A stretch of 64,000 nt of DNA, taken from sequence record PQ758395; one strand, given 5' to 3'. The notes under the pieces are model-generated. The model saw only the letters and a program-made list of their open reading frames with translations. It ran no database searches and was not told where the DNA came from. The DNA comes from Escherichia phage phita32. Numbering within the stretch: position 1 is the stretch's first letter; every line of letters begins with the position of its first letter. The translations under genes and the position numbers were made by a program. Of the stretch, positions 1-64,000 are shown in pieces.

Positions 1-2528
1 GTCCTTATCAAGCTCAGCGTGTTTCTGCAATCTTCCTAAGACGTGCCAGAGCTGGCAGGATTATTGAAGTCACCTGCAATATGCGAGGTTTCAAATTTAA
101 ACCTGGTCGTTACGTTACAATGGACCTCCCAAGTATTGGTATAGTGGGCCAAGAAATGAGGGTTCTTGAATGGGAGTTCACCAAAAATGGCGGTGTCAAG
201 GTAAAACTTCGTCAAGATGCTAAAGAGTGGAATGATGCCACAGGGCAACTTCCGGATTCCGGCGATGTAGATATTCCGATATCCCCGTCCGGTGTAGCTC
301 AGCCGCAAAACTTCAGATACTCCGTTCTCCAAGCTGGGGAAGTAACTCACGGTGTTTTGGCTTGGGACAACGTTGGAACTTACGCTCAAAATATTGTGCA
401 GGTAAGAAAGAACGGAGAGATTGTTTGGACAGCACAGACAGTTGAGCAGTTTGTCAAAGTAGAAGGCTTGACCAAAGGGTCATACACAGCAACCGTGGTT
501 GCAACATCTTATAAAGGTGGTGTATCTCCGGAAGCATATTGTGAGTTCAACATTCAGGCACCTGAAGCTCCTGTTTCTGTGGAGGTTAAACAGGGATACT
601 TTGCTATTACCCTGATCCCGCACAGCAGAGACTTGGCTAGTGTAAGCACCCAGTACGACTTTTGGACATCTGGGATGACAAGATTGCCAGATACCAGTGA
701 TGCAACCGTTACTTCAAAAGCCACTCGTATGGGTGTTGGTTCAACTTGGACATCTGAAGGTCTGCAGAACGATAAGATTTATTACTGGTATATCAGGACA
801 ACAAATGCTTTTGGTTCATCTGCTTTTGTGGAGTGTGCAGCCCACTGTTACACATCCATAGAAGATCTTATGCCACAGATTGATGCTGAGTTCAAAAAGA
901 CAGAGACTTATAAAGAGCTTACCGCCAATCTTGATAATGCAGTCAAGGAAATGGATAAAAATGTTGGTGCAGTCAATGACCGTGTTACTAGCATTTTTGA
1001 AGAGCTTGGGGATACAATAGAGGGTGTTGTCAGAGAGACGACAGAAAAATTTACAGGGGTTAATGGAGAAATTTCTACCCTTAACAGTAAGCTGGTAGCA
1101 GCTCAGCAATCATTTGACGATAAACTTGCAGCAGAGTCTGGTAGGCTTGGGTCACTAATCGAGACAACAAATAGATCAACCGTTGATCTTGTTAATCGTA
1201 AAACTCAAGCATTGAGTGAGCAAATAACTGCAACTCAAGGTACTCTGCGGGAAGAGTTGAAGAACACTGAGAGCAAACTTAACTCCTCTATTCAAGAAAC
1301 CAACAAGGCAACAACAGATCTGCTAAATAAGACAACGGAAGCTATTAAGCAGGATCTGGTGGCAGCTACAGGGAAGATCACCAAGCTGGAAGATGATGTG
1401 CAGAAAGAGGTTGCCAATCTGCAAGCATCTATTCAAGAAACTAATAGTACAACAGTTGATCTTGTTAATAATACAGCCACAGCGATCCGTCAAGAACTTA
1501 CCTCTGCAAAACAAGAAATTGTTGACGAAATGGGTAATATTGATGAGCTCAGGGCTACAGTATCTAATACCTCTAAAGCTGTAACAACACTTGAGGGTAA
1601 AATAAATGCTCAGTGGGGAGCTAAGATTCAGGTAGACTCTGCAGGGAATAAGTATGTTGCAGGTATCCAGCTAGGCATGGAGGGGTCTGGAGGACAAGTT
1701 CAATCCTACTTCATGGTTAGTGCAAACAATTTTGCGGTATACAACCCTGGAAATGGAACAGCAACCCTTGCTTTCGCAATCAAGAACAACCAAGCGTTCT
1801 TGAAAGACGCTTTTATAGAGAATGGCACGATCTCCTCTGCCAAGATCGCACAAGAAATTTCGTCAAACAACTACGATGGCAACGGGTACCATAAATACGG
1901 TTGGTACATTAACAAGAACGGGCGCGCCCAATTTATGGATGTGTGGGTGAAAGGCAACATCAACGCCAGTTCTGGTAACTTCACAGGGGCAGTTAACGCC
2001 ACCAGTGGTACCTTCCGTGGAGATGTTTATGCCAATAATGGTAACTTTAGGGGTACCATAGATGCAACTGGAGGTACCTTCCGTGGGCGTGTAGAAGCTT
2101 CTGTTATCCGTGCTAACCAGTTCGAAGGTGCAATAGTTGCACACAGAACCTACGGTGACTGTCCTCCAGTATACAACTCGCAGCAGAGGGTTTGCCGTTG
2201 GAGGTGGAGATATGTGGACAACGTTTCAGGACAAGGTAAGAACGTAACATTCTTCTTTAAACTAAACGGAACATTGTCTGGCTCCCAGCTTAACGTTTGG
2301 ATAGCCGGACATCAAATCCTTGCAGGTAAGAAGTACGGAAACGACAACAACGGCATGTGTGCGGTAGGGATAACTGGTCTAGGTGAACAAACTATAGACA
2401 TTATTGTCGAGATTTACACACCGTGGTCAACGTCTAGCGTGACAGGTGTCACAATCTCCTGTCCCACTGTGATCGTTAGTCGTTCTAACTCAAGCTTCCA
2501 GGGACCTTGGAACGAGTCTCACGACTAA
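1..2528 (+). CDS. Tail central fibre / host-specificity protein, J-like (5'-partial; frame open to window start)
   Basis: Frame is open from nt 3 with no stop before the ATG at 81, so the N-terminus lies upstream of the window. Long coiled-coil heptad region, a segment KINAQWGAKIQVDSAGNKYVAGIQLGMEG..SYFMVSANNFAVYNP resembling the conserved domain of lambda-J-type tip proteins, and Gly-rich GNFTG/GTFRG repeats. Terminator follows. Confidence 0.55.
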   Translation, partial: PYQAQRVSAIFLRRARAGRIIEVTCNMRGFKFKPGRYVTMDLPSIGIVGQEMRVLEWEFTKNGGVKVKLRQDAKEWNDATGQLPDSGDVDIPISPSGVAQPQNFRYSVLQAGEVTHGVLAWDNVGTYAQNIVQVRKNGEIVWTAQTVEQFVKVEGLTKGSYTATVVATSYKGGVSPEAYCEFNIQAPEAPVSVEVKQGYFAITLIPHSRDLASVSTQYDFWTSGMTRLPDTSDATVTSKATRMGVGSTWTSEGLQNDKIYYWYIRTTNAFGSSAFVECAAHCYTSIEDLMPQIDAEFKKTETYKELTANLDNAVKEMDKNVGAVNDRVTSIFEELGDTIEGVVRETTEKFTGVNGEISTLNSKLVAAQQSFDDKLAAESGRLGSLIETTNRSTVDLVNRKTQALSEQITATQGTLREELKNTESKLNSSIQETNKATTDLLNKTTEAIKQDLVAATGKITKLEDDVQKEVANLQASIQETNSTTVDLVNNTATAIRQELTSAKQEIVDEMGNIDELRATVSNTSKAVTTLEGKINAQWGAKIQVDSAGNKYVAGIQLGMEGSGGQVQSYFMVSANNFAVYNPGNGTATLAFAIKNNQAFLKDAFIENGTISSAKIAQEISSNNYDGNGYHKYGWYINKNGRAQFMDVWVKGNINASSGNFTGAVNATSGTFRGDVYANNGNFRGTIDATGGTFRGRVEASVIRANQFEGAIVAHRTYGDCPPVYNSQQRVCRWRWRYVDNVSGQGKNVTFFFKLNGTLSGSQLNVWIAGHQILAGKKYGNDNNGMCAVGITGLGEQTIDIIVEIYTPWSTSSVTGVTISCPTVIVSRSNSSFQGPWNESHD

Positions 2529-2536
2529 CCTTTAAA

Positions 2537-2563
2537 GCCCCGCTTCGGCGGGGTTTATTTTTA
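2537..2563 (+). terminator. Intrinsic terminator (GCCCCGC-TTCG-GCGGGG + T-run)
   Basis: GC stem with TTCG tetraloop followed by TTTATTTTT immediately after the stop at 2528. Confidence 0.6.
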
Positions 2564-2633
2564 TGCTCAGATTGACTATTGTTACAAAATTTGGTAAAAT
2601 ACCTTGTAGAGATTTTCATACCGGAGGAGTGAC

Positions 2634-4124
2634 GTGGCTAAGTATGGATTGACAGAGGCTGGTTTCGTTATACCAACCCTAAATGACCTAATCGTTGAAA
2701 CTAAGCAAAGCCTGATCCGTGCTTTTGGCGAAAACTTCAACGTACAGAGTAACTCCGTTGCAGATAAGCTGACCACTATCTTCAACGAGCGAGAGTATCA
2801 ACTTATTCTTATGGCAGCATCTGTATACGCATCACAGACGCTGTATGGGGCAGAAGGTATCTACCTAGATGAGCTTCTTGGAAGACAGGGTATTTACCGA
2901 AGAGGCCGTTCTAAATCATCAGGTACCTGCCAGTTGACAATCAACACAACTGTGCCGTACAATATGATTTATGATTCCAAAACTTATACGCTGGACAGTG
3001 GCAACTTTGTTCTTAGCAACGATGTGCAAGTAGCAGGGAATCTTATTGCTCACAGAATAAATGCTCCAGACCTAAGGATTGGGAAATACAACTTCCAAAT
3101 TACCAACCAGACAGATGGAAGTATCAAAACAAAAAGCCTGGTTTTAACAGATAAATCTCTGGACTCTTCTGATTTGCCAAGCTTTTACGGAGAGATTAAG
3201 CAATTCATTGTCGATAATACAACCCTGTTGAACGACGATTTGATTCAGATCGATATGTTGACAGGAACGTTGTGGATAGGGTACAATTCGAATCTTGATC
3301 AAGTTGGACTTAACAGTAGGGTAGATTTCAGAGTATCCCCGATTGTAGGGGAAAGAACTATCACACTGGATGTTATCGCTAACGAGGCTGGTGAGCTGTC
3401 AAGAGAAGCAGAAACCGTGACAACAATGTCACCTACTCCTAGTGGATTTATCAAGCTTACCAACCGAGAAAGATTCAATGAGGGCAGGGATGTTGAGAAA
3501 GACTCAGAGTATCGCTTAAGAGCTTCCAGCACAAAACAGTTAACATCTAAGGCTACCCGTCCTGCAATCCTTAGCGCTGTAAGCGAGGTGAAAGGTGTTG
3601 AGAAAGTGAGAGTGTTCTCCAACAACACCGATAAAACTGATGCTAAAGGTATACCTCCTTACAAGTTCCAAGTGGTTGTGTTTGGTGGTGCAACGGAGGA
3701 CATTTGCCAAGCACTTTACCAAACTATAGCCTGTACGAACAGGACTTATGGTAATATTTTCTACGATGTCACTACATCTGACGGTCAAACTGAAAGAATT
3801 TATTACTCCAAGGCAAACACCTACCGCCTAGATGTAAGAATTACCTACTCCGGTGCTGCGCTTTCTACAACCGAAAAAGATGCCATTATAGAGGCTCTTT
3901 TGCAGGTTGTTAACGGACTGGATGTTGCAGATACGTTGTATAATATCCAATTGGTAGGTGCTGCATCTGCTGCTGTGTCAATAGGCAGATTTAATAGACT
4001 GGTAATTCAAGTTAAATCCGTAGGAGCTTCTGATGAAGCTTACACTACAAACGATATTGTTGCGAACATGACCGAGGTGTTTGACCTCGACGAAAGTAAT
4101 ATAACTTTCCAACAAACTATTTAA
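2634..4124 (+). CDS. Tail/baseplate structural protein (496 aa)
   Basis: GTG start with GGAGG RBS; position directly after the J-like gene; N-terminal region loosely reminiscent of baseplate-J-type proteins (not verified). Confidence 0.4.
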   Translation: MAKYGLTEAGFVIPTLNDLIVETKQSLIRAFGENFNVQSNSVADKLTTIFNEREYQLILMAASVYASQTLYGAEGIYLDELLGRQGIYRRGRSKSSGTCQLTINTTVPYNMIYDSKTYTLDSGNFVLSNDVQVAGNLIAHRINAPDLRIGKYNFQITNQTDGSIKTKSLVLTDKSLDSSDLPSFYGEIKQFIVDNTTLLNDDLIQIDMLTGTLWIGYNSNLDQVGLNSRVDFRVSPIVGERTITLDVIANEAGELSREAETVTTMSPTPSGFIKLTNRERFNEGRDVEKDSEYRLRASSTKQLTSKATRPAILSAVSEVKGVEKVRVFSNNTDKTDAKGIPPYKFQVVVFGGATEDICQALYQTIACTNRTYGNIFYDVTTSDGQTERIYYSKANTYRLDVRITYSGAALSTTEKDAIIEALLQVVNGLDVADTLYNIQLVGAASAAVSIGRFNRLVIQVKSVGASDEAYTTNDIVANMTEVFDLDESNITFQQTI

Positions 4125-4135
4125 GGCGGCGAGAT

Positions 4136-4822
4136 ATGGCAGAGATTAAGTCGGATGTTAACCACATCCACACTCTGCCAGATTTTGTTCAGGGAGGTCT
4201 TGACTACCTACCTGGAGATTTTCTGGCTGAGAAGGTTAATTTAGTCACATTCTTAACCGTATACCTTAAAAGGTTGGAGGATGTTGATAAGATGCTGGTA
4301 GGTTTGGCTGAAGGAAGATTGCTTAACAATGCCAGCGGAAGATACCTTGACGAAGTTGGTAATCAACTTGGTATTCTTAGGAATGGACTTTCAGATGCTG
4401 ATTTTCGTGCCACACTAATTATTCAGCAGGCCGCAGCATCAAGGGGCGGGACTCGCGAAGATGTCATCTCCACCTTGCGACAATTGTTCGGAAGAGACAA
4501 TTTCGATACGTGGAAAGGAGACAACTTCAGGTTTGACATAAATATTAGAAAAACTTGCTTTGACATATTGCAGTCTATCGATCAGATCTTAGATATGCTA
4601 CCATTACCTTGTCATTTGCGTCTTACAGAATCGCAAGGGCAAGCTTTTGGTTTTGAAGGGGACTCTACAGCTCTTGGCTTCGGATCAGTGTGGGAAGAAA
4701 ACCAATTCGGAGTTGGTGGGCTGGCTACTTTGCTATATGTTCCTGACGTAAGACCTGATTGGGACACCACAACCATTTATTGTGAAAGTATTACAGTAAA
4801 CGCAACTAGACAGGAGGGTTAA
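4136..4822 (+). CDS. Tail/baseplate structural protein (228 aa)
   Basis: ATG with GGCGG/GAG RBS-like upstream; co-oriented in the tail operon. Confidence 0.35.
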   Translation: MAEIKSDVNHIHTLPDFVQGGLDYLPGDFLAEKVNLVTFLTVYLKRLEDVDKMLVGLAEGRLLNNASGRYLDEVGNQLGILRNGLSDADFRATLIIQQAAASRGGTREDVISTLRQLFGRDNFDTWKGDNFRFDINIRKTCFDILQSIDQILDMLPLPCHLRLTESQGQAFGFEGDSTALGFGSVWEENQFGVGGLATLLYVPDVRPDWDTTTIYCESITVNATRQEG

Positions 4823-6894
4823 TGGCAACAGCTGTTTTTAAACCTTACCGTGATTACTCTACAATGGCTGCACAGTTTCATTACCGAACAGTTCAGGATA
4901 CTGCCGTTCCTGGTAGGGATTATAATCATGTTGAGGGCGATGTAACTATCCCAATTGGGGCAACCAGTATTGAGATCCCAGTGGAAATTGTTGACAAATT
5001 ACCCAACAGGTTGCCAAGAAGCTTCTTTATGGAGTTTTCATCAAAATCCCAAGGGGTAATGATTGGAACACAAAGGGCGAAATGTACAATAGTTTCAGAT
5101 GAGAATCTCGACAGGATATCTTGGGATACTGTTGAGGAGAGAATGTTCCACCCAAGATATTGGGTTACAACTACTCAGCAGACTGAAAGTACCTGTATTG
5201 TTGCAGATAACAACTGTTGTATTAACCGTTTAGTGTCAAGAACATATGGGGGTATGGCTGGGTGCATTTGGGAAACAGTTGACAAGTATGACCATTTCGG
5301 CATTGGGTTTGATGATCACTATGAGATGAGAAACACCAAGCTTTGGTTCAGAATGTCAATAACCAACGCCAGCAACTTCTCCACTCCTGAAAAGATGATT
5401 ATGACTGTAGACCTTGTTGATGGCACAATCATCTATGTTCCTTTAGCTCAATATGCTGTCAGCATCTCAGAGGATAAGAATGTTGCAGAAATTCATATTG
5501 ATTTCGAGGACTGCGTCGGGATGGACCAGAACAACAACATGATGGGCGTTGATCCCCGACAGGTGAGAAGGATTCTAATACCCCTTATGCCTAAAGATTG
5601 GGTAAGTAATAGCACAGACCCAAGAACGGAAAATGTAGAGTGCGAGTTGCGTCTAGATCTGCTTCAGCCAGACACAGGTTGGAAAATGATGCAACTTAAC
5701 AATATCCAGGTGAAAGAGCACGACGTTGGGATCTGCACAGCATATGACGATATGTGGAACGTATCTCCTTTAAGGGTGTTGAGCAATATCAAGCGTCTGG
5801 GATATACCGGAACCATAAACCATTATGTGGGTATGAGTCATTATTATGACTACACATGGTCAGGAACTCAATGGTCTATAAACAGAACAGGGGCGCTAAA
5901 CGCTGCAGCTTATAAATGGCATGATGATTTTATGTACAATGCCAAACGACATAACTTCGACGTTATGCAGTCTGTAAGTTTTGAGCTTTACAGCGATGCC
6001 TGCCCGTTGGAATGGACCCAAAGAGACTGGAACGATAACTATGCTAAAACAGGGTATACACCTTGTAGCTACCTCCTGTCTCCAACCATTGAAGAGGGTA
6101 TGAATTTCCTTACTGCAGTATTTAAGAATTTTGCATCATCTGCTATGAGAAACAACCTGCCAGTGATTATGCAGATTGGTGAACCGTGGTGGTGGTTCAA
6201 TACCGATACTCGTAAGCCTTGTATTTATGACTACCCTACAAAACAAGCGTTTTATGATGAGACTGGTGAATATGCACTAGACATTGGGACTATTGACGAT
6301 CCTAAAACTGGCGGTGTTTATGACAAGTATGTAGCATTTTGTCGTGGTAAGCTTGGCGCTCGTATTGCGGCTATTTCAAAGGCAATAAAGGCACACGCTG
6401 CATCAGCTCAGATGACAGCTTTGCTGTTTTTCCCAACCATTATGGAAACCGAGCTTACGCAAAAGCTGAACCTTGCTGACCAATACAAAAAGGAAGCAGG
6501 AGCTCTTGATTTCTTCTGCACTGAGTGCTACGATTGGGTGATGCAGGGAGGTATTGAAAAGGCAAAAGAGTCTGTAAACATACCTATCGTTAAGTTAGGT
6601 TGGCAACCGTCTGAAATACAATACCTTGCAGGGTTCGTTCCTAGTAAAGAGCTTGCTCCGGTATATGGCTACGACCCAACTAGGAATTACCAAGAATTTT
6701 TATGGAGATGTATTTGCGGAAACATGGCAACTATAGAGTATAGATACCCTGAGGTAAAACAGTATGTGTGGGCATATCCGCAAGTAATGTCTGACAGCAT
6801 CACTGTTACCGCCAGAGATTCTACCGTGCTTCATATGGGGCAGGTTGCTCTGAAAGGGTATGTAGAAGATGTTGTCCCGCCAGACTTCTCATAA
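4822..6894 (+). CDS. Tail fibre-associated protein (690 aa) with N-terminal Ig/Calx-beta-like segment
   Basis: TAATG stop-start overlap with the upstream gene; N-terminal VEGDVTIPIGATSIEIPVEIVDK beta-sandwich-like motif; large Trp/Tyr-rich C-terminal domain. Confidence 0.4.
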   Translation: MATAVFKPYRDYSTMAAQFHYRTVQDTAVPGRDYNHVEGDVTIPIGATSIEIPVEIVDKLPNRLPRSFFMEFSSKSQGVMIGTQRAKCTIVSDENLDRISWDTVEERMFHPRYWVTTTQQTESTCIVADNNCCINRLVSRTYGGMAGCIWETVDKYDHFGIGFDDHYEMRNTKLWFRMSITNASNFSTPEKMIMTVDLVDGTIIYVPLAQYAVSISEDKNVAEIHIDFEDCVGMDQNNNMMGVDPRQVRRILIPLMPKDWVSNSTDPRTENVECELRLDLLQPDTGWKMMQLNNIQVKEHDVGICTAYDDMWNVSPLRVLSNIKRLGYTGTINHYVGMSHYYDYTWSGTQWSINRTGALNAAAYKWHDDFMYNAKRHNFDVMQSVSFELYSDACPLEWTQRDWNDNYAKTGYTPCSYLLSPTIEEGMNFLTAVFKNFASSAMRNNLPVIMQIGEPWWWFNTDTRKPCIYDYPTKQAFYDETGEYALDIGTIDDPKTGGVYDKYVAFCRGKLGARIAAISKAIKAHAASAQMTALLFFPTIMETELTQKLNLADQYKKEAGALDFFCTECYDWVMQGGIEKAKESVNIPIVKLGWQPSEIQYLAGFVPSKELAPVYGYDPTRNYQEFLWRCICGNMATIEYRYPEVKQYVWAYPQVMSDSITVTARDSTVLHMGQVALKGYVEDVVPPDFS

Positions 6895-6906
6895 TCAGGA
6901 GATAAA

Positions 6907-7947
6907 ATGTCAAAACCTAGTTTTCCATTAGAGATTTGGGCAGAGGAGGATCAGGTTCTGCCTAACACCCACAGACAGAACAGGCTACGCCCGATTGATG
7001 ATTTGTGGAGAAAAGGTTGGGATCTCGGTCAAAAGCCCTCATGTGAAGAACTTAACTATATTTTCAATATGCTCGGAACTTGGGCAAAATACATTGCTGA
7101 CGAGCAGATCCCAGCTCAAGAAGGCCGTTATCTGGTACGTGATAATAACTTGAGTGATCTTTTGAACATCCCTGTTGCCCGTAGAAACCTTGGGATTATT
7201 ACTAAGGAAGAGGCAGACGCCAGGTATGTAAAAGTTACAGGTGATACAATGACAGGCCCATTGGGTTTGCAACGTATCAACTTTAAAGCTGCCGAGACAG
7301 ATAAGGCTTGGATAGAGACAACTATTGGCCCAGATAAGACAACTCTCGACTTTGGGTTAAGTGATAATACCGGGTCGTTTGATGATGGTGGTACATCTAC
7401 AGTGGATGCGTTCCGTTGGAGATTCCAGCCAACTCAGCCGGATATTAATCCAGAGTTCACTTTGATGTACCTTAACGCGATCACGGCTAACCGTGCGCTG
7501 TTGAAAGTGGTAGGCAATGTTGAAGTTGTCGATAACATGAGGTGCAATAACCTTACTATCAGCAATACAGCGACATTCACCAACTGTAATGTGGCTAGTC
7601 AGTTGACGGCTGGGTCAGTGTATGTTAATGGTGGTGCAAGTTGTGACAGTATGGTTGTAAGAAGCCAGCACTGTGTTGTCGGTAACAGAAATGTGGTTCG
7701 CTCTGTGAACGGAGTGACGGCTAACGGTAACGGTGATGTAACGATCACTATCCCGCAGACAGGTGTGCAAGACATCAGAATCGGTGCAAGACTTGTGGAC
7801 GGAGTTTCTGAATCTCCAATCCGCAACGGCTACGTTGTCACAGGCTGGCATTTCGGTGACAAAAAAGAGATGCGTGGTTCAACCTACTGGGCAGGACCTT
7901 TACAAAAACTTGTAAATGGTCAATGGATCACTGTTAATTATGCATAG
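6907..7947 (+). CDS. Tail fibre protein, paralog A (346 aa)
   Basis: Shares N-terminus (PLxIWAxxDxVL..GW..) and C-terminal 14 aa (LQKLVNGQWIT-V/I-xYA) with the ORF at 8959..10005; central region differs. Confidence 0.5.
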   Translation: MSKPSFPLEIWAEEDQVLPNTHRQNRLRPIDDLWRKGWDLGQKPSCEELNYIFNMLGTWAKYIADEQIPAQEGRYLVRDNNLSDLLNIPVARRNLGIITKEEADARYVKVTGDTMTGPLGLQRINFKAAETDKAWIETTIGPDKTTLDFGLSDNTGSFDDGGTSTVDAFRWRFQPTQPDINPEFTLMYLNAITANRALLKVVGNVEVVDNMRCNNLTISNTATFTNCNVASQLTAGSVYVNGGASCDSMVVRSQHCVVGNRNVVRSVNGVTANGNGDVTITIPQTGVQDIRIGARLVDGVSESPIRNGYVVTGWHFGDKKEMRGSTYWAGPLQKLVNGQWITVNYA

Positions 7948-7961
7948 ATCGGAGGACTAGC

Positions 7962-8546
7962 ATGAAAATACTTCAAGAGTTTAAACTTTACCAACCGGGA
8001 TCTGGCGAATACCGCACCAACAAGGAAACCAAGGAGCTGACCCCTCAAGAGGTTGAGGATTACACAGCATACACTGGGTATTTTTTACGTAATGATGATG
8101 GCGATTGGTATGTGCAGTCACGAACATTGCGACAAGAAAATCCGGGTTGTATCTTCCTACTTGTTGACGAGAAGGGAATTCTTAAGACATCTACAGAAGA
8201 ACCTGATGCCTTATGGCCTGCTCCAGGTCTTCGTGTGGTTATCGCCAAAAAAGAAGAGGTACCAGAAAACATTATGCTTCACCACGACGCTTTGCGTTTA
8301 GTTGGTGATGAATTTGTCACAGACAATGAATTCTTTGTTCAACAGGCAGAGGGTGTCATAGAGACAGAACTTGCTTGGGCTACTGCTAGAATTGGTGCCT
8401 ATCAAGACATGATTGACCTTGAATATGATCTTACTGATGACCAGAAACGTAACATCAGAGATTTGAAAATGTACAGGGTAAAACTTCTTGAAATAGATAC
8501 ATCTAAAGCCCCTGACATTTTCTTCCCGGAGCGACCTACCCTCTAA
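7962..8546 (+). CDS. Putative tail fibre assembly/chaperone protein (194 aa)
   Basis: Small gene immediately downstream of a tail fibre gene, as is typical for Tfa-type chaperones; GGAGG RBS. Confidence 0.3.
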   Translation: MKILQEFKLYQPGSGEYRTNKETKELTPQEVEDYTAYTGYFLRNDDGDWYVQSRTLRQENPGCIFLLVDEKGILKTSTEEPDALWPAPGLRVVIAKKEEVPENIMLHHDALRLVGDEFVTDNEFFVQQAEGVIETELAWATARIGAYQDMIDLEYDLTDDQKRNIRDLKMYRVKLLEIDTSKAPDIFFPERPTL

Positions 8547-8557
8547 GAGGAGGTGTT

Positions 8558-8872
8558 GTGGAGTTGGATTTGGCGGCATTGTACGGTATCTGCATGGGTA
8601 CCGTTGTCCCGATCTGTGTATGGGCTTTCAACCAGTGGCACACCAAATGGAAAGGCATTTCCAAGAGGTTGGATGAACTGGAGAAAGACCTCATCTTAGT
8701 GAAAAACAGTATGGTTACAAAAGATAAACTTGATTCCGTTATCGAGACCCGGTTAAGCAAGCTAGAGGCCGATATTAACGACCTTAAGCAGGATGTCAGG
8801 ACAGATGTTTCCGGTATCCGAGCTGATGTACAAAAGATTTTGCACATGCTCGTAGAGCATAGTAAAAGGTAA
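8558..8872 (+). CDS. Membrane-anchored coiled-coil protein (104 aa)
   Basis: GTG start after AAGAGGAGG RBS; N-terminal hydrophobic helix then heptad coiled coil; topology resembles i-spanin-like or fibre-associated proteins. Confidence 0.3.
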   Translation: MELDLAALYGICMGTVVPICVWAFNQWHTKWKGISKRLDELEKDLILVKNSMVTKDKLDSVIETRLSKLEADINDLKQDVRTDVSGIRADVQKILHMLVEHSKR

Positions 8873-8958
8873 ACAAAGGTCAGAACGGAAAGGACTCCGT
8901 TCTTGCATTTTGTTCTCTAAAGTGTTAAAATATTCCTAAGGAATTTTCTCAGGAGAAC

Positions 8959-10005
8959 GTGATGACTAAACCAGTTATCCCTCTTGATATTTGGGCCAAT
9001 CAGGATGTTGTGCTTGAAAATACGGGAGAATTGAATAAGTCTCAACCGAAAAAAGAAGATAGATTGAGAGGTTGGGATATGACACAAAGAGTGGCATGTG
9101 AAGTTGTTAACTTTGAACTTCACATGCTTTCTGCGTGGTTAAAGCATTTAACAGAAGATGTTGTCCCAGGATGGGATAATAGATTCTTAAGGGTCACTAA
9201 TAATCTAGCAGACGTTCCAGACAAAGCTGCTGCACGTCAAGTTCTCAATGTATACTCGCCTGAAGAAATGGACGATCTATATATTGACAAGTCCGGAGAC
9301 ATAATGACTCAGACTCAAACTTTAGGTCTTCAAAGAATCGAGTTTGCATCTGCGTCAACAGACAATGCGGCAATATATACCACCATAACTCCAGACAAGA
9401 CGACGATGGATTTCTGGATTATGGACAACATCGGTGGTGCTGACGGCACAGACCTTGATGATCCTTCTCACCAAATAGACGGGTTCCGTTGGAGATTTCA
9501 ACCTTCGGGTGGGCAGCCTGTGTTTTCGGCTATGAAGCTCAATGCTATAACTGCCAACCGTGCAAGACTGGCTATCCAAGGAAATCTTGAATGCAACGAT
9601 GCAAAAAGTTCCTCTGCAAATGCCAATGCAGTCACGATACCAAGAGCCACTGTTAATGGACAACAATCCTGCGGAAGCGCTCAAATAGGTGGAAGAGTTG
9701 ATTGTAACGATGAAACCGTCAGGGGCCAATATGCAACAGTTGGTGGAAGAAACGTGGTCCGCAGGGTAAATGGTAACGGCGCAGACAGTAGTGGTAACCT
9801 TACTATTCCTATGCCTAGCAGAGGGGTTGATGATGTAAGGATAGCAAACCGTTTCAAAACCACCTACAGAGAGTCAAGAGTCTACCCTGGACATGTGATG
9901 TGCTCTGGTAACTACGCTTATAAACACCCTTATCAAGGTGACTACTGGACAGGTGCTATCCAAAAACTTGTAAATGGTCAATGGATCACTATATCTTATG
10001 CTTAA
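8959..10005 (+). CDS. Tail fibre protein, paralog B (348 aa)
   Basis: Paralog of 6907..7947 (shared termini); AGGAGAA RBS. Confidence 0.5.
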   Translation: MMTKPVIPLDIWANQDVVLENTGELNKSQPKKEDRLRGWDMTQRVACEVVNFELHMLSAWLKHLTEDVVPGWDNRFLRVTNNLADVPDKAAARQVLNVYSPEEMDDLYIDKSGDIMTQTQTLGLQRIEFASASTDNAAIYTTITPDKTTMDFWIMDNIGGADGTDLDDPSHQIDGFRWRFQPSGGQPVFSAMKLNAITANRARLAIQGNLECNDAKSSSANANAVTIPRATVNGQQSCGSAQIGGRVDCNDETVRGQYATVGGRNVVRRVNGNGADSSGNLTIPMPSRGVDDVRIANRFKTTYRESRVYPGHVMCSGNYAYKHPYQGDYWTGAIQKLVNGQWITISYA

Positions 10006-10016
10006 AAAGAGGGTAA

Positions 10017-10283
10017 ATGAAACTAACTCAGTTTTTATGGGGACTGGTTGCGGCATCTGATGACCCTACGAAAGTGTCCCAATCTAAGCTATGGTCGAAC
10101 ATAGGCATGGCGGTGATGACTGGGGTGTTTATTCATATGGGGTATAATGATACGCTTCCTGAATGGTATGCGTGGATATACGCGCCTTCAGTAGCTTGCC
10201 CCCAGCTTATTAGCAAATTCATCTCGCTCCGGTGGGGTTGCCAGCACCCTGACCACGTTAAAAACGAAGAGCAAAAAGCTTAA
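10017..10283 (+). CDS. Hypothetical small protein (88 aa), one hydrophobic segment
   Basis: ORF with GAGGG RBS directly after the fibre gene. Confidence 0.3.
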   Translation: MKLTQFLWGLVAASDDPTKVSQSKLWSNIGMAVMTGVFIHMGYNDTLPEWYAWIYAPSVACPQLISKFISLRWGCQHPDHVKNEEQKA

Positions 10284-10292
10284 GGAGAAATC

Positions 10293-12038
10293 ATGGCGCA
10301 AGACATGACAAGCTTTGAGCAGGCGGTAGATCAAGTAATTGTTGATTCTGAACGTTTGCACCTGATTGTCAACGGTAACGCTGTGGATGAAGTTGTCGTA
10401 GAGGATGGGACCACCATCCCTACGGTACGAAAAGCCATGCTTGACACCCTTTATTTTAAAACGCCGCCGATCCCTTGGGCGTATGGTGCATCCACAACAG
10501 TTTTTAACCAGCTATATGAGTTTAAAGGGGACACAGGCCCTCAGTGGTGGTACGCTCCCGCAGCATCAAAATCTAACCCGGTTAGAATGCCAGCAGATCC
10601 TTCACAATCTCCAAACTGGAGATTATATACCGACTCTGCAGTAATGGCAAAATACTACGCAAAACTTAACAGCCCAAGGTTCGAAGGTGACCCGCGAGTA
10701 CCTACACCTCCAATGGACGATAAGTCAGAGTCCATAGCAAACACAGAGTTTGTTGTTGACTATGTTGATAGCATATTTAAAGCCATGGAGGGGATGAAAG
10801 TTACTGTAGGGTCTTTGGTGGTAAAAGGTCTTACAGAACTCGCTAACACCATAGTTGGAGGCACCCTTACCTTACATGGGCCTGTTAATGGAGCAGATTC
10901 TACTGCACGCTTCAGGAACCTAATCCTCACGGCAAATACTTCTACACTTACTTTTGCGTGGAGCGATCCTAAGCATGCAGACTGGAGAAGCACAGAGCTG
11001 CAACCTCATGAAGTGTCCACCCACAGGATTATAGCTGACACTATAACTTCTGGGAAACCAGTGGCTAATAATAACGATGTACATTTTGATGGTCTGGGTA
11101 ATAACTTTTTTGACTACGTGTACATTCGTGGTAATGCCATGAAGGCAGCAACCGAACCGACATTGCAGGTCGATGGGACCACCAGGGTTAAGAACCTAGA
11201 GGTGACAGGTACCGTTACAGGGATAACCTACTCTGTAGATGGCACCATGATCTACCCTAGCTATATTGAAAGCACTGGTGACGCATTGATAAATGGCGAT
11301 TTGGAGGTTGGCGGATCTGTAGTTATTCGAGGTACAGCCTCTATCCAAAACATAGCTCTGAATACCCTAAGAGTCAATGAGCGTGCAACTTTTGAAGGGG
11401 AAGGGCTTACAGCTAATAAAGGTACAATTACCGAGCTGACAACCACCACTTTAACTGCAACAACTGCAAACTCTGAAAACTGCAACGTTACCCGCAACTT
11501 GCGGGTAAATGGGGATGTTAGTTTAAACGCAGCAGGTACGGGTACCACCTCTGTTCACAACCTTGAAATATCTGGCACGGTGACTGGGTGGCTGCCAGAC
11601 TTCTCTAATGTCAACTTTGTCTGCAACGGCATTAACTCTAGTGGTAAGATAACCACCTCTCAAGAAATTGAGGCTGGTAAAACTATTACTGCCCCTACTT
11701 TCCACGCAGGGAAGGTAGATTTTGATCTAGAGGAGGTTGACGCGTCCAGTGGGACATGGACACCTAACGGGCAGGCCAGCATGTATGTTGTCCACGCGAA
11801 AGGGGATTTTACAATAGGACAGTGGCCTGGGACATCAGCGGAAGATAAACCTTATCCATTCACTGCAGTTATCTATGTCATTCAGGATGCTATAGGTCAC
11901 AACGTGACTTTGCACGATAAGTATGCTATCCTGTCGGCAACACCTGTTATTAACAACAAGGCTAACAGTGTTACCTTGCTGCAATTAACATATTGTGGTG
12001 TTGGTGATATCGTAGACGTAGTAATCGCACAACGTTAA
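10293..12038 (+). CDS. Tail fibre / structural protein (581 aa)
   Basis: AAGGAGA RBS; Thr/Gly/Asn-rich repetitive beta-type sequence typical of fibres; terminator follows. Confidence 0.4.
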   Translation: MAQDMTSFEQAVDQVIVDSERLHLIVNGNAVDEVVVEDGTTIPTVRKAMLDTLYFKTPPIPWAYGASTTVFNQLYEFKGDTGPQWWYAPAASKSNPVRMPADPSQSPNWRLYTDSAVMAKYYAKLNSPRFEGDPRVPTPPMDDKSESIANTEFVVDYVDSIFKAMEGMKVTVGSLVVKGLTELANTIVGGTLTLHGPVNGADSTARFRNLILTANTSTLTFAWSDPKHADWRSTELQPHEVSTHRIIADTITSGKPVANNNDVHFDGLGNNFFDYVYIRGNAMKAATEPTLQVDGTTRVKNLEVTGTVTGITYSVDGTMIYPSYIESTGDALINGDLEVGGSVVIRGTASIQNIALNTLRVNERATFEGEGLTANKGTITELTTTTLTATTANSENCNVTRNLRVNGDVSLNAAGTGTTSVHNLEISGTVTGWLPDFSNVNFVCNGINSSGKITTSQEIEAGKTITAPTFHAGKVDFDLEEVDASSGTWTPNGQASMYVVHAKGDFTIGQWPGTSAEDKPYPFTAVIYVIQDAIGHNVTLHDKYAILSATPVINNKANSVTLLQLTYCGVGDIVDVVIAQR

Positions 12039-12047
12039 TATATCTAA

Positions 12048-12073
12048 CCGCTCCTGACGGGGCGGTTTTCTTA
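12048..12073 (+). terminator. Intrinsic terminator
   Basis: CCGCTCC-TGAC-GGGGCGG hairpin followed by TTTTCTT. Confidence 0.5.
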
Positions 12074-12086
12074 TCTGGAGAACACA

Positions 12087-15000
12087 ATGCTTCCAATCCC
12101 TTTGCTAAAACTTGGTCGTCATTTCCTCGATAAGAGGGGTGGAATTAAGGAACTTGCTGTTCTGTCATACCCAATAGACAACAGTGATGGTACAAGCAAC
12201 ACAGTATCCTATGTAAATAGCTTAGCTATACTTTTTGATGATGGTCAGCTTAATATTACTGGCTATAATAAGTTCGGAGAGTGCCGCACCGGGGATCGTA
12301 GCCCTATAAACTACCCGAGCGAAACAGCCTGGAATGTTGATCATGTGTGGAGAGCAGACCGTGCGTTTGTGATCCGGACTTTTGATAATCAGTTTTTCTA
12401 CATCGGTTGCACTGCAGGTCTTATCGGATCCACTGCGGCAGGCGGTAATGATGTTTGCGTAAACGAGTGGACACCTCTTCCAGAACAGATTGTTAAAGGA
12501 TTGCACCTTGACACTCATCCAGAGCGCCTTATTGAGGTGATGGGCGGTATTAACAACACTATCTGGGTTATTGCAGAGGCAGAAGGCACTGGCATACTTA
12601 ACCTATATGGATCTGGTAACAACACCTACGGATCTTTGCATGTAGATAAAAATCAGCATGCAACCCCTGTAAAGATTGGTGAGACATCGGAAAATCCTGA
12701 AACAGGACCTTGGAAAAACCCAAGCATCAACTGCGAGGTGCATGACAACTCTGTTATTTTCGGTGGTCCTAGAGGTTTCTGGATTGCTGGATACGACTTT
12801 CTGAGAAATAACAGTAGAAACGACCTTGTTTGGCCTCCTGTGCAGATTACTCGTAACGATTTGAGGGGAATTCCTGCAGATGAGGAGTGGAAAGGGTTTA
12901 TGTGTGGTCCTAACGGGGCAATAATTGCCACACAGAGGATGCATAGACCCGATGACCAGCAGCTTGTTAACGTATTCTACGGGCAAGACGTCTGGGGAGA
13001 TGACACATGGCGTTCCTTAAATATCACCTACACCCATGAGGTGATAATGGCTCGTGGATACGGCACAAGTGGCATTTTCTTCAATAATGGCACTAAACAG
13101 TATCGTGGATTCTCTCGCAACTTGTGTAATGATATTGGTGCACAATCTGCAAACAATAACCCTAGGGCTAATTTTATCCACTATCAGGCTCTTGCTACAG
13201 CTAAATATGTTGAGCAACGCCTGCCAGTTAGCTGGACAGAGAGTGTTTATTTCCAAGGCATCCACAGGGAAGGTTTCTTAGGAACCTTTACTGTTGTTAA
13301 TGGCAAACTTTGGTGGTCAGGCATCCCAAGGGGAAGTTTTGCAGGCTCTAACAACCTGTTTGGCGGCAGACTTAATAGTCAGGGGTTCACAGAGGTTCCT
13401 GAGAATTGGTATAAAAATGTCCCGGTAGACAGTTGGGGTGTTGATGATATTTTCGACGTTAACGGTGTTAGCAGCGTTAGCAATATTTACATTGGTGACA
13501 CGGTCAAGATGAAATTGAAGCCTCAGCCAGAGGGGGCTACGTTCATTATTGACAAGATTGAACTGGTAAATGCTGCAGGCACGGTTGTTACAGATGCAAA
13601 TTACCAATTCTCCACCAACTGGAACCACGGTGGGGCCAACGAAGTTGTTGTTACTCAGTATAACAGGAATGTTAACAGACGTGGCCTGTACTCTGTAAAA
13701 ATAACCTATCATGACAAGCATGGCACAGGAAGAACTCACACGACAAGGACTTTGAACTGGAACACCATAGTTCCTGCGTATCCTTCTGACGGTAAGTGGC
13801 ATACCGTTGGTAGAAACAAGCAGTTCCATGTTAACGATACTGTGTACTTCGGGCTGAATGGGACTCAGCCTGCGGTAGAAGGGGATACATCGTATATGGT
13901 CCGACTCCACAGAATGGATGCTGGATCAGTCACCTATGATGTTACCCAAGAGATTTATGATCAGAGACGAAATACCTACAACAACTTGGTGCAGACACAG
14001 GCCGTATGGGAGTTCAACCCTAACGGCAGAGGTGGTAAAATGTTGCAGGTTAACGAGCAAAACGGAACGTCGTTGACTGTCCACGAACACCCAGACCCTT
14101 GGCCTGATCCTGGAAAACCTCACCCTGGTGCTCGTACACTGAAAATTGTCAGCCATGATGTAGGATATTTCGGAATACGCTGGGAAGCTACAGTAAGATA
14201 TGCCGACGGGACAACAAACAACATAGGGATTACTCTTGGTGGCACTAGTGAGGATAACTCACTGAAAATTGCCTGCACTCCTAGAGGCATCTCTATTGAC
14301 AATATGGATGTTGTTCGCAACGGTTACGGCGATGTGAATGTCAAAGTTACTCTTGGCGAACATCTTGGTGGGGAAAGGATAATCATGTATGCCTTTGATC
14401 ATGATCCACGCACCAATGGAACTTATGCAAATCAGGCATGGAGTTACCTGATAAATGCACCTGAGCAGAATACTAAAGAGTTCTACTATGGTATGAAGCG
14501 GGATGTGTGCAAGAAAACAGGAACACATGACCGGATTGCTATCTGCGTTAAAGATGAGCGCACAGCTTGGGATGAACCTGTTAACAGATGGTTCATAGGT
14601 ATTCCTACCAGAAGTGATAAGTATGTCGCAGAATATATTGTATGCATGGGCGGTACCAACCTGAACATGTGTTGGAACGAGGATGCAAACAAATACTCTG
14701 ATTATGACTATATGAGGGATTACTCTTGTAATCAGTGGTTTAACCAATCAACAGGATACCCTCCACGTCAGGCGAGAGTAAACCCTGCAATCTTCACAGA
14801 TACGCAGGTTTTCTTGACAAAACAGGCCAACGAGGTTCAGACCTTCAAGAATAAATACGATCCTAACAAGTGGTTCTACAACTGTTACGGCGCATTTTTC
14901 TGGGGACCTGGTGAGTTACCTGGTGGAGGATCTTGCTTGAATGAGGCAACTTACGCCAGTGACTACATCATGGGGCAGGTCAAGAAGTATAAGATAATCC

Positions 15001-16403
15001 CAGGTCCTGAGACTCTGGGCAATGCCGTTGACCCTTATATCATCATGACTGCACTGAGATCAAACATGGACGGGACATCCATGTCTATGCAAATTCCGGT
15101 AACAAACGGGTACAAACGTGTTGTGATGATCATTAAGTGCGACTTAATAGGTAAACAAGTTCTTGCAGAAAACGGGACATCCACGCATCCTTTTGAGATT
15201 GCTCTGCACTATCAGTTTGCTGACTCGCCTTTTGCAGGTGATAAGAGAATATCTGATACAGATGCACAGCGTTGTAAGAAAGTATTGTTGGGTGCAGGTT
15301 GGTGGTGGTATGAGTTTGATTTAACAGACAAATTCACCGACACATCTAAAGTTATAACAGGACTTCGTCTAGACCTTGGCGAGAACATGCACAAAGCTGT
15401 TTGTGATGGCACCTATGGTGACCCTACAATATACCTAAAATATATTTCTTTTGAGCATCCGGAAGATGTTGTCTACGGTCCAAAACTGAGATTGTTTGGC
15501 AGTTGGATTGCAAAAGATAGGGTAGGCATGGGTAAGAAGGTGAGAGGGTTCTTGGTTGATGCAGGAACAGAAGACATGCTGGTTAATGCAGTATGGCCTG
15601 AATTACCTGGGACTCAGTGGAACAACTCAGCCAAATCTATAAACTGGTTTAACATTCATAGGGCCATGTGGACCACTAACTGCTACTTGTGGAGAGAGCT
15701 TAACGATCAGGCCTTTGGCTTCAGTGATGGCAGGAGGATGGCGATCATTTGCTGGACAACGCTGCAAAGATGCTATGACCATGACTACGAGATTGGTGGT
15801 AGGGCATGGAAAAATATCAGGGACAGAATCATAACCAATTTTGCAGACGATAACGGTGGTGGAGCACATAACTTTGGCACAAGCCGACTTATCCATTTGA
15901 ATGGATCCTCAGCCTACAAGAAAGAAGGTTACTCCGGGTCCATGATCGAGTGGGGTCTGGTGAAAGATGCTCGCGTATTGATGGGCCAGCAACTTGCTGC
16001 CGCAATAGGCCCCAGCGCAGTGCAGTCGGTTAAACCAGCGTGGTTCGATATTCCATTGTGGTCACCCGGAACACCGGGAACTGCTGCAATCAACCCCACC
16101 ACTGGGGATCTAGAAATCTCCTGGGAGGACTTGAAGCAGGTCGGTGGTTGGGACAAAACAGGGTATCAGGTTCAGTGGTGGAGGGCTGATGGATCTTTAG
16201 CCGCTGATGAGTTTGTTAAGGACAATTTCTACACTATGTCCTCTGCAAAAGCACAGCAATTATTTGGTCAGGCCACTCCGTCAACGATCACCATGTCTAT
16301 GTGCTGTAAAGACAACAGGACTGGAGCTTTGGGGCCAAGGGTTGCTAAGGTTTTCTCAGGTATTAAATGGAATCTCCCTGTCCAAAGTATTTCATGGAAG
16401 TAA
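12087..16403 (+). CDS. Large tail fibre / host-interaction protein (1438 aa)
   Basis: Long ORF with GGAG RBS in the fibre cluster; ends with a single TAA that is in frame with the downstream ORF. Confidence 0.45.
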   Translation: MLPIPLLKLGRHFLDKRGGIKELAVLSYPIDNSDGTSNTVSYVNSLAILFDDGQLNITGYNKFGECRTGDRSPINYPSETAWNVDHVWRADRAFVIRTFDNQFFYIGCTAGLIGSTAAGGNDVCVNEWTPLPEQIVKGLHLDTHPERLIEVMGGINNTIWVIAEAEGTGILNLYGSGNNTYGSLHVDKNQHATPVKIGETSENPETGPWKNPSINCEVHDNSVIFGGPRGFWIAGYDFLRNNSRNDLVWPPVQITRNDLRGIPADEEWKGFMCGPNGAIIATQRMHRPDDQQLVNVFYGQDVWGDDTWRSLNITYTHEVIMARGYGTSGIFFNNGTKQYRGFSRNLCNDIGAQSANNNPRANFIHYQALATAKYVEQRLPVSWTESVYFQGIHREGFLGTFTVVNGKLWWSGIPRGSFAGSNNLFGGRLNSQGFTEVPENWYKNVPVDSWGVDDIFDVNGVSSVSNIYIGDTVKMKLKPQPEGATFIIDKIELVNAAGTVVTDANYQFSTNWNHGGANEVVVTQYNRNVNRRGLYSVKITYHDKHGTGRTHTTRTLNWNTIVPAYPSDGKWHTVGRNKQFHVNDTVYFGLNGTQPAVEGDTSYMVRLHRMDAGSVTYDVTQEIYDQRRNTYNNLVQTQAVWEFNPNGRGGKMLQVNEQNGTSLTVHEHPDPWPDPGKPHPGARTLKIVSHDVGYFGIRWEATVRYADGTTNNIGITLGGTSEDNSLKIACTPRGISIDNMDVVRNGYGDVNVKVTLGEHLGGERIIMYAFDHDPRTNGTYANQAWSYLINAPEQNTKEFYYGMKRDVCKKTGTHDRIAICVKDERTAWDEPVNRWFIGIPTRSDKYVAEYIVCMGGTNLNMCWNEDANKYSDYDYMRDYSCNQWFNQSTGYPPRQARVNPAIFTDTQVFLTKQANEVQTFKNKYDPNKWFYNCYGAFFWGPGELPGGGSCLNEATYASDYIMGQVKKYKIIPGPETLGNAVDPYIIMTALRSNMDGTSMSMQIPVTNGYKRVVMIIKCDLIGKQVLAENGTSTHPFEIALHYQFADSPFAGDKRISDTDAQRCKKVLLGAGWWWYEFDLTDKFTDTSKVITGLRLDLGENMHKAVCDGTYGDPTIYLKYISFEHPEDVVYGPKLRLFGSWIAKDRVGMGKKVRGFLVDAGTEDMLVNAVWPELPGTQWNNSAKSINWFNIHRAMWTTNCYLWRELNDQAFGFSDGRRMAIICWTTLQRCYDHDYEIGGRAWKNIRDRIITNFADDNGGGAHNFGTSRLIHLNGSSAYKKEGYSGSMIEWGLVKDARVLMGQQLAAAIGPSAVQSVKPAWFDIPLWSPGTPGTAAINPTTGDLEISWEDLKQVGGWDKTGYQVQWWRADGSLAADEFVKDNFYTMSSAKAQQLFGQATPSTITMSMCCKDNRTGALGPRVAKVFSGIKWNLPVQSISWK

Positions 16404-16508
16404 ATAGGTGATAACAAGCTGCTGGTTACCCCTGCCTGTCAGTTCAACGCAACTCTTAACGTTGATCCTGCTGTTGCGGCAAACTCAGCTAAAGCTTCTG
16501 ACTTCTCT

Positions 16509-17723
16509 GTGTCTAACACTGCTATGGCAGATGTGAGGAAGATTGACACACTGAACGCCAGAATTACCTGTAAAAACACTTATGGCACATTCCAGATCAT
16601 CAACAACTTCACAGATGCTGATTCTAAGGTAGTGAGGACAGCAAGCCAGACTCTAAGTTTAGGAACTCTGGCCTATGCGGCTCTGATCACTGAACAGTCG
16701 GCAACACTCCAAGGAGGCGGTGTAGGCAAGTCCATTACAACACCTGTGTGGAAGCCAAATGAGTGGGTTGTGTTTGATTTGACTGTGGACTTCTCCAGCG
16801 ATAATAACTGGACATGGGTAAGGAATTGCTTGTCACAACTGATGGGTGGTCCAAGCTCCGTTAGTGATAGCCACGACTCCACTGACCCGAGTGTGTTCCA
16901 GGTAGGTAAAACTCACCCAGAGACTGGAGAAACGTTGCCTGACAGGAAGTATGCTTTGGTTTGCATCTCTTACGGGAAGGCAGATGTCACCTTCTCAGGG
17001 ACACACACTTATAACGGAACCTACGACTTCTCAAGGAAGTATAGTCTCAAAGCAGGGAACATTATAGACGAGGTTGGTGTGTTGTATAATCCAGGTAACG
17101 GCATAGGGATTGTGGGTGGTAAACTGCAGATGCAGGAACCTTCTATTACCCCTTCCAATGTATCCGGGATTAGAAAGACTTGGGAAAGTAGTAATACCAA
17201 CATTGCAACAGTGGATGCTACCACAGGGCTGGTAACATTTAAAGCTACTGGGAATGTCACCATAAAGTTTGTAGTTACGGATGATGCAGGCCGCAAAACG
17301 TCTTCAACATCTTTCACTGTCAAACAGATGGCACCTCAGTGGAGAATGTGGGTAGGCAGGGCAACAGACGGGGCATATCCAAACCCGGCAGGGACTTCAG
17401 GTATGAAGACTTTCTCTGCAAGCAGACCAATGGAGTATGGCAGCGGTCCTAAAGTTGGGCAGATGGTATACTTTGGTGCGTATATCCCTGAAATTATAGG
17501 GCTTCCTAGAAATCAGATTCAATTACTGTTTGGATCTGGCGTTGACGAGCTTGCTACTTTCGGGTATAGCGACAACATAGATGCTGCAAGAAGTTCCGGA
17601 TGGGTGGGGTTCAGACTACAGCTGGCGGTAGAAGGTAGGGTCATGGGGTTCGGATCCATAGGTGCCATGCTTCCTGGTGATCAGCAGTATGATCTTGAAG
17701 CCTACGCAACTTTCTCTCGTTAA
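16509..17723 (+). CDS. Ig-like (Big_2-type) domain protein (404 aa); possibly a C-terminal extension of the upstream gene
   Basis: Segment IRKTWESSNTNIATVDATTGLVTFKATGNVTIKFVVTDDAGRKTSSTSFTV resembles bacterial Ig-like domains. Same frame as 12087..16403, with an open frame from 16404; no convincing RBS before the GTG at 16509 or the ATG at 16524. Confidence 0.4.
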   Translation: MSNTAMADVRKIDTLNARITCKNTYGTFQIINNFTDADSKVVRTASQTLSLGTLAYAALITEQSATLQGGGVGKSITTPVWKPNEWVVFDLTVDFSSDNNWTWVRNCLSQLMGGPSSVSDSHDSTDPSVFQVGKTHPETGETLPDRKYALVCISYGKADVTFSGTHTYNGTYDFSRKYSLKAGNIIDEVGVLYNPGNGIGIVGGKLQMQEPSITPSNVSGIRKTWESSNTNIATVDATTGLVTFKATGNVTIKFVVTDDAGRKTSSTSFTVKQMAPQWRMWVGRATDGAYPNPAGTSGMKTFSASRPMEYGSGPKVGQMVYFGAYIPEIIGLPRNQIQLLFGSGVDELATFGYSDNIDAARSSGWVGFRLQLAVEGRVMGFGSIGAMLPGDQQYDLEAYATFSR

Positions 17724-17737
17724 CGGAGGGGGTAAAT

Positions 17738-17768
17738 AAAAAAGGGGGCCAAATGGCCCCTTTTTATA
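17738..17768. terminator. Bidirectional intrinsic terminator between convergent operons
   Basis: AAAAAGGGGGCC-AAAT-GGCCCCTTTTT: GC hairpin flanked by A-run and T-run, between the + gene ending 17723 and the - gene ending 17770. Confidence 0.65.
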
Positions 17769-17769
17769 A

Positions 17770-17970
17770 TCAGTAATATTCCCAACACGACCCGTCTTCA
17801 GACGGCTGGACACGCTTACCTTTGTGGTCAACGTAGATATAACCGCAACCTTCGCAGATAACAGGTGCCGCGTAACCTTCCTTCCACTGTTTCTCCGTGA
17901 TCAGTCCTTTCAAATCTCCGCAGTCACGACCAAACAACTCTTCAGAACAGTCTTTACAAAAATCAGCCAT
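17770..17970 (-). CDS. Small zinc-ribbon-like protein (66 aa)
   Basis: Four CxxC-type Cys pairs (CKDC..C..C..CEGC..C). Confidence 0.35.
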   Translation of the reverse strand: MADFCKDCSEELFGRDCGDLKGLITEKQWKEGYAAPVICEGCGYIYVDHKGKRVQPSEDGSCWEYY

Positions 17971-17973
17971 TTC

Positions 17974-18381
17974 TCAGTTCTCGCATTTAACAAATTTCTC
18001 TACAGATCCGCCAAGCACAGCTTGTTGCTTGATGGCACTTTCTTCATCATAGTGGATAGATTTATGTTCCGTACCTCCAAACTTGCCTGTGTGGAAGGTG
18101 TGCACCCAAATCTCTTTAGGAAGGGATTTATTCTCTTCTTCCACCAATTCCCACATGCCCCACAAGTGATCTGTGATATCTCTGATGAAATATCCCTCAC
18201 CGAGGTTTGTATTAACACTATAAGCTGATTCGTGATTTCCGCAAATATAACGGAAGGCAGTGTACTCTTTCCCCGGTGTGAAGTGAGTGTCCATTAGTAT
18301 AGCTGTTAAAGAATAAGGGTCTCGAAAGCCTAAGAACTTTAGTTTAACAATTTCGACATTTACATCTGCAAGATTGTCCAT
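17974..18381 (-). CDS. Hypothetical protein (135 aa) with GNHE motif
   Basis: ORF with GGAG RBS; the ICGNHE motif hints at a metallophosphatase remnant, but the N-terminal motifs are absent. Confidence 0.3.
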   Translation of the reverse strand: MDNLADVNVEIVKLKFLGFRDPYSLTAILMDTHFTPGKEYTAFRYICGNHESAYSVNTNLGEGYFIRDITDHLWGMWELVEEENKSLPKEIWVHTFHTGKFGGTEHKSIHYDEESAIKQQAVLGGSVEKFVKCEN

Positions 18382-18544
18382 GACGATCTCCTCTGTTTGG
18401 TTGGTGAGATAATCCTATACAAATCTGTTGTTGGTGTCAAGCTTAATTTTAAGAGATCTGAGAGGGTATTTTATTCAGGAAGTCAATCGCACAGGGTGGG
18501 GCAATTTATGAAGGCACAGGCCTCGTTTGAGGCCTTAAATTCTA

Positions 18545-18925
18545 TTATGGCACTTTGACATAGCGCTCTGACAAAGCTGGGAAGCCAAAAGTAGTGCCTA
18601 TACTACCATAGGCTATCCACCATTGAAGTTCATCGTGACACCATTTTCCGATCAGGAAGGTGCTGGGATAGCGGGTCAGTATTTTGGCATAAGCTTTAGG
18701 ATCTGCATCTTCTGGGATAATGATGCTTGGAACATCTTTGTTATGACCACAGCAGCAGTTTAGAGTTTTCAATCCTGCTGCCCACAAACTCATGATAGGC
18801 TTAGCCATGCACTTATCAAGGCACACACGTTTTTTGCCGTCACGAAGATTTTTAGGCACATCAACGACAACATTTGGGCGCTTGGCACCTTTAACTTTCC
18901 AATTATAAGATTTACACTTGCACAT
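18545..18925 (-). CDS. Hypothetical Cys-rich protein (126 aa)
   Basis: ORF, co-oriented; CCCGH and CxxxC clusters. Confidence 0.3.
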   Translation of the reverse strand: MCKCKSYNWKVKGAKRPNVVVDVPKNLRDGKKRVCLDKCMAKPIMSLWAAGLKTLNCCCGHNKDVPSIIIPEDADPKAYAKILTRYPSTFLIGKWCHDELQWWIAYGSIGTTFGFPALSERYVKVP

Positions 18926-18975
18926 TTAATCAGTCTCCGTCTAGAAAGCCGCACTATACGTTTTTGAGGTATATT

Positions 18976-19146
18976 TTACTTAAAGTCTTTATCACCTGCC
19001 ACGATTGCATGAATCCACTCATTGTGATGCTCAATAGCGGTGAGATGTAACATGATGTAGTGATCGTCATTGCCAAACATGATATGATAGGCTTTGGCAG
19101 CATTTTGATATAACTTCCACATCAGGTAATGATATCTTCGCCTCAT
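18976..19146 (-). CDS. Hypothetical small protein (56 aa)
   Basis: ORF below the track cut-off, with GGAG RBS, immediately downstream of the HAD gene. Confidence 0.2.
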   Translation of the reverse strand: MRRRYHYLMWKLYQNAAKAYHIMFGNDDHYIMLHLTAIEHHNEWIHAIVAGDKDFK

Positions 19147-19151
19147 GGCTC

Positions 19152-19622
19152 TTACTCCGGTTCAGGATCTGGGTAATCTTCAATAATAAAGGGCCATCCG
19201 TTCCGCTTAGCCGCAGACTTATACTCGATCTCCTTCATTGCAAACTCTAACTGGTTCTTAGCCGGAATACATGCCGGAGAATCATCAATCCAGATATCTG
19301 GGTAGATATCAAACTGCGCCAAGTAGGCTGCCTTCTGCACACCGCCTGTGTAGAACACACCAACATCGAGCTCCTTGCGCCAATACTCAATGTCTACATT
19401 GTCTTGAGTAATGAATCTGAAAGTCACAAGGTAGACTGTCCACCCCTCCTTCTTCAGATCCCTGATCAGGCGGGAGAAGATGAAAGGGCTCGCATTAAAC
19501 GTTCCATCAAAGTCGATGGCAATGATGTGCGTGCCGTGGCGAGTCTCATATGGATTGCTAGTGGTAAGATTGCTGTAATTAAAAGGGACTTCTTCCCCGC
19601 AGTAGCTGTAGTCCATATTCAC
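19152..19622 (-). CDS. HAD-superfamily phosphatase (putative 5'-nucleotidase-like)
   Basis: IIAIDFDGT (HAD motif I, DxDGT) and a distal WIDD acidic motif. Confidence 0.5.
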   Translation of the reverse strand: MNMDYSYCGEEVPFNYSNLTTSNPYETRHGTHIIAIDFDGTFNASPFIFSRLIRDLKKEGWTVYLVTFRFITQDNVDIEYWRKELDVGVFYTGGVQKAAYLAQFDIYPDIWIDDSPACIPAKNQLEFAMKEIEYKSAAKRNGWPFIIEDYPDPEPE

Positions 19623-19894
19623 ACCTTCTCGTTGATAAATTTACGGGCGGTTTGGTGAGTTGTTTCTGCTGTCTTCAGAATGATATTAATTTTATCGTCA
19701 AGATCATTCATCTCGGCAGTTAATTCAGGAATCTCTCCGGCATGCATGGTGAAATCATACATAGACATGCCCAGGATCTCATTGATTCGGTGGTTGCATT
19801 CTGCAGCACGCTGGTTCATTTTCCAAGCTAACACCAGAGCCTCTTGCGTAGCCTCCAGTGCAAAATCTAATACGTCAGCTTCTTCTTTCGTCAT
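19619..19894 (-). CDS. Hypothetical protein (91 aa)
   Basis: ORF, co-oriented, 4-nt overlap with the neighbour. Confidence 0.35.
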   Translation of the reverse strand: MTKEEADVLDFALEATQEALVLAWKMNQRAAECNHRINEILGMSMYDFTMHAGEIPELTAEMNDLDDKINIILKTAETTHQTARKFINEKV

Positions 19895-19949
19895 CTCAGT
19901 CTCTCTTGTTGTATTGTTGGTAGGTGCATGAACACCTTATATCTCACTT

Positions 19950-20516
19950 TTATTCAAACTGCAATAGCAAGTCCACCACCGCACTAGGCCTGTCAACAAA
20001 TTCCCCAGGCCCACATGCCCATAGAGGGTATCCATCAACATACCGCCATATCCAACCTGCAGTGTGAAGCTCAAGCAGGGCAGTGCCGTCCTTACTGTCA
20101 ACCACCCTTTCCCACAGTGTTGGGCAGCGAAGCTTGAGAATCGGGTCCCCGCCCTTATACCCGTCCATGTAGATACCCATTGCAAAGTTCAGCATCATCT
20201 TTTTGTGCACTGATCTCTTACTGAGAGTGCTCATCACTTCCTCTTTGTGAATGTTTGTAAGCTTCTCTTTGGCTACCCGCAGATCGTTGCAACCATTGTT
20301 CAGCAGATCTTCCAGGCACTTGATCCGAAGGTCGTGAATGTCTTTGTCGTGTACCGTTGGCACAGGGTCGTAGCGGTATAGCACTGTTGATACAAGGTTG
20401 CTCGGGTGTGGGTCTGACAGCAACCCATAACCCCAATACTCTTCTGTATCTGAAAGGACAAGGCACCCAATGTCTCTGTCAAGCTTTCCTGTGTTGTAAG
20501 CCACATTGACCGCCAT
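19950..20516 (-). CDS. Hypothetical protein (188 aa)
   Basis: ORF in the minus-strand operon. Confidence 0.35.
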   Translation of the reverse strand: MAVNVAYNTGKLDRDIGCLVLSDTEEYWGYGLLSDPHPSNLVSTVLYRYDPVPTVHDKDIHDLRIKCLEDLLNNGCNDLRVAKEKLTNIHKEEVMSTLSKRSVHKKMMLNFAMGIYMDGYKGGDPILKLRCPTLWERVVDSKDGTALLELHTAGWIWRYVDGYPLWACGPGEFVDRPSAVVDLLLQFE

Positions 20517-20518
20517 GA

Positions 20519-20764
20519 CTATAGCTCCACTAGTAAAGTGCTTTCAAAGTGCCGTTCATGCAGACCATTGTAAGGGACAACTTCCACAACGCCATCACGG
20601 ACATATGGAGCCATCATAGTGGTATAATCTCCAAACGGGTTGGTATTGTCACTAACCACAACCACCTTCTGCCCTTCCTTGGCAGAGTGCCAAATAGATC
20701 TGCACTTCATCAGGTGTTCGAGAGCTCCAGGTAAAATTTTGTTACGTTCTTTACGGGTCTTCAT
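20519..20764 (-). CDS. Hypothetical protein (81 aa)
   Basis: ORF, co-oriented. Confidence 0.3.
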   Translation of the reverse strand: MKTRKERNKILPGALEHLMKCRSIWHSAKEGQKVVVVSDNTNPFGDYTTMMAPYVRDGVVEVVPYNGLHERHFESTLLVEL

Positions 20765-21210
20765 AACAGGTATAGCTCCTTATGAAAGTGGTCTTTTAAT
20801 TTCTCACTGAGGAACCTCTTGATACTTTCCTCTAAAGTGTTTTCGATGTAGTCCAGCTTAACTGCTTCGATGGACATATCATAGATCGCCAGCTCTAAGC
20901 TGTCAAGTCCCATCATAGCATGAACCATAAGATTTTCATCTTCAGATACATTCAGGGGACTTCCTATAACATCTGGAGGCAGAATAGTTTCCCAATTATT
21001 CTGGGTGGTAGTTCTCCCGCCATCCACTTTACGGCGCAGTTCGAATGTGTTCTTAGTGTAGAACACTTCATAAGAAACGATACGACTGTCGCTCTCGTAA
21101 TAAACGAAGTTCAGGTAGGAGCCTAGCCGCAGTCGGCAAACTTCTACCCCAAACCATTGTTTCTTATAAGAATTCAGGCTAATGCTGTCGCATTCACGTT
21201 TGCTCAACAC
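20761..21210 (-). CDS. Hypothetical protein (149 aa)
   Basis: ORF, 4-nt overlap with the neighbour. Confidence 0.35.
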   Translation of the reverse strand: MLSKRECDSISLNSYKKQWFGVEVCRLRLGSYLNFVYYESDSRIVSYEVFYTKNTFELRRKVDGGRTTTQNNWETILPPDVIGSPLNVSEDENLMVHAMMGLDSLELAIYDMSIEAVKLDYIENTLEESIKRFLSEKLKDHFHKELYLL

Positions 21211-21226
21211 GGCTCTCTCCTTTTTG

Positions 21227-21460
21227 TTAATCTTCGTAGATCAGGATCTCTGATCTTGGTTTACGCGCTTTCAGGTCTAATTCTATCCAATGCACCATCG
21301 CAGTCTCAAGAAAAACAGCCTGAATGCACCCGTCTTCAACATGTCCCACCAGCATAACAAGATCTTCACCTTCATCATCTGCATCACGAACATACAGAAT
21401 CTCTCCAGCCTCAAAATCTTTCACAACCTGTTTGTTGGATACTTTCCGAATCTTTGTCAT
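21227..21460 (-). CDS. Small paralog family member 1 (77 aa)
   Basis: Shares M-T..(K)..G.VV...D....V.IV..........FDL pattern with the next three ORFs. Confidence 0.4.
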   Translation of the reverse strand: MTKIRKVSNKQVVKDFEAGEILYVRDADDEGEDLVMLVGHVEDGCIQAVFLETAMVHWIELDLKARKPRSEILIYED

Positions 21461-21461
21461 G

Positions 21462-21728
21462 TTAGAATCCTTCCAGGAAGCTCTTGTAGAAAATAATTTC
21501 AGTGTCTACACCTGTCACGATTTTATCGTTTCGGATCTCATCTGTGAGATAGGTGTCGAAACGTAGCACCTGTGTAGTATTGTCACACATCCACTCAGCT
21601 GTGACAATGGCGAAGATTTTCTCATCTTCATTATCTGGTGTAAATGTTACTACTTCACCACATTTAAATTTTTCAATAGTCTGAGTGTTAGCTTTTGGTT
21701 CTGCGATGGTGATTTTTGTGGTCATCAC
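21462..21728 (-). CDS. Small paralog family member 2 (88 aa)
   Basis: Tandem paralog (see 21227..21460). Confidence 0.4.
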   Translation of the reverse strand: MMTTKITIAEPKANTQTIEKFKCGEVVTFTPDNEDEKIFAIVTAEWMCDNTTQVLRFDTYLTDEIRNDKIVTGVDTEIIFYKSFLEGF

Positions 21729-21985
21729 TCTCCTCCTTCTTTCGAATAAGTCTCTCCAAGGATAGTAATTTTGGTGTCAAGCTCTGTAACTTTCATGTTT
21801 GGTGTCAGGTCGTACAATTCATTATTTTCTAAATCAAATCCCCACACACAATGTTCTCCTGTTTTGACAATCATAACTATGTTTTGAATGCCGTCTCCGT
21901 CGCAACTTACCACGGTCCCACACGGAAAACTATCTGCACGCTTTTTGTTCTTAACCTTAGAATTGAATACAATGCTAGTAGCCAT
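21725..21985 (-). CDS. Small paralog family member 3 (86 aa)
   Basis: Tandem paralog; overlapping stop/start. Confidence 0.4.
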   Translation of the reverse strand: MATSIVFNSKVKNKKRADSFPCGTVVSCDGDGIQNIVMIVKTGEHCVWGFDLENNELYDLTPNMKVTELDTKITILGETYSKEGGE

Positions 21986-22248
21986 TATTGTTCCTCCACC
22001 ATAACTTCGCCAAGAATTTCTATGCAGGCATCCATTTCTGTAACAACCAAACTGTGAGGTAGTTCTACAAACACCTTTCTGAACAGGTCAAATGCCCCAA
22101 CATATATGTTTGCAGGATGTGATTTTACAACAAGTGCTGTATTCACATCCCCAAGCTCATCAACAAACATCACCACAGTGCCTGGGGCTACTGAAGACAG
22201 GTACTTCTTAGTTTTACGGTTTGATGCAAATTTTAACTCTGTTGCCAT
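21985..22248 (-). CDS. Small paralog family member 4 (87 aa)
   Basis: Tandem paralog; ends ILGEV like member 3 (ILGET). Confidence 0.4.
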   Translation of the reverse strand: MATELKFASNRKTKKYLSSVAPGTVVMFVDELGDVNTALVVKSHPANIYVGAFDLFRKVFVELPHSLVVTEMDACIEILGEVMVEEQ

Positions 22249-22263
22249 AAATAATCTCCTCCT

Positions 22264-23724
22264 TTATTTAGCGTACTCGATTAATTCCACAGTTTTCCCA
22301 AAGCTAGGGATATAATTTTTATTATACCCTTCGGTGAGAACCCATAGAGTATCGTACTTTTTCCACTTGTTGTCAACAGCCTTTTGTTCAAAGTTATGCT
22401 CAAAGTATAGATCGGTCAGGACGATGACATCTTTTGCATTTGGTATGTTGGCATCCAGATACTCGAACACGCAAGCAGCTGTTGTGCCCCATGTTGAGTG
22501 GACCTCGTAGTTGATCATCTCATCTATGTTGCCGCGAGTGTATACTTTAACCTCTCCAACCTCAGTTGACCAACAGAACATTGTAACCTTAAACTCTTTA
22601 TACAGATTGCACAATCCGGTGATTTCATTGAACATTTTCTTTAAAGTTCTTTGAGAGATCGAGCCAGAAACGTCTAAAGCTACCACAATATCTATGGTGT
22701 TTTCCGGATTACGACCAGGAACAATAACGTGCTGGTTCTTGTTTATAGCCCCAACTTTTCGCATTGTGCTGGTCAAAGACCCAGATCGGCGACCAGGTTT
22801 TCTGTAGGTCAGTTCAGCCTTTCGTTTAGACAACATGCGTTGCTTAATGATGTCTATATAGTTGATTACAGGCTTACCCCTGTTCTTGACAAACTCACGC
22901 ACCGCCTCAGGGCAACGACCTCCGGAAGCTTGCATTGCTGCCTCCAGCATGTCGCCAGAGTCTTGCATGGCCTGATCTTTATCAGATTGGCTGATTACAG
23001 GTTGTGGCTGATCATACCCCATAGCCTTTCCAAGATCATCACTGGTGCCACCGTTCCCACTCATGTGATCATCTGTTTGTCGCTTATCCCCTTGAGAGTT
23101 CTCACCTTTACCGCTCTTACTTTTACCGTTATTCTGATCTCTTTGCTTATCAAGAACTGCATAGACGTTCTCAGCAATCCATCCATGAAACTTCATGTCG
23201 CAGTAGCAGCTGGCTAAGAAGCCAAAAGGCTTACCTTTTACGAACGTAGTGCTTTTCCCCTTCGGGAAGAAAACACAAGGAGGCTTGCTAAAGTCAACCA
23301 CAAGACCTGTGTTGATAACGTGATCACAAGCAATGTTGAACAGTTCCGGCTCAAAGCTTTTACCACGGACCAGGTGATCACAGATAATATGCCCCACCTC
23401 ATGTGACAGAAGAAAGGCCACCTCTTTCACAGATTTTGGGGAATAGAAAACCTCAGCCATCTCAAACTGCTTGTCAGTCAGAGATGCTTTAAGAATGGTT
23501 TTACGCTCATCTGCCAACCCCATAATGAACTCAGGGCTGTAGTAGATGCGTTTATGGTCTGTTGCCATAGTGGAGCACCATGTGTGGTTTTCTACGAACT
23601 GCAACCCTGACAACAGTGTGCCATAAAACGGCAGCTTTTCAAGAAGATACATGCGTGCTGCCTGCAGCATTCGCAAGGCGTCATCTTTTTGTGCGGCAAT
23701 GATTTCTGAACTTCTGCTATCCAT
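22264..23724 (-). CDS. VWA-domain protein with N-terminal HExxH metallopeptidase-like domain
   Basis: HEVGHIICDH zinc motif; VALDVSGSIS (VWA MIDAS-type DxSGS). Probable start is the ATG at 23724 (GGAG RBS) rather than the TTG at 23745, which lies inside a hairpin. Confidence 0.55.
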   Translation of the reverse strand: MDSRSSEIIAAQKDDALRMLQAARMYLLEKLPFYGTLLSGLQFVENHTWCSTMATDHKRIYYSPEFIMGLADERKTILKASLTDKQFEMAEVFYSPKSVKEVAFLLSHEVGHIICDHLVRGKSFEPELFNIACDHVINTGLVVDFSKPPCVFFPKGKSTTFVKGKPFGFLASCYCDMKFHGWIAENVYAVLDKQRDQNNGKSKSGKGENSQGDKRQTDDHMSGNGGTSDDLGKAMGYDQPQPVISQSDKDQAMQDSGDMLEAAMQASGGRCPEAVREFVKNRGKPVINYIDIIKQRMLSKRKAELTYRKPGRRSGSLTSTMRKVGAINKNQHVIVPGRNPENTIDIVVALDVSGSISQRTLKKMFNEITGLCNLYKEFKVTMFCWSTEVGEVKVYTRGNIDEMINYEVHSTWGTTAACVFEYLDANIPNAKDVIVLTDLYFEHNFEQKAVDNKWKKYDTLWVLTEGYNKNYIPSFGKTVELIEYAK

Positions 23725-23735
23725 TAAAACTCCAG

Positions 23736-23752
23736 AAGGGGCCAATGGCCCC
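23736..23752 (-). terminator. Intergenic hairpin (AGGGGCCAATGGCCCCT), partial terminator
   Basis: Perfect GC stem between two co-oriented minus-strand genes, followed on the minus strand by a T-containing tract. Confidence 0.35.
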
Positions 23753-23757
23753 TGTCA

Positions 23758-24747
23758 TTATTTAACGTGCTTGAAAATACCAGCCAACTCGGTCATTGTC
23801 ATGCGAGTGGTCTTCATAAGGTCTGTCATAGCCTTCTCCATAATTGGAGATACTACCATAAAGTTACCCTTGGTGAAACCTTTATTCCAGTCGGTCACTA
23901 ATAGTGGTTTAAGTCCGGCCCCGAGACGCTCACCAGTCAAAGCACAACATTTTCGGATGTATGTGCTCTTAAACTGGCTGAATGACAAGTCAACTTTCAT
24001 ACCTGCATCGTAGAACGTCTGGCAATAGAAAGTGTAAGCTTTGGCAATCTCAACATCGTCAGGCAGTGCAGGAACCTCTTCTGTGAGCTCTTCTTCGCCC
24101 CCTTGAGGCTCTTTTTCCTCTTCGTGATCCTGTTGCATCATTTCTTCAATCTCTTCTGTTACAGGCTCATTTACGATGTCAGAAATGTGCTTGTTGGCTC
24201 CACGATTAGCCATGAAGTTTTTAAAATCCCGCATTGGTGACATATCTTCCTCCCATTCTTCGTCAAAGAGTGCTAGTTTATCCTCTTCCGTTCCATATTG
24301 CAAGATGAAATCTTCAAAAGTGTAATCACCTTTCAATTTCTCCATACGCTCTTCGCTCAGGTGGAGCATCATCTGCTGGACAATTTTTCGATCAGTTTTG
24401 TCTTTAATCAAGACTGCGGTCTTTTTATCTACCAGACAGTCCTTTAGAGAGTTGCATCTCAATCCTACCACACAACAGTTATCAACCGCGTAAGGACCTT
24501 CATCATCTATCCGCTCTAGAGATGGGTAGAAAGGATTTCCCAGTCCGTTTTCATCTGTGTGCATGTCGAAAGGTATAAGGGTATAGTCGCATACCCCTTC
24601 TCCTAAAAGTTTTTTACCAAATAGGAGGTATTCTTCCCACGACAGGTTGAACTCTATATCTCGTTTCCGTGCATTATTCTGTTTGCGTCTATATTTTTTG
24701 AGCAGGCGCTCTAACTCTTCTGGTGTATAATATTTTTCAAGATTCAT
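23758..24747 (-). CDS. HNH-motif protein
   Basis: SLERIDDEGPYAVDNCCVVGLRCNSLK fits the HNH signature (..RID..xxY..DN....C..CN..K). The track start (TTG at 24813) overlaps a promoter, so the ATG at 24747 is preferred. Confidence 0.4.
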   Translation of the reverse strand: MNLEKYYTPEELERLLKKYRRKQNNARKRDIEFNLSWEEYLLFGKKLLGEGVCDYTLIPFDMHTDENGLGNPFYPSLERIDDEGPYAVDNCCVVGLRCNSLKDCLVDKKTAVLIKDKTDRKIVQQMMLHLSEERMEKLKGDYTFEDFILQYGTEEDKLALFDEEWEEDMSPMRDFKNFMANRGANKHISDIVNEPVTEEIEEMMQQDHEEEKEPQGGEEELTEEVPALPDDVEIAKAYTFYCQTFYDAGMKVDLSFSQFKSTYIRKCCALTGERLGAGLKPLLVTDWNKGFTKGNFMVVSPIMEKAMTDLMKTTRMTMTELAGIFKHVK

Positions 24748-24778
24748 GAGTTGTCTCTCGTGCTCTGTAAGTGAAGAA

Positions 24779-24807
24779 ATCGTATCAATTGTCTCAACAG
24801 ATGTCAA
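24779..24807 (-). promoter_or_regulatory. Sigma70-like promoter for the minus-strand operon
   Basis: TTGACA (minus strand) with about 17-nt spacer and TACGAT -10; back-to-back with the + strand promoter. Confidence 0.35.
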
Positions 24808-24820
24808 TATCAAAAACGTG

Positions 24821-24849
24821 TTGACTTTACTCTAAATATCCGATATAGT
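24821..24849 (+). promoter_or_regulatory. Sigma70-like promoter (TTGACT-N17-TATAGT)
   Basis: Near-consensus -35/-10 with 17-nt spacer, about 40 nt upstream of the ATG at 24890. Confidence 0.6.
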
Positions 24850-24889
24850 GCACCCATTCGAAAGAAAACTAACATAGGAGCACTCACTC

Positions 24890-25789
24890 ATGGCAAATCT
24901 TAACAGTTTTAGTACTCGGTGGCAACAGGATATAACAACCAATCTCTCAGCTGGAGATATTCTTTCTGCAATTTACGAGGCTTTGGATGCTAAAGCTACT
25001 TCAAAAGCGGTTTGTACCAACCCGCTAATCCCTATAGTGATGAAGGTGATTGAGCGTAGATTGGTATCTGGGTCTGATAAGTGGACATATTTAGATAATG
25101 AAGGACACACCTATTCCAATGGGTATGTCGATATAAAAGTAGAATACGCGGTATCATACCGCCGGAGCGGTTCTGTGACTTTCAACTTTTCTGGAGGTTT
25201 CCGATCTCTGGCAACTTCACCTTTTGTTTCCTCAGAAGAGAAGTTTGAACTTCCGTTCCTTTGGATGATGGCTAACGCGACAGGAAAAACCCCCGTGAGC
25301 ATTCGCGTAAAATACAACTACAACGGATCTAGTAAGATCTATGCCGAGAGTATCTCAGCAAGTTTTTATTTTGTGATGGGGGATGGAATCCTCAAACATA
25401 TAAAGATGTGCGATATGCATGATGTTATAAATGAAGTGACTGATAAGAATGTTCTGGTGAAGGACCTAAACAATTTCTATACACCTGGGGACTATTACGT
25501 CAACCGCCCACTGTGCATCTTTAATGCTGCACATCCTTTGGGTGAATACCTGATCGTTAATAGTGACATTGCTAACAACATTTTTGAACTGGCAAGAGTA
25601 CAAAATGAGGTATTGACATCCTGCAAGAGTGGTGATAAATTCACTGATGAAGAGATGGGTGTTTTAGAAATGATGGGGTATAAATGCAGTCTTTGGGTAG
25701 ATGAGGTGTTTAATGACTACATCTACGGACAGGATATTTACCCGTTAAAGAAGTATACTGATACAAGTTTAATTTATGCGGGGATTTGA
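24890..25789 (+). CDS. Hypothetical protein (299 aa)
   Basis: First gene of the + strand operon; GGAG RBS. Confidence 0.4.
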   Translation: MANLNSFSTRWQQDITTNLSAGDILSAIYEALDAKATSKAVCTNPLIPIVMKVIERRLVSGSDKWTYLDNEGHTYSNGYVDIKVEYAVSYRRSGSVTFNFSGGFRSLATSPFVSSEEKFELPFLWMMANATGKTPVSIRVKYNYNGSSKIYAESISASFYFVMGDGILKHIKMCDMHDVINEVTDKNVLVKDLNNFYTPGDYYVNRPLCIFNAAHPLGEYLIVNSDIANNIFELARVQNEVLTSCKSGDKFTDEEMGVLEMMGYKCSLWVDEVFNDYIYGQDIYPLKKYTDTSLIYAGI

Positions 25790-26064
25790 CTATGATGAAG
25801 GCATGTGGTAATGTATATTACGTCGGTGAGCATGTTCAGGCAGACAGTGTGTGGAAATCTATTAAGTCCACCACTGACGATGCCTTTCTGAGTGGACTAT
25901 GTTTCCCCAATCCGGGAGACATCCTCCCTCACCCTGGGGATTTTGTTGTCAACAAGATGGACGGTTATACCGTGTGCCTGATGGTTGAAAAAATCTTTTT
26001 AGACACTAGGCACAATCACCGTCTTGTGTTAAAATTTCAAGAATGTAAAATGACAATTGCCTAA
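25786..26064 (+). CDS. Hypothetical protein (92 aa)
   Basis: ORF, 4-nt overlap with the upstream gene. Confidence 0.35.
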   Translation: MTMMKACGNVYYVGEHVQADSVWKSIKSTTDDAFLSGLCFPNPGDILPHPGDFVVNKMDGYTVCLMVEKIFLDTRHNHRLVLKFQECKMTIA

Positions 26065-26077
26065 GGAGGCCTTACCT

Positions 26078-26434
26078 ATGTCTAAAGTTACTTATCGTGC
26101 AGCTATTTACTGCAATGAACACCCAATCAATAATGATGGTCACTGCCTTTTTAAAGAAAATCAGTTGGGCTGTATTGTCCTACCTGATGAAGGGGAAGGT
26201 TATCTGATTGCATTGACAGGGTTTGAGCCTGAAGCTCTGGAAGCCAATCTGGACTACCTGGTAGAAGAGGGTGCTGCAGACCTGGTTGCCAATGGCCTCT
26301 CCGTAAGCCTTGACGAAGTGGAGCGCTTCATGGGTAATTACCGTGTAGTGCGTGAGTTTACTATCGAGGTTGAAACTCCAGAGTGGGGCAGTCCTGAAAC
26401 TGATATCGAAGAAAAAGAAGAGGGGGTAGAATAA
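26078..26434 (+). CDS. Hypothetical acidic protein (about 118 aa)
   Basis: ATG at 26078 with AAGGAGG RBS at 8-nt spacing, preferred over the TTG at 26057. Confidence 0.4.
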   Translation: MSKVTYRAAIYCNEHPINNDGHCLFKENQLGCIVLPDEGEGYLIALTGFEPEALEANLDYLVEEGAADLVANGLSVSLDEVERFMGNYRVVREFTIEVETPEWGSPETDIEEKEEGVE

Positions 26435-26691
26435 TGAAAGTGCAGATCTTGACTAATGCCGAGAAGATGTTTATTGAAGATACACCTTTTGAAGCTGGTG
26501 AGCTACAGTTTGTTTATTTTGTTGACTTAGATAAGGTGTTTCCTGCACTGAATCTGGGTCTGGATGAAGTTCCTCATAAGGTTTTGTGCCAGGTTGTTCG
26601 TGCCTTAGCGGCAGATGGGGAGTTCCACACCCTTCAAGATATCCAGACCTACGGGTATCTTGAACTACAACGAGAAGAAGAGGTGGACTAA
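26434..26691 (+). CDS. Hypothetical protein (85 aa)
   Basis: ORF with overlapping stop/start. Confidence 0.35.
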   Translation: MKVQILTNAEKMFIEDTPFEAGELQFVYFVDLDKVFPALNLGLDEVPHKVLCQVVRALAADGEFHTLQDIQTYGYLELQREEEVD

Positions 26692-26693
26692 TA

Positions 26694-27074
26694 ATGGCCC
26701 GGTGGAAGACAACAGTTGACCTTCATGATCAGTGGTTAGGACGCATCACTGAAGACGGGAAACTAGTGGAGTGGGACAATAAGCATGTTAGCGAGTTGGC
26801 AAGTATTGTGGCTGGCAAGTTACGCTCCAAGTTCCCTGAACAACTGGATCCTGATAATCCAAAGTTCGATCCTGAGTTGGAGGATGTTGTATACTACTTC
26901 GATACTGTGGATGACTACGATGCGTGGTTTGCAGCACGGGAGCTTTACCCACAAGGATCTGCTATGCGCCAGATGGAAGAAGATTATCCTCCGTGCGAGC
27001 AATTCAATAGCGCAATGACTTGCCTCTACGATTGGGCAGATAAGAACCTTGTCTGGATTCGGACCGTATTCTAG
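26694..27074 (+). CDS. Hypothetical protein (126 aa)
   Basis: ORF, co-oriented. Confidence 0.35.
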   Translation: MARWKTTVDLHDQWLGRITEDGKLVEWDNKHVSELASIVAGKLRSKFPEQLDPDNPKFDPELEDVVYYFDTVDDYDAWFAARELYPQGSAMRQMEEDYPPCEQFNSAMTCLYDWADKNLVWIRTVF

Positions 27075-27080
27075 CAGGCG

Positions 27081-27383
27081 GTGGCAAGGATGCCACTTAA
27101 AAGAGTAATAAACATGTTATACCAGAAACACGAACTTTGTGTAGAAAAAGAGTTAAATTTTGACAAAGTTATCCACCGATATTGTTATGGGAAAACCAGA
27201 AGACAACTAAGAAGGTGTGCTCCAACATTCTTTCACCCCAGTAGACGGCTAAGTCCTGAAGAGGCGACAGCAGAAAGGGTTGCATACAACTGGGAAGTTG
27301 TGTACGATATTGACAGATCCGATGTGACATCTGTTTTGGAAAACTTTGAAAACACTTACACACAAGTAGAGGACTTTTACTAA
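27081..27383 (+). CDS. Hypothetical protein (100 aa)
   Basis: ORF (GTG start in track). Confidence 0.3.
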   Translation: MARMPLKRVINMLYQKHELCVEKELNFDKVIHRYCYGKTRRQLRRCAPTFFHPSRRLSPEEATAERVAYNWEVVYDIDRSDVTSVLENFENTYTQVEDFY

Positions 27384-28567
27384 TGTCAAGAAACGTATTT
27401 GAAAGTGGTCAAATCACTGTCCGTGAGTTGCCAGCTATCATTCAGTTTGCCCAGCGTCATAACCGATCTGTCCTGATTTTAGGACCAATGGGTGTGGGAA
27501 AGAGTCAGGTGATGAAGCAGATCGCTGATAATATGTTCGGTGAGCGAGATGACAACCTGGTTGACGTGCGGCTGTCAGATAAAGATCCTGCCGACTTATC
27601 TGGGCTACCTATCCCTGTAGAAGCGGATGGAACTACACGTACAGTGTTTGCAATTCCAGAATTTTGGCCTGCAGATCCGGACTGGAGCGGAATTATCTTT
27701 CTGGATGAGCTTACTCATGCAGATAACTACCTGCAAAAGGTTGCAATGCAAATTATGCTCGACCATAAGTGCGGCACCTATGCATTCCCTAAAGGCTCTG
27801 TTTTTGTGGCTGCGGGTAACCGTTCTACAGATGGTGCGGTTCTTTCGGCGCTCGAAGCTCCTCTGGCTAACCGCTTTATCATTGTAGAAGTTACAAGCAA
27901 TGCAGAGGTGTTTATTGAGGACTACGCATTCCTTAATGGGGTTCACTCCTCTGTAATTGGGTATCTGAAAAGAGTTCCATCAGCTATTGATAATTATGAG
28001 GCTATGGCTGAGATTAATTGTCCATCTTTTGCCACACCACGATCTTGGGTTGCTGCATCTGACATCTTGCACGATTTTGACAGCGGTATTATTTCTGACG
28101 CTATGGCCCGTGTTCTTCTGCAAGGTGCTATTGGTCACACTGCAGCGGTAGAGATCTGGACATACCACACCAAGAAACGCAATTTACCGGAAATCGGTCG
28201 GATTATGGCAGGTGGTTGCAAAGAATACGTAGGTCCTAAGCAGCCAGACATCTTGTGGATTCTTGGATCTGAAGGTTGTATCGCTATTCGCAATATGATG
28301 GAAAATGCAAGTATCTCCGACGAAGATCTTGTTAGCTGTGTGGCAAACTTCCTCGATTTCCTTTGGGAAAATTTCAAGGACGAGAACCGAGATTTTGTAT
28401 TCTCAGTCTTTATGGCGATGATGAAACCTAACGCCTTAGGAAATGCCTTGCTTATCGGTAAAGGGCGTGACAAGATCGTTGCTCAACTGATCAAAGCATA
28501 CCCAAACCTGATGAAGATTGTAAAAGAGTTTGGTGAAGAGTTTAGCGCCATTTTAGCTAAAGCTTGA
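27383..28567 (+). CDS. AAA+ ATPase (MoxR/AAA_5-like)
   Basis: Walker A LILGPMGVGKSQV; Walker B IIFLDELTHA; sensor/arginine region VAAGNRS. Confidence 0.6.
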   Translation: MSRNVFESGQITVRELPAIIQFAQRHNRSVLILGPMGVGKSQVMKQIADNMFGERDDNLVDVRLSDKDPADLSGLPIPVEADGTTRTVFAIPEFWPADPDWSGIIFLDELTHADNYLQKVAMQIMLDHKCGTYAFPKGSVFVAAGNRSTDGAVLSALEAPLANRFIIVEVTSNAEVFIEDYAFLNGVHSSVIGYLKRVPSAIDNYEAMAEINCPSFATPRSWVAASDILHDFDSGIISDAMARVLLQGAIGHTAAVEIWTYHTKKRNLPEIGRIMAGGCKEYVGPKQPDILWILGSEGCIAIRNMMENASISDEDLVSCVANFLDFLWENFKDENRDFVFSVFMAMMKPNALGNALLIGKGRDKIVAQLIKAYPNLMKIVKEFGEEFSAILAKA

Positions 28568-28576
28568 GGAGGTTGT

Positions 28577-28957
28577 ATGGCTAAAGTAGGTAAGCGGGGA
28601 AACTACCTGGTGGTATTGACCGAGGAGCCGGAGAAGGAGTACGAATGCAGCTCCACTTGCGTGATCGATATCCGAGAAAAGGATGTGGATGAAATCTGGT
28701 TTGAAATATTAGACGCTTGCGACAGCAGTGATTATTTCTTCATCTATGTCAACGATAAGGCTGGATTCTTCCATGACGACGGAGAGTTGCCATATGAAAT
28801 CTATGAACTTGTAGAGGCTTGCCATCGTGGAGATGCGGAGTTGTTTGGCCTACGGCTGAAAAGCGGTAAATTCTTCTATCAAGATGAGTGCATGAATCTT
28901 CATAACTTTGTAGAAGGAACTTGCAACGATGGAGAGATTTTGGCACACTACGATTAA
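28577..28957 (+). CDS. Hypothetical protein (126 aa)
   Basis: GGAGG RBS; terminator follows. Confidence 0.35.
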   Translation: MAKVGKRGNYLVVLTEEPEKEYECSSTCVIDIREKDVDEIWFEILDACDSSDYFFIYVNDKAGFFHDDGELPYEIYELVEACHRGDAELFGLRLKSGKFFYQDECMNLHNFVEGTCNDGEILAHYD

Positions 28958-28968
28958 TTTCTAAGACA

Positions 28969-28995
28969 CCCCCGCTTCGGCGGGGATTTTCTATT
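28969..28995 (+). terminator. Intrinsic terminator (CCCCGC-TTCG-GCGGGG + T-run)
   Basis: Same stem-loop type as at 2537; followed by ATTTTCTATTT. Confidence 0.6.
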
Positions 28996-29005
28996 TGGAG
29001 TTATT

Positions 29006-29506
29006 GTGAAAATTAAGATCTTTGCTATTATTTTGAGCGCATTTTTATCGCTGCCTGTTGTTGCAGCACCAAAGCAAAAAGTATATCATACTTGCAAGCC
29101 ATCGGATACTAAGGAAAACATTCTGGCATGCAATATCTACAGAGAAGCTAGAGGTGATGGCACGATGAGTATGCTGGCATCTGGGTTTGCCACACTGAAC
29201 AGGAAATCCCACCCTAAATACCCAGACACTATAAGAAAGATTGTCTACCAACCTAACCAGTTTTCGTGGACAAACCACGGCAAAACTTTTAAGGTGACAG
29301 AAAAAGATTCATGGGATCACGCTAAAAGTCTTGCAAAGATGCTTCTAAAGGTCTATAATAACAACCATGTTGCATACATGGCTATGGACATAACAGGTGG
29401 AGCAACACACTACCATACAACCAAAGTACGACCGAAATGGGCAAAAAAGATGCAGAGGACAGCTCAATTCGGGAGTCATATCTACTACAAGGAGCGCAAT
29501 AAATGA
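29006..29506 (+). CDS. Secreted cell-wall hydrolase, SleB/CwlJ-like (signal peptide)
   Basis: GTG start with GGAG RBS; N-terminal signal peptide (KIFAIILSAFLSLPVVAAP); motifs NIYREARGD..VYQPNQFSW..ATHYH characteristic of the SleB/Hydrolase_2 family. Confidence 0.55.
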   Translation: MKIKIFAIILSAFLSLPVVAAPKQKVYHTCKPSDTKENILACNIYREARGDGTMSMLASGFATLNRKSHPKYPDTIRKIVYQPNQFSWTNHGKTFKVTEKDSWDHAKSLAKMLLKVYNNNHVAYMAMDITGGATHYHTTKVRPKWAKKMQRTAQFGSHIYYKERNK

Positions 29507-31485
29507 TTGTAAACAGTAATGAAACTAAAGCAGTACTAACCGGAAATATGGAGGTCACCAGGGGCTCAATTTCTCTGAACAAGGAGACTTTTGGGCTAAT
29601 CATTAAAGGGATTTACGAAGATAAGGTGCTGGCAAGCTGCCGTGAACCAATCTTCAATGCTGTGGACTCCCATGTTGAGTCTGGACGGGGTGATGTACCG
29701 ATCATCATTCACTCTCCTACAGACCTTGAACCATACTTCTTTGTGCAGGACGTTGGATTAGGTATGTCAGAAGAGATGGTCCGCAACACTTTCATGAACC
29801 TCGGGGAGTCAACCAAGCGCAACAGCAACGCTCTGGTAGGTAATAAAGGTGTTGGTTCGAAGGCTCCGTTCAGCATGGTGGACACTTTCGATGTGATCAG
29901 TGTGCACAATGGTGTTGAAAGCACATATCTATTGTTCTTGGATCAGGGTATCCCAAACGTTACCAAGATCCGCGAGCGGAAGACTGAAGAGCACAATGGG
30001 GTAAAAGTTCAGTTCCATGTTAAGAAAGAGCATGTTCTGAAATATCGCACTGCTATTGCATCATGCCTACGCTATGCAAAGTTTCCGTTTACCGTTACCG
30101 ATCCTATGACCAATAAGATGCTGGAAGGTGACAAGGTTGAGGCGCAGTATCGCTACGAGAAAGATGGTTGGAAAATGACCATCCTAAAGGGTTATACCAG
30201 CTCTGACGAGAGTCGCGTGGTAATGGGACACCAACCTTACCGCTCTAAGTTTCTGGAAACATTGACAGACTACCCTGCAATCTGTGTAGAGATCCCTATC
30301 GGGGATTGCAATATTAACCCTGGGCGCGAATGGACCATAGAGGGTCACGACGATGGTGGATTCCAAGAGCGTCTGGAGGCTTTTGTCAAAGAGGGTATCC
30401 GTCTTCGTGGGGCAGAAGTTGTTGCGGAATTGGAAACAGCAAAAACATCCTCAGAAGCACGCGAGATGATGAAGAACAGTGGAGTGTTCGGGCACATCTT
30501 CGGCAAAAACTTTATGTGGAACCGTTGGGAAGAAACAGGACTTGGCGACTTAGGCGATTGTGAAATTTTCGCTGGCGGCTTAAATAAAGGCCGCATAGGC
30601 TATGCTCGTTACGGAAAGTCGGAGTTCTTACGAGGTGTATACCTTGTATTTAACGACGGGGACGGCAAATATAACCGAAATAAGTGTAACTACCTAAGTG
30701 AGATCACCGGACGCAACGTTTTCTATTGCCGGAACACGGATCTGGTGAAAGAGTTTAAAGAGGCGGCACACCATCCGTTCTTTGCAGATACGGTCAAATT
30801 GTTATCAGAGCTCCCTCGCCGACCTGTGAAGAAAGGTGAAACAAAAACTCATTATGAGCCAGGGTATTGGGTTAAAAAACTTGAGAAGGATGGTTACTTC
30901 CGTCGTGAACGTATTACTAAGGCAGAGTTCAAAAAGATTAAGCACTGCATTCCTTATGAGGGTGATATCCAACGTGGAAGTTGTTGGCTGGGACAGCTGA
31001 GTAACATCTACCAGCAAAATTATGACCGTGTGCGTGCGGCACTCCAGATTCCTGAAGGGGAAGACCTGTACCTGGTATCAGAATCCCGTCTGCTTTGGAC
31101 TGATCCTGATTGCCAGTATGTTACAGAGAAGAGTGTGGAACATTTGTTGAAAGAGGATGCTTGGAAATTCTTACTAACTCGCGCAGCAAATGAAACTTCA
31201 TATGACAGCCTGTATAGACAATTAGGGAAAATTATCCCCATGCAAGATTTTGGAAATTATCGACCACATTTCCACAAGTGGGAAGGTAACACCGCGTGGA
31301 AGCATAGTGAGCTAAATCATCGTGCCAAAATCTTAATCGCCAACCGAGTCAAGTGCGGGAAGGCCTATATTGCAAGATTGGAAAAGAAATATCCGCTTTT
31401 GAAGCATGTAGGCTTGAAATATTGGGACACTCCTGCTATGATTGAATACCGTGAACTGATTGACACAAAGAATAACACCAACTAA
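29503..31485 (+). CDS. GHKL-family ATPase (660 aa)
   Basis: N-box EPIFNAVDS, G1 box VQDVGLGMS, G2 box GNKGVGSKAPF in the order of Bergerat-fold ATPases (Hsp90/MutL/MORC-like). Confidence 0.5.
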   Translation: MIVNSNETKAVLTGNMEVTRGSISLNKETFGLIIKGIYEDKVLASCREPIFNAVDSHVESGRGDVPIIIHSPTDLEPYFFVQDVGLGMSEEMVRNTFMNLGESTKRNSNALVGNKGVGSKAPFSMVDTFDVISVHNGVESTYLLFLDQGIPNVTKIRERKTEEHNGVKVQFHVKKEHVLKYRTAIASCLRYAKFPFTVTDPMTNKMLEGDKVEAQYRYEKDGWKMTILKGYTSSDESRVVMGHQPYRSKFLETLTDYPAICVEIPIGDCNINPGREWTIEGHDDGGFQERLEAFVKEGIRLRGAEVVAELETAKTSSEAREMMKNSGVFGHIFGKNFMWNRWEETGLGDLGDCEIFAGGLNKGRIGYARYGKSEFLRGVYLVFNDGDGKYNRNKCNYLSEITGRNVFYCRNTDLVKEFKEAAHHPFFADTVKLLSELPRRPVKKGETKTHYEPGYWVKKLEKDGYFRRERITKAEFKKIKHCIPYEGDIQRGSCWLGQLSNIYQQNYDRVRAALQIPEGEDLYLVSESRLLWTDPDCQYVTEKSVEHLLKEDAWKFLLTRAANETSYDSLYRQLGKIIPMQDFGNYRPHFHKWEGNTAWKHSELNHRAKILIANRVKCGKAYIARLEKKYPLLKHVGLKYWDTPAMIEYRELIDTKNNTN

Positions 31486-31495
31486 GGAGACCAAG

Positions 31496-32701
31496 ATGAT
31501 TTTCATCTACGAACATTTCAAAACTCGTAAAGAAGCACGTGACCGCCGTGCAGAACTTGAGAAGAAGGGTTTCACATGTGCCATTGAGAAAGGTGATACA
31601 ACCTGGACACTGGCAGTTGGTGCCCCAGAGTTGTTCGATCCTGACCGTGACAGCGTCTGCTACACCCGTGAGGATTTTGAAACCCGCGAAGAGGCCCGTT
31701 TATTTCGATATGGGCTGGAAGATAACGGTAAGTACGCCATGATCTTAGACTTAGGCGAAGGTTCCGTTAAACGTTGGGGTGTGGTATACCCACTGTGCGT
31801 TGTTCACGGTGTGGGGTTCACTGGGGTAGCAATCAAGTCAGAAGAACCTTCAGTAGAAGTCAAAGATCCGGTGCTGCAGGTAGTAAGCAGTGTGTCTCAA
31901 CAACAGACTCGAAGCATAGAGCCTTTAGTAGTTATTTGTGGAGAACTTCTCCAGATCACCTGCAACGAAGGCATTTTTGAAATTCGCCGCAGCGAAAGTG
32001 AGGAAGTTTACCAGAAAGTCTTCGACCATATCTCTGTTCAGGAATATGACGAGGCAATTGGTGAAATCCTTGTCTGGTTGGAACGCAAGAATGAGTTCAC
32101 TACACTTGCAGACAACCTGATTATGAAAGATGGTAAGCTCTATTACTACGGTGTAGAGATGCAATCTACCATTGCAAAGAAAATTGAGGAAGATTATGTA
32201 GATGGAACACTGGACGACCGATATGTTAAATTCCTTGTCCGTCTGCTACGCAACCCGTCTGCAAAATCTGTGAACATGCTCTACGATTTCATGCAGGCTA
32301 ATGACATCCAGGTTGCAGAAGATGGTCGAATCATTTGCTATAAGGGGGTTCAGTTTAACGGAAGCAAGTGGGTGGATTGGCACAGCGGTAAAGTTCCACA
32401 ATACCAGGGTGCTTTTGTATCCATGCCTCGTAACTTTGTAGAAGATGATCCGGAAGCTGCGTGTTCTTATGGCCTGCACTGCGCCAGCAAAGAGTATGCA
32501 GCGGGCTATGGCACCGTAATGATGGTTATGGTTGACCCTGCGGATGTGGTTAGTGTGCCATACCAACACAACAGTGCTAAGTGCCGTGCATGCCGCTACG
32601 AAATCGTAGCAGCACCGGAATCACGCAAAGATGGCGATCCGATTGAATACGTAGTTGATCGTGACGGTAACACTATCGACATTCTTTACGAGGAGGCGTA
32701 A
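31496..32701 (+). CDS. Hypothetical protein (about 401 aa)
   Basis: ATG at 31496 with AAGGAGA RBS right after the upstream stop; the track start at 31460 overlaps the upstream gene. Confidence 0.4.
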   Translation: MIFIYEHFKTRKEARDRRAELEKKGFTCAIEKGDTTWTLAVGAPELFDPDRDSVCYTREDFETREEARLFRYGLEDNGKYAMILDLGEGSVKRWGVVYPLCVVHGVGFTGVAIKSEEPSVEVKDPVLQVVSSVSQQQTRSIEPLVVICGELLQITCNEGIFEIRRSESEEVYQKVFDHISVQEYDEAIGEILVWLERKNEFTTLADNLIMKDGKLYYYGVEMQSTIAKKIEEDYVDGTLDDRYVKFLVRLLRNPSAKSVNMLYDFMQANDIQVAEDGRIICYKGVQFNGSKWVDWHSGKVPQYQGAFVSMPRNFVEDDPEAACSYGLHCASKEYAAGYGTVMMVMVDPADVVSVPYQHNSAKCRACRYEIVAAPESRKDGDPIEYVVDRDGNTIDILYEEA

Positions 32702-34071
32702 TGGAAAAGGGGCAGTATGATGTAGGCACAGATGCTGCCCTCGTTGCAATCATGAGCGGTGAGAATGTCTTCGTTTCAGGACCCGCAGGTTGTGGGAAGA
32801 CGTACCTCATCAACATGATCCAGTCAATGTATGGAGACTCTTGCATAACGGTTGCCCCGACAGGGGTAGCCGCTTTAAACGTTAATGGAGCAACAGCACA
32901 CCGAACCTTCGATCTTGCAGCAGGTGTGAGCATGGAGTCAGACTGGACCGCAATAAGGGCAAAAACAGCAAAGCCTTTGAAGAGCAAGGCATTTACCATC
33001 TTAATTATCGATGAAATCTCTATGATCCGTGCTGATAAGTTTATAGAGATGGATAGGAAACTCCGCTTCCTTCGAAAAAATGACAAACCTTTCGGAGGCA
33101 TACAGGTCATATTGTTTGGCGATTTTTACCAGGCACCTCCTGTTGTCTCTTCTATGGAGAAGGAAGCCTACTTCAACTTCTACCATACGGACTTGTGTTG
33201 CTATACCGAATCTTGGAAAGAGCTTGACCTCCACAACATAGCCCTAATAGATCAGTTCCGACAGGAGTCTATTCGATTTGCCACAATGCTTAACTGTGTT
33301 CGTGAGGGTCGTCGCATAAAAGAGGTTGTAGCAGAGCTTAATGCTCACTGTTACAAAGGTGGTGTACCAACAGACGCTCTCACAATTTGCGCCACCAACA
33401 AACAAGCAGAGGAAGTGAACAGAAGGTTCTATGATGCCATCAACGCCCCAGAGAAGGTATACACTGGTGAAATGAAGGGTAAGTTTCCCTCCACCCTGCC
33501 AGTTGAGCAGGAGATGAAGTTGAAAATTGGCATGAAAGTTATGATAACCGCCAATGATGTTGACCCGACGCACAAAGTACCTTATTATGTTAACGGAACA
33601 CGTGCCACAATTGTTAAATTTAAGAACAAGGCAGTGGTGGTAGAGCTTGAAGATGGAACACAGGTTGACATAGAGCAGAGGTTGTGGGAGAATAACGAGT
33701 ATAAGCCCTCTCAGAGATACAACATTGCAGAAAGGAAGATGGAGAAGTTTATAGAGAGGGTAGTGATTGGGTCATACAAGCAACTTCCTCTGAAATCTGG
33801 GTATGCCGTAACATCTCATAAAAGTCAAGGACTTACGCTAGATTGTTACAACCTAGACCTTGGAAAGAACGGAGCTTTCTCTCCTGGGATGACGTATGTT
33901 GCTTTGAGTCGAGTTAAGACAATACAAGGAATAAACTTGTTGCGTCCACTAAGAGAAGTTGACATTATTGTTGACCCGCGAGTCGTAGAGTTTTACAATA
34001 CAACATTCCCTGACTTAGACAAAATTGTCAGGAAAGATTTTGAAACCAGAGCAGAAGAGGGGGACGTATGA
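32701..34071 (+). CDS. Superfamily-1 DNA helicase (Pif1/RecD/Dda-like)
   Basis: Walker A SGPAGCGKT; Walker B ILIIDEISM; C-terminal YAVTSHKSQGLTLD (SF1 motif VI). Confidence 0.6.
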   Translation: MEKGQYDVGTDAALVAIMSGENVFVSGPAGCGKTYLINMIQSMYGDSCITVAPTGVAALNVNGATAHRTFDLAAGVSMESDWTAIRAKTAKPLKSKAFTILIIDEISMIRADKFIEMDRKLRFLRKNDKPFGGIQVILFGDFYQAPPVVSSMEKEAYFNFYHTDLCCYTESWKELDLHNIALIDQFRQESIRFATMLNCVREGRRIKEVVAELNAHCYKGGVPTDALTICATNKQAEEVNRRFYDAINAPEKVYTGEMKGKFPSTLPVEQEMKLKIGMKVMITANDVDPTHKVPYYVNGTRATIVKFKNKAVVVELEDGTQVDIEQRLWENNEYKPSQRYNIAERKMEKFIERVVIGSYKQLPLKSGYAVTSHKSQGLTLDCYNLDLGKNGAFSPGMTYVALSRVKTIQGINLLRPLREVDIIVDPRVVEFYNTTFPDLDKIVRKDFETRAEEGDV

Positions 34072-34409
34072 GTTTGTGGAGAAATATAGTTAACTACGTG
34101 TGCGGCAATCCAACTCCTGAAGAGAAGGATGTTGTGATTCACGATTTTACTAAAAGATCTCGTGAAAAAGATCTACTGCTAACAAAGGTGACTGATAAAG
34201 ATCCTGCAGTAGGGGACTGGGCAGGTTTTGCGTTCACATCGGACAAATACACCTTTAACAAAGGTGACTATCTTGTTGTGGATTTTAACGAAGACATCGA
34301 GGGTGCTGAACCTTACTATCAGACCCTTATCGTTGCAGGGTGTGTTAATCTCTCCGCAGGTATGCACAGTTTGATTCTTTTTGAGCTTGACTCTGAAGAC
34401 CTCCAGTAG
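34068..34409 (+). CDS. Hypothetical protein (113 aa)
   Basis: ORF, 4-nt overlap. Confidence 0.35.
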   Translation: MSLWRNIVNYVCGNPTPEEKDVVIHDFTKRSREKDLLLTKVTDKDPAVGDWAGFAFTSDKYTFNKGDYLVVDFNEDIEGAEPYYQTLIVAGCVNLSAGMHSLILFELDSEDLQ

Positions 34410-34466
34410 TAAGATGTGAGTCTAAAGGGGAGGCACCCTCCCCAAAAACTAAGGAAGCACTAAACG

Positions 34467-34769
34467 ATGAAACGTTATAAACCATACACTTTTGAAATCG
34501 ATTTCGAACTTGACGATATGTTTACTGTGGAAGCTCAGGCAGTTGTCCAGTTGCCAGACCCGGAGTGCCGTGATTCTGATGTTGACTATTATGGATTTAG
34601 GCAGATCACTGATGTGCATGTTTACCACAACGGCGAAGAGATTGACTTCCACCAACTGCCAAACGCTGTGCGCCACTCAATTTACAAACGTGCAGCCCGT
34701 GAACTAGAGTCCTATCTGGATGCAGCGACGACAGCAGCTGCATTTGCTGAAGAAGTGGGAGGTTTCTGA
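34467..34769 (+). CDS. Hypothetical protein (100 aa)
   Basis: ORF with RBS-like AGGAAG. Confidence 0.35.
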   Translation: MKRYKPYTFEIDFELDDMFTVEAQAVVQLPDPECRDSDVDYYGFRQITDVHVYHNGEEIDFHQLPNAVRHSIYKRAARELESYLDAATTAAAFAEEVGGF

Positions 34770-35164
34770 TGATTACAGGTGTGAAGATTATCCAATACCA
34801 CCTAACCAAATTGGAAGATGCTGAAAAAGAGCTTGCAGAAGTTCTGAATAGTGGATATACTTTGTTATCATGCGCCTGCTCAGACACCTACGTTGTGTGG
34901 ACACTTACTAAGAAGGAAGAGCCAGCATGGATCTTAGTGCCAAACCCTAAGATTATTAATGAGGTGGATGACTACTCTCATGACGGCCTGTCGGAAGACT
35001 GGGAAGTATGGGAAGGTGGTGAAAACCCTGCACCAGGTAAGTGGGTAAAATACAAACTACGTAGCGGTGCACAGCACGCTGGATACTCTGATAACATGGA
35101 CTGGAGTCATTCTTCACCGGAATCATTGGTAAGTGCATATGATATCATAGCTTTTAAGGAATAA
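34769..35164 (+). CDS. Hypothetical protein (131 aa)
   Basis: ORF with overlapping stop/start. Confidence 0.35.
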   Translation: MITGVKIIQYHLTKLEDAEKELAEVLNSGYTLLSCACSDTYVVWTLTKKEEPAWILVPNPKIINEVDDYSHDGLSEDWEVWEGGENPAPGKWVKYKLRSGAQHAGYSDNMDWSHSSPESLVSAYDIIAFKE

Positions 35165-35176
35165 GGAGAAGGCGGT

Positions 35177-35659
35177 ATGTCAGATTTTATGTGGAAAGTA
35201 GGTTATGCCTCTCCTGAAATGTGCGAGGCTTGCTTTGTAAAAATAGGCCGCGAGGATATTGACAAAGTAATCTTTAAGTTTCGTGATGTATCTGTGATCG
35301 GCAACCGAGTGCTTAAGCACTTAAAGAATCTGAAGCTCACCAAAAAGAAGTTCTTCGGACTTTTCGAAGAGAAAGTTGATGCTTGGACCCATTGCATTCA
35401 GGAAGCTAAATCTCACTACAGTGCTATCGTTACCCCAGAACGGGTAGCCAAGATGGAAGGATTAATCAACAGTACAGAGTTTGAGTGCCTAAAGGCTGCT
35501 CTTAATAGTTATCCAAAGTGCCTCAAACACCTTGACAAGTATGTAGAAAAGGATGGGGAAATGTATCTCACCCTGGACGCATATTATGAGATGCAAGAAA
35601 TTTTAAATTTAGATTTGACATTGGTATCCACCGAGTATACAATAGGTATCCGGGTTTAA
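35177..35659 (+). CDS. Hypothetical protein (160 aa)
   Basis: AAGGAGAAGG RBS; terminator follows. Confidence 0.4.
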   Translation: MSDFMWKVGYASPEMCEACFVKIGREDIDKVIFKFRDVSVIGNRVLKHLKNLKLTKKKFFGLFEEKVDAWTHCIQEAKSHYSAIVTPERVAKMEGLINSTEFECLKAALNSYPKCLKHLDKYVEKDGEMYLTLDAYYEMQEILNLDLTLVSTEYTIGIRV

Positions 35660-35665
35660 CACTAG

Positions 35666-35693
35666 GCCCTGCCCGAAAGGGTGGGGCTTTTTG
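35666..35693 (+). terminator. Intrinsic terminator with GNRA loop (GCCCTGCCC-GAAA-GGGTGGGGC + T5)
   Basis: 9-bp stem (2 G-U pairs), GAAA loop, TTTTT; identical hairpin recurs at 47391. Confidence 0.6.
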
Positions 35694-35710
35694 CATTAGG
35701 AGACAGCAAA

Positions 35711-36475
35711 TTGAAATTTATCTACAAAGAACACTACCACAAAGGTGTTGTGTGGAGCCTATTTGACGGGTCTGGTGGTGCAGTCATTGACTGGGCAAAA
35801 GCTGGGTACCTGTGCCTGTGCTTTAATGCAGAAGGTGCTGATCACGGCAGTTATGCAGAGGTGATAACCGATCATCACAACATTCACTATGTGGATTATT
35901 GGATTGATCCATGGTTCCCTCAGGAAACTTTTTGCATGTATCCAGCTCCAGACTTTATTCTTGCATTTCCTCCGTGCACGCATTTAGCGGTATCAGGTGC
36001 TGCACATTTTAAGAAAAAACTGGCTAAGGACCCCATGATCCAAATTAATGCTGTAAAGGATGCTCGGGTTGCGGAAGAGCTGGGAGAGATTTACGATTGC
36101 CCGTGGCATGTAGAGAATCCTGTGGGTGTTATGTCCACACTGTGGCGTAAACCTGATTACCGTTTTCATCCTTCTGACTATGGTGGGTATTTACCGGAGG
36201 ATGATGTAAACCCTTGGTTTCCTGAATTTATAGCTCCACGTGATGCCTATCCAAAAATAACTTGCGGCTGGATAGGTAATGGATTTATAATCCCGCCCAC
36301 AAAACCTGTCCCGCAAATAGTTGACGCGGTTAGCGGGTATTCCATGCAACACGCCAAGCTGGGTGGAAAGAGTGCAAGAACGAAGATGATTCGAAGTCTC
36401 ACACCACGTGGCTGGGCAAAAGCCGTATTCTTAGCAAACGAGCCTGTAGTAAGGAGCAGAATTAATGGGAAGTAA
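35711..36475 (+). CDS. DNA (cytosine-5)-methyltransferase-like protein (about 254 aa)
   Basis: TTG start after AGGAGA RBS (the track GTG at 35681 lies inside the terminator hairpin). Motif I VWSLFDGSGG, motif IV AFPPCTHLAVSG (Pro-Cys), motif VI HVENPVG (ENV). Confidence 0.45.
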   Translation: MKFIYKEHYHKGVVWSLFDGSGGAVIDWAKAGYLCLCFNAEGADHGSYAEVITDHHNIHYVDYWIDPWFPQETFCMYPAPDFILAFPPCTHLAVSGAAHFKKKLAKDPMIQINAVKDARVAEELGEIYDCPWHVENPVGVMSTLWRKPDYRFHPSDYGGYLPEDDVNPWFPEFIAPRDAYPKITCGWIGNGFIIPPTKPVPQIVDAVSGYSMQHAKLGGKSARTKMIRSLTPRGWAKAVFLANEPVVRSRINGK

Positions 36476-38543
36476 ATTTATGGCATCTGCATACAACCGT
36501 TTCGGTGAGCCAAACCCGAAAGCAACTAAGTATAAAAGTGGGGGAAGTGTGAAACGAGACTATCGTGATGAAAAAGAAGTTGAAACTGTAGAGACTGTTT
36601 TAGAAAATACTAAAATTGTCCCTGTCCCACAACAAAATATCGGTCTGATGGCTGCACAATATTTTGGTGTGCGATCAGCATTGTCCCAAGAAGACGGTGT
36701 GACAGTCACTGCAACATATTTCCCATATTACGACCGCTACGGAAATCTGTCTGGTTTCAAAAAGCGTGACTGGACTATTCCTAAAGAGCAAAGGGGCCAT
36801 TTCTCCGTTGTTGGCATCGTAAAGGCCAACTCCCAGATGTTTGGTCAAAAGCTGTGTGCATCTTCCAACAACCGTAAGCAGATTAACGTTTGTGAGGGAG
36901 AAGGTGATGTTATTGCAGCATGGCAGGCTGCATATCAGATACAAGTAAAAGGGATTCTCACCAACGCTAAAGCCCCGGCAAAGGTGAAGCAGTGGGCTAA
37001 AGAGGTCCAGGACGGGATCGACGCAGTTATCAACGGTGGTGATCTGGCAGGAAAACCATGCCTACCTTTTGTTGGAATTAACTGTGGATGTGCAAACGCA
37101 GTAGATACTTTTGCAAACAATGAGAAGTTTATCCGTAGCTATGGAACAGTTGTGCTGGCAATGGATAATGATGCAGCTAACGAGGTAGAGAAGCAAAAAC
37201 ACGTCATTAAAGGTGTTGAGGCCACGCATAATATCGCAGCATTTTTGATGGCTGATAACGTTTACCACGTAGAATACCCTGGTGAAGTAAATGACCCTGA
37301 CGGTGTAAAAGATATCCGAGACATGCTGAAGGCTAAAAAGCTGGAAGATATTGTCAACATGTTCCGGCACCCTGTTAAATATGTGCCTGATGCTGTGTCG
37401 GATTTAGAAGACTTCTCTATCGAGTCTTTGCGGAAAAAGACTTCCAACGGGGTAGATATCAGCGCAGAGTTCCCAAAACTGCAAAAAATGCTAAAAGGCT
37501 TGCACAAAGGGACACTCGTAATGCTTACAGGCCCGTCAGGTGGCGGTAAAACAACTGTAGCTAAAAAACTGGAACACTGTATTGCAAGATACCTAATGGA
37601 CCCGACATGTCCGAAGGCCGATGACTACGAAGAGGATGATCGTCTATGCATGATCCATCTTGAGGAGGACCCAGAGGAAGCAATTAACTCCTTGTATGCA
37701 AACCAGTTAGGGTTTGATGTTAAAGAGTTTGTTGAAGATCCTAGCCAGTTTTTAACTGATCAAGAACACGCAGAGATTCACCAATCATGGGCAAAAGCTG
37801 GAAAAATCAAAGTGTTCAAACATTTCGGATCTATTCCGGTGGACGAGTTGATTACTAAGCTTAAGCAAATGGTTTGCCTGTACCATTGTCGTTATATTGT
37901 ACTGGATCACCTGTCCATGGTAATTTCAGGGCTTAATGTTAAGGATGAGCGAAAAGAACTGGACATGGCTATGACCCAACTGGCTGCGTTTTGTAAGCAG
38001 TTTAACGTGTTTATCTTGGTGATCGCTCACCTCAAGCGTATAGAGATTGTGCCTCCTAAGGACAAGGATGGTAACCCGTTACCTTTCTGGTATCCTGTGC
38101 GAAAAGAGAATTTGCGAGGATCGGCTGGGCTTGAACAGTTGAGTTGGGTAGTCATAGGTGTCGAGGCCGAAGAAATGGTGGATCGTTCTCGTGGACGTGT
38201 CCGTCTGGTAGGTCTTAAAAACCGTCCAGCAAAAACTTTAGGTATTGCTGACACTTTAGTTATGGACCCTCACACAGGCAAGTTCCATGATGCCAGCAAT
38301 TGGTACTGGGACAAAGAAATGCAGATGTTTACAGACGGAGAAGGTGGGGAGGTTGTTTGGAGACCTCAGGCTATGTTTGAGGATCAGGAGCATACAGTTG
38401 TAGAAACACCTATGGGTAAGGTTGTGGCTGATAAGGTTGTAACTCCTACTGTTAAGCCTGTTGACACGCAGGAAGACCTCCAGTACGATGATCCATCCTC
38501 TGACCCTGTCCCTGGTTTTGAGGACGATGAAACGCCTTTTTAA
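36465..38543 (+). CDS. Primase-helicase (T7 gp4-like)
   Basis: TOPRIM-like acidic cluster (VCEGEGDV, MDNDAAN) in the N-terminal half; Walker A LTGPSGGGKTT and helicase motifs in the C-terminal half; AAGGAG RBS. Confidence 0.6.
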   Translation: MGSKFMASAYNRFGEPNPKATKYKSGGSVKRDYRDEKEVETVETVLENTKIVPVPQQNIGLMAAQYFGVRSALSQEDGVTVTATYFPYYDRYGNLSGFKKRDWTIPKEQRGHFSVVGIVKANSQMFGQKLCASSNNRKQINVCEGEGDVIAAWQAAYQIQVKGILTNAKAPAKVKQWAKEVQDGIDAVINGGDLAGKPCLPFVGINCGCANAVDTFANNEKFIRSYGTVVLAMDNDAANEVEKQKHVIKGVEATHNIAAFLMADNVYHVEYPGEVNDPDGVKDIRDMLKAKKLEDIVNMFRHPVKYVPDAVSDLEDFSIESLRKKTSNGVDISAEFPKLQKMLKGLHKGTLVMLTGPSGGGKTTVAKKLEHCIARYLMDPTCPKADDYEEDDRLCMIHLEEDPEEAINSLYANQLGFDVKEFVEDPSQFLTDQEHAEIHQSWAKAGKIKVFKHFGSIPVDELITKLKQMVCLYHCRYIVLDHLSMVISGLNVKDERKELDMAMTQLAAFCKQFNVFILVIAHLKRIEIVPPKDKDGNPLPFWYPVRKENLRGSAGLEQLSWVVIGVEAEEMVDRSRGRVRLVGLKNRPAKTLGIADTLVMDPHTGKFHDASNWYWDKEMQMFTDGEGGEVVWRPQAMFEDQEHTVVETPMGKVVADKVVTPTVKPVDTQEDLQYDDPSSDPVPGFEDDETPF

Positions 38544-38557
38544 TGTTTAACAAAGAG

Positions 38558-38590
38558 CGGGAGGGGTAGTACAACCGCCTCCCCTTTAAG
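38558..38590 (+). terminator. Hairpin/terminator-like element between primase-helicase and DNA polymerase
   Basis: GGGAGG..13 nt..CCTCCC stem followed by CTTT; weak T-run, may be an attenuator. Confidence 0.3.
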
Positions 38591-38601
38591 GAGAACTGTA
38601 T

Positions 38602-41031
38602 ATGAGTATGTGGTCTTTCGATCTGGAGGCCTCCGGGCTTTTGGAAGATCTAGATCTTTATTATCACTGCGGTCTGTTTAAAGAGCTGAATAAGAACCGT
38701 TTTATGCTGTTCCTTCCTCTAAATGACCGCACACACTACTCCAAGGAGGATATAGAGAAGGCCAAGAACTTTATTCTGGCAAAGAAAACTCTTTATAAAG
38801 ATTTTGAAGTCCGCATAGCAGATTTTTCGGAGTTGGAAGGTTGGCTTACAGGCAATTCCGACTGGTCACCAACAGCTTTGAACTGCCATAACTGCTACAG
38901 TTATGACTTTATGCTGATGGAGAGATTATCCGGTATTCATTTTGATATGTTCCGTGATCCTAAATGCATGGGGACTATCAACGACCACCAGGTTAATCTG
39001 TTTGATACGTTGGCGATGAGCCGAATCTTGTGGCCTGATCGCCCTTTACCAAAAGGTTGTCCGGACTCTGTATTCAACCCGGTTACTAAGAAAATGCAGC
39101 CTGTTGGTCCTCACGGCCTTATGGCATGGGGCTACGCCCTTGGTAACCAGAAAGTTCAAATTGATGACTGGCGCGATCTTCCGTTGTGGAAGTATGTGGA
39201 TCGTGTATTCGAGGACGTTATCATCCAGGAGCTGCTCTGGAAAGAGCTGGTAGCGGAATCAAAAGGTGTATTCTACGGCAAATCTGACATGCAGAACTTT
39301 ATGTATGATCCTGCCAAAGAGAAGCCGAAAGGGTTCAAGAAGATCACCTGGAAGAACGCATTACGTCGAGGCATGCTGCAGCACTTCCTGATGGAGCTGC
39401 AGGCCCGTCAGGGTGTATACTTCGACATAGATGGAGCTATTGCTTTACGTGACCGTTGCGATGCGTGGATGAAAGAAATCGCTGATCGTGTTGAACCACA
39501 ACTACCTTTAAAAGAGCTGTCAATGTCTCAGCGGCCCAAGTTCCCTGAAAAGCCGTTTAACCAAGACGGGACAATCTCTAATAATGGTTGGAAATGGTTA
39601 AAAGATAAGCTTGGCTATCCTGTAGACATGAGCGCTTTAGAGTTCAAAGCCCCGCCTAAGCGAGCATTTACCTCTACAGGGGATGTCAGCAAGATGGGGA
39701 TAAAATGGTGTGAAGAGATGGGCTGCAAAGACCCCGATAAGATGGCTGATTTCTTGAGAGGCTATATTAAGGGTACCTCCACACCACAACCTTTACCTAA
39801 AGAGCTAATGGATCAGGCAATAAGTGATCTGCAGCAGAAGCGAATGCCTGACTGCAAGATACCTATGAAAATCGGCAATCAGGACGACATCAAGCGATAC
39901 CTAATCAGTGCTGGTTGGCTCCCAACAATGTGGAGAACTAAAGATGTAACTAAAGACAGCAAGAAGAAAGCTTTACCTGATGCAGATGTTGATGCACGAG
40001 TATATGCATACATGGACGAGCTTTTAGAGTCAGAGTATTGTGACCTGATTATCAACTTCTGGAACAAAACTGATGCTAAGTTTCAGACAACCGTGCACAA
40101 GTTCCGAAGCTTTCCTAACTCCGAAAGGATTAAAAAGGAAGTGTTCGGGAAAATACGTAGAAAAGCCAGGGCACTTATTACTTCTCCGCAACTGAAAGAT
40201 ACGTTTGGACACCTATGCCCAAATCTTGAAAAATTGAACGGAGAGATGGCTAAAGATATCGTCTTGTGGTTATCATTGCGAAACCGCAGATCGGTCCTTG
40301 ATCCAATCAAGGAGGATAAGGTTGATACTGGTCTTCTTAATCACCCACGTTTGAAGATTGACCATAAGCTTCCTGCTAAAAGCTCTGGATTAACAAACAC
40401 TTCCAGACAGAAACACAGTATTTGTGCAAACATGCCTAAACCATCTCCTAAAGTGGTTATGGGTAAAGAGATGCGTAGTCTGTGGGGTGTTCCTCCAGGA
40501 TACTTTGAGATCGGTATTGACGGGTCCAACTTAGAGCAGCTTATCGGGGCTTGGGGTGCCTTTGAGTTCGACAACGGCTTGTATTATGATGTTGTAAGTA
40601 ACGGAGACGCACACCAAAACAATGCTGAGGCATATACAAAAGTAGCAGGCAGAGAGGTGTCCCGTAACGACGGTAAACCTATCACGTATGGGGTTATGTA
40701 CGGGGCACAAAAAGATAAAGTTGCAGATATGCTGGACATCTCTCCAGAGTTGGGACAAAGGGTAATCGATGCACTCTGGGATGCCAACCCAGGTCTTAAG
40801 GGGCGCAAAGAGGATCTGGAGAAATTCTGGGAAGCAACAGGTAAGAAGTTTATCTACTCTTTTGATGGTCATGCTATCTGGACCAGATCTAAACACTCTT
40901 TACTTAATGCATACCAACAAAATGGCGGTGCATCGTTGTGTGACTTAGTTGGAATACTCATGCACCACCAGATGGTGAAGCGTGGGTGGTACGATGAAGG
41001 TGTTCGTCGTATTATTTATTACCATAAATAA
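38602..41031 (+). CDS. DNA polymerase, family A (with 3'-5' exonuclease domain)
   Basis: N-terminal FDLEASGL (exo motif I); polymerase motif A region IGIDGSNLEQL; motif B region KPITYGVMYGAQ; AAGGAGA RBS. Confidence 0.65.
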   Translation: MSMWSFDLEASGLLEDLDLYYHCGLFKELNKNRFMLFLPLNDRTHYSKEDIEKAKNFILAKKTLYKDFEVRIADFSELEGWLTGNSDWSPTALNCHNCYSYDFMLMERLSGIHFDMFRDPKCMGTINDHQVNLFDTLAMSRILWPDRPLPKGCPDSVFNPVTKKMQPVGPHGLMAWGYALGNQKVQIDDWRDLPLWKYVDRVFEDVIIQELLWKELVAESKGVFYGKSDMQNFMYDPAKEKPKGFKKITWKNALRRGMLQHFLMELQARQGVYFDIDGAIALRDRCDAWMKEIADRVEPQLPLKELSMSQRPKFPEKPFNQDGTISNNGWKWLKDKLGYPVDMSALEFKAPPKRAFTSTGDVSKMGIKWCEEMGCKDPDKMADFLRGYIKGTSTPQPLPKELMDQAISDLQQKRMPDCKIPMKIGNQDDIKRYLISAGWLPTMWRTKDVTKDSKKKALPDADVDARVYAYMDELLESEYCDLIINFWNKTDAKFQTTVHKFRSFPNSERIKKEVFGKIRRKARALITSPQLKDTFGHLCPNLEKLNGEMAKDIVLWLSLRNRRSVLDPIKEDKVDTGLLNHPRLKIDHKLPAKSSGLTNTSRQKHSICANMPKPSPKVVMGKEMRSLWGVPPGYFEIGIDGSNLEQLIGAWGAFEFDNGLYYDVVSNGDAHQNNAEAYTKVAGREVSRNDGKPITYGVMYGAQKDKVADMLDISPELGQRVIDALWDANPGLKGRKEDLEKFWEATGKKFIYSFDGHAIWTRSKHSLLNAYQQNGGASLCDLVGILMHHQMVKRGWYDEGVRRIIYYHK

Positions 41032-41298
41032 CATTGTGGCTTCATAGAGTAATCTATGTCGAATAACCTCTTTAACTGCGGGAAGCCTAAACCTTATGGC
41101 AAGGTAATCCGCAACGAAGCGCTCAAAAGAGCGAACGCTCAGAGGCCATTCCGAAAGGAAGTAGACCAGCAAGTGCGGTCGAAATGGGAGGATTCCTGTG
41201 GTTGCTTATTATAGGAATATGAGATGGTCCGATCCTACGTGAAAACGTATGGCTATGCACGTAATGGTGCGGGGTAGCTTAACGACCTACCTGAACTA

Positions 41299-41655
41299 TT
41301 GGATGAGTACCAACTTCAAGTGCCTGACACACCGAAGTATAAGACTGTGTACACCTTCGACACAATTGAAGAACTGGAAGCATTTAAGGCAGAGCAGGAA
41401 GCCAAACTTCATGTGTTCGACGGTCATAAGTACAAAAAGGCACGCAAGGATGAGGACGGAAACGAAGTGGTTGACAGAGACGGAAACACGGTGTACGATC
41501 CTATCCTGAACGATGACGGAAAGCTTGAACTTATCTGGAGCCCTGTGGGTGAAATGGTGGTGCATTGCTTCTGGCAAGCTTCTAAAATGATGGGAGTCCC
41601 GTTCCAGATCACAGGTGAATACTTGTGTGGGGCTAATTGGGGTAGTTGCCATTGA
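41299..41655 (+). CDS. Hypothetical protein (118 aa)
   Basis: ORF (TTG start in track, no clear RBS); overlapped by alternative ORFs on both strands. Confidence 0.3.
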   Translation: MDEYQLQVPDTPKYKTVYTFDTIEELEAFKAEQEAKLHVFDGHKYKKARKDEDGNEVVDRDGNTVYDPILNDDGKLELIWSPVGEMVVHCFWQASKMMGVPFQITGEYLCGANWGSCH

Positions 41656-41666
41656 TCTGATAAGAG

Positions 41667-42323
41667 ATGTTTGCTATGGAAGAATGGAGAAAACTGGTTG
41701 GCAAGGAGGCCAACTATGAAGTTAGCAGCAAAGGAAGGATTAAAAGGCTGTCTTACCTGAGGAAGTACAGTAACCAAACAGGTAAAGTTACTTTCAAAGC
41801 TGTCCCTGACAGGATTTTAAAAGGTAGCGTAGACAGTAGCGGTTACATTCAAGTAAATGTGGATGGAAGATCGGAATTGCTTCACAGGTTAATTGCCGAG
41901 ACCTTTCTAGAGCCTCCTTCAAAAGAGCTTGTAGAGGAATGTAAGGCAGCAGGGCTGGACTATGTACCGATTAATCATAAAGACCATAACCGCCTAAACA
42001 ATGCTGCTGACAACCTTGAATGGGCCTCGCCTTCAAAAAATGCACAAGATGTGGACTACGATTACTGTAAAACAAGAGGTGAAAATTCATACTGTGCAAA
42101 ACTTAAAGAGCGAGATGTTGACGAAATATTAAAGCTTTCCAAAACAGGTATGTCGCAGCAAGCTATAGCAGATCTTTTCGGTGTTAATCAGATAACCATT
42201 TCCAATATCTTGACAGGAAGGAGTTGGGCATGGTACACTGGGATACCTAAAACCGCAAGGTGTAAAAACAAAAGGAAGAGATCCCCAAAAAGCATGTCCG
42301 AGCAAAATTTCTCGGTAAGCTGA
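41667..42323 (+). CDS. HNH homing endonuclease (NUMOD4 + HNH_3 + C-terminal HTH)
   Basis: EEWRKLVGKEANYEVSSKGRIKR (NUMOD4-like); INHKDHNRLNNAADNLEWASPSKN (HNH); C-terminal MSQQAIADLFGVNQITISNIL (HTH). Confidence 0.65.
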   Translation: MFAMEEWRKLVGKEANYEVSSKGRIKRLSYLRKYSNQTGKVTFKAVPDRILKGSVDSSGYIQVNVDGRSELLHRLIAETFLEPPSKELVEECKAAGLDYVPINHKDHNRLNNAADNLEWASPSKNAQDVDYDYCKTRGENSYCAKLKERDVDEILKLSKTGMSQQAIADLFGVNQITISNILTGRSWAWYTGIPKTARCKNKRKRSPKSMSEQNFSVS

Positions 42324-42349
42324 TTGTCACTAATGTAAACTATCAACAC

Positions 42350-42667
42350 ATGGAAGTGTTGTTGAGCAAAGAGGAGACTTTTATGGTAGTAGAACCAACA
42401 AAAACATTTACATCTATGACTATCCCTGTTATTATGCAGGTGGAGTGTGTTCAGGTATCTCAAGTGTGGCCTGGCACCAAAATCCCAACAGGGCCTGATT
42501 TCTTTCAGGTTGGGAAAGTGTACAATGTCTGGAAGGCACCAGATTGTTACCCTTTCATTAAAGATGACCGTGGAATGTTGTGGTATCTTGGAAATGATTT
42601 GACACTGCACCTTGGGAATGCTATTATTGCAGTATTCAGACTTAACAAGAAGGAGACCGATCAATGA
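42350..42667 (+). CDS. Hypothetical protein (105 aa), small paralog family B
   Basis: Shares G(K)xY.V.....IKDDxGxxWYL-type segment with the next two ORFs. Confidence 0.35.
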   Translation: MEVLLSKEETFMVVEPTKTFTSMTIPVIMQVECVQVSQVWPGTKIPTGPDFFQVGKVYNVWKAPDCYPFIKDDRGMLWYLGNDLTLHLGNAIIAVFRLNKKETDQ

Positions 42668-42891
42668 CAACTTTGGTTAAAGCTACTTTTGTAGAAGAAA
42701 AGATGACAGACCTGTCCTTCTTTAAAGAAGGAAAGACCTACGAGGTTTATTACGATAAAAATCGTGCAAACAAGATGATTAAAGACGAGGAAGGGATTGC
42801 CTGGTTTATCTCCCATCTGGCAAACGGTGAGTATCATATCTACGGAACCACCCTGCTTGCCAAGTTCGTAGCTGTTGAAGAGGACCTATGA
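42664..42891 (+). CDS. Hypothetical protein (75 aa), paralog family B
   Basis: KEGKTYEVYYDKNRANKMIKDEEGIAWFISHLANGEYHIYG; 4-nt overlaps with neighbours. Confidence 0.35.
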   Translation: MTTLVKATFVEEKMTDLSFFKEGKTYEVYYDKNRANKMIKDEEGIAWFISHLANGEYHIYGTTLLAKFVAVEEDL

Positions 42892-43082
42892 AAGTAAAGT
42901 ATCTGGCTGAGGGTATGAGTAGGTATTTCACCCTTGGTGAAGAATATTGGCCCTTTACAAGCAACGGCGATGTATACGTGAAAGATAATTTCGGCACGCC
43001 GTGGTTTCTGCACTCTAATGGGCTGGGATACTCCATTTACTGTGGTGCAGTGAACAACACAACCCTTGCAGAGTTCGTTTAA
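42888..43082 (+). CDS. Hypothetical protein (64 aa), paralog family B
   Basis: LGEEYWPFTSNGDVYVKDNFGTPWFLHSNGLGYSIY. Confidence 0.35.
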   Translation: MKVKYLAEGMSRYFTLGEEYWPFTSNGDVYVKDNFGTPWFLHSNGLGYSIYCGAVNNTTLAEFV

Positions 43083-43092
43083 AGGAGGTAGG

Positions 43093-43464
43093 ATGTTAGT
43101 AAAAGGTACCCACACAGTCAAACAACGTATTGAAGTTGAGATTGATGATTGTGAGCTGAAGCATATTTTACGGTCATGCTCCAACGTTTTGCTCCTTAGC
43201 ATTCTTCAGGAGCGGGCAGAGAACGAGTTCTTAAATGCACTGGCAGGCCGTCCTGGTGACTTCTGTGTGCGTAAGCGTGGTGACAACAAGTCATGGTTGT
43301 GGGAAATCGATGCCGACTGGGATTACCACAAAAATGAGGGTATAGATGAGCCTATTCGTGAATTGACAGACAAAGAGATTCAGATGTACAATGAAGTTTG
43401 TCATTGGGCAACACGCCAACAAATTTACCTCGACCCTGTGTGGCTGATTGAAAATAGCCATTGA
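43093..43464 (+). CDS. Hypothetical protein (about 123 aa)
   Basis: ATG after AAAGGAGG RBS (the track TTG at 43066 overlaps the upstream gene). Confidence 0.35.
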   Translation: MLVKGTHTVKQRIEVEIDDCELKHILRSCSNVLLLSILQERAENEFLNALAGRPGDFCVRKRGDNKSWLWEIDADWDYHKNEGIDEPIRELTDKEIQMYNEVCHWATRQQIYLDPVWLIENSH

Positions 43465-43540
43465 CAAGAAGTAAGATTAGATATAAGATGCTTCACACAA
43501 ACAGAGCGTTGATTTTTAAATAACTAAGGAGACTGCCAAG

Positions 43541-43792
43541 ATGAAAATTACTTTGAAGCCAGAATGCGTTGCAAATGACCGAGCTTTTAAAGATTGCACA
43601 GTCGGTGCAATTTATGAAGCAGAGTTTTGTGAGAGCCCTCTGGTAAAAGCCCTTCTGGAAGAAGGCTCTTTATCACAAGAAGAGATCGATGAGCTGGAAA
43701 ACTCAGCACAGTGCCTTACCTTTAAAGATGATGAAGGAGACTCTGTCTGGTGCACTGTTAACGAAGTCGTTTTTGTAAAACCTGAACATTAA
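43541..43792 (+). CDS. Hypothetical protein (83 aa), paralog family C
   Basis: KPExxANDRAFKDCTVG...GDSVWCTVNEV; paralogous to 43796..44116. Confidence 0.4.
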   Translation: MKITLKPECVANDRAFKDCTVGAIYEAEFCESPLVKALLEEGSLSQEEIDELENSAQCLTFKDDEGDSVWCTVNEVVFVKPEH

Positions 43793-43795
43793 TAC

Positions 43796-44116
43796 TTGAC
43801 AACAGTGATGGGGCCTAATATAATGGCCCTATCAAAACGAAAGGGGACCACAGCAATGACCAAACAATATCAACGAATTAAAGCCAAGGTTAAGCCAGAC
43901 TATCTGGAGAAAGACTCTGCTTTTCGGGACTGCACAGCCGACAAAGTTTACACAGGGGCTGTCCTATTGAACGATAAACTTGAAGTAGATGTGCTGGGTA
44001 AAGAGGCCGTTATCGAGGATGACAACGGTGACTGTGTTTTCTGCACCACACGGGAGCTAGAAGTCTTAGAATACTTCGGTGAAATCTTCAACTCCTTAGA
44101 CGACGAGGAAGCGTGA
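43796..44116 (+). CDS. Hypothetical protein (106 aa), paralog family C
   Basis: KPDYLEKDSAFRDCTADK...GDCVFCTTREL. Confidence 0.4.
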   Translation: MTTVMGPNIMALSKRKGTTAMTKQYQRIKAKVKPDYLEKDSAFRDCTADKVYTGAVLLNDKLEVDVLGKEAVIEDDNGDCVFCTTRELEVLEYFGEIFNSLDDEEA

Positions 44117-44505
44117 TGAAAAATATTTGGGATATTGATATCTTTGAAGCCTCTAAGCTTGACGGTGCTGATGGAGTGATTATGGTGTCTGATGGCAAGG
44201 CAACACTAACTTCCGGAGATATCATCTATGCCTTGGACGAGCTGGCGCTTCTGAAATCTATCGGTAACACTTTGGAGGAGCGTCTTCAAGGCTTCGCTTT
44301 CAAAGAAGGTACAAATACCGCCATGATGTGCACCACACGGACAGTCCAGGTAGGTAACGGTGTCTATATGATCATTGCTGTGTGTCCTAAATTCAGCAAC
44401 GTCAACAAAGATGATACTGACGCTGTCAACGATGTGGTTGTTCTCTTCGTGGGTGACGCTATGGCAGATCTGATGAATGCAGGAGAAGCAGCAAATGAAG
44501 ACTGA
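44113..44505 (+). CDS. Hypothetical protein (130 aa)
   Basis: ORF, 4-nt overlap with the upstream gene. Confidence 0.35.
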   Translation: MMKNIWDIDIFEASKLDGADGVIMVSDGKATLTSGDIIYALDELALLKSIGNTLEERLQGFAFKEGTNTAMMCTTRTVQVGNGVYMIIAVCPKFSNVNKDDTDAVNDVVVLFVGDAMADLMNAGEAANED

Positions 44506-44797
44506 AAACATCACCCCCGCAAGGTTCTTAAAAGTATACCGTGAACTGCTATATACTACAGAGGACAGTGTTCTAGAGTATCCAGAATATCTTTTGCTGT
44601 ATAAGTATCTGCAGGAGGCTGGTGAAAATCTGCCAGTTAGTGCAGAAGGTGGTCCGAACTGGATATACAGCGCATGGAGAAAGGTTGACATTCTCCCCGA
44701 CCCAGGTAAAGATATGGTAGTTTGGCAGCTTATCAACAACATCGGGATTCCAATCTTTGATGAAGCTGTTAAAATCTATTTTGAACTTGACGATTAA
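44495..44797 (+). CDS. Hypothetical protein (about 100 aa)
   Basis: ATG at 44495 preceded by AGGAGAAG RBS. Confidence 0.35.
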   Translation: MKTENITPARFLKVYRELLYTTEDSVLEYPEYLLLYKYLQEAGENLPVSAEGGPNWIYSAWRKVDILPDPGKDMVVWQLINNIGIPIFDEAVKIYFELDD

Positions 44798-44814
44798 TAT
44801 CAGGAGACCTTAAG

Positions 44815-45060
44815 ATGACTGAAGTAGTTGCTCGCGCAGGACAGAAAGTACGTTGTGTTGAAGTAGGTTTTGGTGGCAAAGGGTGTCAAAACTTGACTCA
44901 AGGTAAGGAATACGCTGTTATTTCTGGTGGTGGCGACGAAAGTATTGTGTTCGAGGGCCACATCCTGGATGCTGAAAACTTTGAAATCTTTGACGACGAT
45001 GGGGATCCGATCACCTGCCTGCTGGACGGGAATTGGGGAACTTTTGAAGTGATTGGCTAA
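44815..45060 (+). CDS. Hypothetical protein (81 aa)
   Basis: AGGAGA RBS. Confidence 0.4.
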   Translation: MTEVVARAGQKVRCVEVGFGGKGCQNLTQGKEYAVISGGGDESIVFEGHILDAENFEIFDDDGDPITCLLDGNWGTFEVIG

Positions 45061-45143
45061 CAAATATCTATTGTAATTTGCAGAAGGGGATGCTAAAATA
45101 GTGTCTCCTTCTATGTTGTTCAAATAAAATCGGAGATTCCATA

Positions 45144-45509
45144 ATGGAACAAATGAACGATCAAGCGTCGGTTGCGATGAACGAGCAAGAACAACCTCAA
45201 GAATTTTTCTTAGGGTTAAGTAAAGATCAAGTGTCTCTTTTGCTAGTGCTTTCTTCTTTCATGGGAAGACTTCAAGAGCTCACACAACAACCGGAGGCTG
45301 AACAATTATTTCAGGCTCTGCGTGAAGAAGAAAAATATCGTCGTTTGGACTATGCCTTAGGTTGGGTAGCTCAACAACGGGATATGCTGATGGCCCTCTC
45401 TGGGACCACAAGTTTTGCAATGGGCCTGTTGGCTCAAGTTCAGGACAAATTAATTCAAGCAGGGTTCGCACACACGGCAAGCACTAACGAAGAACAAGGA
45501 GACAAATAA
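45144..45509 (+). CDS. Hypothetical protein (121 aa)
   Basis: GGAG RBS; ATAATG stop-start overlap with the next gene. Confidence 0.4.
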   Translation: MEQMNDQASVAMNEQEQPQEFFLGLSKDQVSLLLVLSSFMGRLQELTQQPEAEQLFQALREEEKYRRLDYALGWVAQQRDMLMALSGTTSFAMGLLAQVQDKLIQAGFAHTASTNEEQGDK

Positions 45510-46780
45510 TGAGCGTTATTCAACAATTCGCTAACCCAATGAATCCGCGTGAAACTGTTTTACTGGCTCACGGCATGATTAAACGTGTTAGCATCAAGCC
45601 TATCAAAGGTGCTGATCCTACAACAGGTATTAAAACCACTGTGTGGCAAGGTAAGAAAATTGAATCCAGCCACACCATCTCTTTACTGATTTCTGAACTG
45701 GATTCCTCTGATAACCTGCTTCAAGGTGGTGAAGAAGTCTGGATCAGCATGGGTGATAAGCTGCTTAAACCAGGTCATCAAGACTCTGTCTCTGTTAAGA
45801 TTGATGACAAGTGGGAAACCGTAACGCCAGGATGGATCGTAAATATCCCTTTGAAGGCAAACGAGCATAACGGTAAGACCTATTACAAGGGCTCACTGGC
45901 TAAGATGGTTAAGCTGGGTGCAGGAGAGGCTCCAGCAGCGACTCAGCAGCAAAAACAGCAACAAGGTGCACAATCACAAGGCCAGAAGCAGAAACCTCAG
46001 CAGAATGCCAATCAGGACGTTTTACGCATCTATGGTGATGTGACTCAGATTGTTGGCAACGTGGTTACTGTTAATGACCACAAGATTGGCGAAGGTGCTA
46101 TGGTTGTCACTGATGAGCAGCTTAAAGATCTGGTGGTAGGTGGTCGTGTTGCAGCCATTGTTGACAAAGACACCGGAAACATTATCAGTGGTTTCAAAGC
46201 CTATCCTCCTAAGGCAGAGAACGGCACTCAAGGCTCCGGTGGCAAGCGTAAATCCTCTTACGACCCTATCGGTGTGGAAACGGGGCATAGCATCAATGCG
46301 TTGCAGATCATCCTGGATCGCGGGTTTAAGGTAGACGACCCACTGGGCGTGGCTAAAACACTGCACGTAGTCACCATTGAGCTTAAGAAAGAGTATGCTC
46401 AAGCCACCAACCGAACTGAAGATGAAGTAGGTGCCAGTGTCGGTAATGCGGTGTTGAACGCTTGTCGCCGTATTGACAAGAAAACGAAAGTTGATGATTT
46501 TGCAGCGGCAATTACTGCAGAAGCAAAAGATGTCTTGACTAATCTGGCTGAGCCGTTGTACGATTGGATCAAGAACGGTGCTGGGTCAACTGACCATCAA
46601 GAACCTCAGGCTGCCAAACAGGAAGCAGCTCCACAGCAAAACACTGTAGACGCTCCTCCTGTAAATGATGAGGAAGATGACCCAATGGATCAGAATCCGG
46701 CGCAGTATGACTTCTGTGATGACATACCTTTCGCTCCGGTAGGTTTGCAATATGGCAAAAGTAGAATCCACGCATTGTAA
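45509..46780 (+). CDS. Putative single-stranded DNA-binding protein (423 aa)
   Basis: AAGGAGA RBS; Gln-rich low-complexity linker ([20 protein letters not shown]); acidic C-terminal region ending ...YDFCDDIPF followed by a further 15 aa. Inference, not verified. Confidence 0.35.
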
Positions 46781-47375
46781 GAGGTGCATCAAGTGCGGGG
46801 AGGTGAAAGACCTCTCCGAGTTCTACAAACACCAAAAGATGTCTGACGGTCATCTTAATAAGTGCAAAGAGTGTTGCAAGAAGGCCAGTAGGGAGGCTGA
46901 CCAATTTTCCTACGACTCTTCAGAAAAAGGTGTAATACGCGTGCTGTACAAGGCTCAAAAGTGCAACAGCAAGCAAAGAGGTCACCCGCCTCCGACTTAC
47001 ACCAAAAAAGAGTTTAAGGAGTGGCTATACCTAAACGGTTACAAAGAGTTGTATGATCAATGGGTAGCCAGCGGATACGACAAAAGGAAAAAGCCTTCTT
47101 GTGACAGGATAGATGATTTCAAAGGGTACTCTTTTGATAATATCCGTTTAACGACTTGGGGAGAAAATAAAGACAAGCAGACAGAGGATATTCTGTTGCA
47201 TAGAAGCACCAGCGGTAGACGGTGTAAAAATGTAAGGAGGCTGGACATGAATGGCAACGTTCTTAAAGAATGGGTATCCCACAATTCTTGTAGAAGAGAA
47301 ACCGGAATATGTGTTGATTACTACATTCATGAAAAAATTCCAGCCCCGGATGGATACCTCTATGAATACTTTTAG
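46752..47375 (+). CDS. Zinc-finger His-Me/HNH-type endonuclease-like protein
   Basis: N-terminal C-x2-C...C-x2-CC cluster ([17 protein letters not shown]); overlaps the 3' end of the upstream gene by 29 nt. Confidence 0.4.
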
Positions 47376-47390
47376 CACCTAACTAACATA

Positions 47391-47420
47391 GCCCTGCCCG
47401 AAAGGGTGGGGCATTTTTGT
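47391..47420 (+). terminator. Intrinsic terminator, identical hairpin to 35666
   Basis: GCCCTGCCC-GAAA-GGGTGGGGC followed by ATTTTTGT. Confidence 0.6.
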
Positions 47421-47437
47421 ATAAGGAGATCTGAAAA

Positions 47438-47653
47438 ATGACATTAGAAGATATCATTGTTAAACCTGAGAACTATGACCAATACAACCTGTCAACTCAA
47501 TCTGTAGGCCTCGGATGCGCCACAGTCAGTGCATGGCTGGTTAACGGAAAAGAGCTTGACGAGTGCCTGGAAGCACACATGTCGGTGAATAAATTTCTTG
47601 ATGAAAATACCCACTGGCTGGAGGGTGCAGGAGTATATGCTTCATGGTTGTAG
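47438..47653 (+). CDS. Hypothetical protein (71 aa)
   Basis: AAGGAGA RBS. Confidence 0.4.
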   Translation: MTLEDIIVKPENYDQYNLSTQSVGLGCATVSAWLVNGKELDECLEAHMSVNKFLDENTHWLEGAGVYASWL

Positions 47654-47656
47654 AGT

Positions 47657-47854
47657 ATGGGATTCGACTACCAATCTGAAGAGGGGTGGTGGAGCTATTT
47701 AGCTATCTGCCCAGAGACGCTGCAATGCTTCATGAAATATTCTGAAGATTTGGAGTACCGGGCGGTGGTTGATAGTGCTATTGCCCGTTATAGCCGTAAA
47801 CCTTTTTCCCACGACATTAAAACTGTGGAAGAGTTTGTTGAAGTTTTCTGTTGA
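47657..47854 (+). CDS. Hypothetical protein (65 aa)
   Basis: ORF, co-oriented. Confidence 0.3.
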   Translation: MGFDYQSEEGWWSYLAICPETLQCFMKYSEDLEYRAVVDSAIARYSRKPFSHDIKTVEEFVEVFC

Positions 47855-47950
47855 CACAGGTTGAAAGGTGTGCAATTATAACTTCATAGAACGGGAGGAC
47901 GTGATGAACGAAGAAAACTGGGATGTATAACTAACAGGAGGCCACTGCCC

Positions 47951-48148
47951 ATGATTTATCGAATCCGTGTAAGAGAAGATGTACCAGGCTGTTACTTTGA
48001 CTGGCGTGGGTGGTGGTTTCTCCACCCGATGGATGGACTCACAGATAGAATGCTGGATGCTGCCCTTTATACAGATACCGACATAGAATATAATCTCTAC
48101 CTGAAGGACGGTATAGATAACGGTCTATTTGAAGCAATTCCTGTGTAA
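47951..48148 (+). CDS. Hypothetical protein (65 aa)
   Basis: AGGAGG RBS. Confidence 0.4.
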   Translation: MIYRIRVREDVPGCYFDWRGWWFLHPMDGLTDRMLDAALYTDTDIEYNLYLKDGIDNGLFEAIPV

Positions 48149-48216
48149 GAGACTGTGATAGCCATGTTTTATGATCTTCCTGTAGCACCACCACCTGTTG
48201 AACCCGGAGAACTAAG

Positions 48217-48642
48217 ATGATCTATGAAATGCCAAAACTGATTCGTGACGATGCCCAAAACGCTCACACCATTATTATGGGCAAACGCATGGATATTATT
48301 TGTCATAAAGATTTCTGGGAAGGAAGTTACTTCACAGAGTATTTTGGTAAACTGGACAATGGTCTGCTGATCCAGTTCTACACCGATGCGGAAAACAATA
48401 TCTGCTGGGAGTTCGAAACTGAAGATATCCATAAACTTTTCACCTTCCTCGGTATTAAGGTTGAGGCCAAGTTTGAAGAAGGTGAGTGCGACGATTGTGG
48501 ATTCTACGAGGTAACAGATTTCTACCTCCCGAGCGGTGAGAACCTTTACTATGAAAGCCACTTCGGTAACTCCAATATGCCACAGTGCTGGACTGAGTTT
48601 TTTGAAATTGCGGAAGAGGAGCTGGCATACCGTGATTATTGA
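48217..48642 (+). CDS. Hypothetical acidic protein (141 aa)
   Basis: ORF with GGAG RBS. Confidence 0.35.
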   Translation: MIYEMPKLIRDDAQNAHTIIMGKRMDIICHKDFWEGSYFTEYFGKLDNGLLIQFYTDAENNICWEFETEDIHKLFTFLGIKVEAKFEEGECDDCGFYEVTDFYLPSGENLYYESHFGNSNMPQCWTEFFEIAEEELAYRDY

Positions 48643-49090
48643 TACTGTAGGGGGAGATCTAATCTCTCTTTTCAAGAAAGGGTCGGGCCACATGATCCAC
48701 GGTTGTAACTGCTTTCACACAATGGGTGCAGGCATAGCGAAAGACATTGCCCGTGAGTTCCCTCAAGCACTGGCAGCCGACAAAGAGACTGCTTATGGTA
48801 ATCTAGACAAGCTGGGTATGTTTTCTTGTTGGGAGCATTTTGCCAAGAACAGGGTCGTATATGGAATCAACCTGTATACCCAGTTCTACCCAGGGCCCAA
48901 TGCTGAATACTTCTCAATCATGAAAGGTTTTGAGCGAGTCAACGAGGTATTCAAAGGTGTGTCATTGCCGTTCTACATTCCTAAAATCGGATGCGGTATT
49001 GGCGGTCTAAAGTGGGAACATGTAGAAGATGTAATTAATCTTGCAACCACAGATATTGATGTGGTTGTAGTAGAGTACAAAAAGTGTTGA
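48632..49090 (+). CDS. Macro-domain-like protein (about 152 aa)
   Basis: GTG at 48632 after GAGGAG RBS (the track ATG at 48536 overlaps the upstream gene); motifs MIHGCNCFHTMGAGIAKDIA and IGCGIGGLKW resemble ADP-ribose-binding macro domains. Confidence 0.45.
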   Translation: MIIDTVGGDLISLFKKGSGHMIHGCNCFHTMGAGIAKDIAREFPQALAADKETAYGNLDKLGMFSCWEHFAKNRVVYGINLYTQFYPGPNAEYFSIMKGFERVNEVFKGVSLPFYIPKIGCGIGGLKWEHVEDVINLATTDIDVVVVEYKKC

Positions 49091-49115
49091 CGACCATCTT
49101 CTGAGGTGATATAGT
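49087..49115 (+). promoter_or_regulatory. Sigma70-like promoter (TTGACG-N17-TATAGT)
   Basis: Near-consensus boxes at the end of the macro gene. Confidence 0.45.
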
Positions 49116-49144
49116 CTCCACAACAACTAAGAGAGGAGAGCACT

Positions 49145-49315
49145 GTGGAGACTAAAATCTTAATTCTTGCTGTGGTAGATACAACCGAAGGAGCTATATT
49201 CGAATCTGCAGGAGGGTATTTCTACCTACCATACGGAAAAAGAACTTCCGAGCCAAGTAAAGATTCAATCCTCAAAGTGTTCCCGTGTGCTTTCTGGCTG
49301 GAGATTTTGGTATAA
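49145..49315 (+). CDS. Hypothetical small protein (56 aa)
   Basis: GTG start after GAGGAG RBS downstream of the promoter; not in the ORF track (below cut-off). Confidence 0.25.
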   Translation: METKILILAVVDTTEGAIFESAGGYFYLPYGKRTSEPSKDSILKVFPCAFWLEILV

Positions 49316-49341
49316 GATTGCAGAGGATTTGGGAGAGAATT

Positions 49342-49536
49342 ATGAGAAACAAGAAAGAGCTTTACTCTGGTGAGTGGATCAACGATCAACAGGTGGGAGA
49401 GGTAACCTGCTTCCGATGTTTTACCAGGTACAATCTTAAAACTGCACCAAAAAGTGTTCCAAAGACTGATGGTTATTACATAAAAGAACCTCATTGCCCA
49501 AAATGTAAATGCCGATTATACTGGAGTAACCTGTAA
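49342..49536 (+). CDS. Small zinc-ribbon protein (about 64 aa)
   Basis: ATG at 49342 after GGGAGA RBS; CFRC...CPKCKC pairs. Confidence 0.4.
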   Translation: MRNKKELYSGEWINDQQVGEVTCFRCFTRYNLKTAPKSVPKTDGYYIKEPHCPKCKCRLYWSNL

Positions 49537-49540
49537 AAGA

Positions 49541-49568
49541 TTGACATCTGAAAACTGCAGTGTATAAT
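49541..49568 (+). promoter_or_regulatory. Consensus sigma70 promoter (TTGACA-N16-TATAAT)
   Basis: Perfect -35 and -10 hexamers. Confidence 0.6.
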
Positions 49569-49599
49569 ATATGCATAAACTAACAGAGAGTGATGTATT

Positions 49600-49791
49600 A
49601 TGGTAATTTTTAACCGGGATGGTATCATAGTTAGACAGCACCCGTTCCTTGAATACTATCAAATTGAGCAATGGTGCTACGGGGATTGCAGTCACTCCTA
49701 TGGGCAAAGTTGGGGATATCGTACAGTTTTTGAATCAACAGACCTTGACAAAGTAAGACAGAAAGTTTTAGAACTTATTAACAACAAGTGA
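49600..49791 (+). CDS. Hypothetical protein (63 aa)
   Basis: ORF downstream of the consensus promoter; GAGAG RBS. Confidence 0.4.
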   Translation: MVIFNRDGIIVRQHPFLEYYQIEQWCYGDCSHSYGQSWGYRTVFESTDLDKVRQKVLELINNK

Positions 49792-49798
49792 GTATGAT

Positions 49799-50131
49799 AT
49801 GGTAACATTAGAAAGACGTAAAGCTATCGCCGCCACACTGGCAGACATCTTTTGGGATTGTAATTTAAAATCTACCCGAAATTGTGGTGCATCTGTAGAT
49901 GTATTATTCCCACGGCCTACTATTGTTGCAATGGGCAACCTGCTCGATGTGGTATACGGAGCATGGGACAAGGAAGGTGGATTCTATATCTGGCAACCTG
50001 ACTACGGGACTTGGAAAGAGGTTAGTGGTTCTACGGACTTCACTCCTGCAGTGGCTAAAATGGATGGCTGGAAAATCTATGTCGGTAACGACATGGAACT
50101 GAAAGGCGAAATTGTTTACTGGTTACCTTAA
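49799..50131 (+). CDS. Hypothetical protein (110 aa)
   Basis: ORF, co-oriented. Confidence 0.35.
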   Translation: MVTLERRKAIAATLADIFWDCNLKSTRNCGASVDVLFPRPTIVAMGNLLDVVYGAWDKEGGFYIWQPDYGTWKEVSGSTDFTPAVAKMDGWKIYVGNDMELKGEIVYWLP

Positions 50132-50152
50132 AAAAGTCCAGGAGATAAAGTT

Positions 50153-50398
50153 ATGAACAAAGGGTGGACATTTGTAGACGGCGTTAAAAACATGCCTCTA
50201 GGAAAGTATATTGTAGCCATGGCAGATGAGAATGGCAAGGTGGATTTCGGAGTTTGCGAGGTTGTTCTTGCAGGATCTGGTGACTATGCTCACAAAACTG
50301 GGATAATTAACGATCATTTCTACTTTGATTACAACCCTGTTGTGGCGTATATGGCTATGCCAGAGTTAGAGCTCCCAAAGGAGGGTGCAGATGTTTAA
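50153..50398 (+). CDS. Hypothetical protein (81 aa)
   Basis: AGGAGA RBS. Confidence 0.4.
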   Translation: MNKGWTFVDGVKNMPLGKYIVAMADENGKVDFGVCEVVLAGSGDYAHKTGIINDHFYFDYNPVVAYMAMPELELPKEGADV

Positions 50399-50588
50399 GC
50401 TTAAATCTGCATGGAACATCGCTGTGGGGGACGAGATCCGCATCCCAGGTGGAAAGACCATTATGAAGATATCACGTATCGAGTATGAAGGTGATCGTGT
50501 ATTTCATATCTTTGCAGAAGATGGCCGAGAAATTTATATACAGGCAGGCTCTCACATCTATATCCGTAAGAAAGGGGACGACAAATGA
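50385..50588 (+). CDS. Hypothetical protein (67 aa)
   Basis: AGGAGGG RBS; overlaps the neighbour. Confidence 0.35.
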   Translation: MQMFKLKSAWNIAVGDEIRIPGGKTIMKISRIEYEGDRVFHIFAEDGREIYIQAGSHIYIRKKGDDK

Positions 50589-50917
50589 CAGAGATCATCG
50601 TTTCAACTGCAGGGTATGTATTCCTGACAATCATTGCGCTGGCTATTCTGGTGGCGGTGTATGGATTTGTTATCCTGCCTATTCTTGAGACATTTAGTTT
50701 GTGTCGGTGCTGGAGAAAAGCTTACGGACCACAACCGTGGAAAGACTGGTTCCATTTGGTGCGTATAGCGTTCTCTTATGCCTATGACCACTCTAGCAGT
50801 GCATGCGTAACCGGGTACCATGCCTACAACTGGAACTGGGAAGGGCTGGGGAGATGGACTGTTACAAAAACTATACCCTTACGGTTGTATAAAGGAAAGA
50901 ACACACTGGGAGCCTGA
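50585..50917 (+). CDS. Hypothetical membrane protein (110 aa)
   Basis: Two hydrophobic helices at the N-terminus; Cys/Trp-rich tail. Confidence 0.35.
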   Translation: MTEIIVSTAGYVFLTIIALAILVAVYGFVILPILETFSLCRCWRKAYGPQPWKDWFHLVRIAFSYAYDHSSSACVTGYHAYNWNWEGLGRWTVTKTIPLRLYKGKNTLGA

Positions 50918-50939
50918 TATTTTAAGTTATCAGGTTGCC

Positions 50940-51450
50940 AGAGATCAGGAGGATTTCTAAAATGGATTTCCTCCTTTTGATATTTTACCTACCAGGATAT
51001 TTTAAAATCCTTAGAAAATCAGAAAATGGATCGAAAACTAAAATGGATTTTTCAGAGCAGGCACGACGAGATGAACCACTCATCCTATCGTTTGCACCAT
51101 ATTCCAGACCACCATTACAGATTTCCCGCACATGCTCACATCCTTCTCCTAGAACTTCCCCCACTTACCCTTGACCTTTTATGGTAATGATATAACCACT
51201 ATCTTGAAGTTGCGGTGCAGCTTTCCAAGTACTCGATCTGTTTTTCGTTTCAAAGATTGAATTTTCTGAAAATTTTTCTCGATAAATTTCTCAGTACTCG
51301 ATCTGTTTTTCGTTTTCTGAATCGGATTTTCTGGAAATCGTTCCGGCTCTCGACCTGAAATTTTTGGGGACGAAATCGATTTTTCGTTTTCAGAAATGGA
51401 TTTTTAAAATTTCTATATGGGAATATTTTAGTGGATACTATTTTATAGGA
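50940..51450. repeat. Non-coding repeat region: AAATGGATTT motifs and about 3 degenerate ~60-bp direct repeats (AGTACTCGATCTGTTTTTCGTTT...)
   Basis: AGTACTCGATCTGTTTTTCGTTT occurs at about 51229 and 51292 with a degenerate third copy near 51350; (A)AAATGGATT(T) recurs at least four times between 50955 and 51400; no credible ORF. Confidence 0.6.
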
Positions 51451-51553
51451 AATTGTTACGGAGGGTAATTAGCGTGCTAATTAAATTTATTAAATGCGAG
51501 GAGTTCTAATTTAGAATTTTGAATGATAATCATTCTCGTTTGCAGAATAACGG

Positions 51554-51575
51554 GCAGGCCCGGTGATTGTCTCCC
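51554..51575 (+). repeat. Conserved element copy 1 (GCAGGCCCGGTGATTGTCTCCC)
   Basis: 22-nt core also present inverted at 61118..61139; 13-mer GTGATTGTCTCCC also at 51697. Confidence 0.6.
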
Positions 51576-51696
51576 GGCCCCTGTTGCCCCGGCTTGTTAT
51601 TATAGTATCACGCAGGACAAAGAAAGCAAGGATTTTTTGCATAAATTTTTAGACGATAATGATAACCGTTCTCATTCTATCTAGCGCCCATCCCCA

Positions 51697-51709
51697 GTGA
51701 TTGTCTCCC
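51697..51709 (+). repeat. Conserved element copy 2 (GTGATTGTCTCCC core in a paralogous ~100-nt unit)
   Basis: Units at about 51519-51620 and 51650-51760 share GATAAT(C/G)AT..GTTCTC..GTGATTGTCTCCC..TAT..CAC.AGG. Confidence 0.5.
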
Positions 51710-52058
51710 CCGTCACCAGGGCCTGCCGTCCTTTCGATAGGTATATTGTGCCACCTGGCGGGGCCGCTGTCAACACCTTTCAAAAAAAAAAAATTATAAC
51801 CAGGTGCGCCCACTGCCAGGACCTGGCGGGGCCAACCTGGCAGGTCCGCGCTATAAAGTGAACAGCTACAGAAGAGGTACAAAAATGAAAGGTAATGCTA
51901 CTCACCTGGAAAATAGTAATTGATGATACGGAAGCTATCGCCCTGGTCGAGAAGGCTAAAACTGAAGCACCGGAACATAAAGAAGAGTACGAAAAACGGT
52001 GGTGATCTGGCAGGGCGGCGGCAGGTGGATTCTATCATAAAAATAATTTAAAATAATT

Positions 52059-52087
52059 GTTGACAACCGGGGGAGTCCTGCTATTCT
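52059..52087 (+). promoter_or_regulatory. Sigma70-like promoter (TTGACA-N16/17-TATTCT)
   Basis: AT-rich upstream region, consensus -35; precedes the gene at 52139. Confidence 0.5.
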
Positions 52088-52138
52088 TATCCTACAAGGT
52101 GAACAACACCGCACTAACTAGTAAAGAGGATAAAAATC

Positions 52139-52351
52139 ATGAACGCATACGGAATCAAAGTACGTCGCAACACTCGCCAGGTGGTAACCGATCAAGTGGT
52201 TTGCCTGGTGGATGTAACCATCAACAACGGGCAAGGCCTTTATAAATTTCGTCGCGGTCATAGTTATACCCTGCAACAGCTTAACCGTTGCGCCCTGACA
52301 AAAGGTCAGATCAACCACTGGTTTAATAAAAAAATAAATATTGACATGTAG
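52139..52351 (+). CDS. Early small protein (70 aa)
   Basis: AAAGAGGA RBS plus own promoter. Confidence 0.45.
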   Translation: MNAYGIKVRRNTRQVVTDQVVCLVDVTINNGQGLYKFRRGHSYTLQQLNRCALTKGQINHWFNKKINIDM

Positions 52352-52369
52352 TCTGAAACAAAATATACT
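52341..52369 (+). promoter_or_regulatory. Sigma70 promoter (TTGACA-N17-TATACT)
   Basis: Near-consensus; overlaps the end of the upstream ORF. Confidence 0.6.
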
Positions 52370-52401
52370 AAAAGCACAAAAGACACTAAGAGGATAAAAT
52401 C

Positions 52402-52800
52402 ATGAAAACCACAACCTTTAATTTTGATAATGCTAACTTCTCTTTTTCTGATGTTAAGAACTGCCGCCGTGATCGCGGATTCTACAAGGCCTATAATCTG
52501 GTTGGCCTTGACGATGATAATAATTTGCACGAAGTGGCGGAGATCCGGTACTATGCCGCCGCCAGTGGTAACACTAACTACTGCGTTTTTTGGATACACG
52601 ACAACAAGAACAATAAGTACGGTTATACTGGCGGCAAGGCGAGCGGTCACGGTTATGATAAAGCCAACGCTGCACTTGAAAGCGCATTAAATGCCATGGG
52701 AATCACTGCTAACGGCTGGATCTATGAAGAAGAATTTTTGGCGGCACTTGCTGCCCACCTGGGCTATAAAAAGCACATTGTAACATGCGCCCACGAATAA
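52402..52800 (+). CDS. Early protein (132 aa)
   Basis: AAGAGGA RBS plus own promoter. Confidence 0.45.
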   Translation: MKTTTFNFDNANFSFSDVKNCRRDRGFYKAYNLVGLDDDNNLHEVAEIRYYAAASGNTNYCVFWIHDNKNNKYGYTGGKASGHGYDKANAALESALNAMGITANGWIYEEEFLAALAAHLGYKKHIVTCAHE

Positions 52801-52811
52801 AAAAAAAATAT

Positions 52812-52839
52812 TTGACACGCCACAAAATTTAAGTAGACT
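52812..52839 (+). promoter_or_regulatory. Sigma70-like promoter (TTGACA-N16-TAGACT) with downstream 5' hairpin GGCGGGAAACATCCCGCC
   Basis: A-rich UP region, consensus -35, then conserved leader hairpin and GAGGAAAA RBS. Confidence 0.5.
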
Positions 52840-52883
52840 ATATACAAAGGCGGGAAACATCCCGCCAACACAGAGGAAAAGCT

Positions 52884-53279
52884 ATGAATAAGAACGTACG
52901 CCGCATCATGAACGAACTGGCAAACGATGAAAAAATTATTGACATGCATTTGGTCAACATTTGCCGCCGTTGTGTAACATACAACAACCGCGCCGCAAAA
53001 GCGCGTGAGATGAACGCAAAAGGCACCTTAAAGCCCTTTCAGGTGGTTGTAAAATCTATAACTAATGCAGCAGGCCAGGCGCATGATCACAACAACGAGA
53101 GCACTAATATTGATCCGTCTTACGTAATGAAACGGATCCGGACTTGCAAGAATAAAGAGCAGGTGTATAACGTCATAGATTGGCTTGATTCCATGGGCGA
53201 CGTGGTTTACAATAGATTTTCTGCAGCTATTGAAATTCAGTTAGACAGGTTGGACGGGAAAGTACTAAAAACTTACTGA
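52884..53279 (+). CDS. Early protein (131 aa)
   Basis: Promoter, leader hairpin and RBS all present. Confidence 0.45.
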   Translation: MNKNVRRIMNELANDEKIIDMHLVNICRRCVTYNNRAAKAREMNAKGTLKPFQVVVKSITNAAGQAHDHNNESTNIDPSYVMKRIRTCKNKEQVYNVIDWLDSMGDVVYNRFSAAIEIQLDRLDGKVLKTY

Positions 53280-53280
53280 G

Positions 53281-53326
53281 TTTATTTTTAGATGGCCTTG
53301 ACTCCAGGGCCATCAATAAAGTAAAC
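53281..53326 (+). repeat. 46-nt intergenic palindromic element, copy 1 (TTTATTTTTAGATGGCCTTGACTCCAGGGCCATCAATAAAGTAAAC)
   Basis: 7-bp stem GATGGCC/GGCCATC with TTGACT in the loop; near-identical copies at 53902 and 57619, variant at 54247. Confidence 0.65.
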
Positions 53327-53359
53327 TAATCCCAGTTAAGCGAAAAAGGAGGCTTGAAG

Positions 53360-53479
53360 ATGAGCACTACACGCCAGCACACAAAGGTAACTATTATCGT
53401 TTGCATCATTGGTTATATCCTGGCGCAAATGTTGATGGGTAGCGCCAACGGTGTCGCAAAATTTTTCTTAAACTTTTAA
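53360..53479 (+). CDS. Small hydrophobic peptide (39 aa)
   Basis: AAGGAGG RBS at 7-nt spacing; predicted single transmembrane helix; below the track cut-off. Confidence 0.3.
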   Translation: MSTTRQHTKVTIIVCIIGYILAQMLMGSANGVAKFFLNF

Positions 53480-53506
53480 TTGACAAGCTAACTTAGATCA
53501 GTATAC
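53479..53506 (+). promoter_or_regulatory. Sigma70 promoter (TTGACA-N16-TATACT) with leader hairpin
   Basis: Followed by CGGGAAAACTTCCC hairpin and AAGGAGA RBS. Confidence 0.55.
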
Positions 53507-53558
53507 TAAACACATAAACGGGAAAACTTCCCAGAACACACAAAAGGAGAAAAACACC

Positions 53559-53900
53559 ATGACTACTATGACCGCCGCAGAAAAAGCTATTCAGGTTGCA
53601 GCACTGAAAAAACAGATCGCAGACCTTGAGAACAAGATCGATAACTTTGAAATCGACGAGGACAAGTACGACGAAAACTATGATGAATGGTTAGACGAGA
53701 TCTACGGCGAAATTATGATCGGAAACATTTCTTTTCTTCCGTCGCGTATCCTCAAGGAGCTAGATCCTATCGCTTACCGCTGCGGATTTAGCGACTACAT
53801 CGACAGCCTGGATATTGAGGACGATGAAGAATACCAGGAATTACAGACAGAGTTGGAAGAAGCAAAAGAAGAGCTTGCAGAACTGGAAGAAAACGAGTAA
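53559..53900 (+). CDS. Early acidic coiled-coil protein (113 aa)
   Basis: Own promoter and RBS; strongly acidic (DE-rich) C-terminal half. Confidence 0.45.
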   Translation: MTTMTAAEKAIQVAALKKQIADLENKIDNFEIDEDKYDENYDEWLDEIYGEIMIGNISFLPSRILKELDPIAYRCGFSDYIDSLDIEDDEEYQELQTELEEAKEELAELEENE

Positions 53901-53901
53901 A

Positions 53902-53947
53902 TTTATTTTTAGATGGCCTTGACGCCAGGGCCATCGATAAAGTAAAC
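53902..53947 (+). repeat. 46-nt intergenic palindromic element, copy 2
   Basis: Two substitutions relative to copy 1 (TTGACG loop; CGATAAAG). Confidence 0.65.
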
Positions 53948-53989
53948 TTTATACTGTTAACACTGAACTAATACAGAGGAGTTAAAACC

Positions 53990-54235
53990 ATGGCAGCACT
54001 AATCACCAAATACTATGCACCGACCAACACCAAAAGCGCACGCATCTTGGTAAAAGGATTCGGACGTAAAAAGGTTTACACCTGGGATTATGCCTTAGAC
54101 ATGGAAGACAACTACACCAACGCGATGACAGATTTTATTAATGAACTAAATAAACAGATCTTAACCAATTATAAGGTGACCGACATCGCCTATGTTGGGG
54201 AAGGTGGGATCTGTTTTGTCGGTATTGTCAAATAA
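53990..54235 (+). CDS. Early small protein (81 aa)
   Basis: GAGGAG RBS. Confidence 0.45.
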   Translation: MAALITKYYAPTNTKSARILVKGFGRKKVYTWDYALDMEDNYTNAMTDFINELNKQILTNYKVTDIAYVGEGGICFVGIVK

Positions 54236-54246
54236 GCTGTTTTTCG

Positions 54247-54278
54247 GTGGCCCTGGTGGCAGGGCCATCTATAAAGAT
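54247..54278 (+). repeat. Variant of the palindromic intergenic element (TGGCCCTGGTGGCAGGGCCA + TATAAAG)
   Basis: Same GGCC..GGCC stem type and downstream ATAAAG, but no TTGAC in the loop. Confidence 0.45.
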
Positions 54279-54309
54279 AGTTTATTAACACCATGAAAGG
54301 AGAAAGTAC

Positions 54310-54663
54310 ATGATCAGTGGGGCTAGTTTTATTATTGGCGCTATTGCTACGGCTTTAATTGTAAACAAGATCCAGGATAAAAAGGAAAGAGGAAGTACCG
54401 ACCTTGCAGAATATCCATTTTGGACATTCAATGATAACGAAGATTATATTGTAAAGTATAAAAATAAAGAAGGTGACCAAGTAACACCGCGACCGATCCC
54501 GGCTTACAAGATGCAGGAAACACTATACCGCTTGGAGGCGGGAGGCGCAAAAATTGTGGACTTTTGGGGATACGATCACACAGATCAGGAAGTTATAAAG
54601 CGCCGTATCCGGGCTATTCAGGCCAATATTGAAGTTAGCAAGGGGGGAATATATGAAGATTAA
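54310..54663 (+). CDS. Early membrane-anchored protein (117 aa)
   Basis: AAGGAGA RBS; N-terminal hydrophobic helix. Confidence 0.45.
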   Translation: MISGASFIIGAIATALIVNKIQDKKERGSTDLAEYPFWTFNDNEDYIVKYKNKEGDQVTPRPIPAYKMQETLYRLEAGGAKIVDFWGYDHTDQEVIKRRIRAIQANIEVSKGGIYED

Positions 54664-54850
54664 TTTTGAGAAGATTGTAAAGCGATCTCATGATTCCGAA
54701 GAGCTGCCGGAACGCCGCCAGCGTAACAATAAACTGAATAAGCCAAAAAGATTTGGGAAGATCTGGCGGAATCATTATGATCGTAAATTGCCGGGCCTCC
54801 TTTTGGAACGTGAACGACAGGCGGAACGATACCGCCACAAAGGCAAATAA
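54653..54850 (+). CDS. Early small basic protein (about 65 aa)
   Basis: ATG at 54653 after GGGGGGA RBS; highly basic (R/K-rich); terminator follows. Confidence 0.35.
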   Translation: MKINFEKIVKRSHDSEELPERRQRNNKLNKPKRFGKIWRNHYDRKLPGLLLERERQAERYRHKGK

Positions 54851-54858
54851 CAACCAAC

Positions 54859-54884
54859 GCCCCGCTATTGTGCGGGGCTTTTTA
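54859..54884 (+). terminator. Intrinsic terminator (GCCCCGC-TATTGT-GCGGGGC + T-run)
   Basis: Perfect 7-bp GC stem then TTTTTATTT. Confidence 0.65.
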
Positions 54885-55009
54885 TTTCTATCCCGCCGAT
54901 AGCGCCCCTGGTTGGCCCCACAACGCCCTAAAGGCCCCCTACCTATGCAATCTCCTTTCTTAACCTGAAAACATCGTCAAAGGCCGTTTTAAAGCGTTAA
55001 AAATATTGT

Positions 55010-55037
55010 TGACATCTAAAATATTCTAGATATACTA
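55010..55037 (+). promoter_or_regulatory. Sigma70 promoter (TTGACA-N16-TATACT)
   Basis: Near-consensus boxes. Confidence 0.55.
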
Positions 55038-55071
55038 ATCACATCAAAGCGAGAAGTAAGGAGTAAACGCC

Positions 55072-55341
55072 ATGCGTAAATTGAAAAATTTTGATAAAGT
55101 CGATGTTGTCCTAAATAATTTTTACTACTGCAATAATAAAGCCGTTTGGTGGCGCGATAATTCCACCGATAAGGTTAAGGCGCGCTTTCTCCAAGGGTAC
55201 TGGCAAGGCCGTCCAGTGATTAAAATCCTGGGGCAATTGGTAGCGTTTAAAAATTGCCGCCGTGTTGACGACGTTGAAGAGATTTTAAACATTTTGCGCC
55301 ACAATAATTTAAAAATAGTGTTGACAAGTAAATATCGATAA
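55072..55341 (+). CDS. Early small protein (89 aa)
   Basis: AAGGAG RBS plus own promoter. Confidence 0.45.
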   Translation: MRKLKNFDKVDVVLNNFYYCNNKAVWWRDNSTDKVKARFLQGYWQGRPVIKILGQLVAFKNCRRVDDVEEILNILRHNNLKIVLTSKYR

Positions 55342-55348
55342 GTATACT
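55321..55348 (+). promoter_or_regulatory. Sigma70 promoter (TTGACA-N16-TATACT) with leader hairpin GGCGGGAAAACTTCCCGCC
   Basis: Promoter overlaps the end of the upstream ORF; conserved leader hairpin at about 55359-55377. Confidence 0.6.
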
Positions 55349-55405
55349 TAAACACACAGGCGGGAAAACTTCCCGCCACTAACAAAGAAAATAGGAGAAA
55401 ATATC

Positions 55406-56029
55406 ATGACCACCGTTAACATTACTACAGGTTACAATTTATCTTTCGACGTGCTGACCGACGAACAAAAAGAAAAAGCCGTTGAAATGGTCCGCGAAAG
55501 AGAAGAACACAGCGGGGATAACTTTTTTGCAGAAAGTGTAATTGAATACTATAAAGAGTATGTTTTTCCAGAGTACGGGCTTGAAGATACAGAGGTACAT
55601 TGGTCCGGCTTTTGGTGCCAGGGTGACGGCGCGTCAATCAGTGCTGAAAACGTGGACTTAGAAAAATTCTTGCGTAAAGTCAAGTCTCTGACTAAATTCC
55701 GCTCAATTCGCCACTTGTTCGGCACAATGCATGACGGGGAATTATCAGCCAGTGTTGAACGTGACACATACAGCCGCTATAGTCACGAAAACACTGTAAA
55801 CGGATACATCGATACTACTTGGCTAGACCTAACCGCCAAACAAGAAAACAAAGTGGAAGATTTGGAAGAGCTGATCACCGAGACGGTACGGGAGTTATCC
55901 CGCAAGGTTTACGTAGACTTGGAAGCGGCCTATTTGGAGCAATTCACATCTGAAAACTTGATCGGCCTTATCGAGGCCAATGATTGGCGGTTTGATGTCG
56001 ATGAATATGGTGAGATGACTTTTTCATAA
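55406..56029 (+). CDS. Early protein (207 aa)
   Basis: AGGAGAAAA RBS; acidic protein. Confidence 0.45.
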   Translation: MTTVNITTGYNLSFDVLTDEQKEKAVEMVREREEHSGDNFFAESVIEYYKEYVFPEYGLEDTEVHWSGFWCQGDGASISAENVDLEKFLRKVKSLTKFRSIRHLFGTMHDGELSASVERDTYSRYSHENTVNGYIDTTWLDLTAKQENKVEDLEELITETVRELSRKVYVDLEAAYLEQFTSENLIGLIEANDWRFDVDEYGEMTFS

Positions 56030-56037
56030 ATAAAGTG

Positions 56038-56065
56038 TTGCAATAACCTAAAAACCTGTTATATT
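56038..56065 (+). promoter_or_regulatory. Sigma70-like promoter (TTGCAA-N16-TATATT) with leader hairpin GGGGCAAGACGTTTGCCCC
   Basis: Promoter, leader hairpin and AAGAGGAAAA RBS. Confidence 0.5.
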
Positions 56066-56118
56066 AAAACTCAAGGGGGCAAGACGTTTGCCCCACACAA
56101 AACAAAGAGGAAAACATC

Positions 56119-56499
56119 ATGAAAAACACTACTAAAGCTATTGACACCGTTATGTTTAACCTGGTTACCTTTCGCGAGGATATGAAAGATCTTCCACGTG
56201 AAACAGTGTGCGACCATATCGAAAACTATCGCAAACTAATCAAAGAGTTGCCTTTAAAACGTGACCAGTATGCGGCTAACGCTATGCTTAACGCTATGAT
56301 CAAAAAGATGATCCAGTGTGATTTAACTCTGGCCTATGATTATGCAGGTGGTCGTTTTGCAGTATACAATCGGCCCGTGCCTGGTATGAGCACCACCGAA
56401 GAATTGCACGCGCTCAATCTAAAACAAGACGTGTGGGATAGTATGCCCCGCGTGGTGGTGTGGGCAGAAAGCGGAAAGATTTACGGCGATAATTTTTAA
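56119..56499 (+). CDS. Early protein (126 aa)
   Basis: Own promoter and RBS; terminator follows. Confidence 0.45.
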   Translation: MKNTTKAIDTVMFNLVTFREDMKDLPRETVCDHIENYRKLIKELPLKRDQYAANAMLNAMIKKMIQCDLTLAYDYAGGRFAVYNRPVPGMSTTEELHALNLKQDVWDSMPRVVVWAESGKIYGDNF

Positions 56500-56508
56500 T
56501 CAGGTAAC

Positions 56509-56536
56509 AGGCGGCGGCATATTTGCCGCCTTATTG
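56509..56536 (+). terminator. Intrinsic terminator (GGCGGC-ATATTT-GCCGCC + T-rich)
   Basis: GC stem followed by TTATTGTT. Confidence 0.5.
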
Positions 56537-56566
56537 TTAAACAGAACTGTAAAAGAGGTACATAGA

Positions 56567-56926
56567 ATGGAATTTATTATTCTGACTGTATTAGTTGCCT
56601 TGTTCAACGCCTGGATCGCTGGCAAGGTAGGCAGATCCGCTTTCTTATGGTTTATTATATCTATTTTCCTGGGAGTGGTTGCAACTATCATATTGGTTAT
56701 CCTTGCAATTGTTGACAAAGGTAATAATAGAAAGGGTAAAGTATTTTCCGACCTGTATGACGCACAAACGTTCGTCAACGCCTATTATGGTGATCTCCCG
56801 GTATCCCTACGCTGCAGCCTGGCACAACAGGTTTTTGATGAAGCTAAAACCAGAGATCAAGCCCATGAGATATGTTTAACTGAGGCGGATCGCCTATTTG
56901 AGAGGAATAGAAAATATGTGGGCTAA
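56567..56926 (+). CDS. Early membrane protein (about 119 aa)
   Basis: ATG after AAAGAGG RBS; two predicted transmembrane helices. Confidence 0.4.
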   Translation: MEFIILTVLVALFNAWIAGKVGRSAFLWFIISIFLGVVATIILVILAIVDKGNNRKGKVFSDLYDAQTFVNAYYGDLPVSLRCSLAQQVFDEAKTRDQAHEICLTEADRLFERNRKYVG

Positions 56927-57161
56927 CCGTTTAAATAACTCCGCGCTAATTAATCCCTTTAGTGAAGATTTGAAGCCAGCCGCCTGGCGTGATGGATTCA
57001 ATACCGAAGGATTTATTTTCAGGCCTGATCTTGAGGAATTTTATAACAATGGATCGAACAACGACAGAGATAATTTTTCTTGTGATGTGCGTAGCGATGG
57101 TACTCCTGGGGGCCATTGCAAACCACATCACTACTACCAGGGGGAAAGGGGGAGACGATGA
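56916..57161 (+). CDS. Early small protein (about 81 aa)
   Basis: ATG at 56916 after GAGAGGAA RBS; 11-nt overlap with the upstream gene. Confidence 0.35.
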   Translation: MWANRLNNSALINPFSEDLKPAAWRDGFNTEGFIFRPDLEEFYNNGSNNDRDNFSCDVRSDGTPGGHCKPHHYYQGERGRR

Positions 57162-57277
57162 CAACCAAGGATAAGCCCCGCACCGATAAGGCGCGCCGGG
57201 TTATGGTATGGCTTGAGATCATCGCCCTTGAAATATTGCTAGGCGTAGGGATGTACTTTATCGCTGTAAGTAACTAA
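57158..57277 (+). CDS. Small membrane peptide (39 aa)
   Basis: ATGA start/stop overlap with the upstream gene; GGGGGAGA RBS; hydrophobic C-terminal half; terminator follows. Confidence 0.3.
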   Translation: MTTKDKPRTDKARRVMVWLEIIALEILLGVGMYFIAVSN

Positions 57278-57282
57278 GAACG

Positions 57283-57310
57283 GCCCCCGATCATGGGGGC
57301 TTATCTTTTT
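57283..57310 (+). terminator. Intrinsic terminator (GCCCCCGATCATGGGGGC + T-run)
   Basis: Stem-loop followed by TTATCTTTTT. Confidence 0.6.
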
Positions 57311-57332
57311 AAAAAATTTCCCTTCCAGGGTG

Positions 57333-57360
57333 TTGCAATCCGGTCCGCAATATGGATAAT
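57333..57360 (+). promoter_or_regulatory. Sigma70-like promoter (TTGCAA-N16-GATAAT) with leader hairpin GGGGAGCTAATCCCC
   Basis: Shares CAATATGGATAATA with the promoter at 58149. Confidence 0.5.
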
Positions 57361-57416
57361 AACAATCAACGGGGAGCTAATCCCCACCAACACAAAAACC
57401 AGAAAGGAGAAACAAA

Positions 57417-57617
57417 ATGAGCAACAATATCCGCGTTATTAACTTCAAAAAAGAAGAAAAAATTGCCGTGCTGATTGACGGTCAAGAAATCTTCAAGGGC
57501 TATTATGAAGATCATCAAACGGCGATTAGTATCACTCGCGTGATCGGTTACCATAATTTCTACCCCCAAGGCGCTGAGGCAGCGGTTAAACGAATCAAAG
57601 AGATTGTAGGCCTGTAA
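57417..57617 (+). CDS. Early small protein (66 aa)
   Basis: AAAGGAGAAA RBS. Confidence 0.45.
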   Translation: MSNNIRVINFKKEEKIAVLIDGQEIFKGYYEDHQTAISITRVIGYHNFYPQGAEAAVKRIKEIVGL

Positions 57618-57618
57618 A

Positions 57619-57664
57619 TTTATTTTTAGATGGCCTTGACTCCAGGGCCATCAATAAAGTAAAT
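57619..57664 (+). repeat. 46-nt intergenic palindromic element, copy 3
   Basis: Hairpin and TTGACT loop identical to copy 1. Confidence 0.65.
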
Positions 57665-57707
57665 TTTAATCGTGATAAAATAATCAGTGCAAAAAGGAGT
57701 AATGATC

Positions 57708-58007
57708 ATGTTCATACCCGCCAATAATCTTTATTTCTTTGATGGTCAAATCGTAGACGGTGTGGAGGTGGAGATCACCGGGTGCCCTGGTGGTCAGGTT
57801 ATGACTTTCCGGAATAATGCCTTTGATGATTCTCATATCGTTATGAGAATGGAAGTTAGTAAGCTAGATGATAAGAAAACATTGATTGACTATTCCGTCA
57901 AAGATCATCCAGACTACCACATGATCTATGGTGATTTGTGCATTGTTGACCGTGACAAGGTGGGCGGCATTGTGATCGCTATTGTGAACGATGTTTTCTC
58001 TGTATAG
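57708..58007 (+). CDS. Early protein (about 99 aa)
   Basis: ATG at 57708 after AAGGAG RBS (the track GTG at 57687 contains the RBS). Confidence 0.4.
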   Translation: MFIPANNLYFFDGQIVDGVEVEITGCPGGQVMTFRNNAFDDSHIVMRMEVSKLDDKKTLIDYSVKDHPDYHMIYGDLCIVDRDKVGGIVIAIVNDVFSV

Positions 58008-58065
58008 TTCCGGTAAATGATGCAAAATAAGGCCCCTAGCAGGGCCTGCAGCGATATAATCACAT

Positions 58066-58099
58066 AAAGGCCATGCAACCGCATGGCCTTTATTATTTT
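58066..58099 (+). terminator. Intrinsic terminator (AAAGGCCATGC-AACC-GCATGGCCTTT + T-run)
   Basis: 11-bp stem followed by ATTATTTT; preceded by a second hairpin AGGCCCCTAGCAGGGCCT at about 58030. Confidence 0.6.
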
Positions 58100-58148
58100 G
58101 GCGTTACAGCGGCCCCCAAGGTGCTTAAAAAATTTTTTAAAGAAGTAC

Positions 58149-58176
58149 TTGCATCAAGCCCTACAATATGGATAAT
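58149..58176 (+). promoter_or_regulatory. Sigma70-like promoter (TTGCAT-N16-GATAAT) with leader hairpin GGGGG-GCGG-CCCCC
   Basis: Paralogous to the promoter at 57333. Confidence 0.5.
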
Positions 58177-58232
58177 AGGACGTGTCGGGGGGCGGCCCCC
58201 AATCATTAACCGGATAGATAGGAGTTAAAATC

Positions 58233-58517
58233 ATGGCTATTGTTACCGTTGGCGATGTAGTAGAAATGGAAGCAAAATACTTAAAAGCGGGTATGCATAT
58301 CCTACGGAATGATCAAGAGTTACTATTAACGATGGTCGACTATAATCCCGGCCAGGATTATCCAAGCATCGACTACTTTTTTGAGTATGTTGATGAAGAG
58401 TTGAAAGAGGATGAGGCCTATTGCGGTGAGTTCTGCAACTTCTTTTGTCCTGATGAGGTTGTAAAGGTTATTTATCAACCTGGCGTAGCTTTCCCGCTGC
58501 ACGCTATCAATAAATAA
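58233..58517 (+). CDS. Early protein (94 aa)
   Basis: AGGAG RBS; followed by a GGGGCC-GAAAA-GGCCCC hairpin. Confidence 0.45.
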   Translation: MAIVTVGDVVEMEAKYLKAGMHILRNDQELLLTMVDYNPGQDYPSIDYFFEYVDEELKEDEAYCGEFCNFFCPDEVVKVIYQPGVAFPLHAINK

Positions 58518-58582
58518 ACCTGGCGGGGCCGAAAAGGCCCCTACAGCATAAAATCATAAAAAATAAAGAGAGGCAAATCATC

Positions 58583-58816
58583 ATGATGGAACAAATTAAA
58601 CGCGCCGAGGCTATTAATGGCAATGTGATCTATTTTGTTAGCAATAACGAAAAAGGCGTACCATATGCAGCGGTAATAGTGCAGCCTGACGGCGATTATT
58701 GGTTTACTGTATACGGATCTTATTCTTTCGGGCGTCCGGTGCATGATAGAATTTTAAAAGTAGCTAATCCAACCGGGAAGAATATCACAGCAGAAAAATT
58801 TTTTGAAAATAGTTGA
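58583..58816 (+). CDS. Early small protein (77 aa)
   Basis: AAAGAGAGG RBS. Confidence 0.45.
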   Translation: MMEQIKRAEAINGNVIYFVSNNEKGVPYAAVIVQPDGDYWFTVYGSYSFGRPVHDRILKVANPTGKNITAEKFFENS

Positions 58817-58843
58817 CATGACCGTATAAGACTGTAGTATATA
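58813..58843 (+). promoter_or_regulatory. Sigma70-like promoter (TTGACA ... TATATA) with leader hairpin GGGGGCAAGCCCC
   Basis: -35 overlaps the upstream stop codon; followed by leader hairpin and AAAGAGGA RBS. Confidence 0.5.
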
Positions 58844-58889
58844 AATCAAAGGGGGCAAGCCCCACCAACCACAAAGAGGATAAAAAATC

Positions 58890-59069
58890 ATGGCTATTAT
58901 TGCAAAGACCGAGATTTTAGGTTTAGATTCTATTCTCCTGGCATACGAGGAAGCTATAGAAATGTATGTGGTTTCCTATGGTGAGTATATCCGTGAATAT
59001 GAATCTATTGATCTAGCTTTTGAATGTTATATTCACCAGGTAAATAAGGCATATGATGATTATCGTTAA
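58890..59069 (+). CDS. Early small protein (59 aa)
   Basis: Just below the track cut-off; has promoter, leader hairpin and RBS. Confidence 0.4.
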   Translation: MAIIAKTEILGLDSILLAYEEAIEMYVVSYGEYIREYESIDLAFECYIHQVNKAYDDYR

Positions 59070-59075
59070 AATAGT

Positions 59076-59103
59076 TTGACAACAGTCAACAATCTGGTAA
59101 AGT
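59076..59103 (+). promoter_or_regulatory. Sigma70-like promoter (TTGACA-N16-TAAAGT) with leader hairpin GCGGGAATACTTCCCGC
   Basis: Promoter followed by leader hairpin. Confidence 0.45.
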
Positions 59104-59151
59104 GTACTACATAGCGCGGGAATACTTCCCGCCATTAATGAGGGTAATTTA

Positions 59152-59298
59152 ATGAAAACTTTCAACGCAACGGCCTCGACAATTGGTTATATTATTACAG
59201 TACAAGCCGTGGATCTGGTAGCAGCAGCAAACAAGATTAAAAAGATGATTCCGCCAGGCAGTGAATTTTCCGTTTGGGAAGTAAAAAATAAATCTTGA
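59152..59298 (+). CDS. Early small protein (48 aa)
   Basis: GAGGG RBS; below the track cut-off. Confidence 0.35.
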   Translation: MKTFNATASTIGYIITVQAVDLVAAANKIKKMIPPGSEFSVWEVKNKS

Positions 59299-59322
59299 CG
59301 ATAATTTGTTATCTGATAGAAT
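59295..59322 (+). promoter_or_regulatory. Sigma70-like promoter (TTGACG-N16-TAGAAT)
   Basis: Overlaps the upstream stop; followed by a GC-rich leader hairpin and GAGGAAAA RBS. Confidence 0.5.
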
Positions 59323-59382
59323 GTATTTCGTAGGGCGGGGAAATAAGGCAACGCCCCACATCAACCGGAAGAGGAAAACAAG

Positions 59383-59619
59383 ATGAGTATTGCGACAATA
59401 TTAACCGCTGTTAAAACCGCTGAACGTTCCGGCCTGCAAGTTGAGATTATAGATCAACCAGGTGGCGATCTCCTTGTCCAAGTTTACCCGCCGAAAGTAG
59501 GGGATGATTATTATTGGTGTTATTCTGATACGTTCGAACAAGTAGACACGAAAGCAATAACCGCCTTTATTTTAAAAGCCGTTGAAGAAAATAACTTGCA
59601 CAATAACGTCAATCAATAA
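59383..59619 (+). CDS. Early small protein (78 aa)
   Basis: GAGGAAAA RBS. Confidence 0.45.
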   Translation: MSIATILTAVKTAERSGLQVEIIDQPGGDLLVQVYPPKVGDDYYWCYSDTFEQVDTKAITAFILKAVEENNLHNNVNQ

Positions 59620-59673
59620 ACCATAAGCGAAGTGGTAACGCCCCATTAAACGCAATAGAAAGAGGATAACTAC

Positions 59674-59778
59674 ATGAAACAGAAATTAATTGATGCGGTG
59701 ATCCTGGTTATTGCCCTAGGTATTGGCCTGATTGCAACCATGGCTAATATGATCTTGTCTTCCAACGGTATCGGATAA
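59674..59778 (+). CDS. Small hydrophobic peptide (34 aa)
   Basis: AAAGAGGATAA RBS; predicted single transmembrane helix; leader paralogous to that of the gene at 60095. Confidence 0.35.
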   Translation: MKQKLIDAVILVIALGIGLIATMANMILSSNGIG

Positions 59779-59787
59779 GGTGGGCAA

Positions 59788-60003
59788 ATGATCACCAACA
59801 AAACAGGCAAAACAGAATTTTTACGCAACTTGCAGATCGGCAAGCCTGAGATCTGGTATTGCACTAAAACACCACGTGACGAAATGAAAGACTTCACCGC
59901 CACGCTGCAACGGGTGAAGATATCTATCACACAGAAAAAGGCCTTACTAGTGGTGGAAGGTGAGATCCCCCAAACCGTTGTTATAGTTGAGCGTACAGCA
60001 TAG
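59788..60003 (+). CDS. Early small protein (71 aa)
   Basis: AAGGTGGG RBS. Confidence 0.4.
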   Translation: MITNKTGKTEFLRNLQIGKPEIWYCTKTPRDEMKDFTATLQRVKISITQKKALLVVEGEIPQTVVIVERTA

Positions 60004-60094
60004 TTTAATTTATACAGATACCTGAAAATTAACCAACAAAGCATAAACAGGCGGTTACCGCCGCCTTAAACGTAGCAGAAAGAGGATAGACACA

Positions 60095-60379
60095 ATGAAA
60101 AAGATGATCGCAGTGGTTTCCCTGGTTGTTGGACTTAATGCGCCTGTAATGGCTAAAGAGCTGGCAAAAGAGGTTGATCTAACGGATATCCATGCCGTCA
60201 ATCAAATCGGGGTTACTTATCGCTTATGCCTTGCCGCTAAAACTTTTAATGACGGCACAACAGAGTACTACGGATTCGAGGGTATCCGGTGCGGTGAGCT
60301 TGCTCGCGACCTTAAGGAAGATCCAGACCTGGAAGATCTGCCCATCACCGTAAACGGTAAAGCTTACGTAGACCGTTAA
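60095..60379 (+). CDS. Small secreted/periplasmic protein (94 aa, signal peptide)
   Basis: N-terminal MKKMIAVVSLVVGLNAPVMA signal-peptide-like sequence; AAAGAGGATAG RBS. Confidence 0.45.
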   Translation: MKKMIAVVSLVVGLNAPVMAKELAKEVDLTDIHAVNQIGVTYRLCLAAKTFNDGTTEYYGFEGIRCGELARDLKEDPDLEDLPITVNGKAYVDR

Positions 60380-60381
60380 CC

Positions 60382-60522
60382 ATGAGAAAGATAATCATCA
60401 CCTTGGGGATTGTGGTAGCAATATTGGCGCTCTTTCCCCTTATGGTTAGATATGTGCTGATACGTGCTGTTCTAGTGGTCAGCGATCTGGTGTTATATAT
60501 ATATATTAACTTACTGTTTTAG
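60382..60522 (+). CDS. Small hydrophobic peptide (46 aa)
   Basis: ATG 2 nt after the upstream stop; very hydrophobic; no clear RBS. Confidence 0.2.
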   Translation: MRKIIITLGIVVAILALFPLMVRYVLIRAVLVVSDLVLYIYINLLF

Positions 60523-60718
60523 GTGCGATAATGACCACTGATGAAGCTGTAAAAGTGTTGGCGGTATTGAGATAACATAATCAGACAAAAGTTATAAACG
60601 ATCCTGATTATGTTGACTCAAAGCGTGAAGATGAGACATTGACCGCAATAGGGATTATTCAAGAATTGCTAAAGCGCATGACAGAGAAAAACCGACCTGA
60701 CTACATAGGGGGTAAAAT

Positions 60719-61030
60719 ATGATCGCTATTACGCCAACCGTTTTAGATTGGTATCGGCAACGCATAGCGCTTCCGCTGGCTATCTTCAAAGATGCGGAAG
60801 CAAAACAACGCCGGATCTCAATACATGAGATCATCAACCTTAACGCTGGAGGCACACCATACCGTCCAGGACCTGGCCGTGAGATGGACAATACGTTAGC
60901 GATCCTGAAGATACGCCGTAAACGGTCCTCCCTTACGCTGGACTCATTACACACAATGCAGTCTCCGTTCCAGGTGACCGGGAAACGGATCGCCAGGTCC
61001 TGGACAAAGGCCAATGATCGGACCGTATAA
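60719..61030 (+). CDS. Hypothetical basic protein (103 aa)
   Basis: GGGGG RBS; preferred over the overlapping antisense 179-aa ORF because it is co-oriented with the array. Confidence 0.3.
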   Translation: MIAITPTVLDWYRQRIALPLAIFKDAEAKQRRISIHEIINLNAGGTPYRPGPGREMDNTLAILKIRRKRSSLTLDSLHTMQSPFQVTGKRIARSWTKANDRTV

Positions 61031-61060
61031 ATAAAAAGTGTTTTGGTACTGATTTTGGGG

Positions 61061-61089
61061 TTGACTTGTTCGGCCCCTTTTGCTATTCT
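61061..61089 (+). promoter_or_regulatory. Sigma70-like promoter (TTGACT-N17-TATTCT), -35 within a GGGG...CCCC hairpin
   Basis: Reads through the inverted copy of the 22-nt element. Confidence 0.4.
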
Positions 61090-61117
61090 TATTAAACGGG
61101 CGGCACTTGGGAACAGG

Positions 61118-61139
61118 GGGAGACAATCACCGGGCCTGC
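61118..61139 (-). repeat. Conserved element copy 3, inverted (GGGAGACAATCACCGGGCCTGC on the + strand)
   Basis: Exact reverse complement of 51554..51575. Confidence 0.6.
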
Positions 61140-61165
61140 CTGTCATATAAGAACTATAAAAACCT

Positions 61166-61194
61166 TTGACATCTGCCATGGGGTGAGGTAACAT
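61166..61194 (+). promoter_or_regulatory. Sigma70 promoter (TTGACA-N17-TAACAT)
   Basis: Followed by a leader hairpin and GGAGAGAGGAAAA RBS. Confidence 0.5.
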
Positions 61195-61249
61195 TTATCT
61201 TGAAGGGGGCAAAAGTGCCCACACAACAACCAGGAGAGAGGAAAACACT

Positions 61250-61522
61250 ATGTCAAGCTGGATTAATCAAGAAGTCGAATCACGTTTTAATGCTATTTGG
61301 GATCTCATCGAAAAAGAGGACGGAACATCAAGCCCCTACCTCAACAATTTGGAATTCCATTTTGTGGAAGCGATGAACGCAGAACATGATCACGAAGGTG
61401 GCGCGGATGAGTTCGCTAAAGGTTATGGCTTTAACAATGCCAACGAAATGATCGAGGCGGTAGTACTCCAGGCTGAGGAAGATTATCAATTAAAAACTCT
61501 TGAATTCTGCCGCCGCAAGTAA
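61250..61522 (+). CDS. Early acidic protein (90 aa)
   Basis: Promoter and RBS present. Confidence 0.45.
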   Translation: MSSWINQEVESRFNAIWDLIEKEDGTSSPYLNNLEFHFVEAMNAEHDHEGGADEFAKGYGFNNANEMIEAVVLQAEEDYQLKTLEFCRRK

Positions 61523-61582
61523 TAAGATAATGACACGGGCCGAAAGGCCCACTAATCAAGATCACATAGAGAGGAAAACATC

Positions 61583-61846
61583 ATGAAACGCATCGATCAG
61601 CTTAAAGTAGTTCAACATATGGCTTACCGTATCCTTGAAGTTCAAAAAGGCAGCAAAAAAGAAGTTTGTGAAAAAGCCTATAAAATTTTCACCCGCAAAA
61701 AGGACGACTGGATGTTACGCCAGACTAAAAAGGACGATATCTTGGGATACTTGGAAGAAGAGATCCGCCTTGCCGAGCAAGAAGAGATCCGCCGTGATGA
61801 AGCAGAATATCAGGCAAGTTGGGAATACTGGATGAATAACAAGTAA
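61583..61846 (+). CDS. Early protein (87 aa)
   Basis: GAGAGGAAAA RBS; followed by a GGGC-GAAA-GCCC hairpin. Confidence 0.45.
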   Translation: MKRIDQLKVVQHMAYRILEVQKGSKKEVCEKAYKIFTRKKDDWMLRQTKKDDILGYLEEEIRLAEQEEIRRDEAEYQASWEYWMNNK

Positions 61847-61907
61847 TACAGCAAGCCATGCAACCAGGGCGAAAGCCCCTTGATTCTGAAAAATAATGCT
61901 ATCCTTA

Positions 61908-61936
61908 TTGACAAGGATCGGCAGTTTTGCTATATT
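61908..61936 (+). promoter_or_regulatory. Sigma70 promoter (TTGACA-N17-TATATT)
   Basis: Consensus -35, good -10. Confidence 0.55.
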
Positions 61937-61983
61937 CTTTTTCAGAAGGAAGTTGTAAGAAAATTATCTAAGAGGTAAACACC

Positions 61984-62403
61984 ATGAATATTAAATCTAA
62001 CAATCCCGCATACAGCTTTGATAACGCTTTTTGTCACGGCCCAGCCGCAAAAGGTTTTGAAATTGATGGTAAACTGGTTATTGTGAATGTTGACGGGGAA
62101 GAGGTTGCAGTATATCCGGTGGCAGACGTTAAAAGCCGTTTACAATGCCGCATTGATGTTACCGCATATCAGCTTGATCCGGTCCGCGTAGTTGCCCTGG
62201 TCCTGGAGGAAGAAATCAAAGCGATGCACCATAGTAACAGGTTTATTGGTGACGCGCAGGATAATATGAAGGTGTGCCGTTATAAAGTTAATGAAGTGCT
62301 TAAAGAATATGGATTTAAGGATCTGATGATCAAACGTGATGAAAAATTTCGTTATCGTAACGACCTGGCAAATCGAATCTATGAAATATACGAATCATTA
62401 TAA
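61984..62403 (+). CDS. Early protein (139 aa)
   Basis: AAGAGG RBS; terminator follows. Confidence 0.45.
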   Translation: MNIKSNNPAYSFDNAFCHGPAAKGFEIDGKLVIVNVDGEEVAVYPVADVKSRLQCRIDVTAYQLDPVRVVALVLEEEIKAMHHSNRFIGDAQDNMKVCRYKVNEVLKEYGFKDLMIKRDEKFRYRNDLANRIYEIYESL

Positions 62404-62421
62404 TTTTTTAACTGAATTATC

Positions 62422-62448
62422 AAGGGGCTTAAAGCCCCTTTCTTTTTG
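62422..62448 (+). terminator. Intrinsic terminator (AAGGGGCTT-AAA-GCCCCTT + T-run)
   Basis: Ends the + strand early-gene array. Confidence 0.65.
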
Positions 62449-62449
62449 T

Positions 62450-64000
62450 CTCCTCTTTTCCTACCACAAACGGCCAAGCCTGGCAAGTGGAATAATTGAC
62501 TAGCCAGCAATTACCAACACTGTACAAACATACATGTAAAATAGCTATTGCATAATATTTCATTGTGTGGTAGCAGGGCCATTTTTACCCGCTTTTCCTT
62601 CCAAAACTGCATGTAATTCCACTATTGCACAAAATTTAACCTGATGCACAATATCTCTTTCTTGTCAACAACTAAAAATCTTTATAAGTCATACACTTAC
62701 ATAACCACAAAAGCGTGTTCTACGTGAAAAATCGGGTATAACTATAGCCACTAAATTCCAGAATTCACGTAGCGTCACCATTCTATAGCCCGCTAAGTAT
62801 TTATTCCGACCATAGAATAACGGAATAGTCAATACCTGCATAAAATAATTATTCGTGTAAACTGCATAACATAAATCAGCTAGGGTGTCAACATTTTTCG
62901 TAAACAGCTTGAAATTATCACGGTGAGTTATCATAAGCAGATAAATCTTTAGTCGTCTAATGTTTACTGTACGTTACTATACTAACTGAAATCATTAGAT
63001 GACTAAGAGAAAGATAAGAAATCATTAACAATGCAATTGTTTTATTCGTAACAATAAGGCAACTATGCAAACGAATGGCATGGCGCGACGGAGTCGCGAC
63101 ATAATATAAAAGCAGTAACCATCACCCCCGTGATAGTTTGTCTGCAAACTATTAATCAGATCATAGTTGCCTTGTATTTAGTTAATCATGACATAAACTC
63201 AGGCATAGCCTTCGTCTCGAGGATGTTAACAAGCAAGGCAACTATAGATCTGCTAATAGTTGCCCTGCTTTTATATTATGTCATAGAAACACCCGAAGGG
63301 GTGACCAAAGGTCACCTGGCATAGCCAGTGAAAGATTATTAACTTGCTAATTGTCAACTTGTTGGCTGTTAGCTTGTCAATTGTAAACTAGTTAATTGTT
63401 ATCATGCAAACGAATGGCATGGCTTATCATCTATGCGTGAACTATCCAGGCGTAAACAGTCTATGTGGGAACAATCTATACGTGAACAGTGAAACATGAA
63501 ATAATAACAGTCGTTATTGTGGCGTATTGTGCTGCAGTATGTCATATTGTGTCAGACAAGTTTTTCTCCTCTTTGTCAAGTGCTGCATGAAAAATTTACA
63601 ATCTTGTATGGTAGCATTTTGCGGCCCTGTTTACATTCAGGAATGTATGTATAATCCTTGTTGTGTGGGCGTTTAGACGTCTGGACGGTCAGAAGTCTGC
63701 AGGTTAATATCTAATCTATTGGCTGCTAACTATATCCCCCACAAATAATAAGAAATATAATTGTTATATGTGTAAACCGTAACTCATGTTATCAATCCCT
63801 GTATGTATCGCCAGTGGTGCGCATAATGGGTATTATGTTAAATTGCCCGTAATGATAACTATTCTCACAATGATAGGTATTCTCATTCACCCCACAAGAT
63901 AGGTTGCAAATGTTGTGCCACTGTGTGAACGGCCTCACCTATTAATTTGCCTCACTGCCTCGATATTTGAGAATTATTATAAGAATGAAAAGTATTCCCA
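62450..64000. repeat. AT-rich non-coding region with dispersed repeats and palindromes
   Basis: GCAAACGAATGGCATGGC twice (about 63066 and 63407); GGCAACTAT / ATAGTTGCC inverted pairs (63058-63270); TTGTCAA-containing direct repeats (63351-63400); palindromes CGCGAC-GGA-GTCGCG (about 63085) and GGTGACC-AAA-GGTCACC (about 63300); no convincing ORF with an RBS. Confidence 0.5.

Follow-up and report, generated by a model that had tools for sequence, protein, structure and literature searches.

A gene-free gap of a Vequintavirus genome contains the homologue of a direct terminal repeat, with a conserved palindrome and short repeats beside it

We have analysed a stretch of 64,000 nucleotides from Escherichia phage phita32 (record PQ758395; hereafter the window), a member of the genus Vequintavirus (rV5-like myoviruses). 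In sequence comparisons its last 446 nucleotides, at 63555-64000, prove to be homologous to a direct terminal repeat (DTR) of 458/459 bp known from this genus. Together with the elements that precede the repeat, the region very probably constitutes the chromosome end, or the junction between genomes in a concatemer, of a phage whose DNA is packaged in the manner of T7, with ends that are fixed and a short DTR. This explanation builds on the homology of the DTR, the conservation of its boundaries, the lack of conserved genes, the conservation and fold of a long palindrome and the recurrence of the same layout in another genus, from which we infer the mechanism in all its steps, as well as the repeats to which particular proteins would bind. 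The DTR as such is already known for the genus; the conserved hairpin-forming element and the other anatomy flanking the repeat are undescribed in the literature that we have searched.

Results

The locus

The region at 62441-64000 corresponds to the first 1.55 kb of a "non-coding" gap of about 2.6 kb between the convergent ORF164 and ORF163 of rV5, and over this stretch rV5, Murica and other Vequintavirus genomes match the window at about 90-94% identity. The same locus is found at 104984-106621 of rV5 (about 93% identity), where genes 163 and 164 were drawn as separated by a "non-coding" box to which no function was given (Kropinski et al. 2013, PMC3606486). ORF calls in the gap differ between the records of relatives. 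The region is preceded by a Rho-independent terminator (62422-62440, + strand), composed of an 8-bp stem with five G-C pairs and a subsequent T-run, which closes the rightward early gene array directly 3' of the ORF164 homologue (139 aa, 61984-62403). Its equivalents are annotated in Murica, Gotham, EdH4 and Alma, and hairpin and T-run agree with a preliminary description of this DNA that had placed a terminator at 62422.

That description had also called the region AT-rich and rich in repeats and palindromes. Its G+C content of 0.373, compared to a window mean of 0.438, is indeed the second lowest among 250 sliding windows of 1551 nt, and the sole lower one overlaps the region. The richness in palindromes holds for 10-mer inverted repeats, where the region ranks third of 250 and the higher-ranked windows overlap it, but not for perfect 8-nt palindromes, which are ordinary in number (rank 43 of 250). 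Direct-repeat content is high without being extreme (rank 18 of 250) and is exceeded at 50-53.5 kb of the window. The first 600 bp or so (62441-63040) form an AT-rich non-coding spacer with a G+C content of 0.34-0.38 and a GC skew of -0.2 to -0.3, C thus exceeding G on the + strand. In a comparative set consisting of the window and 14 relatives (15 aligned genomes), the length of this spacer is nearly constant at 619-622 nt, with hardly any indels at identities of 77-98%.

The direct terminal repeat and its boundaries

In the GenBank records of Gotham (MT682716, vB_EcoM_Gotham), EdH4 and YN3 the beginning of the sequence is exactly repeated at its end, over 459, 459 and 458 bp, respectively, and in Gotham both copies are annotated as repeat_region (1-459 and 136567-137025). 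Positions 63555-64000 of the window are 95-96% identical to these repeats and thus cover the first 446 nt of a DTR of about 457-459 bp. A search with the DTR matched 119 records, with identities of 91-97% among the matches listed, and in the rV5 locus (L002) the homologue is located at 6191-6649. The three repeat-bearing records all begin with GGCGGACG(G/A)AATGGGAATAC and finish with GAGGAGAAAAACTTGTC, and the same two boundary bases begin or end at least six more (bov10K2, bov22_2, HdK5, ECP2309, Aya and Pr121LW), with Aya and Pr121LW starting at the base equivalent to 63555. A terminal redundancy of 458 bp has been described for EdH4 and HdK5 (Korf 2019, PMC6563267), and a terminal repeat with fixed, non-permuted ends for Gotham (Dias 2020, PMC7471380). 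These published notes give the length of the repeat alone, without the palindrome and repeats that flank it. Relative to Gotham, EdH4 and HdK5, the left boundary in the window is identical and the repeat is placed alike between the homologues of ORF164 and ORF163, whereas only one copy of the DTR, short of 11 nt, is contained in the window. By the same comparison, phita32 itself would have the same ends as its relatives.

The left boundary, TGTCA/GACAAG (63554/63555, the slash marking the predicted cut), lies within a palindrome, TGTCAGACA, at 63550-63558. The sequence GTCAGACAAG at this boundary is invariant in the 15 genomes, as is GTCA/GACAAG, and conservation rises from 58% to 99% exactly at 63551 to stay at 91-99% throughout the repeat. 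The records of Gotham, EdH4 and YN3 finish with CTTGTC, the reverse complement of the GACAAG found at 63555. The homologous right boundary, which ends in TTYCGTCCGCC, is expected about 11 nt past the end of the window. Inside the DTR, a direct-repeat search revealed two tandem 18-nt units, AATGATAnnTATTCTCA, at 63851-63885 (+), which contain two of the three TATTCTCA octamers of the 64 kb, and a third, degenerate unit is located at 63984-64000, 11 nt short of the right terminus. A distant BLAST search with the DTR gave no match outside the genus. Among the options raised in the preliminary description, genome termini or packaging sites are hence favoured by the comparative evidence, and the comparison with related phages that it had proposed as a check has revealed, in Gotham, EdH4 and YN3, a DTR with conserved boundaries. 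The analysis of read ends and coverage that it had likewise proposed has been carried out by others on close relatives.

A conserved palindrome and its short sites

Folding and conservation define a long imperfect palindrome of about 185 nt at 63098-63282. It consists of perfect 18-nt outer arms detected in an inverted-repeat search (63098-63115 and 63265-63282), a side hairpin (63117-63138), inner arms at about 63144-63194 and 63228-63262, and an apex with a 33-nt insertion (63195-63227) that is common to rV5 only. Compared to shuffled sequences, its folding z-scores are -8.5 for the + strand as RNA, -8.1 for the - strand as RNA and -10.7 as DNA. The arms are 98-100% identical in the 15 genomes, while the apex varies and holds all indels, and the same hairpin is predicted in 15 of 15. 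A hairpin-capable inverted repeat is thus found close to the DTR, at a distance of 273 bp and on one side of it. It is immediately preceded by a small G+C-rich hairpin, GCGAC-GGA-GTCGC (63085-63097), which is invariant in the alignment. A distant BLAST search with the palindrome block returned no match outside the genus.

In and next to the palindrome, the 11-mer AAGGCAACTAT occurs four times in alternating orientation, at 63056 (+), 63163 (-), 63235 (+) and, with one mismatch, 63256 (-). A perfect copy is found nowhere else in the 64 kb, and with one mismatch allowed there are eight matches where 1.4 are expected, a number reached in none of 100 shuffles. The inverted GGCAACTAT / ATAGTTGCC pairs of the preliminary description are thereby recovered as these four sites in both orientations. 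It had also reported a duplicated 18-mer at about 63066 and 63407; the sequence in question, GCAAACGAATGGCATGGC, is present at 63067 and 63406 and is really part of a 20-mer, ATGCAAACGAATGGCATGGC. The first copy of this 20-mer (63065-63084, +) abuts the first AAGGCAACTAT site (63056-63066) and is invariant in the 15 genomes, the second (63404-63423, +) heads a repeat array and is 95% conserved, and most relatives carry both. Two matches are reached in none of 100 shuffles, and an IMG/VR scan with the 20-mer found two contigs only, both of them ordinary Vequintavirus genomes.

Repeat arrays between palindrome and DTR

Downstream of the palindrome, two small G+C hairpins, CACCCGAAGGGGTG and GGTGACCAAAGGTCACC, make up a module at 63290-63323 that is either present or absent among relatives, being missing in Gotham, EdH4, YN3, Alma and both IMG/VR contigs; the first of them resembles a terminator on the - strand (63303-63290). 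It is followed at 63335-63401 (+) by an array of units of about 15 nt of the TTGTCAA/TTGTAAA type (15/30-nt period; detected at period 30 with 2.2 copies and 70% matches), which accounts for the direct repeats of TTGTCAA type noticed earlier. Its expanded form is shared by SYGMH1 alone among the 14 relatives, with 34-84% gaps in the alignment. A further array with a period of about 15 nt and a GT(A/G)AAC core extends over 63429-63554 (+), where four units (63429-63488; period 15, four copies, 68% matches) are followed by short repeats of the TATTGTG/ATGTCA type as far as the left cut site. The number of its copies ranges from one in bov10K2 to about 11 in rV5, in a stretch rich in indels. The GTRAACAR core is not enriched across the window (16 matches compared to 11.5 expected) and the array is therefore defined by its tandem arrangement and not by the motif count. 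The 18-mers, the GGCAACTAT pairs and the TTGTCAA repeats all adjoin the DTR and are located outside it.

A proposed role at the concatemer junction

In the mechanism that we propose, neighbouring genomes in replicating concatemers would share one copy of the DTR, extending from 63555 to about 64011. The terminase would recognize this junction and cut at TGTCA/GACAAG (63554/63555) on the left and behind CGTCCGCC, about 11 nt past the window, on the right, and the repeat would then be copied to provide each virion with a DTR at both ends. The elements upstream of the DTR may serve as cis-acting sites for recognition by the terminase, for duplication of the repeat, or for both, with the duplication possibly proceeding via a hairpin intermediate as proposed for T7. 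Candidates for such sites are the arrays that reach up to the left cut, both copies of the 20-mer and the nearly invariant palindrome of about 185 nt with its four AAGGCAACTAT sites. A strict requirement for the array is argued against by its copy number, which varies from one to about 11 among relatives, and by the Klebsiella phage KPP-1, which has no counterpart.

Alternative explanations

It is highly improbable that the stretch consists of small unannotated or decayed protein genes. The negative GC skew of 62350-62950 is as in a minus-strand gene, ORFs have been called here by some annotators, and a PHROGs scan of eight ORFs gave a single weak match (E = 0.009) for an 81-aa ORF at 62689-62934 (-), which was set aside because this ORF is broken in 14 of the 15 genomes. 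The annotated ORFs, however, vary from record to record, and no ORF within 62441-64000 is conserved in the 14 relatives. Where the full length was open to testing, each ORF of 38 aa or more is intact in only one or two of the 15 aligned genomes, and an ORF at 62429-62563 (-), testable from 62441 only, is free of stops in six of 15 and overlaps the ORF164 terminator hairpin. Variable sites are also distributed without 3-base periodicity (61/66/55 in 62441-63050 and 29/35/30 in the DTR), so that the earlier statement that there is no convincing gene up to the window end is upheld. A regulatory region or a locus of non-coding RNA, with small RNAs or early transcripts expressed from promoters in or around the DTR and a palindrome acting as RNA structure or as operator cluster of a transcription factor, appears unlikely as well. 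It could draw on the strong RNA folding of the region, on the operator-like 11-10-11 inverted pair among the four AAGGCAACTAT sites, on two terminator-like hairpins on the - strand (63303-63290 and 63138-63117) and on promoter-like hexamers in the DTR, namely TTGTCA-N18-TACAAT at 63573-63602 (+, 10 of 12 matches) and a TATAAT at 63650-63655 (+), whose only -35-like hexamer is TTTACA at 63630-63635, 14 nt away. Yet the number of promoter-like sites is at the level of chance (11 compared to 8.6 ± 2.4), and the last T of the -10 hexamer, a key position, is replaced in nine of 14 relatives in the TACAAT site and by G or C in seven of 14 in the TATAAT site. We have for these reasons rejected a promoter reading of the sites, which are probably not functional as judged from their lack of conservation. 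The consensus TATAAT that the preliminary description had noticed near 63652 is therefore present without being conserved, and its option of a dense regulatory or injection-control region is left without support, since neither promoter-like site in the DTR is conserved. The gene arrays on both sides run towards the gap, which therefore leaves nothing downstream to regulate. With respect to RNA, scanning the window stretch and the entire gap of rV5 against Rfam 15 with permissive E-values gave chance-level matches only, none of which reached its gathering score (the best at 17-21 bits compared to gathering scores of 45-67), and a tRNA scan of 48000-64000 found none.

The two other explanations concern the packaging and replication of the genome. 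We regard headful packaging of a circularly permuted genome, in which the common ends of records would reflect a pac site or assembly conventions, as very unlikely. This view could invoke the description of the rV5 genome as circularly permuted (PMC3606486), the partially permuted genome with headful packaging that PhageTerm called in the Vequintavirus BpE1AUH (2026, PMC13211470) and the GenBank records of the genus, which are mostly opened elsewhere. The rV5 sequence, however, was obtained from 3.6-fold Sanger coverage of clone libraries, in which a short DTR is undetectable, whereas records from groups in Portugal, Germany, China and Hungary start at the same base, three of them with an exact repeat of 458-459 bp at both ends, and the terminal repeat is explicit in two papers (PMC7471380, PMC6563267). 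More serious, if still doubtful, is the idea that arrays, palindrome and AT-rich spacer form a replication origin beside the terminus, for example one for late rolling-circle replication, which is compatible with the assignment of the DTR and competes only over the role of the flanking elements. The tandem 15-nt repeats (four units, 68% matches), which might be iterons, the AT-rich spacer of 600 bp at a distance of 400 bp and the long palindrome could speak for an origin, and a change in the GC/AT skew of rV5 at 104425-105475 falls within this gap (PMC3606486). In the Vibrio phage ICP1, which the rV5 paper places among the closest polymerase homologues (PMC3606486), the terminus is located in a 1.3-kb space devoid of ORFs, with a late rolling-circle origin adjacent to it (bioRxiv 10.1101/639039). 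Against this stand the insignificant similarity to the ICP1 terminus, the absence of the DnaA box TTWTNCACA from 62441-64000, the adjoining genes, which encode small hypothetical proteins with no initiator gene identified next to the region, and the unstable copy number of the array, which ranges from one to about 11 and is missing in KPP-1. The authors of the rV5 study moreover note that changes in skew go along with changes in the direction of transcription (PMC3606486), and our literature searches found no origin described in Vequintavirinae.

Discussion

The assignment of the region as a chromosome end with a short DTR would settle where Vequintavirus genomes truly start and how long they are; the 119 matching records were mostly opened at arbitrary points, and the type phage rV5 is still described as circularly permuted. 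Such phages find use in the typing of O157 and in cocktails for therapy. The risk that they mediate generalised transduction, and the way in which engineered genomes are to be designed, depend in part on whether the ends are fixed and packaging is site-specific. The elements beside the DTR also offer targets for tests of how a large myovirus recognizes the junction and duplicates its repeat; such targets include the nearly invariant palindrome, the four 11-mer sites, the 20-mer in its two copies and the cut sites, which are conserved across genera.

The closest parallel outside the genus is provided by KPP-1, a Klebsiella Mydovirus of the Vequintavirinae with a 514-bp DTR and T7-type packaging as determined by PhageTerm (PMC9862379). 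Its DTR resides in the same convergent gene-free gap, and its boundaries are similar, with ACAA..TTCTC.CTCC.TTGTCAAG on the left and GTCCGYC/TRGCA on the right. The overall DNA similarity is marginal. That of the DTR core is significant (score 37 compared to a null of 20.3 ± 2.2). KPP-1 contains an inverted repeat with 21-nt arms (z = -8.8) at a distance of 309 bp from the same DTR boundary, compared to 273 bp in the window, together with a comparable G+C hairpin before the palindrome arm, and its DTR carries the ATTCTCATT motif twice. It differs in a repeat that is 55 bp longer, in the lack of a tandem array and in the presence of TGATAA-N4-TTATCA sites in the palindrome in place of AAGGCAACTAT. 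The alignment of the palindrome blocks is collinear without being significant (score 21 compared to a null of 18 ± 2.2), and homology of the arms between both phages is suggestive only. In the two genera, a palindrome of 165-197 nt is found 270-310 bp from the left boundary of the DTR, with outer arms that differ between genera, yet each perfectly matches its own partner arm. Within Vequintavirus, rV5 shares the 33-nt insertion at the apex of the palindrome and has about 11 repeat units, compared to four in the window.

More distant is ICP1, where the terminus also lies in a gene-free gap bearing repeats, with two PhageTerm positions 460 bp apart and two ATTCTCATT motifs in the terminus region, and where the replication proteins are related. 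In contrast to our assignment, its authors read a pac site with headful packaging, and the similarity of its terminus region to the Vequintavirus DTR is not significant. It is conceivable, although we advance this only tentatively, that the palindrome is an essential cis element forming a hairpin or cruciform, which would prime the duplication of the DTR or serve as a late origin coupled to packaging, that it is common to a large group of myoviruses with T7-like replisomes (the Vequintavirinae and possibly phages related to ICP1), and that the repeated ATTCTCATT is the recognition site of the terminase.

In the cosB site of phage lambda, short motif copies in both orientations beside the terminase cut are bound by the small terminase subunit. 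The multiple short motifs in both orientations next to the putative cut described here resemble this arrangement; lambda differs in its 12-nt cohesive ends without a duplicated repeat and bears no sequence relationship to the region.

With T7, the genome of phita32 would share a short exact DTR, fixed ends and a repeat that has to be duplicated in the course of packaging. Arrays of short repeats flank the terminal repeat of T7. There is no sequence similarity between the two, the T7 repeat of 160 bp being exceeded threefold in length here, and, different from T7, we are dealing with a myovirus of about 137 kb, at whose junction there is no sign of a promoter for a phage RNA polymerase. In T7 the repeats must be duplicated during the processing of concatemers, for which a hairpin-ended intermediate is known (PMC4281155, citing Molineux 2006 and Chung & Hinkle 1990). 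As a possible counterpart to this intermediate near the T7 repeat, the window contains a long palindrome 273 bp from the DTR.

A gene-free gap in Vequintavirus genomes

The terminator that the preliminary description had placed at 62422 is present (62422-62440), and its view of the following stretch as AT-rich and lacking any convincing gene is borne out. The G+C content of 0.373 is the lowest in the window (vs. 0.438) and all ORFs of at least 38 residues that were tested over their full length are each intact in only one or two of the 15 genomes of an alignment combining the window with 14 Vequintavirus relatives, two of them IMG/VR contigs. Substitutions in this alignment exhibit no codon periodicity, and scans of the stretch against PHROGs and Rfam returned nothing usable. 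After discounting overlapping windows, the stretch ranks top in the window for inverted 10-mers. It opens with an AT-rich spacer of about 600 nt (62441-63040), which is 77-98% conserved, nearly constant in length (619-622 nt) and contains more C than G on the plus strand.

The segment 62400-64000 matches 119 phage records with about 89-94% identity, all from Vequintavirus, the rV5-like myoviruses of E. coli. The organism name 'Campylobacter phage' is found on 18 of these records (e.g. MG065644, MG065666), 16 of which list C. jejuni as host; they are about 93-99% identical to this region of E. coli Vequintavirus and the host assignment looks doubtful. In rV5, the counterpart of the stretch is the first part of a gap of about 2.6 kb, on which two arrays converge, a rightward one of small genes that finishes with ORF164 and a leftward one that finishes with ORF163. 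This gap was drawn as a grey box, 'non-coding, contained no ORFs', by authors who expected bidirectional terminators and found none, and a change in GC/AT skew at 104425-105475 coincides with the switch in transcription direction (Kropinski et al., 2013, PMC3606486).

Other repeats are located elsewhere in the window. A 47-nt cassette, found three times between small early genes (53281-53327, 53902-53948, 54236-54282), consists of a G+C hairpin (GATGGCC..GGCCATC) in which TTGAC is embedded, with TAAAGT further downstream, and looks like a combined terminator-promoter module. The direct-repeat content of the window peaks around 51219-51404, where a unit of about 47-57 nt occurs in three successive copies (65-74 nt spacing, 74-79% identity).

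The terminal repeat and its boundaries

Genome termini or packaging sites had been the first interpretation named in the preliminary description, and homology to the terminal repeat of relatives supports it: with high confidence, the stretch would constitute the genome terminus of this phage. For the genus, both the presence of a terminal repeat in this position and the non-coding nature of the gap were known before; terminal redundancies of 458 bp were described for EdH4 and HdK5 (Korf et al., PMC6563267). For Gotham, EdH4, YN3 and bov10K2, we compared the two ends of the record, and all four start with GGCGGACG(G/A)AATGGGAATAC. The exact same sequence is found at both ends in Gotham (459 bp), EdH4 (459 bp) and YN3 (458 bp), and these two-copy records all finish with ...GAGGAGAAAAACTTGTC. 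The records of HdK5, ECP2309, bov22_2, Aya and Pr121LW start or stop at one of the two boundary bases of this direct terminal repeat (DTR), which in rV5 encompasses 459 bp (6191-6649 of the extracted locus).

In the window, 63555-64000 is 95-96% identical to the reverse-complemented repeat of Gotham, EdH4 and YN3. The alignment begins exactly at G63555 within GACAAGTTTTTCTCC, and the predicted left cut site (63554/63555) falls within the small palindrome TGTCAGACA. Conservation steps up at 63551, from 58% with many indels just to the left to 91-99% with zero indels rightward to the window end. The homologous right end, ...TTYCGTCCGCC, lies 11 nt past the window end, a proximity that looks coincidental but might stem from the point at which the source record had been opened. 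The right part of the DTR carries three AATGAnAnnTATTCyCA units, the last stopping 11 nt short of the right terminus. Position 63989 is A in the window and G in all 14 relatives. Beyond the DTR, the rV5 gap (6650-7609 of the locus) is G-rich and without conserved ORF annotation. It contains four copies of CTCTTCAGG (6719, 6802, 6837, 7251) and a GGGGAGGGGG / CCCCCTCCCC pair 418 nt apart; CCTCTTCAGGAA is also found near the DTR of Klebsiella phage KPP-1.

A nearly invariant palindrome and variable repeats left of the predicted cut

Identity among the 15 genomes reaches 98-100% in the block formed by 63046-63194 and 63228-63284, which is better conserved than either the DTR or the neighbouring genes. 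The preliminary description had noted inverted pairs in the region, which we could trace to the 11-mer AAGGCAACTAT. Its four sites lie within 210 nt and alternate in orientation (63056(+), 63163(-), 63235(+) and, with one mismatch, 63256(-)), with no other perfect copy in the 64 kb. Site 1 is fused to the first copy of a 20-mer, and the block also holds a small G+C hairpin and a long imperfect palindrome composed of perfect 18-nt outer arms (63098-63115 / 63265-63282), a side hairpin and, further inward, arms of roughly 40 nt bearing sites 2 and 3. Site 4 is inverted relative to site 3, and the two make up an operator-like pair of 11-10-11 spacing. Compared with shuffled sequences, the palindrome has a far stronger fold (z of -8.1 to -10.7, as DNA or RNA) and its hairpin is predicted in each of the 15 genomes, with length differences confined to the apex; in one IMG/VR contig a single-base insertion abolishes a bulge. 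A hairpin-like apex insertion of 33 nt, TAAACTCAGGCATAGCCTTCGTCTCGAGGATGT (63195-63227), is restricted to the window and rV5. Since a similar sequence resides at a different place in SYGMH1, inside the first repeat array, the insert may be a small mobile or recombining module.

The duplication described as an 18-mer is real and in fact extends over 20 nt (63065 and 63404); two matches were obtained in no shuffle. Two optional G+C hairpins (63290-63323) are followed by a first tandem array of 15-nt period (63335-63401), the second 20-mer and a second array of the same period (63429-63488), from where short TATTGTG/ATGTCA repeats continue into the left cut site. An array of the TTGTCAA type exists as proposed; of the 14 relatives, SYGMH1 alone has it in the same expanded form. 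The number of units in the second array varies between one in bov10K2 and about eleven in rV5.

A putative T7-type junction

The best-supported reading of this organization is a T7-type junction. Concatemers would contain one DTR copy between adjacent genomes, terminase would cleave at both DTR boundaries and the DTR would then be duplicated. Duplication of the terminal repeat is known to be necessary in T7, where hairpin-ended DNA was found and taken to support a model of primed synthesis (PMC4281155, citing Molineux, 2006; Chung and Hinkle, 1990). An invariant long palindrome about 270-310 bp from the DTR in two genera would fit this model. In cosB of phage lambda, repeated motifs beside the cut serve as terminase-binding sites. 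The motifs beside the cuts described here, the arrays and 20-mer on the left and the TATTCyCA units on the right, are plausible candidates for such sites. Our confidence in these roles of the flanking elements, in binding or processing, is moderate to low. The literature that we searched yielded no account of the strictly conserved palindrome and its set of four 11-mer sites, of the 20-mer duplication, of the labile arrays adjoining the left cut or of the cross-genus conservation of both cut-site sequences and the palindrome position. Together, the palindrome, 11-mer sites, 20-mer, arrays and cut sites offer testable handles on repeat duplication in a large myovirus.

The flanking elements might also be part of a replication origin, which would be compatible with a T7-type junction and which we regard as rather unlikely. 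ICP1, named among the closest polymerase homologues of rV5 (PMC3606486), provides a precedent, with its terminus in a 1.3-kb ORF-less space and a late rolling-circle origin mapped beside it (bioRxiv 10.1101/639039), whereas the absence of DnaA boxes from the region, the unstable copy number of the array and a neighbourhood in which no initiator gene was identified argue against an origin of the repeat-array type. It appears quite improbable that the region is a regulatory or RNA locus, as Rfam support is absent and promoters are not conserved: the previously noted TATAAT is present (63650) but has no properly spaced -35 element and differs at its final T in 7 of the 14 relatives, and in 9 of the 14 the final T is missing from a promoter-like site at 63573-63602. 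Permutation was stated for rV5, whose genome was called circularly permuted (PMC3606486), and headful packaging inferred for BpE1AUH (PMC13211470), yet a purely permuted genome packaged by headful is hard to square with the exact repeats and identical ends that separate groups deposited in their records, which renders this explanation highly improbable.

Comparison with the termini of ICP1 and KPP-1

The PhageTerm positions 431 (+) and 891 (-) of ICP1 are 460 bp apart, in a region (260-1600 of the ICP1 locus) that its authors took to be a pac site for headful packaging (bioRxiv 10.1101/639039). This spacing is almost exactly the length of the Vequintavirus DTR, and a short DTR might be present in ICP1 as well; an alignment of the Vequintavirus and ICP1 termini was not significant. 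A ATTCTCATT / TATTCTCA motif occurs twice each in the Vequintavirus DTR (63860-63885 and 63993-64000 of the window), the DTR of KPP-1 (3214 and 3255 of its locus) and the ORF-less terminus region of ICP1 (880 and 936), and may, with weak statistics, be a common terminase recognition motif of the three phage groups.

The 514-bp DTR of KPP-1 (116316-116829), a Mydovirus of the same subfamily, was detected by doubled coverage and by PhageTerm, which classified it as T7-type (PMC9862379). As in the window region, it resides in a gap free of genes on which two arrays converge. In window orientation, the left boundary reads AACACAATTCTCTCTCCTTGTCAAG...AAATTTACAA in KPP-1 and GACAAGTTTTTCTCCTCTTTGTCAAG...AAATTTACAA in Gotham, and the right boundary of KPP-1 reads GTCCGTC|TAGCAC vs. 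GTCCGCC|TGGCAG. The DTR cores align significantly (score 37 vs. a null of 20.3 +/- 2.2). KPP-1 also contains a long inverted repeat (fold z = -8.8) located 309 bp from the same DTR boundary, whose 21-nt arms are perfect and separated by 164 nt. The KPP-1 outer arm GACACAATAACACGGGAG is collinear with GACATAATATAAAAGCAG of the window and each is matched perfectly by its own partner, a pattern that compensatory change would produce, but with an alignment score that by itself is not significant. Unlike the window, KPP-1 has no tandem repeat array. As judged from this sequence comparison, the DTR, both cut sites and the nearby long palindrome thus appear as the parts conserved across genera, and the arrays as evolutionarily labile.
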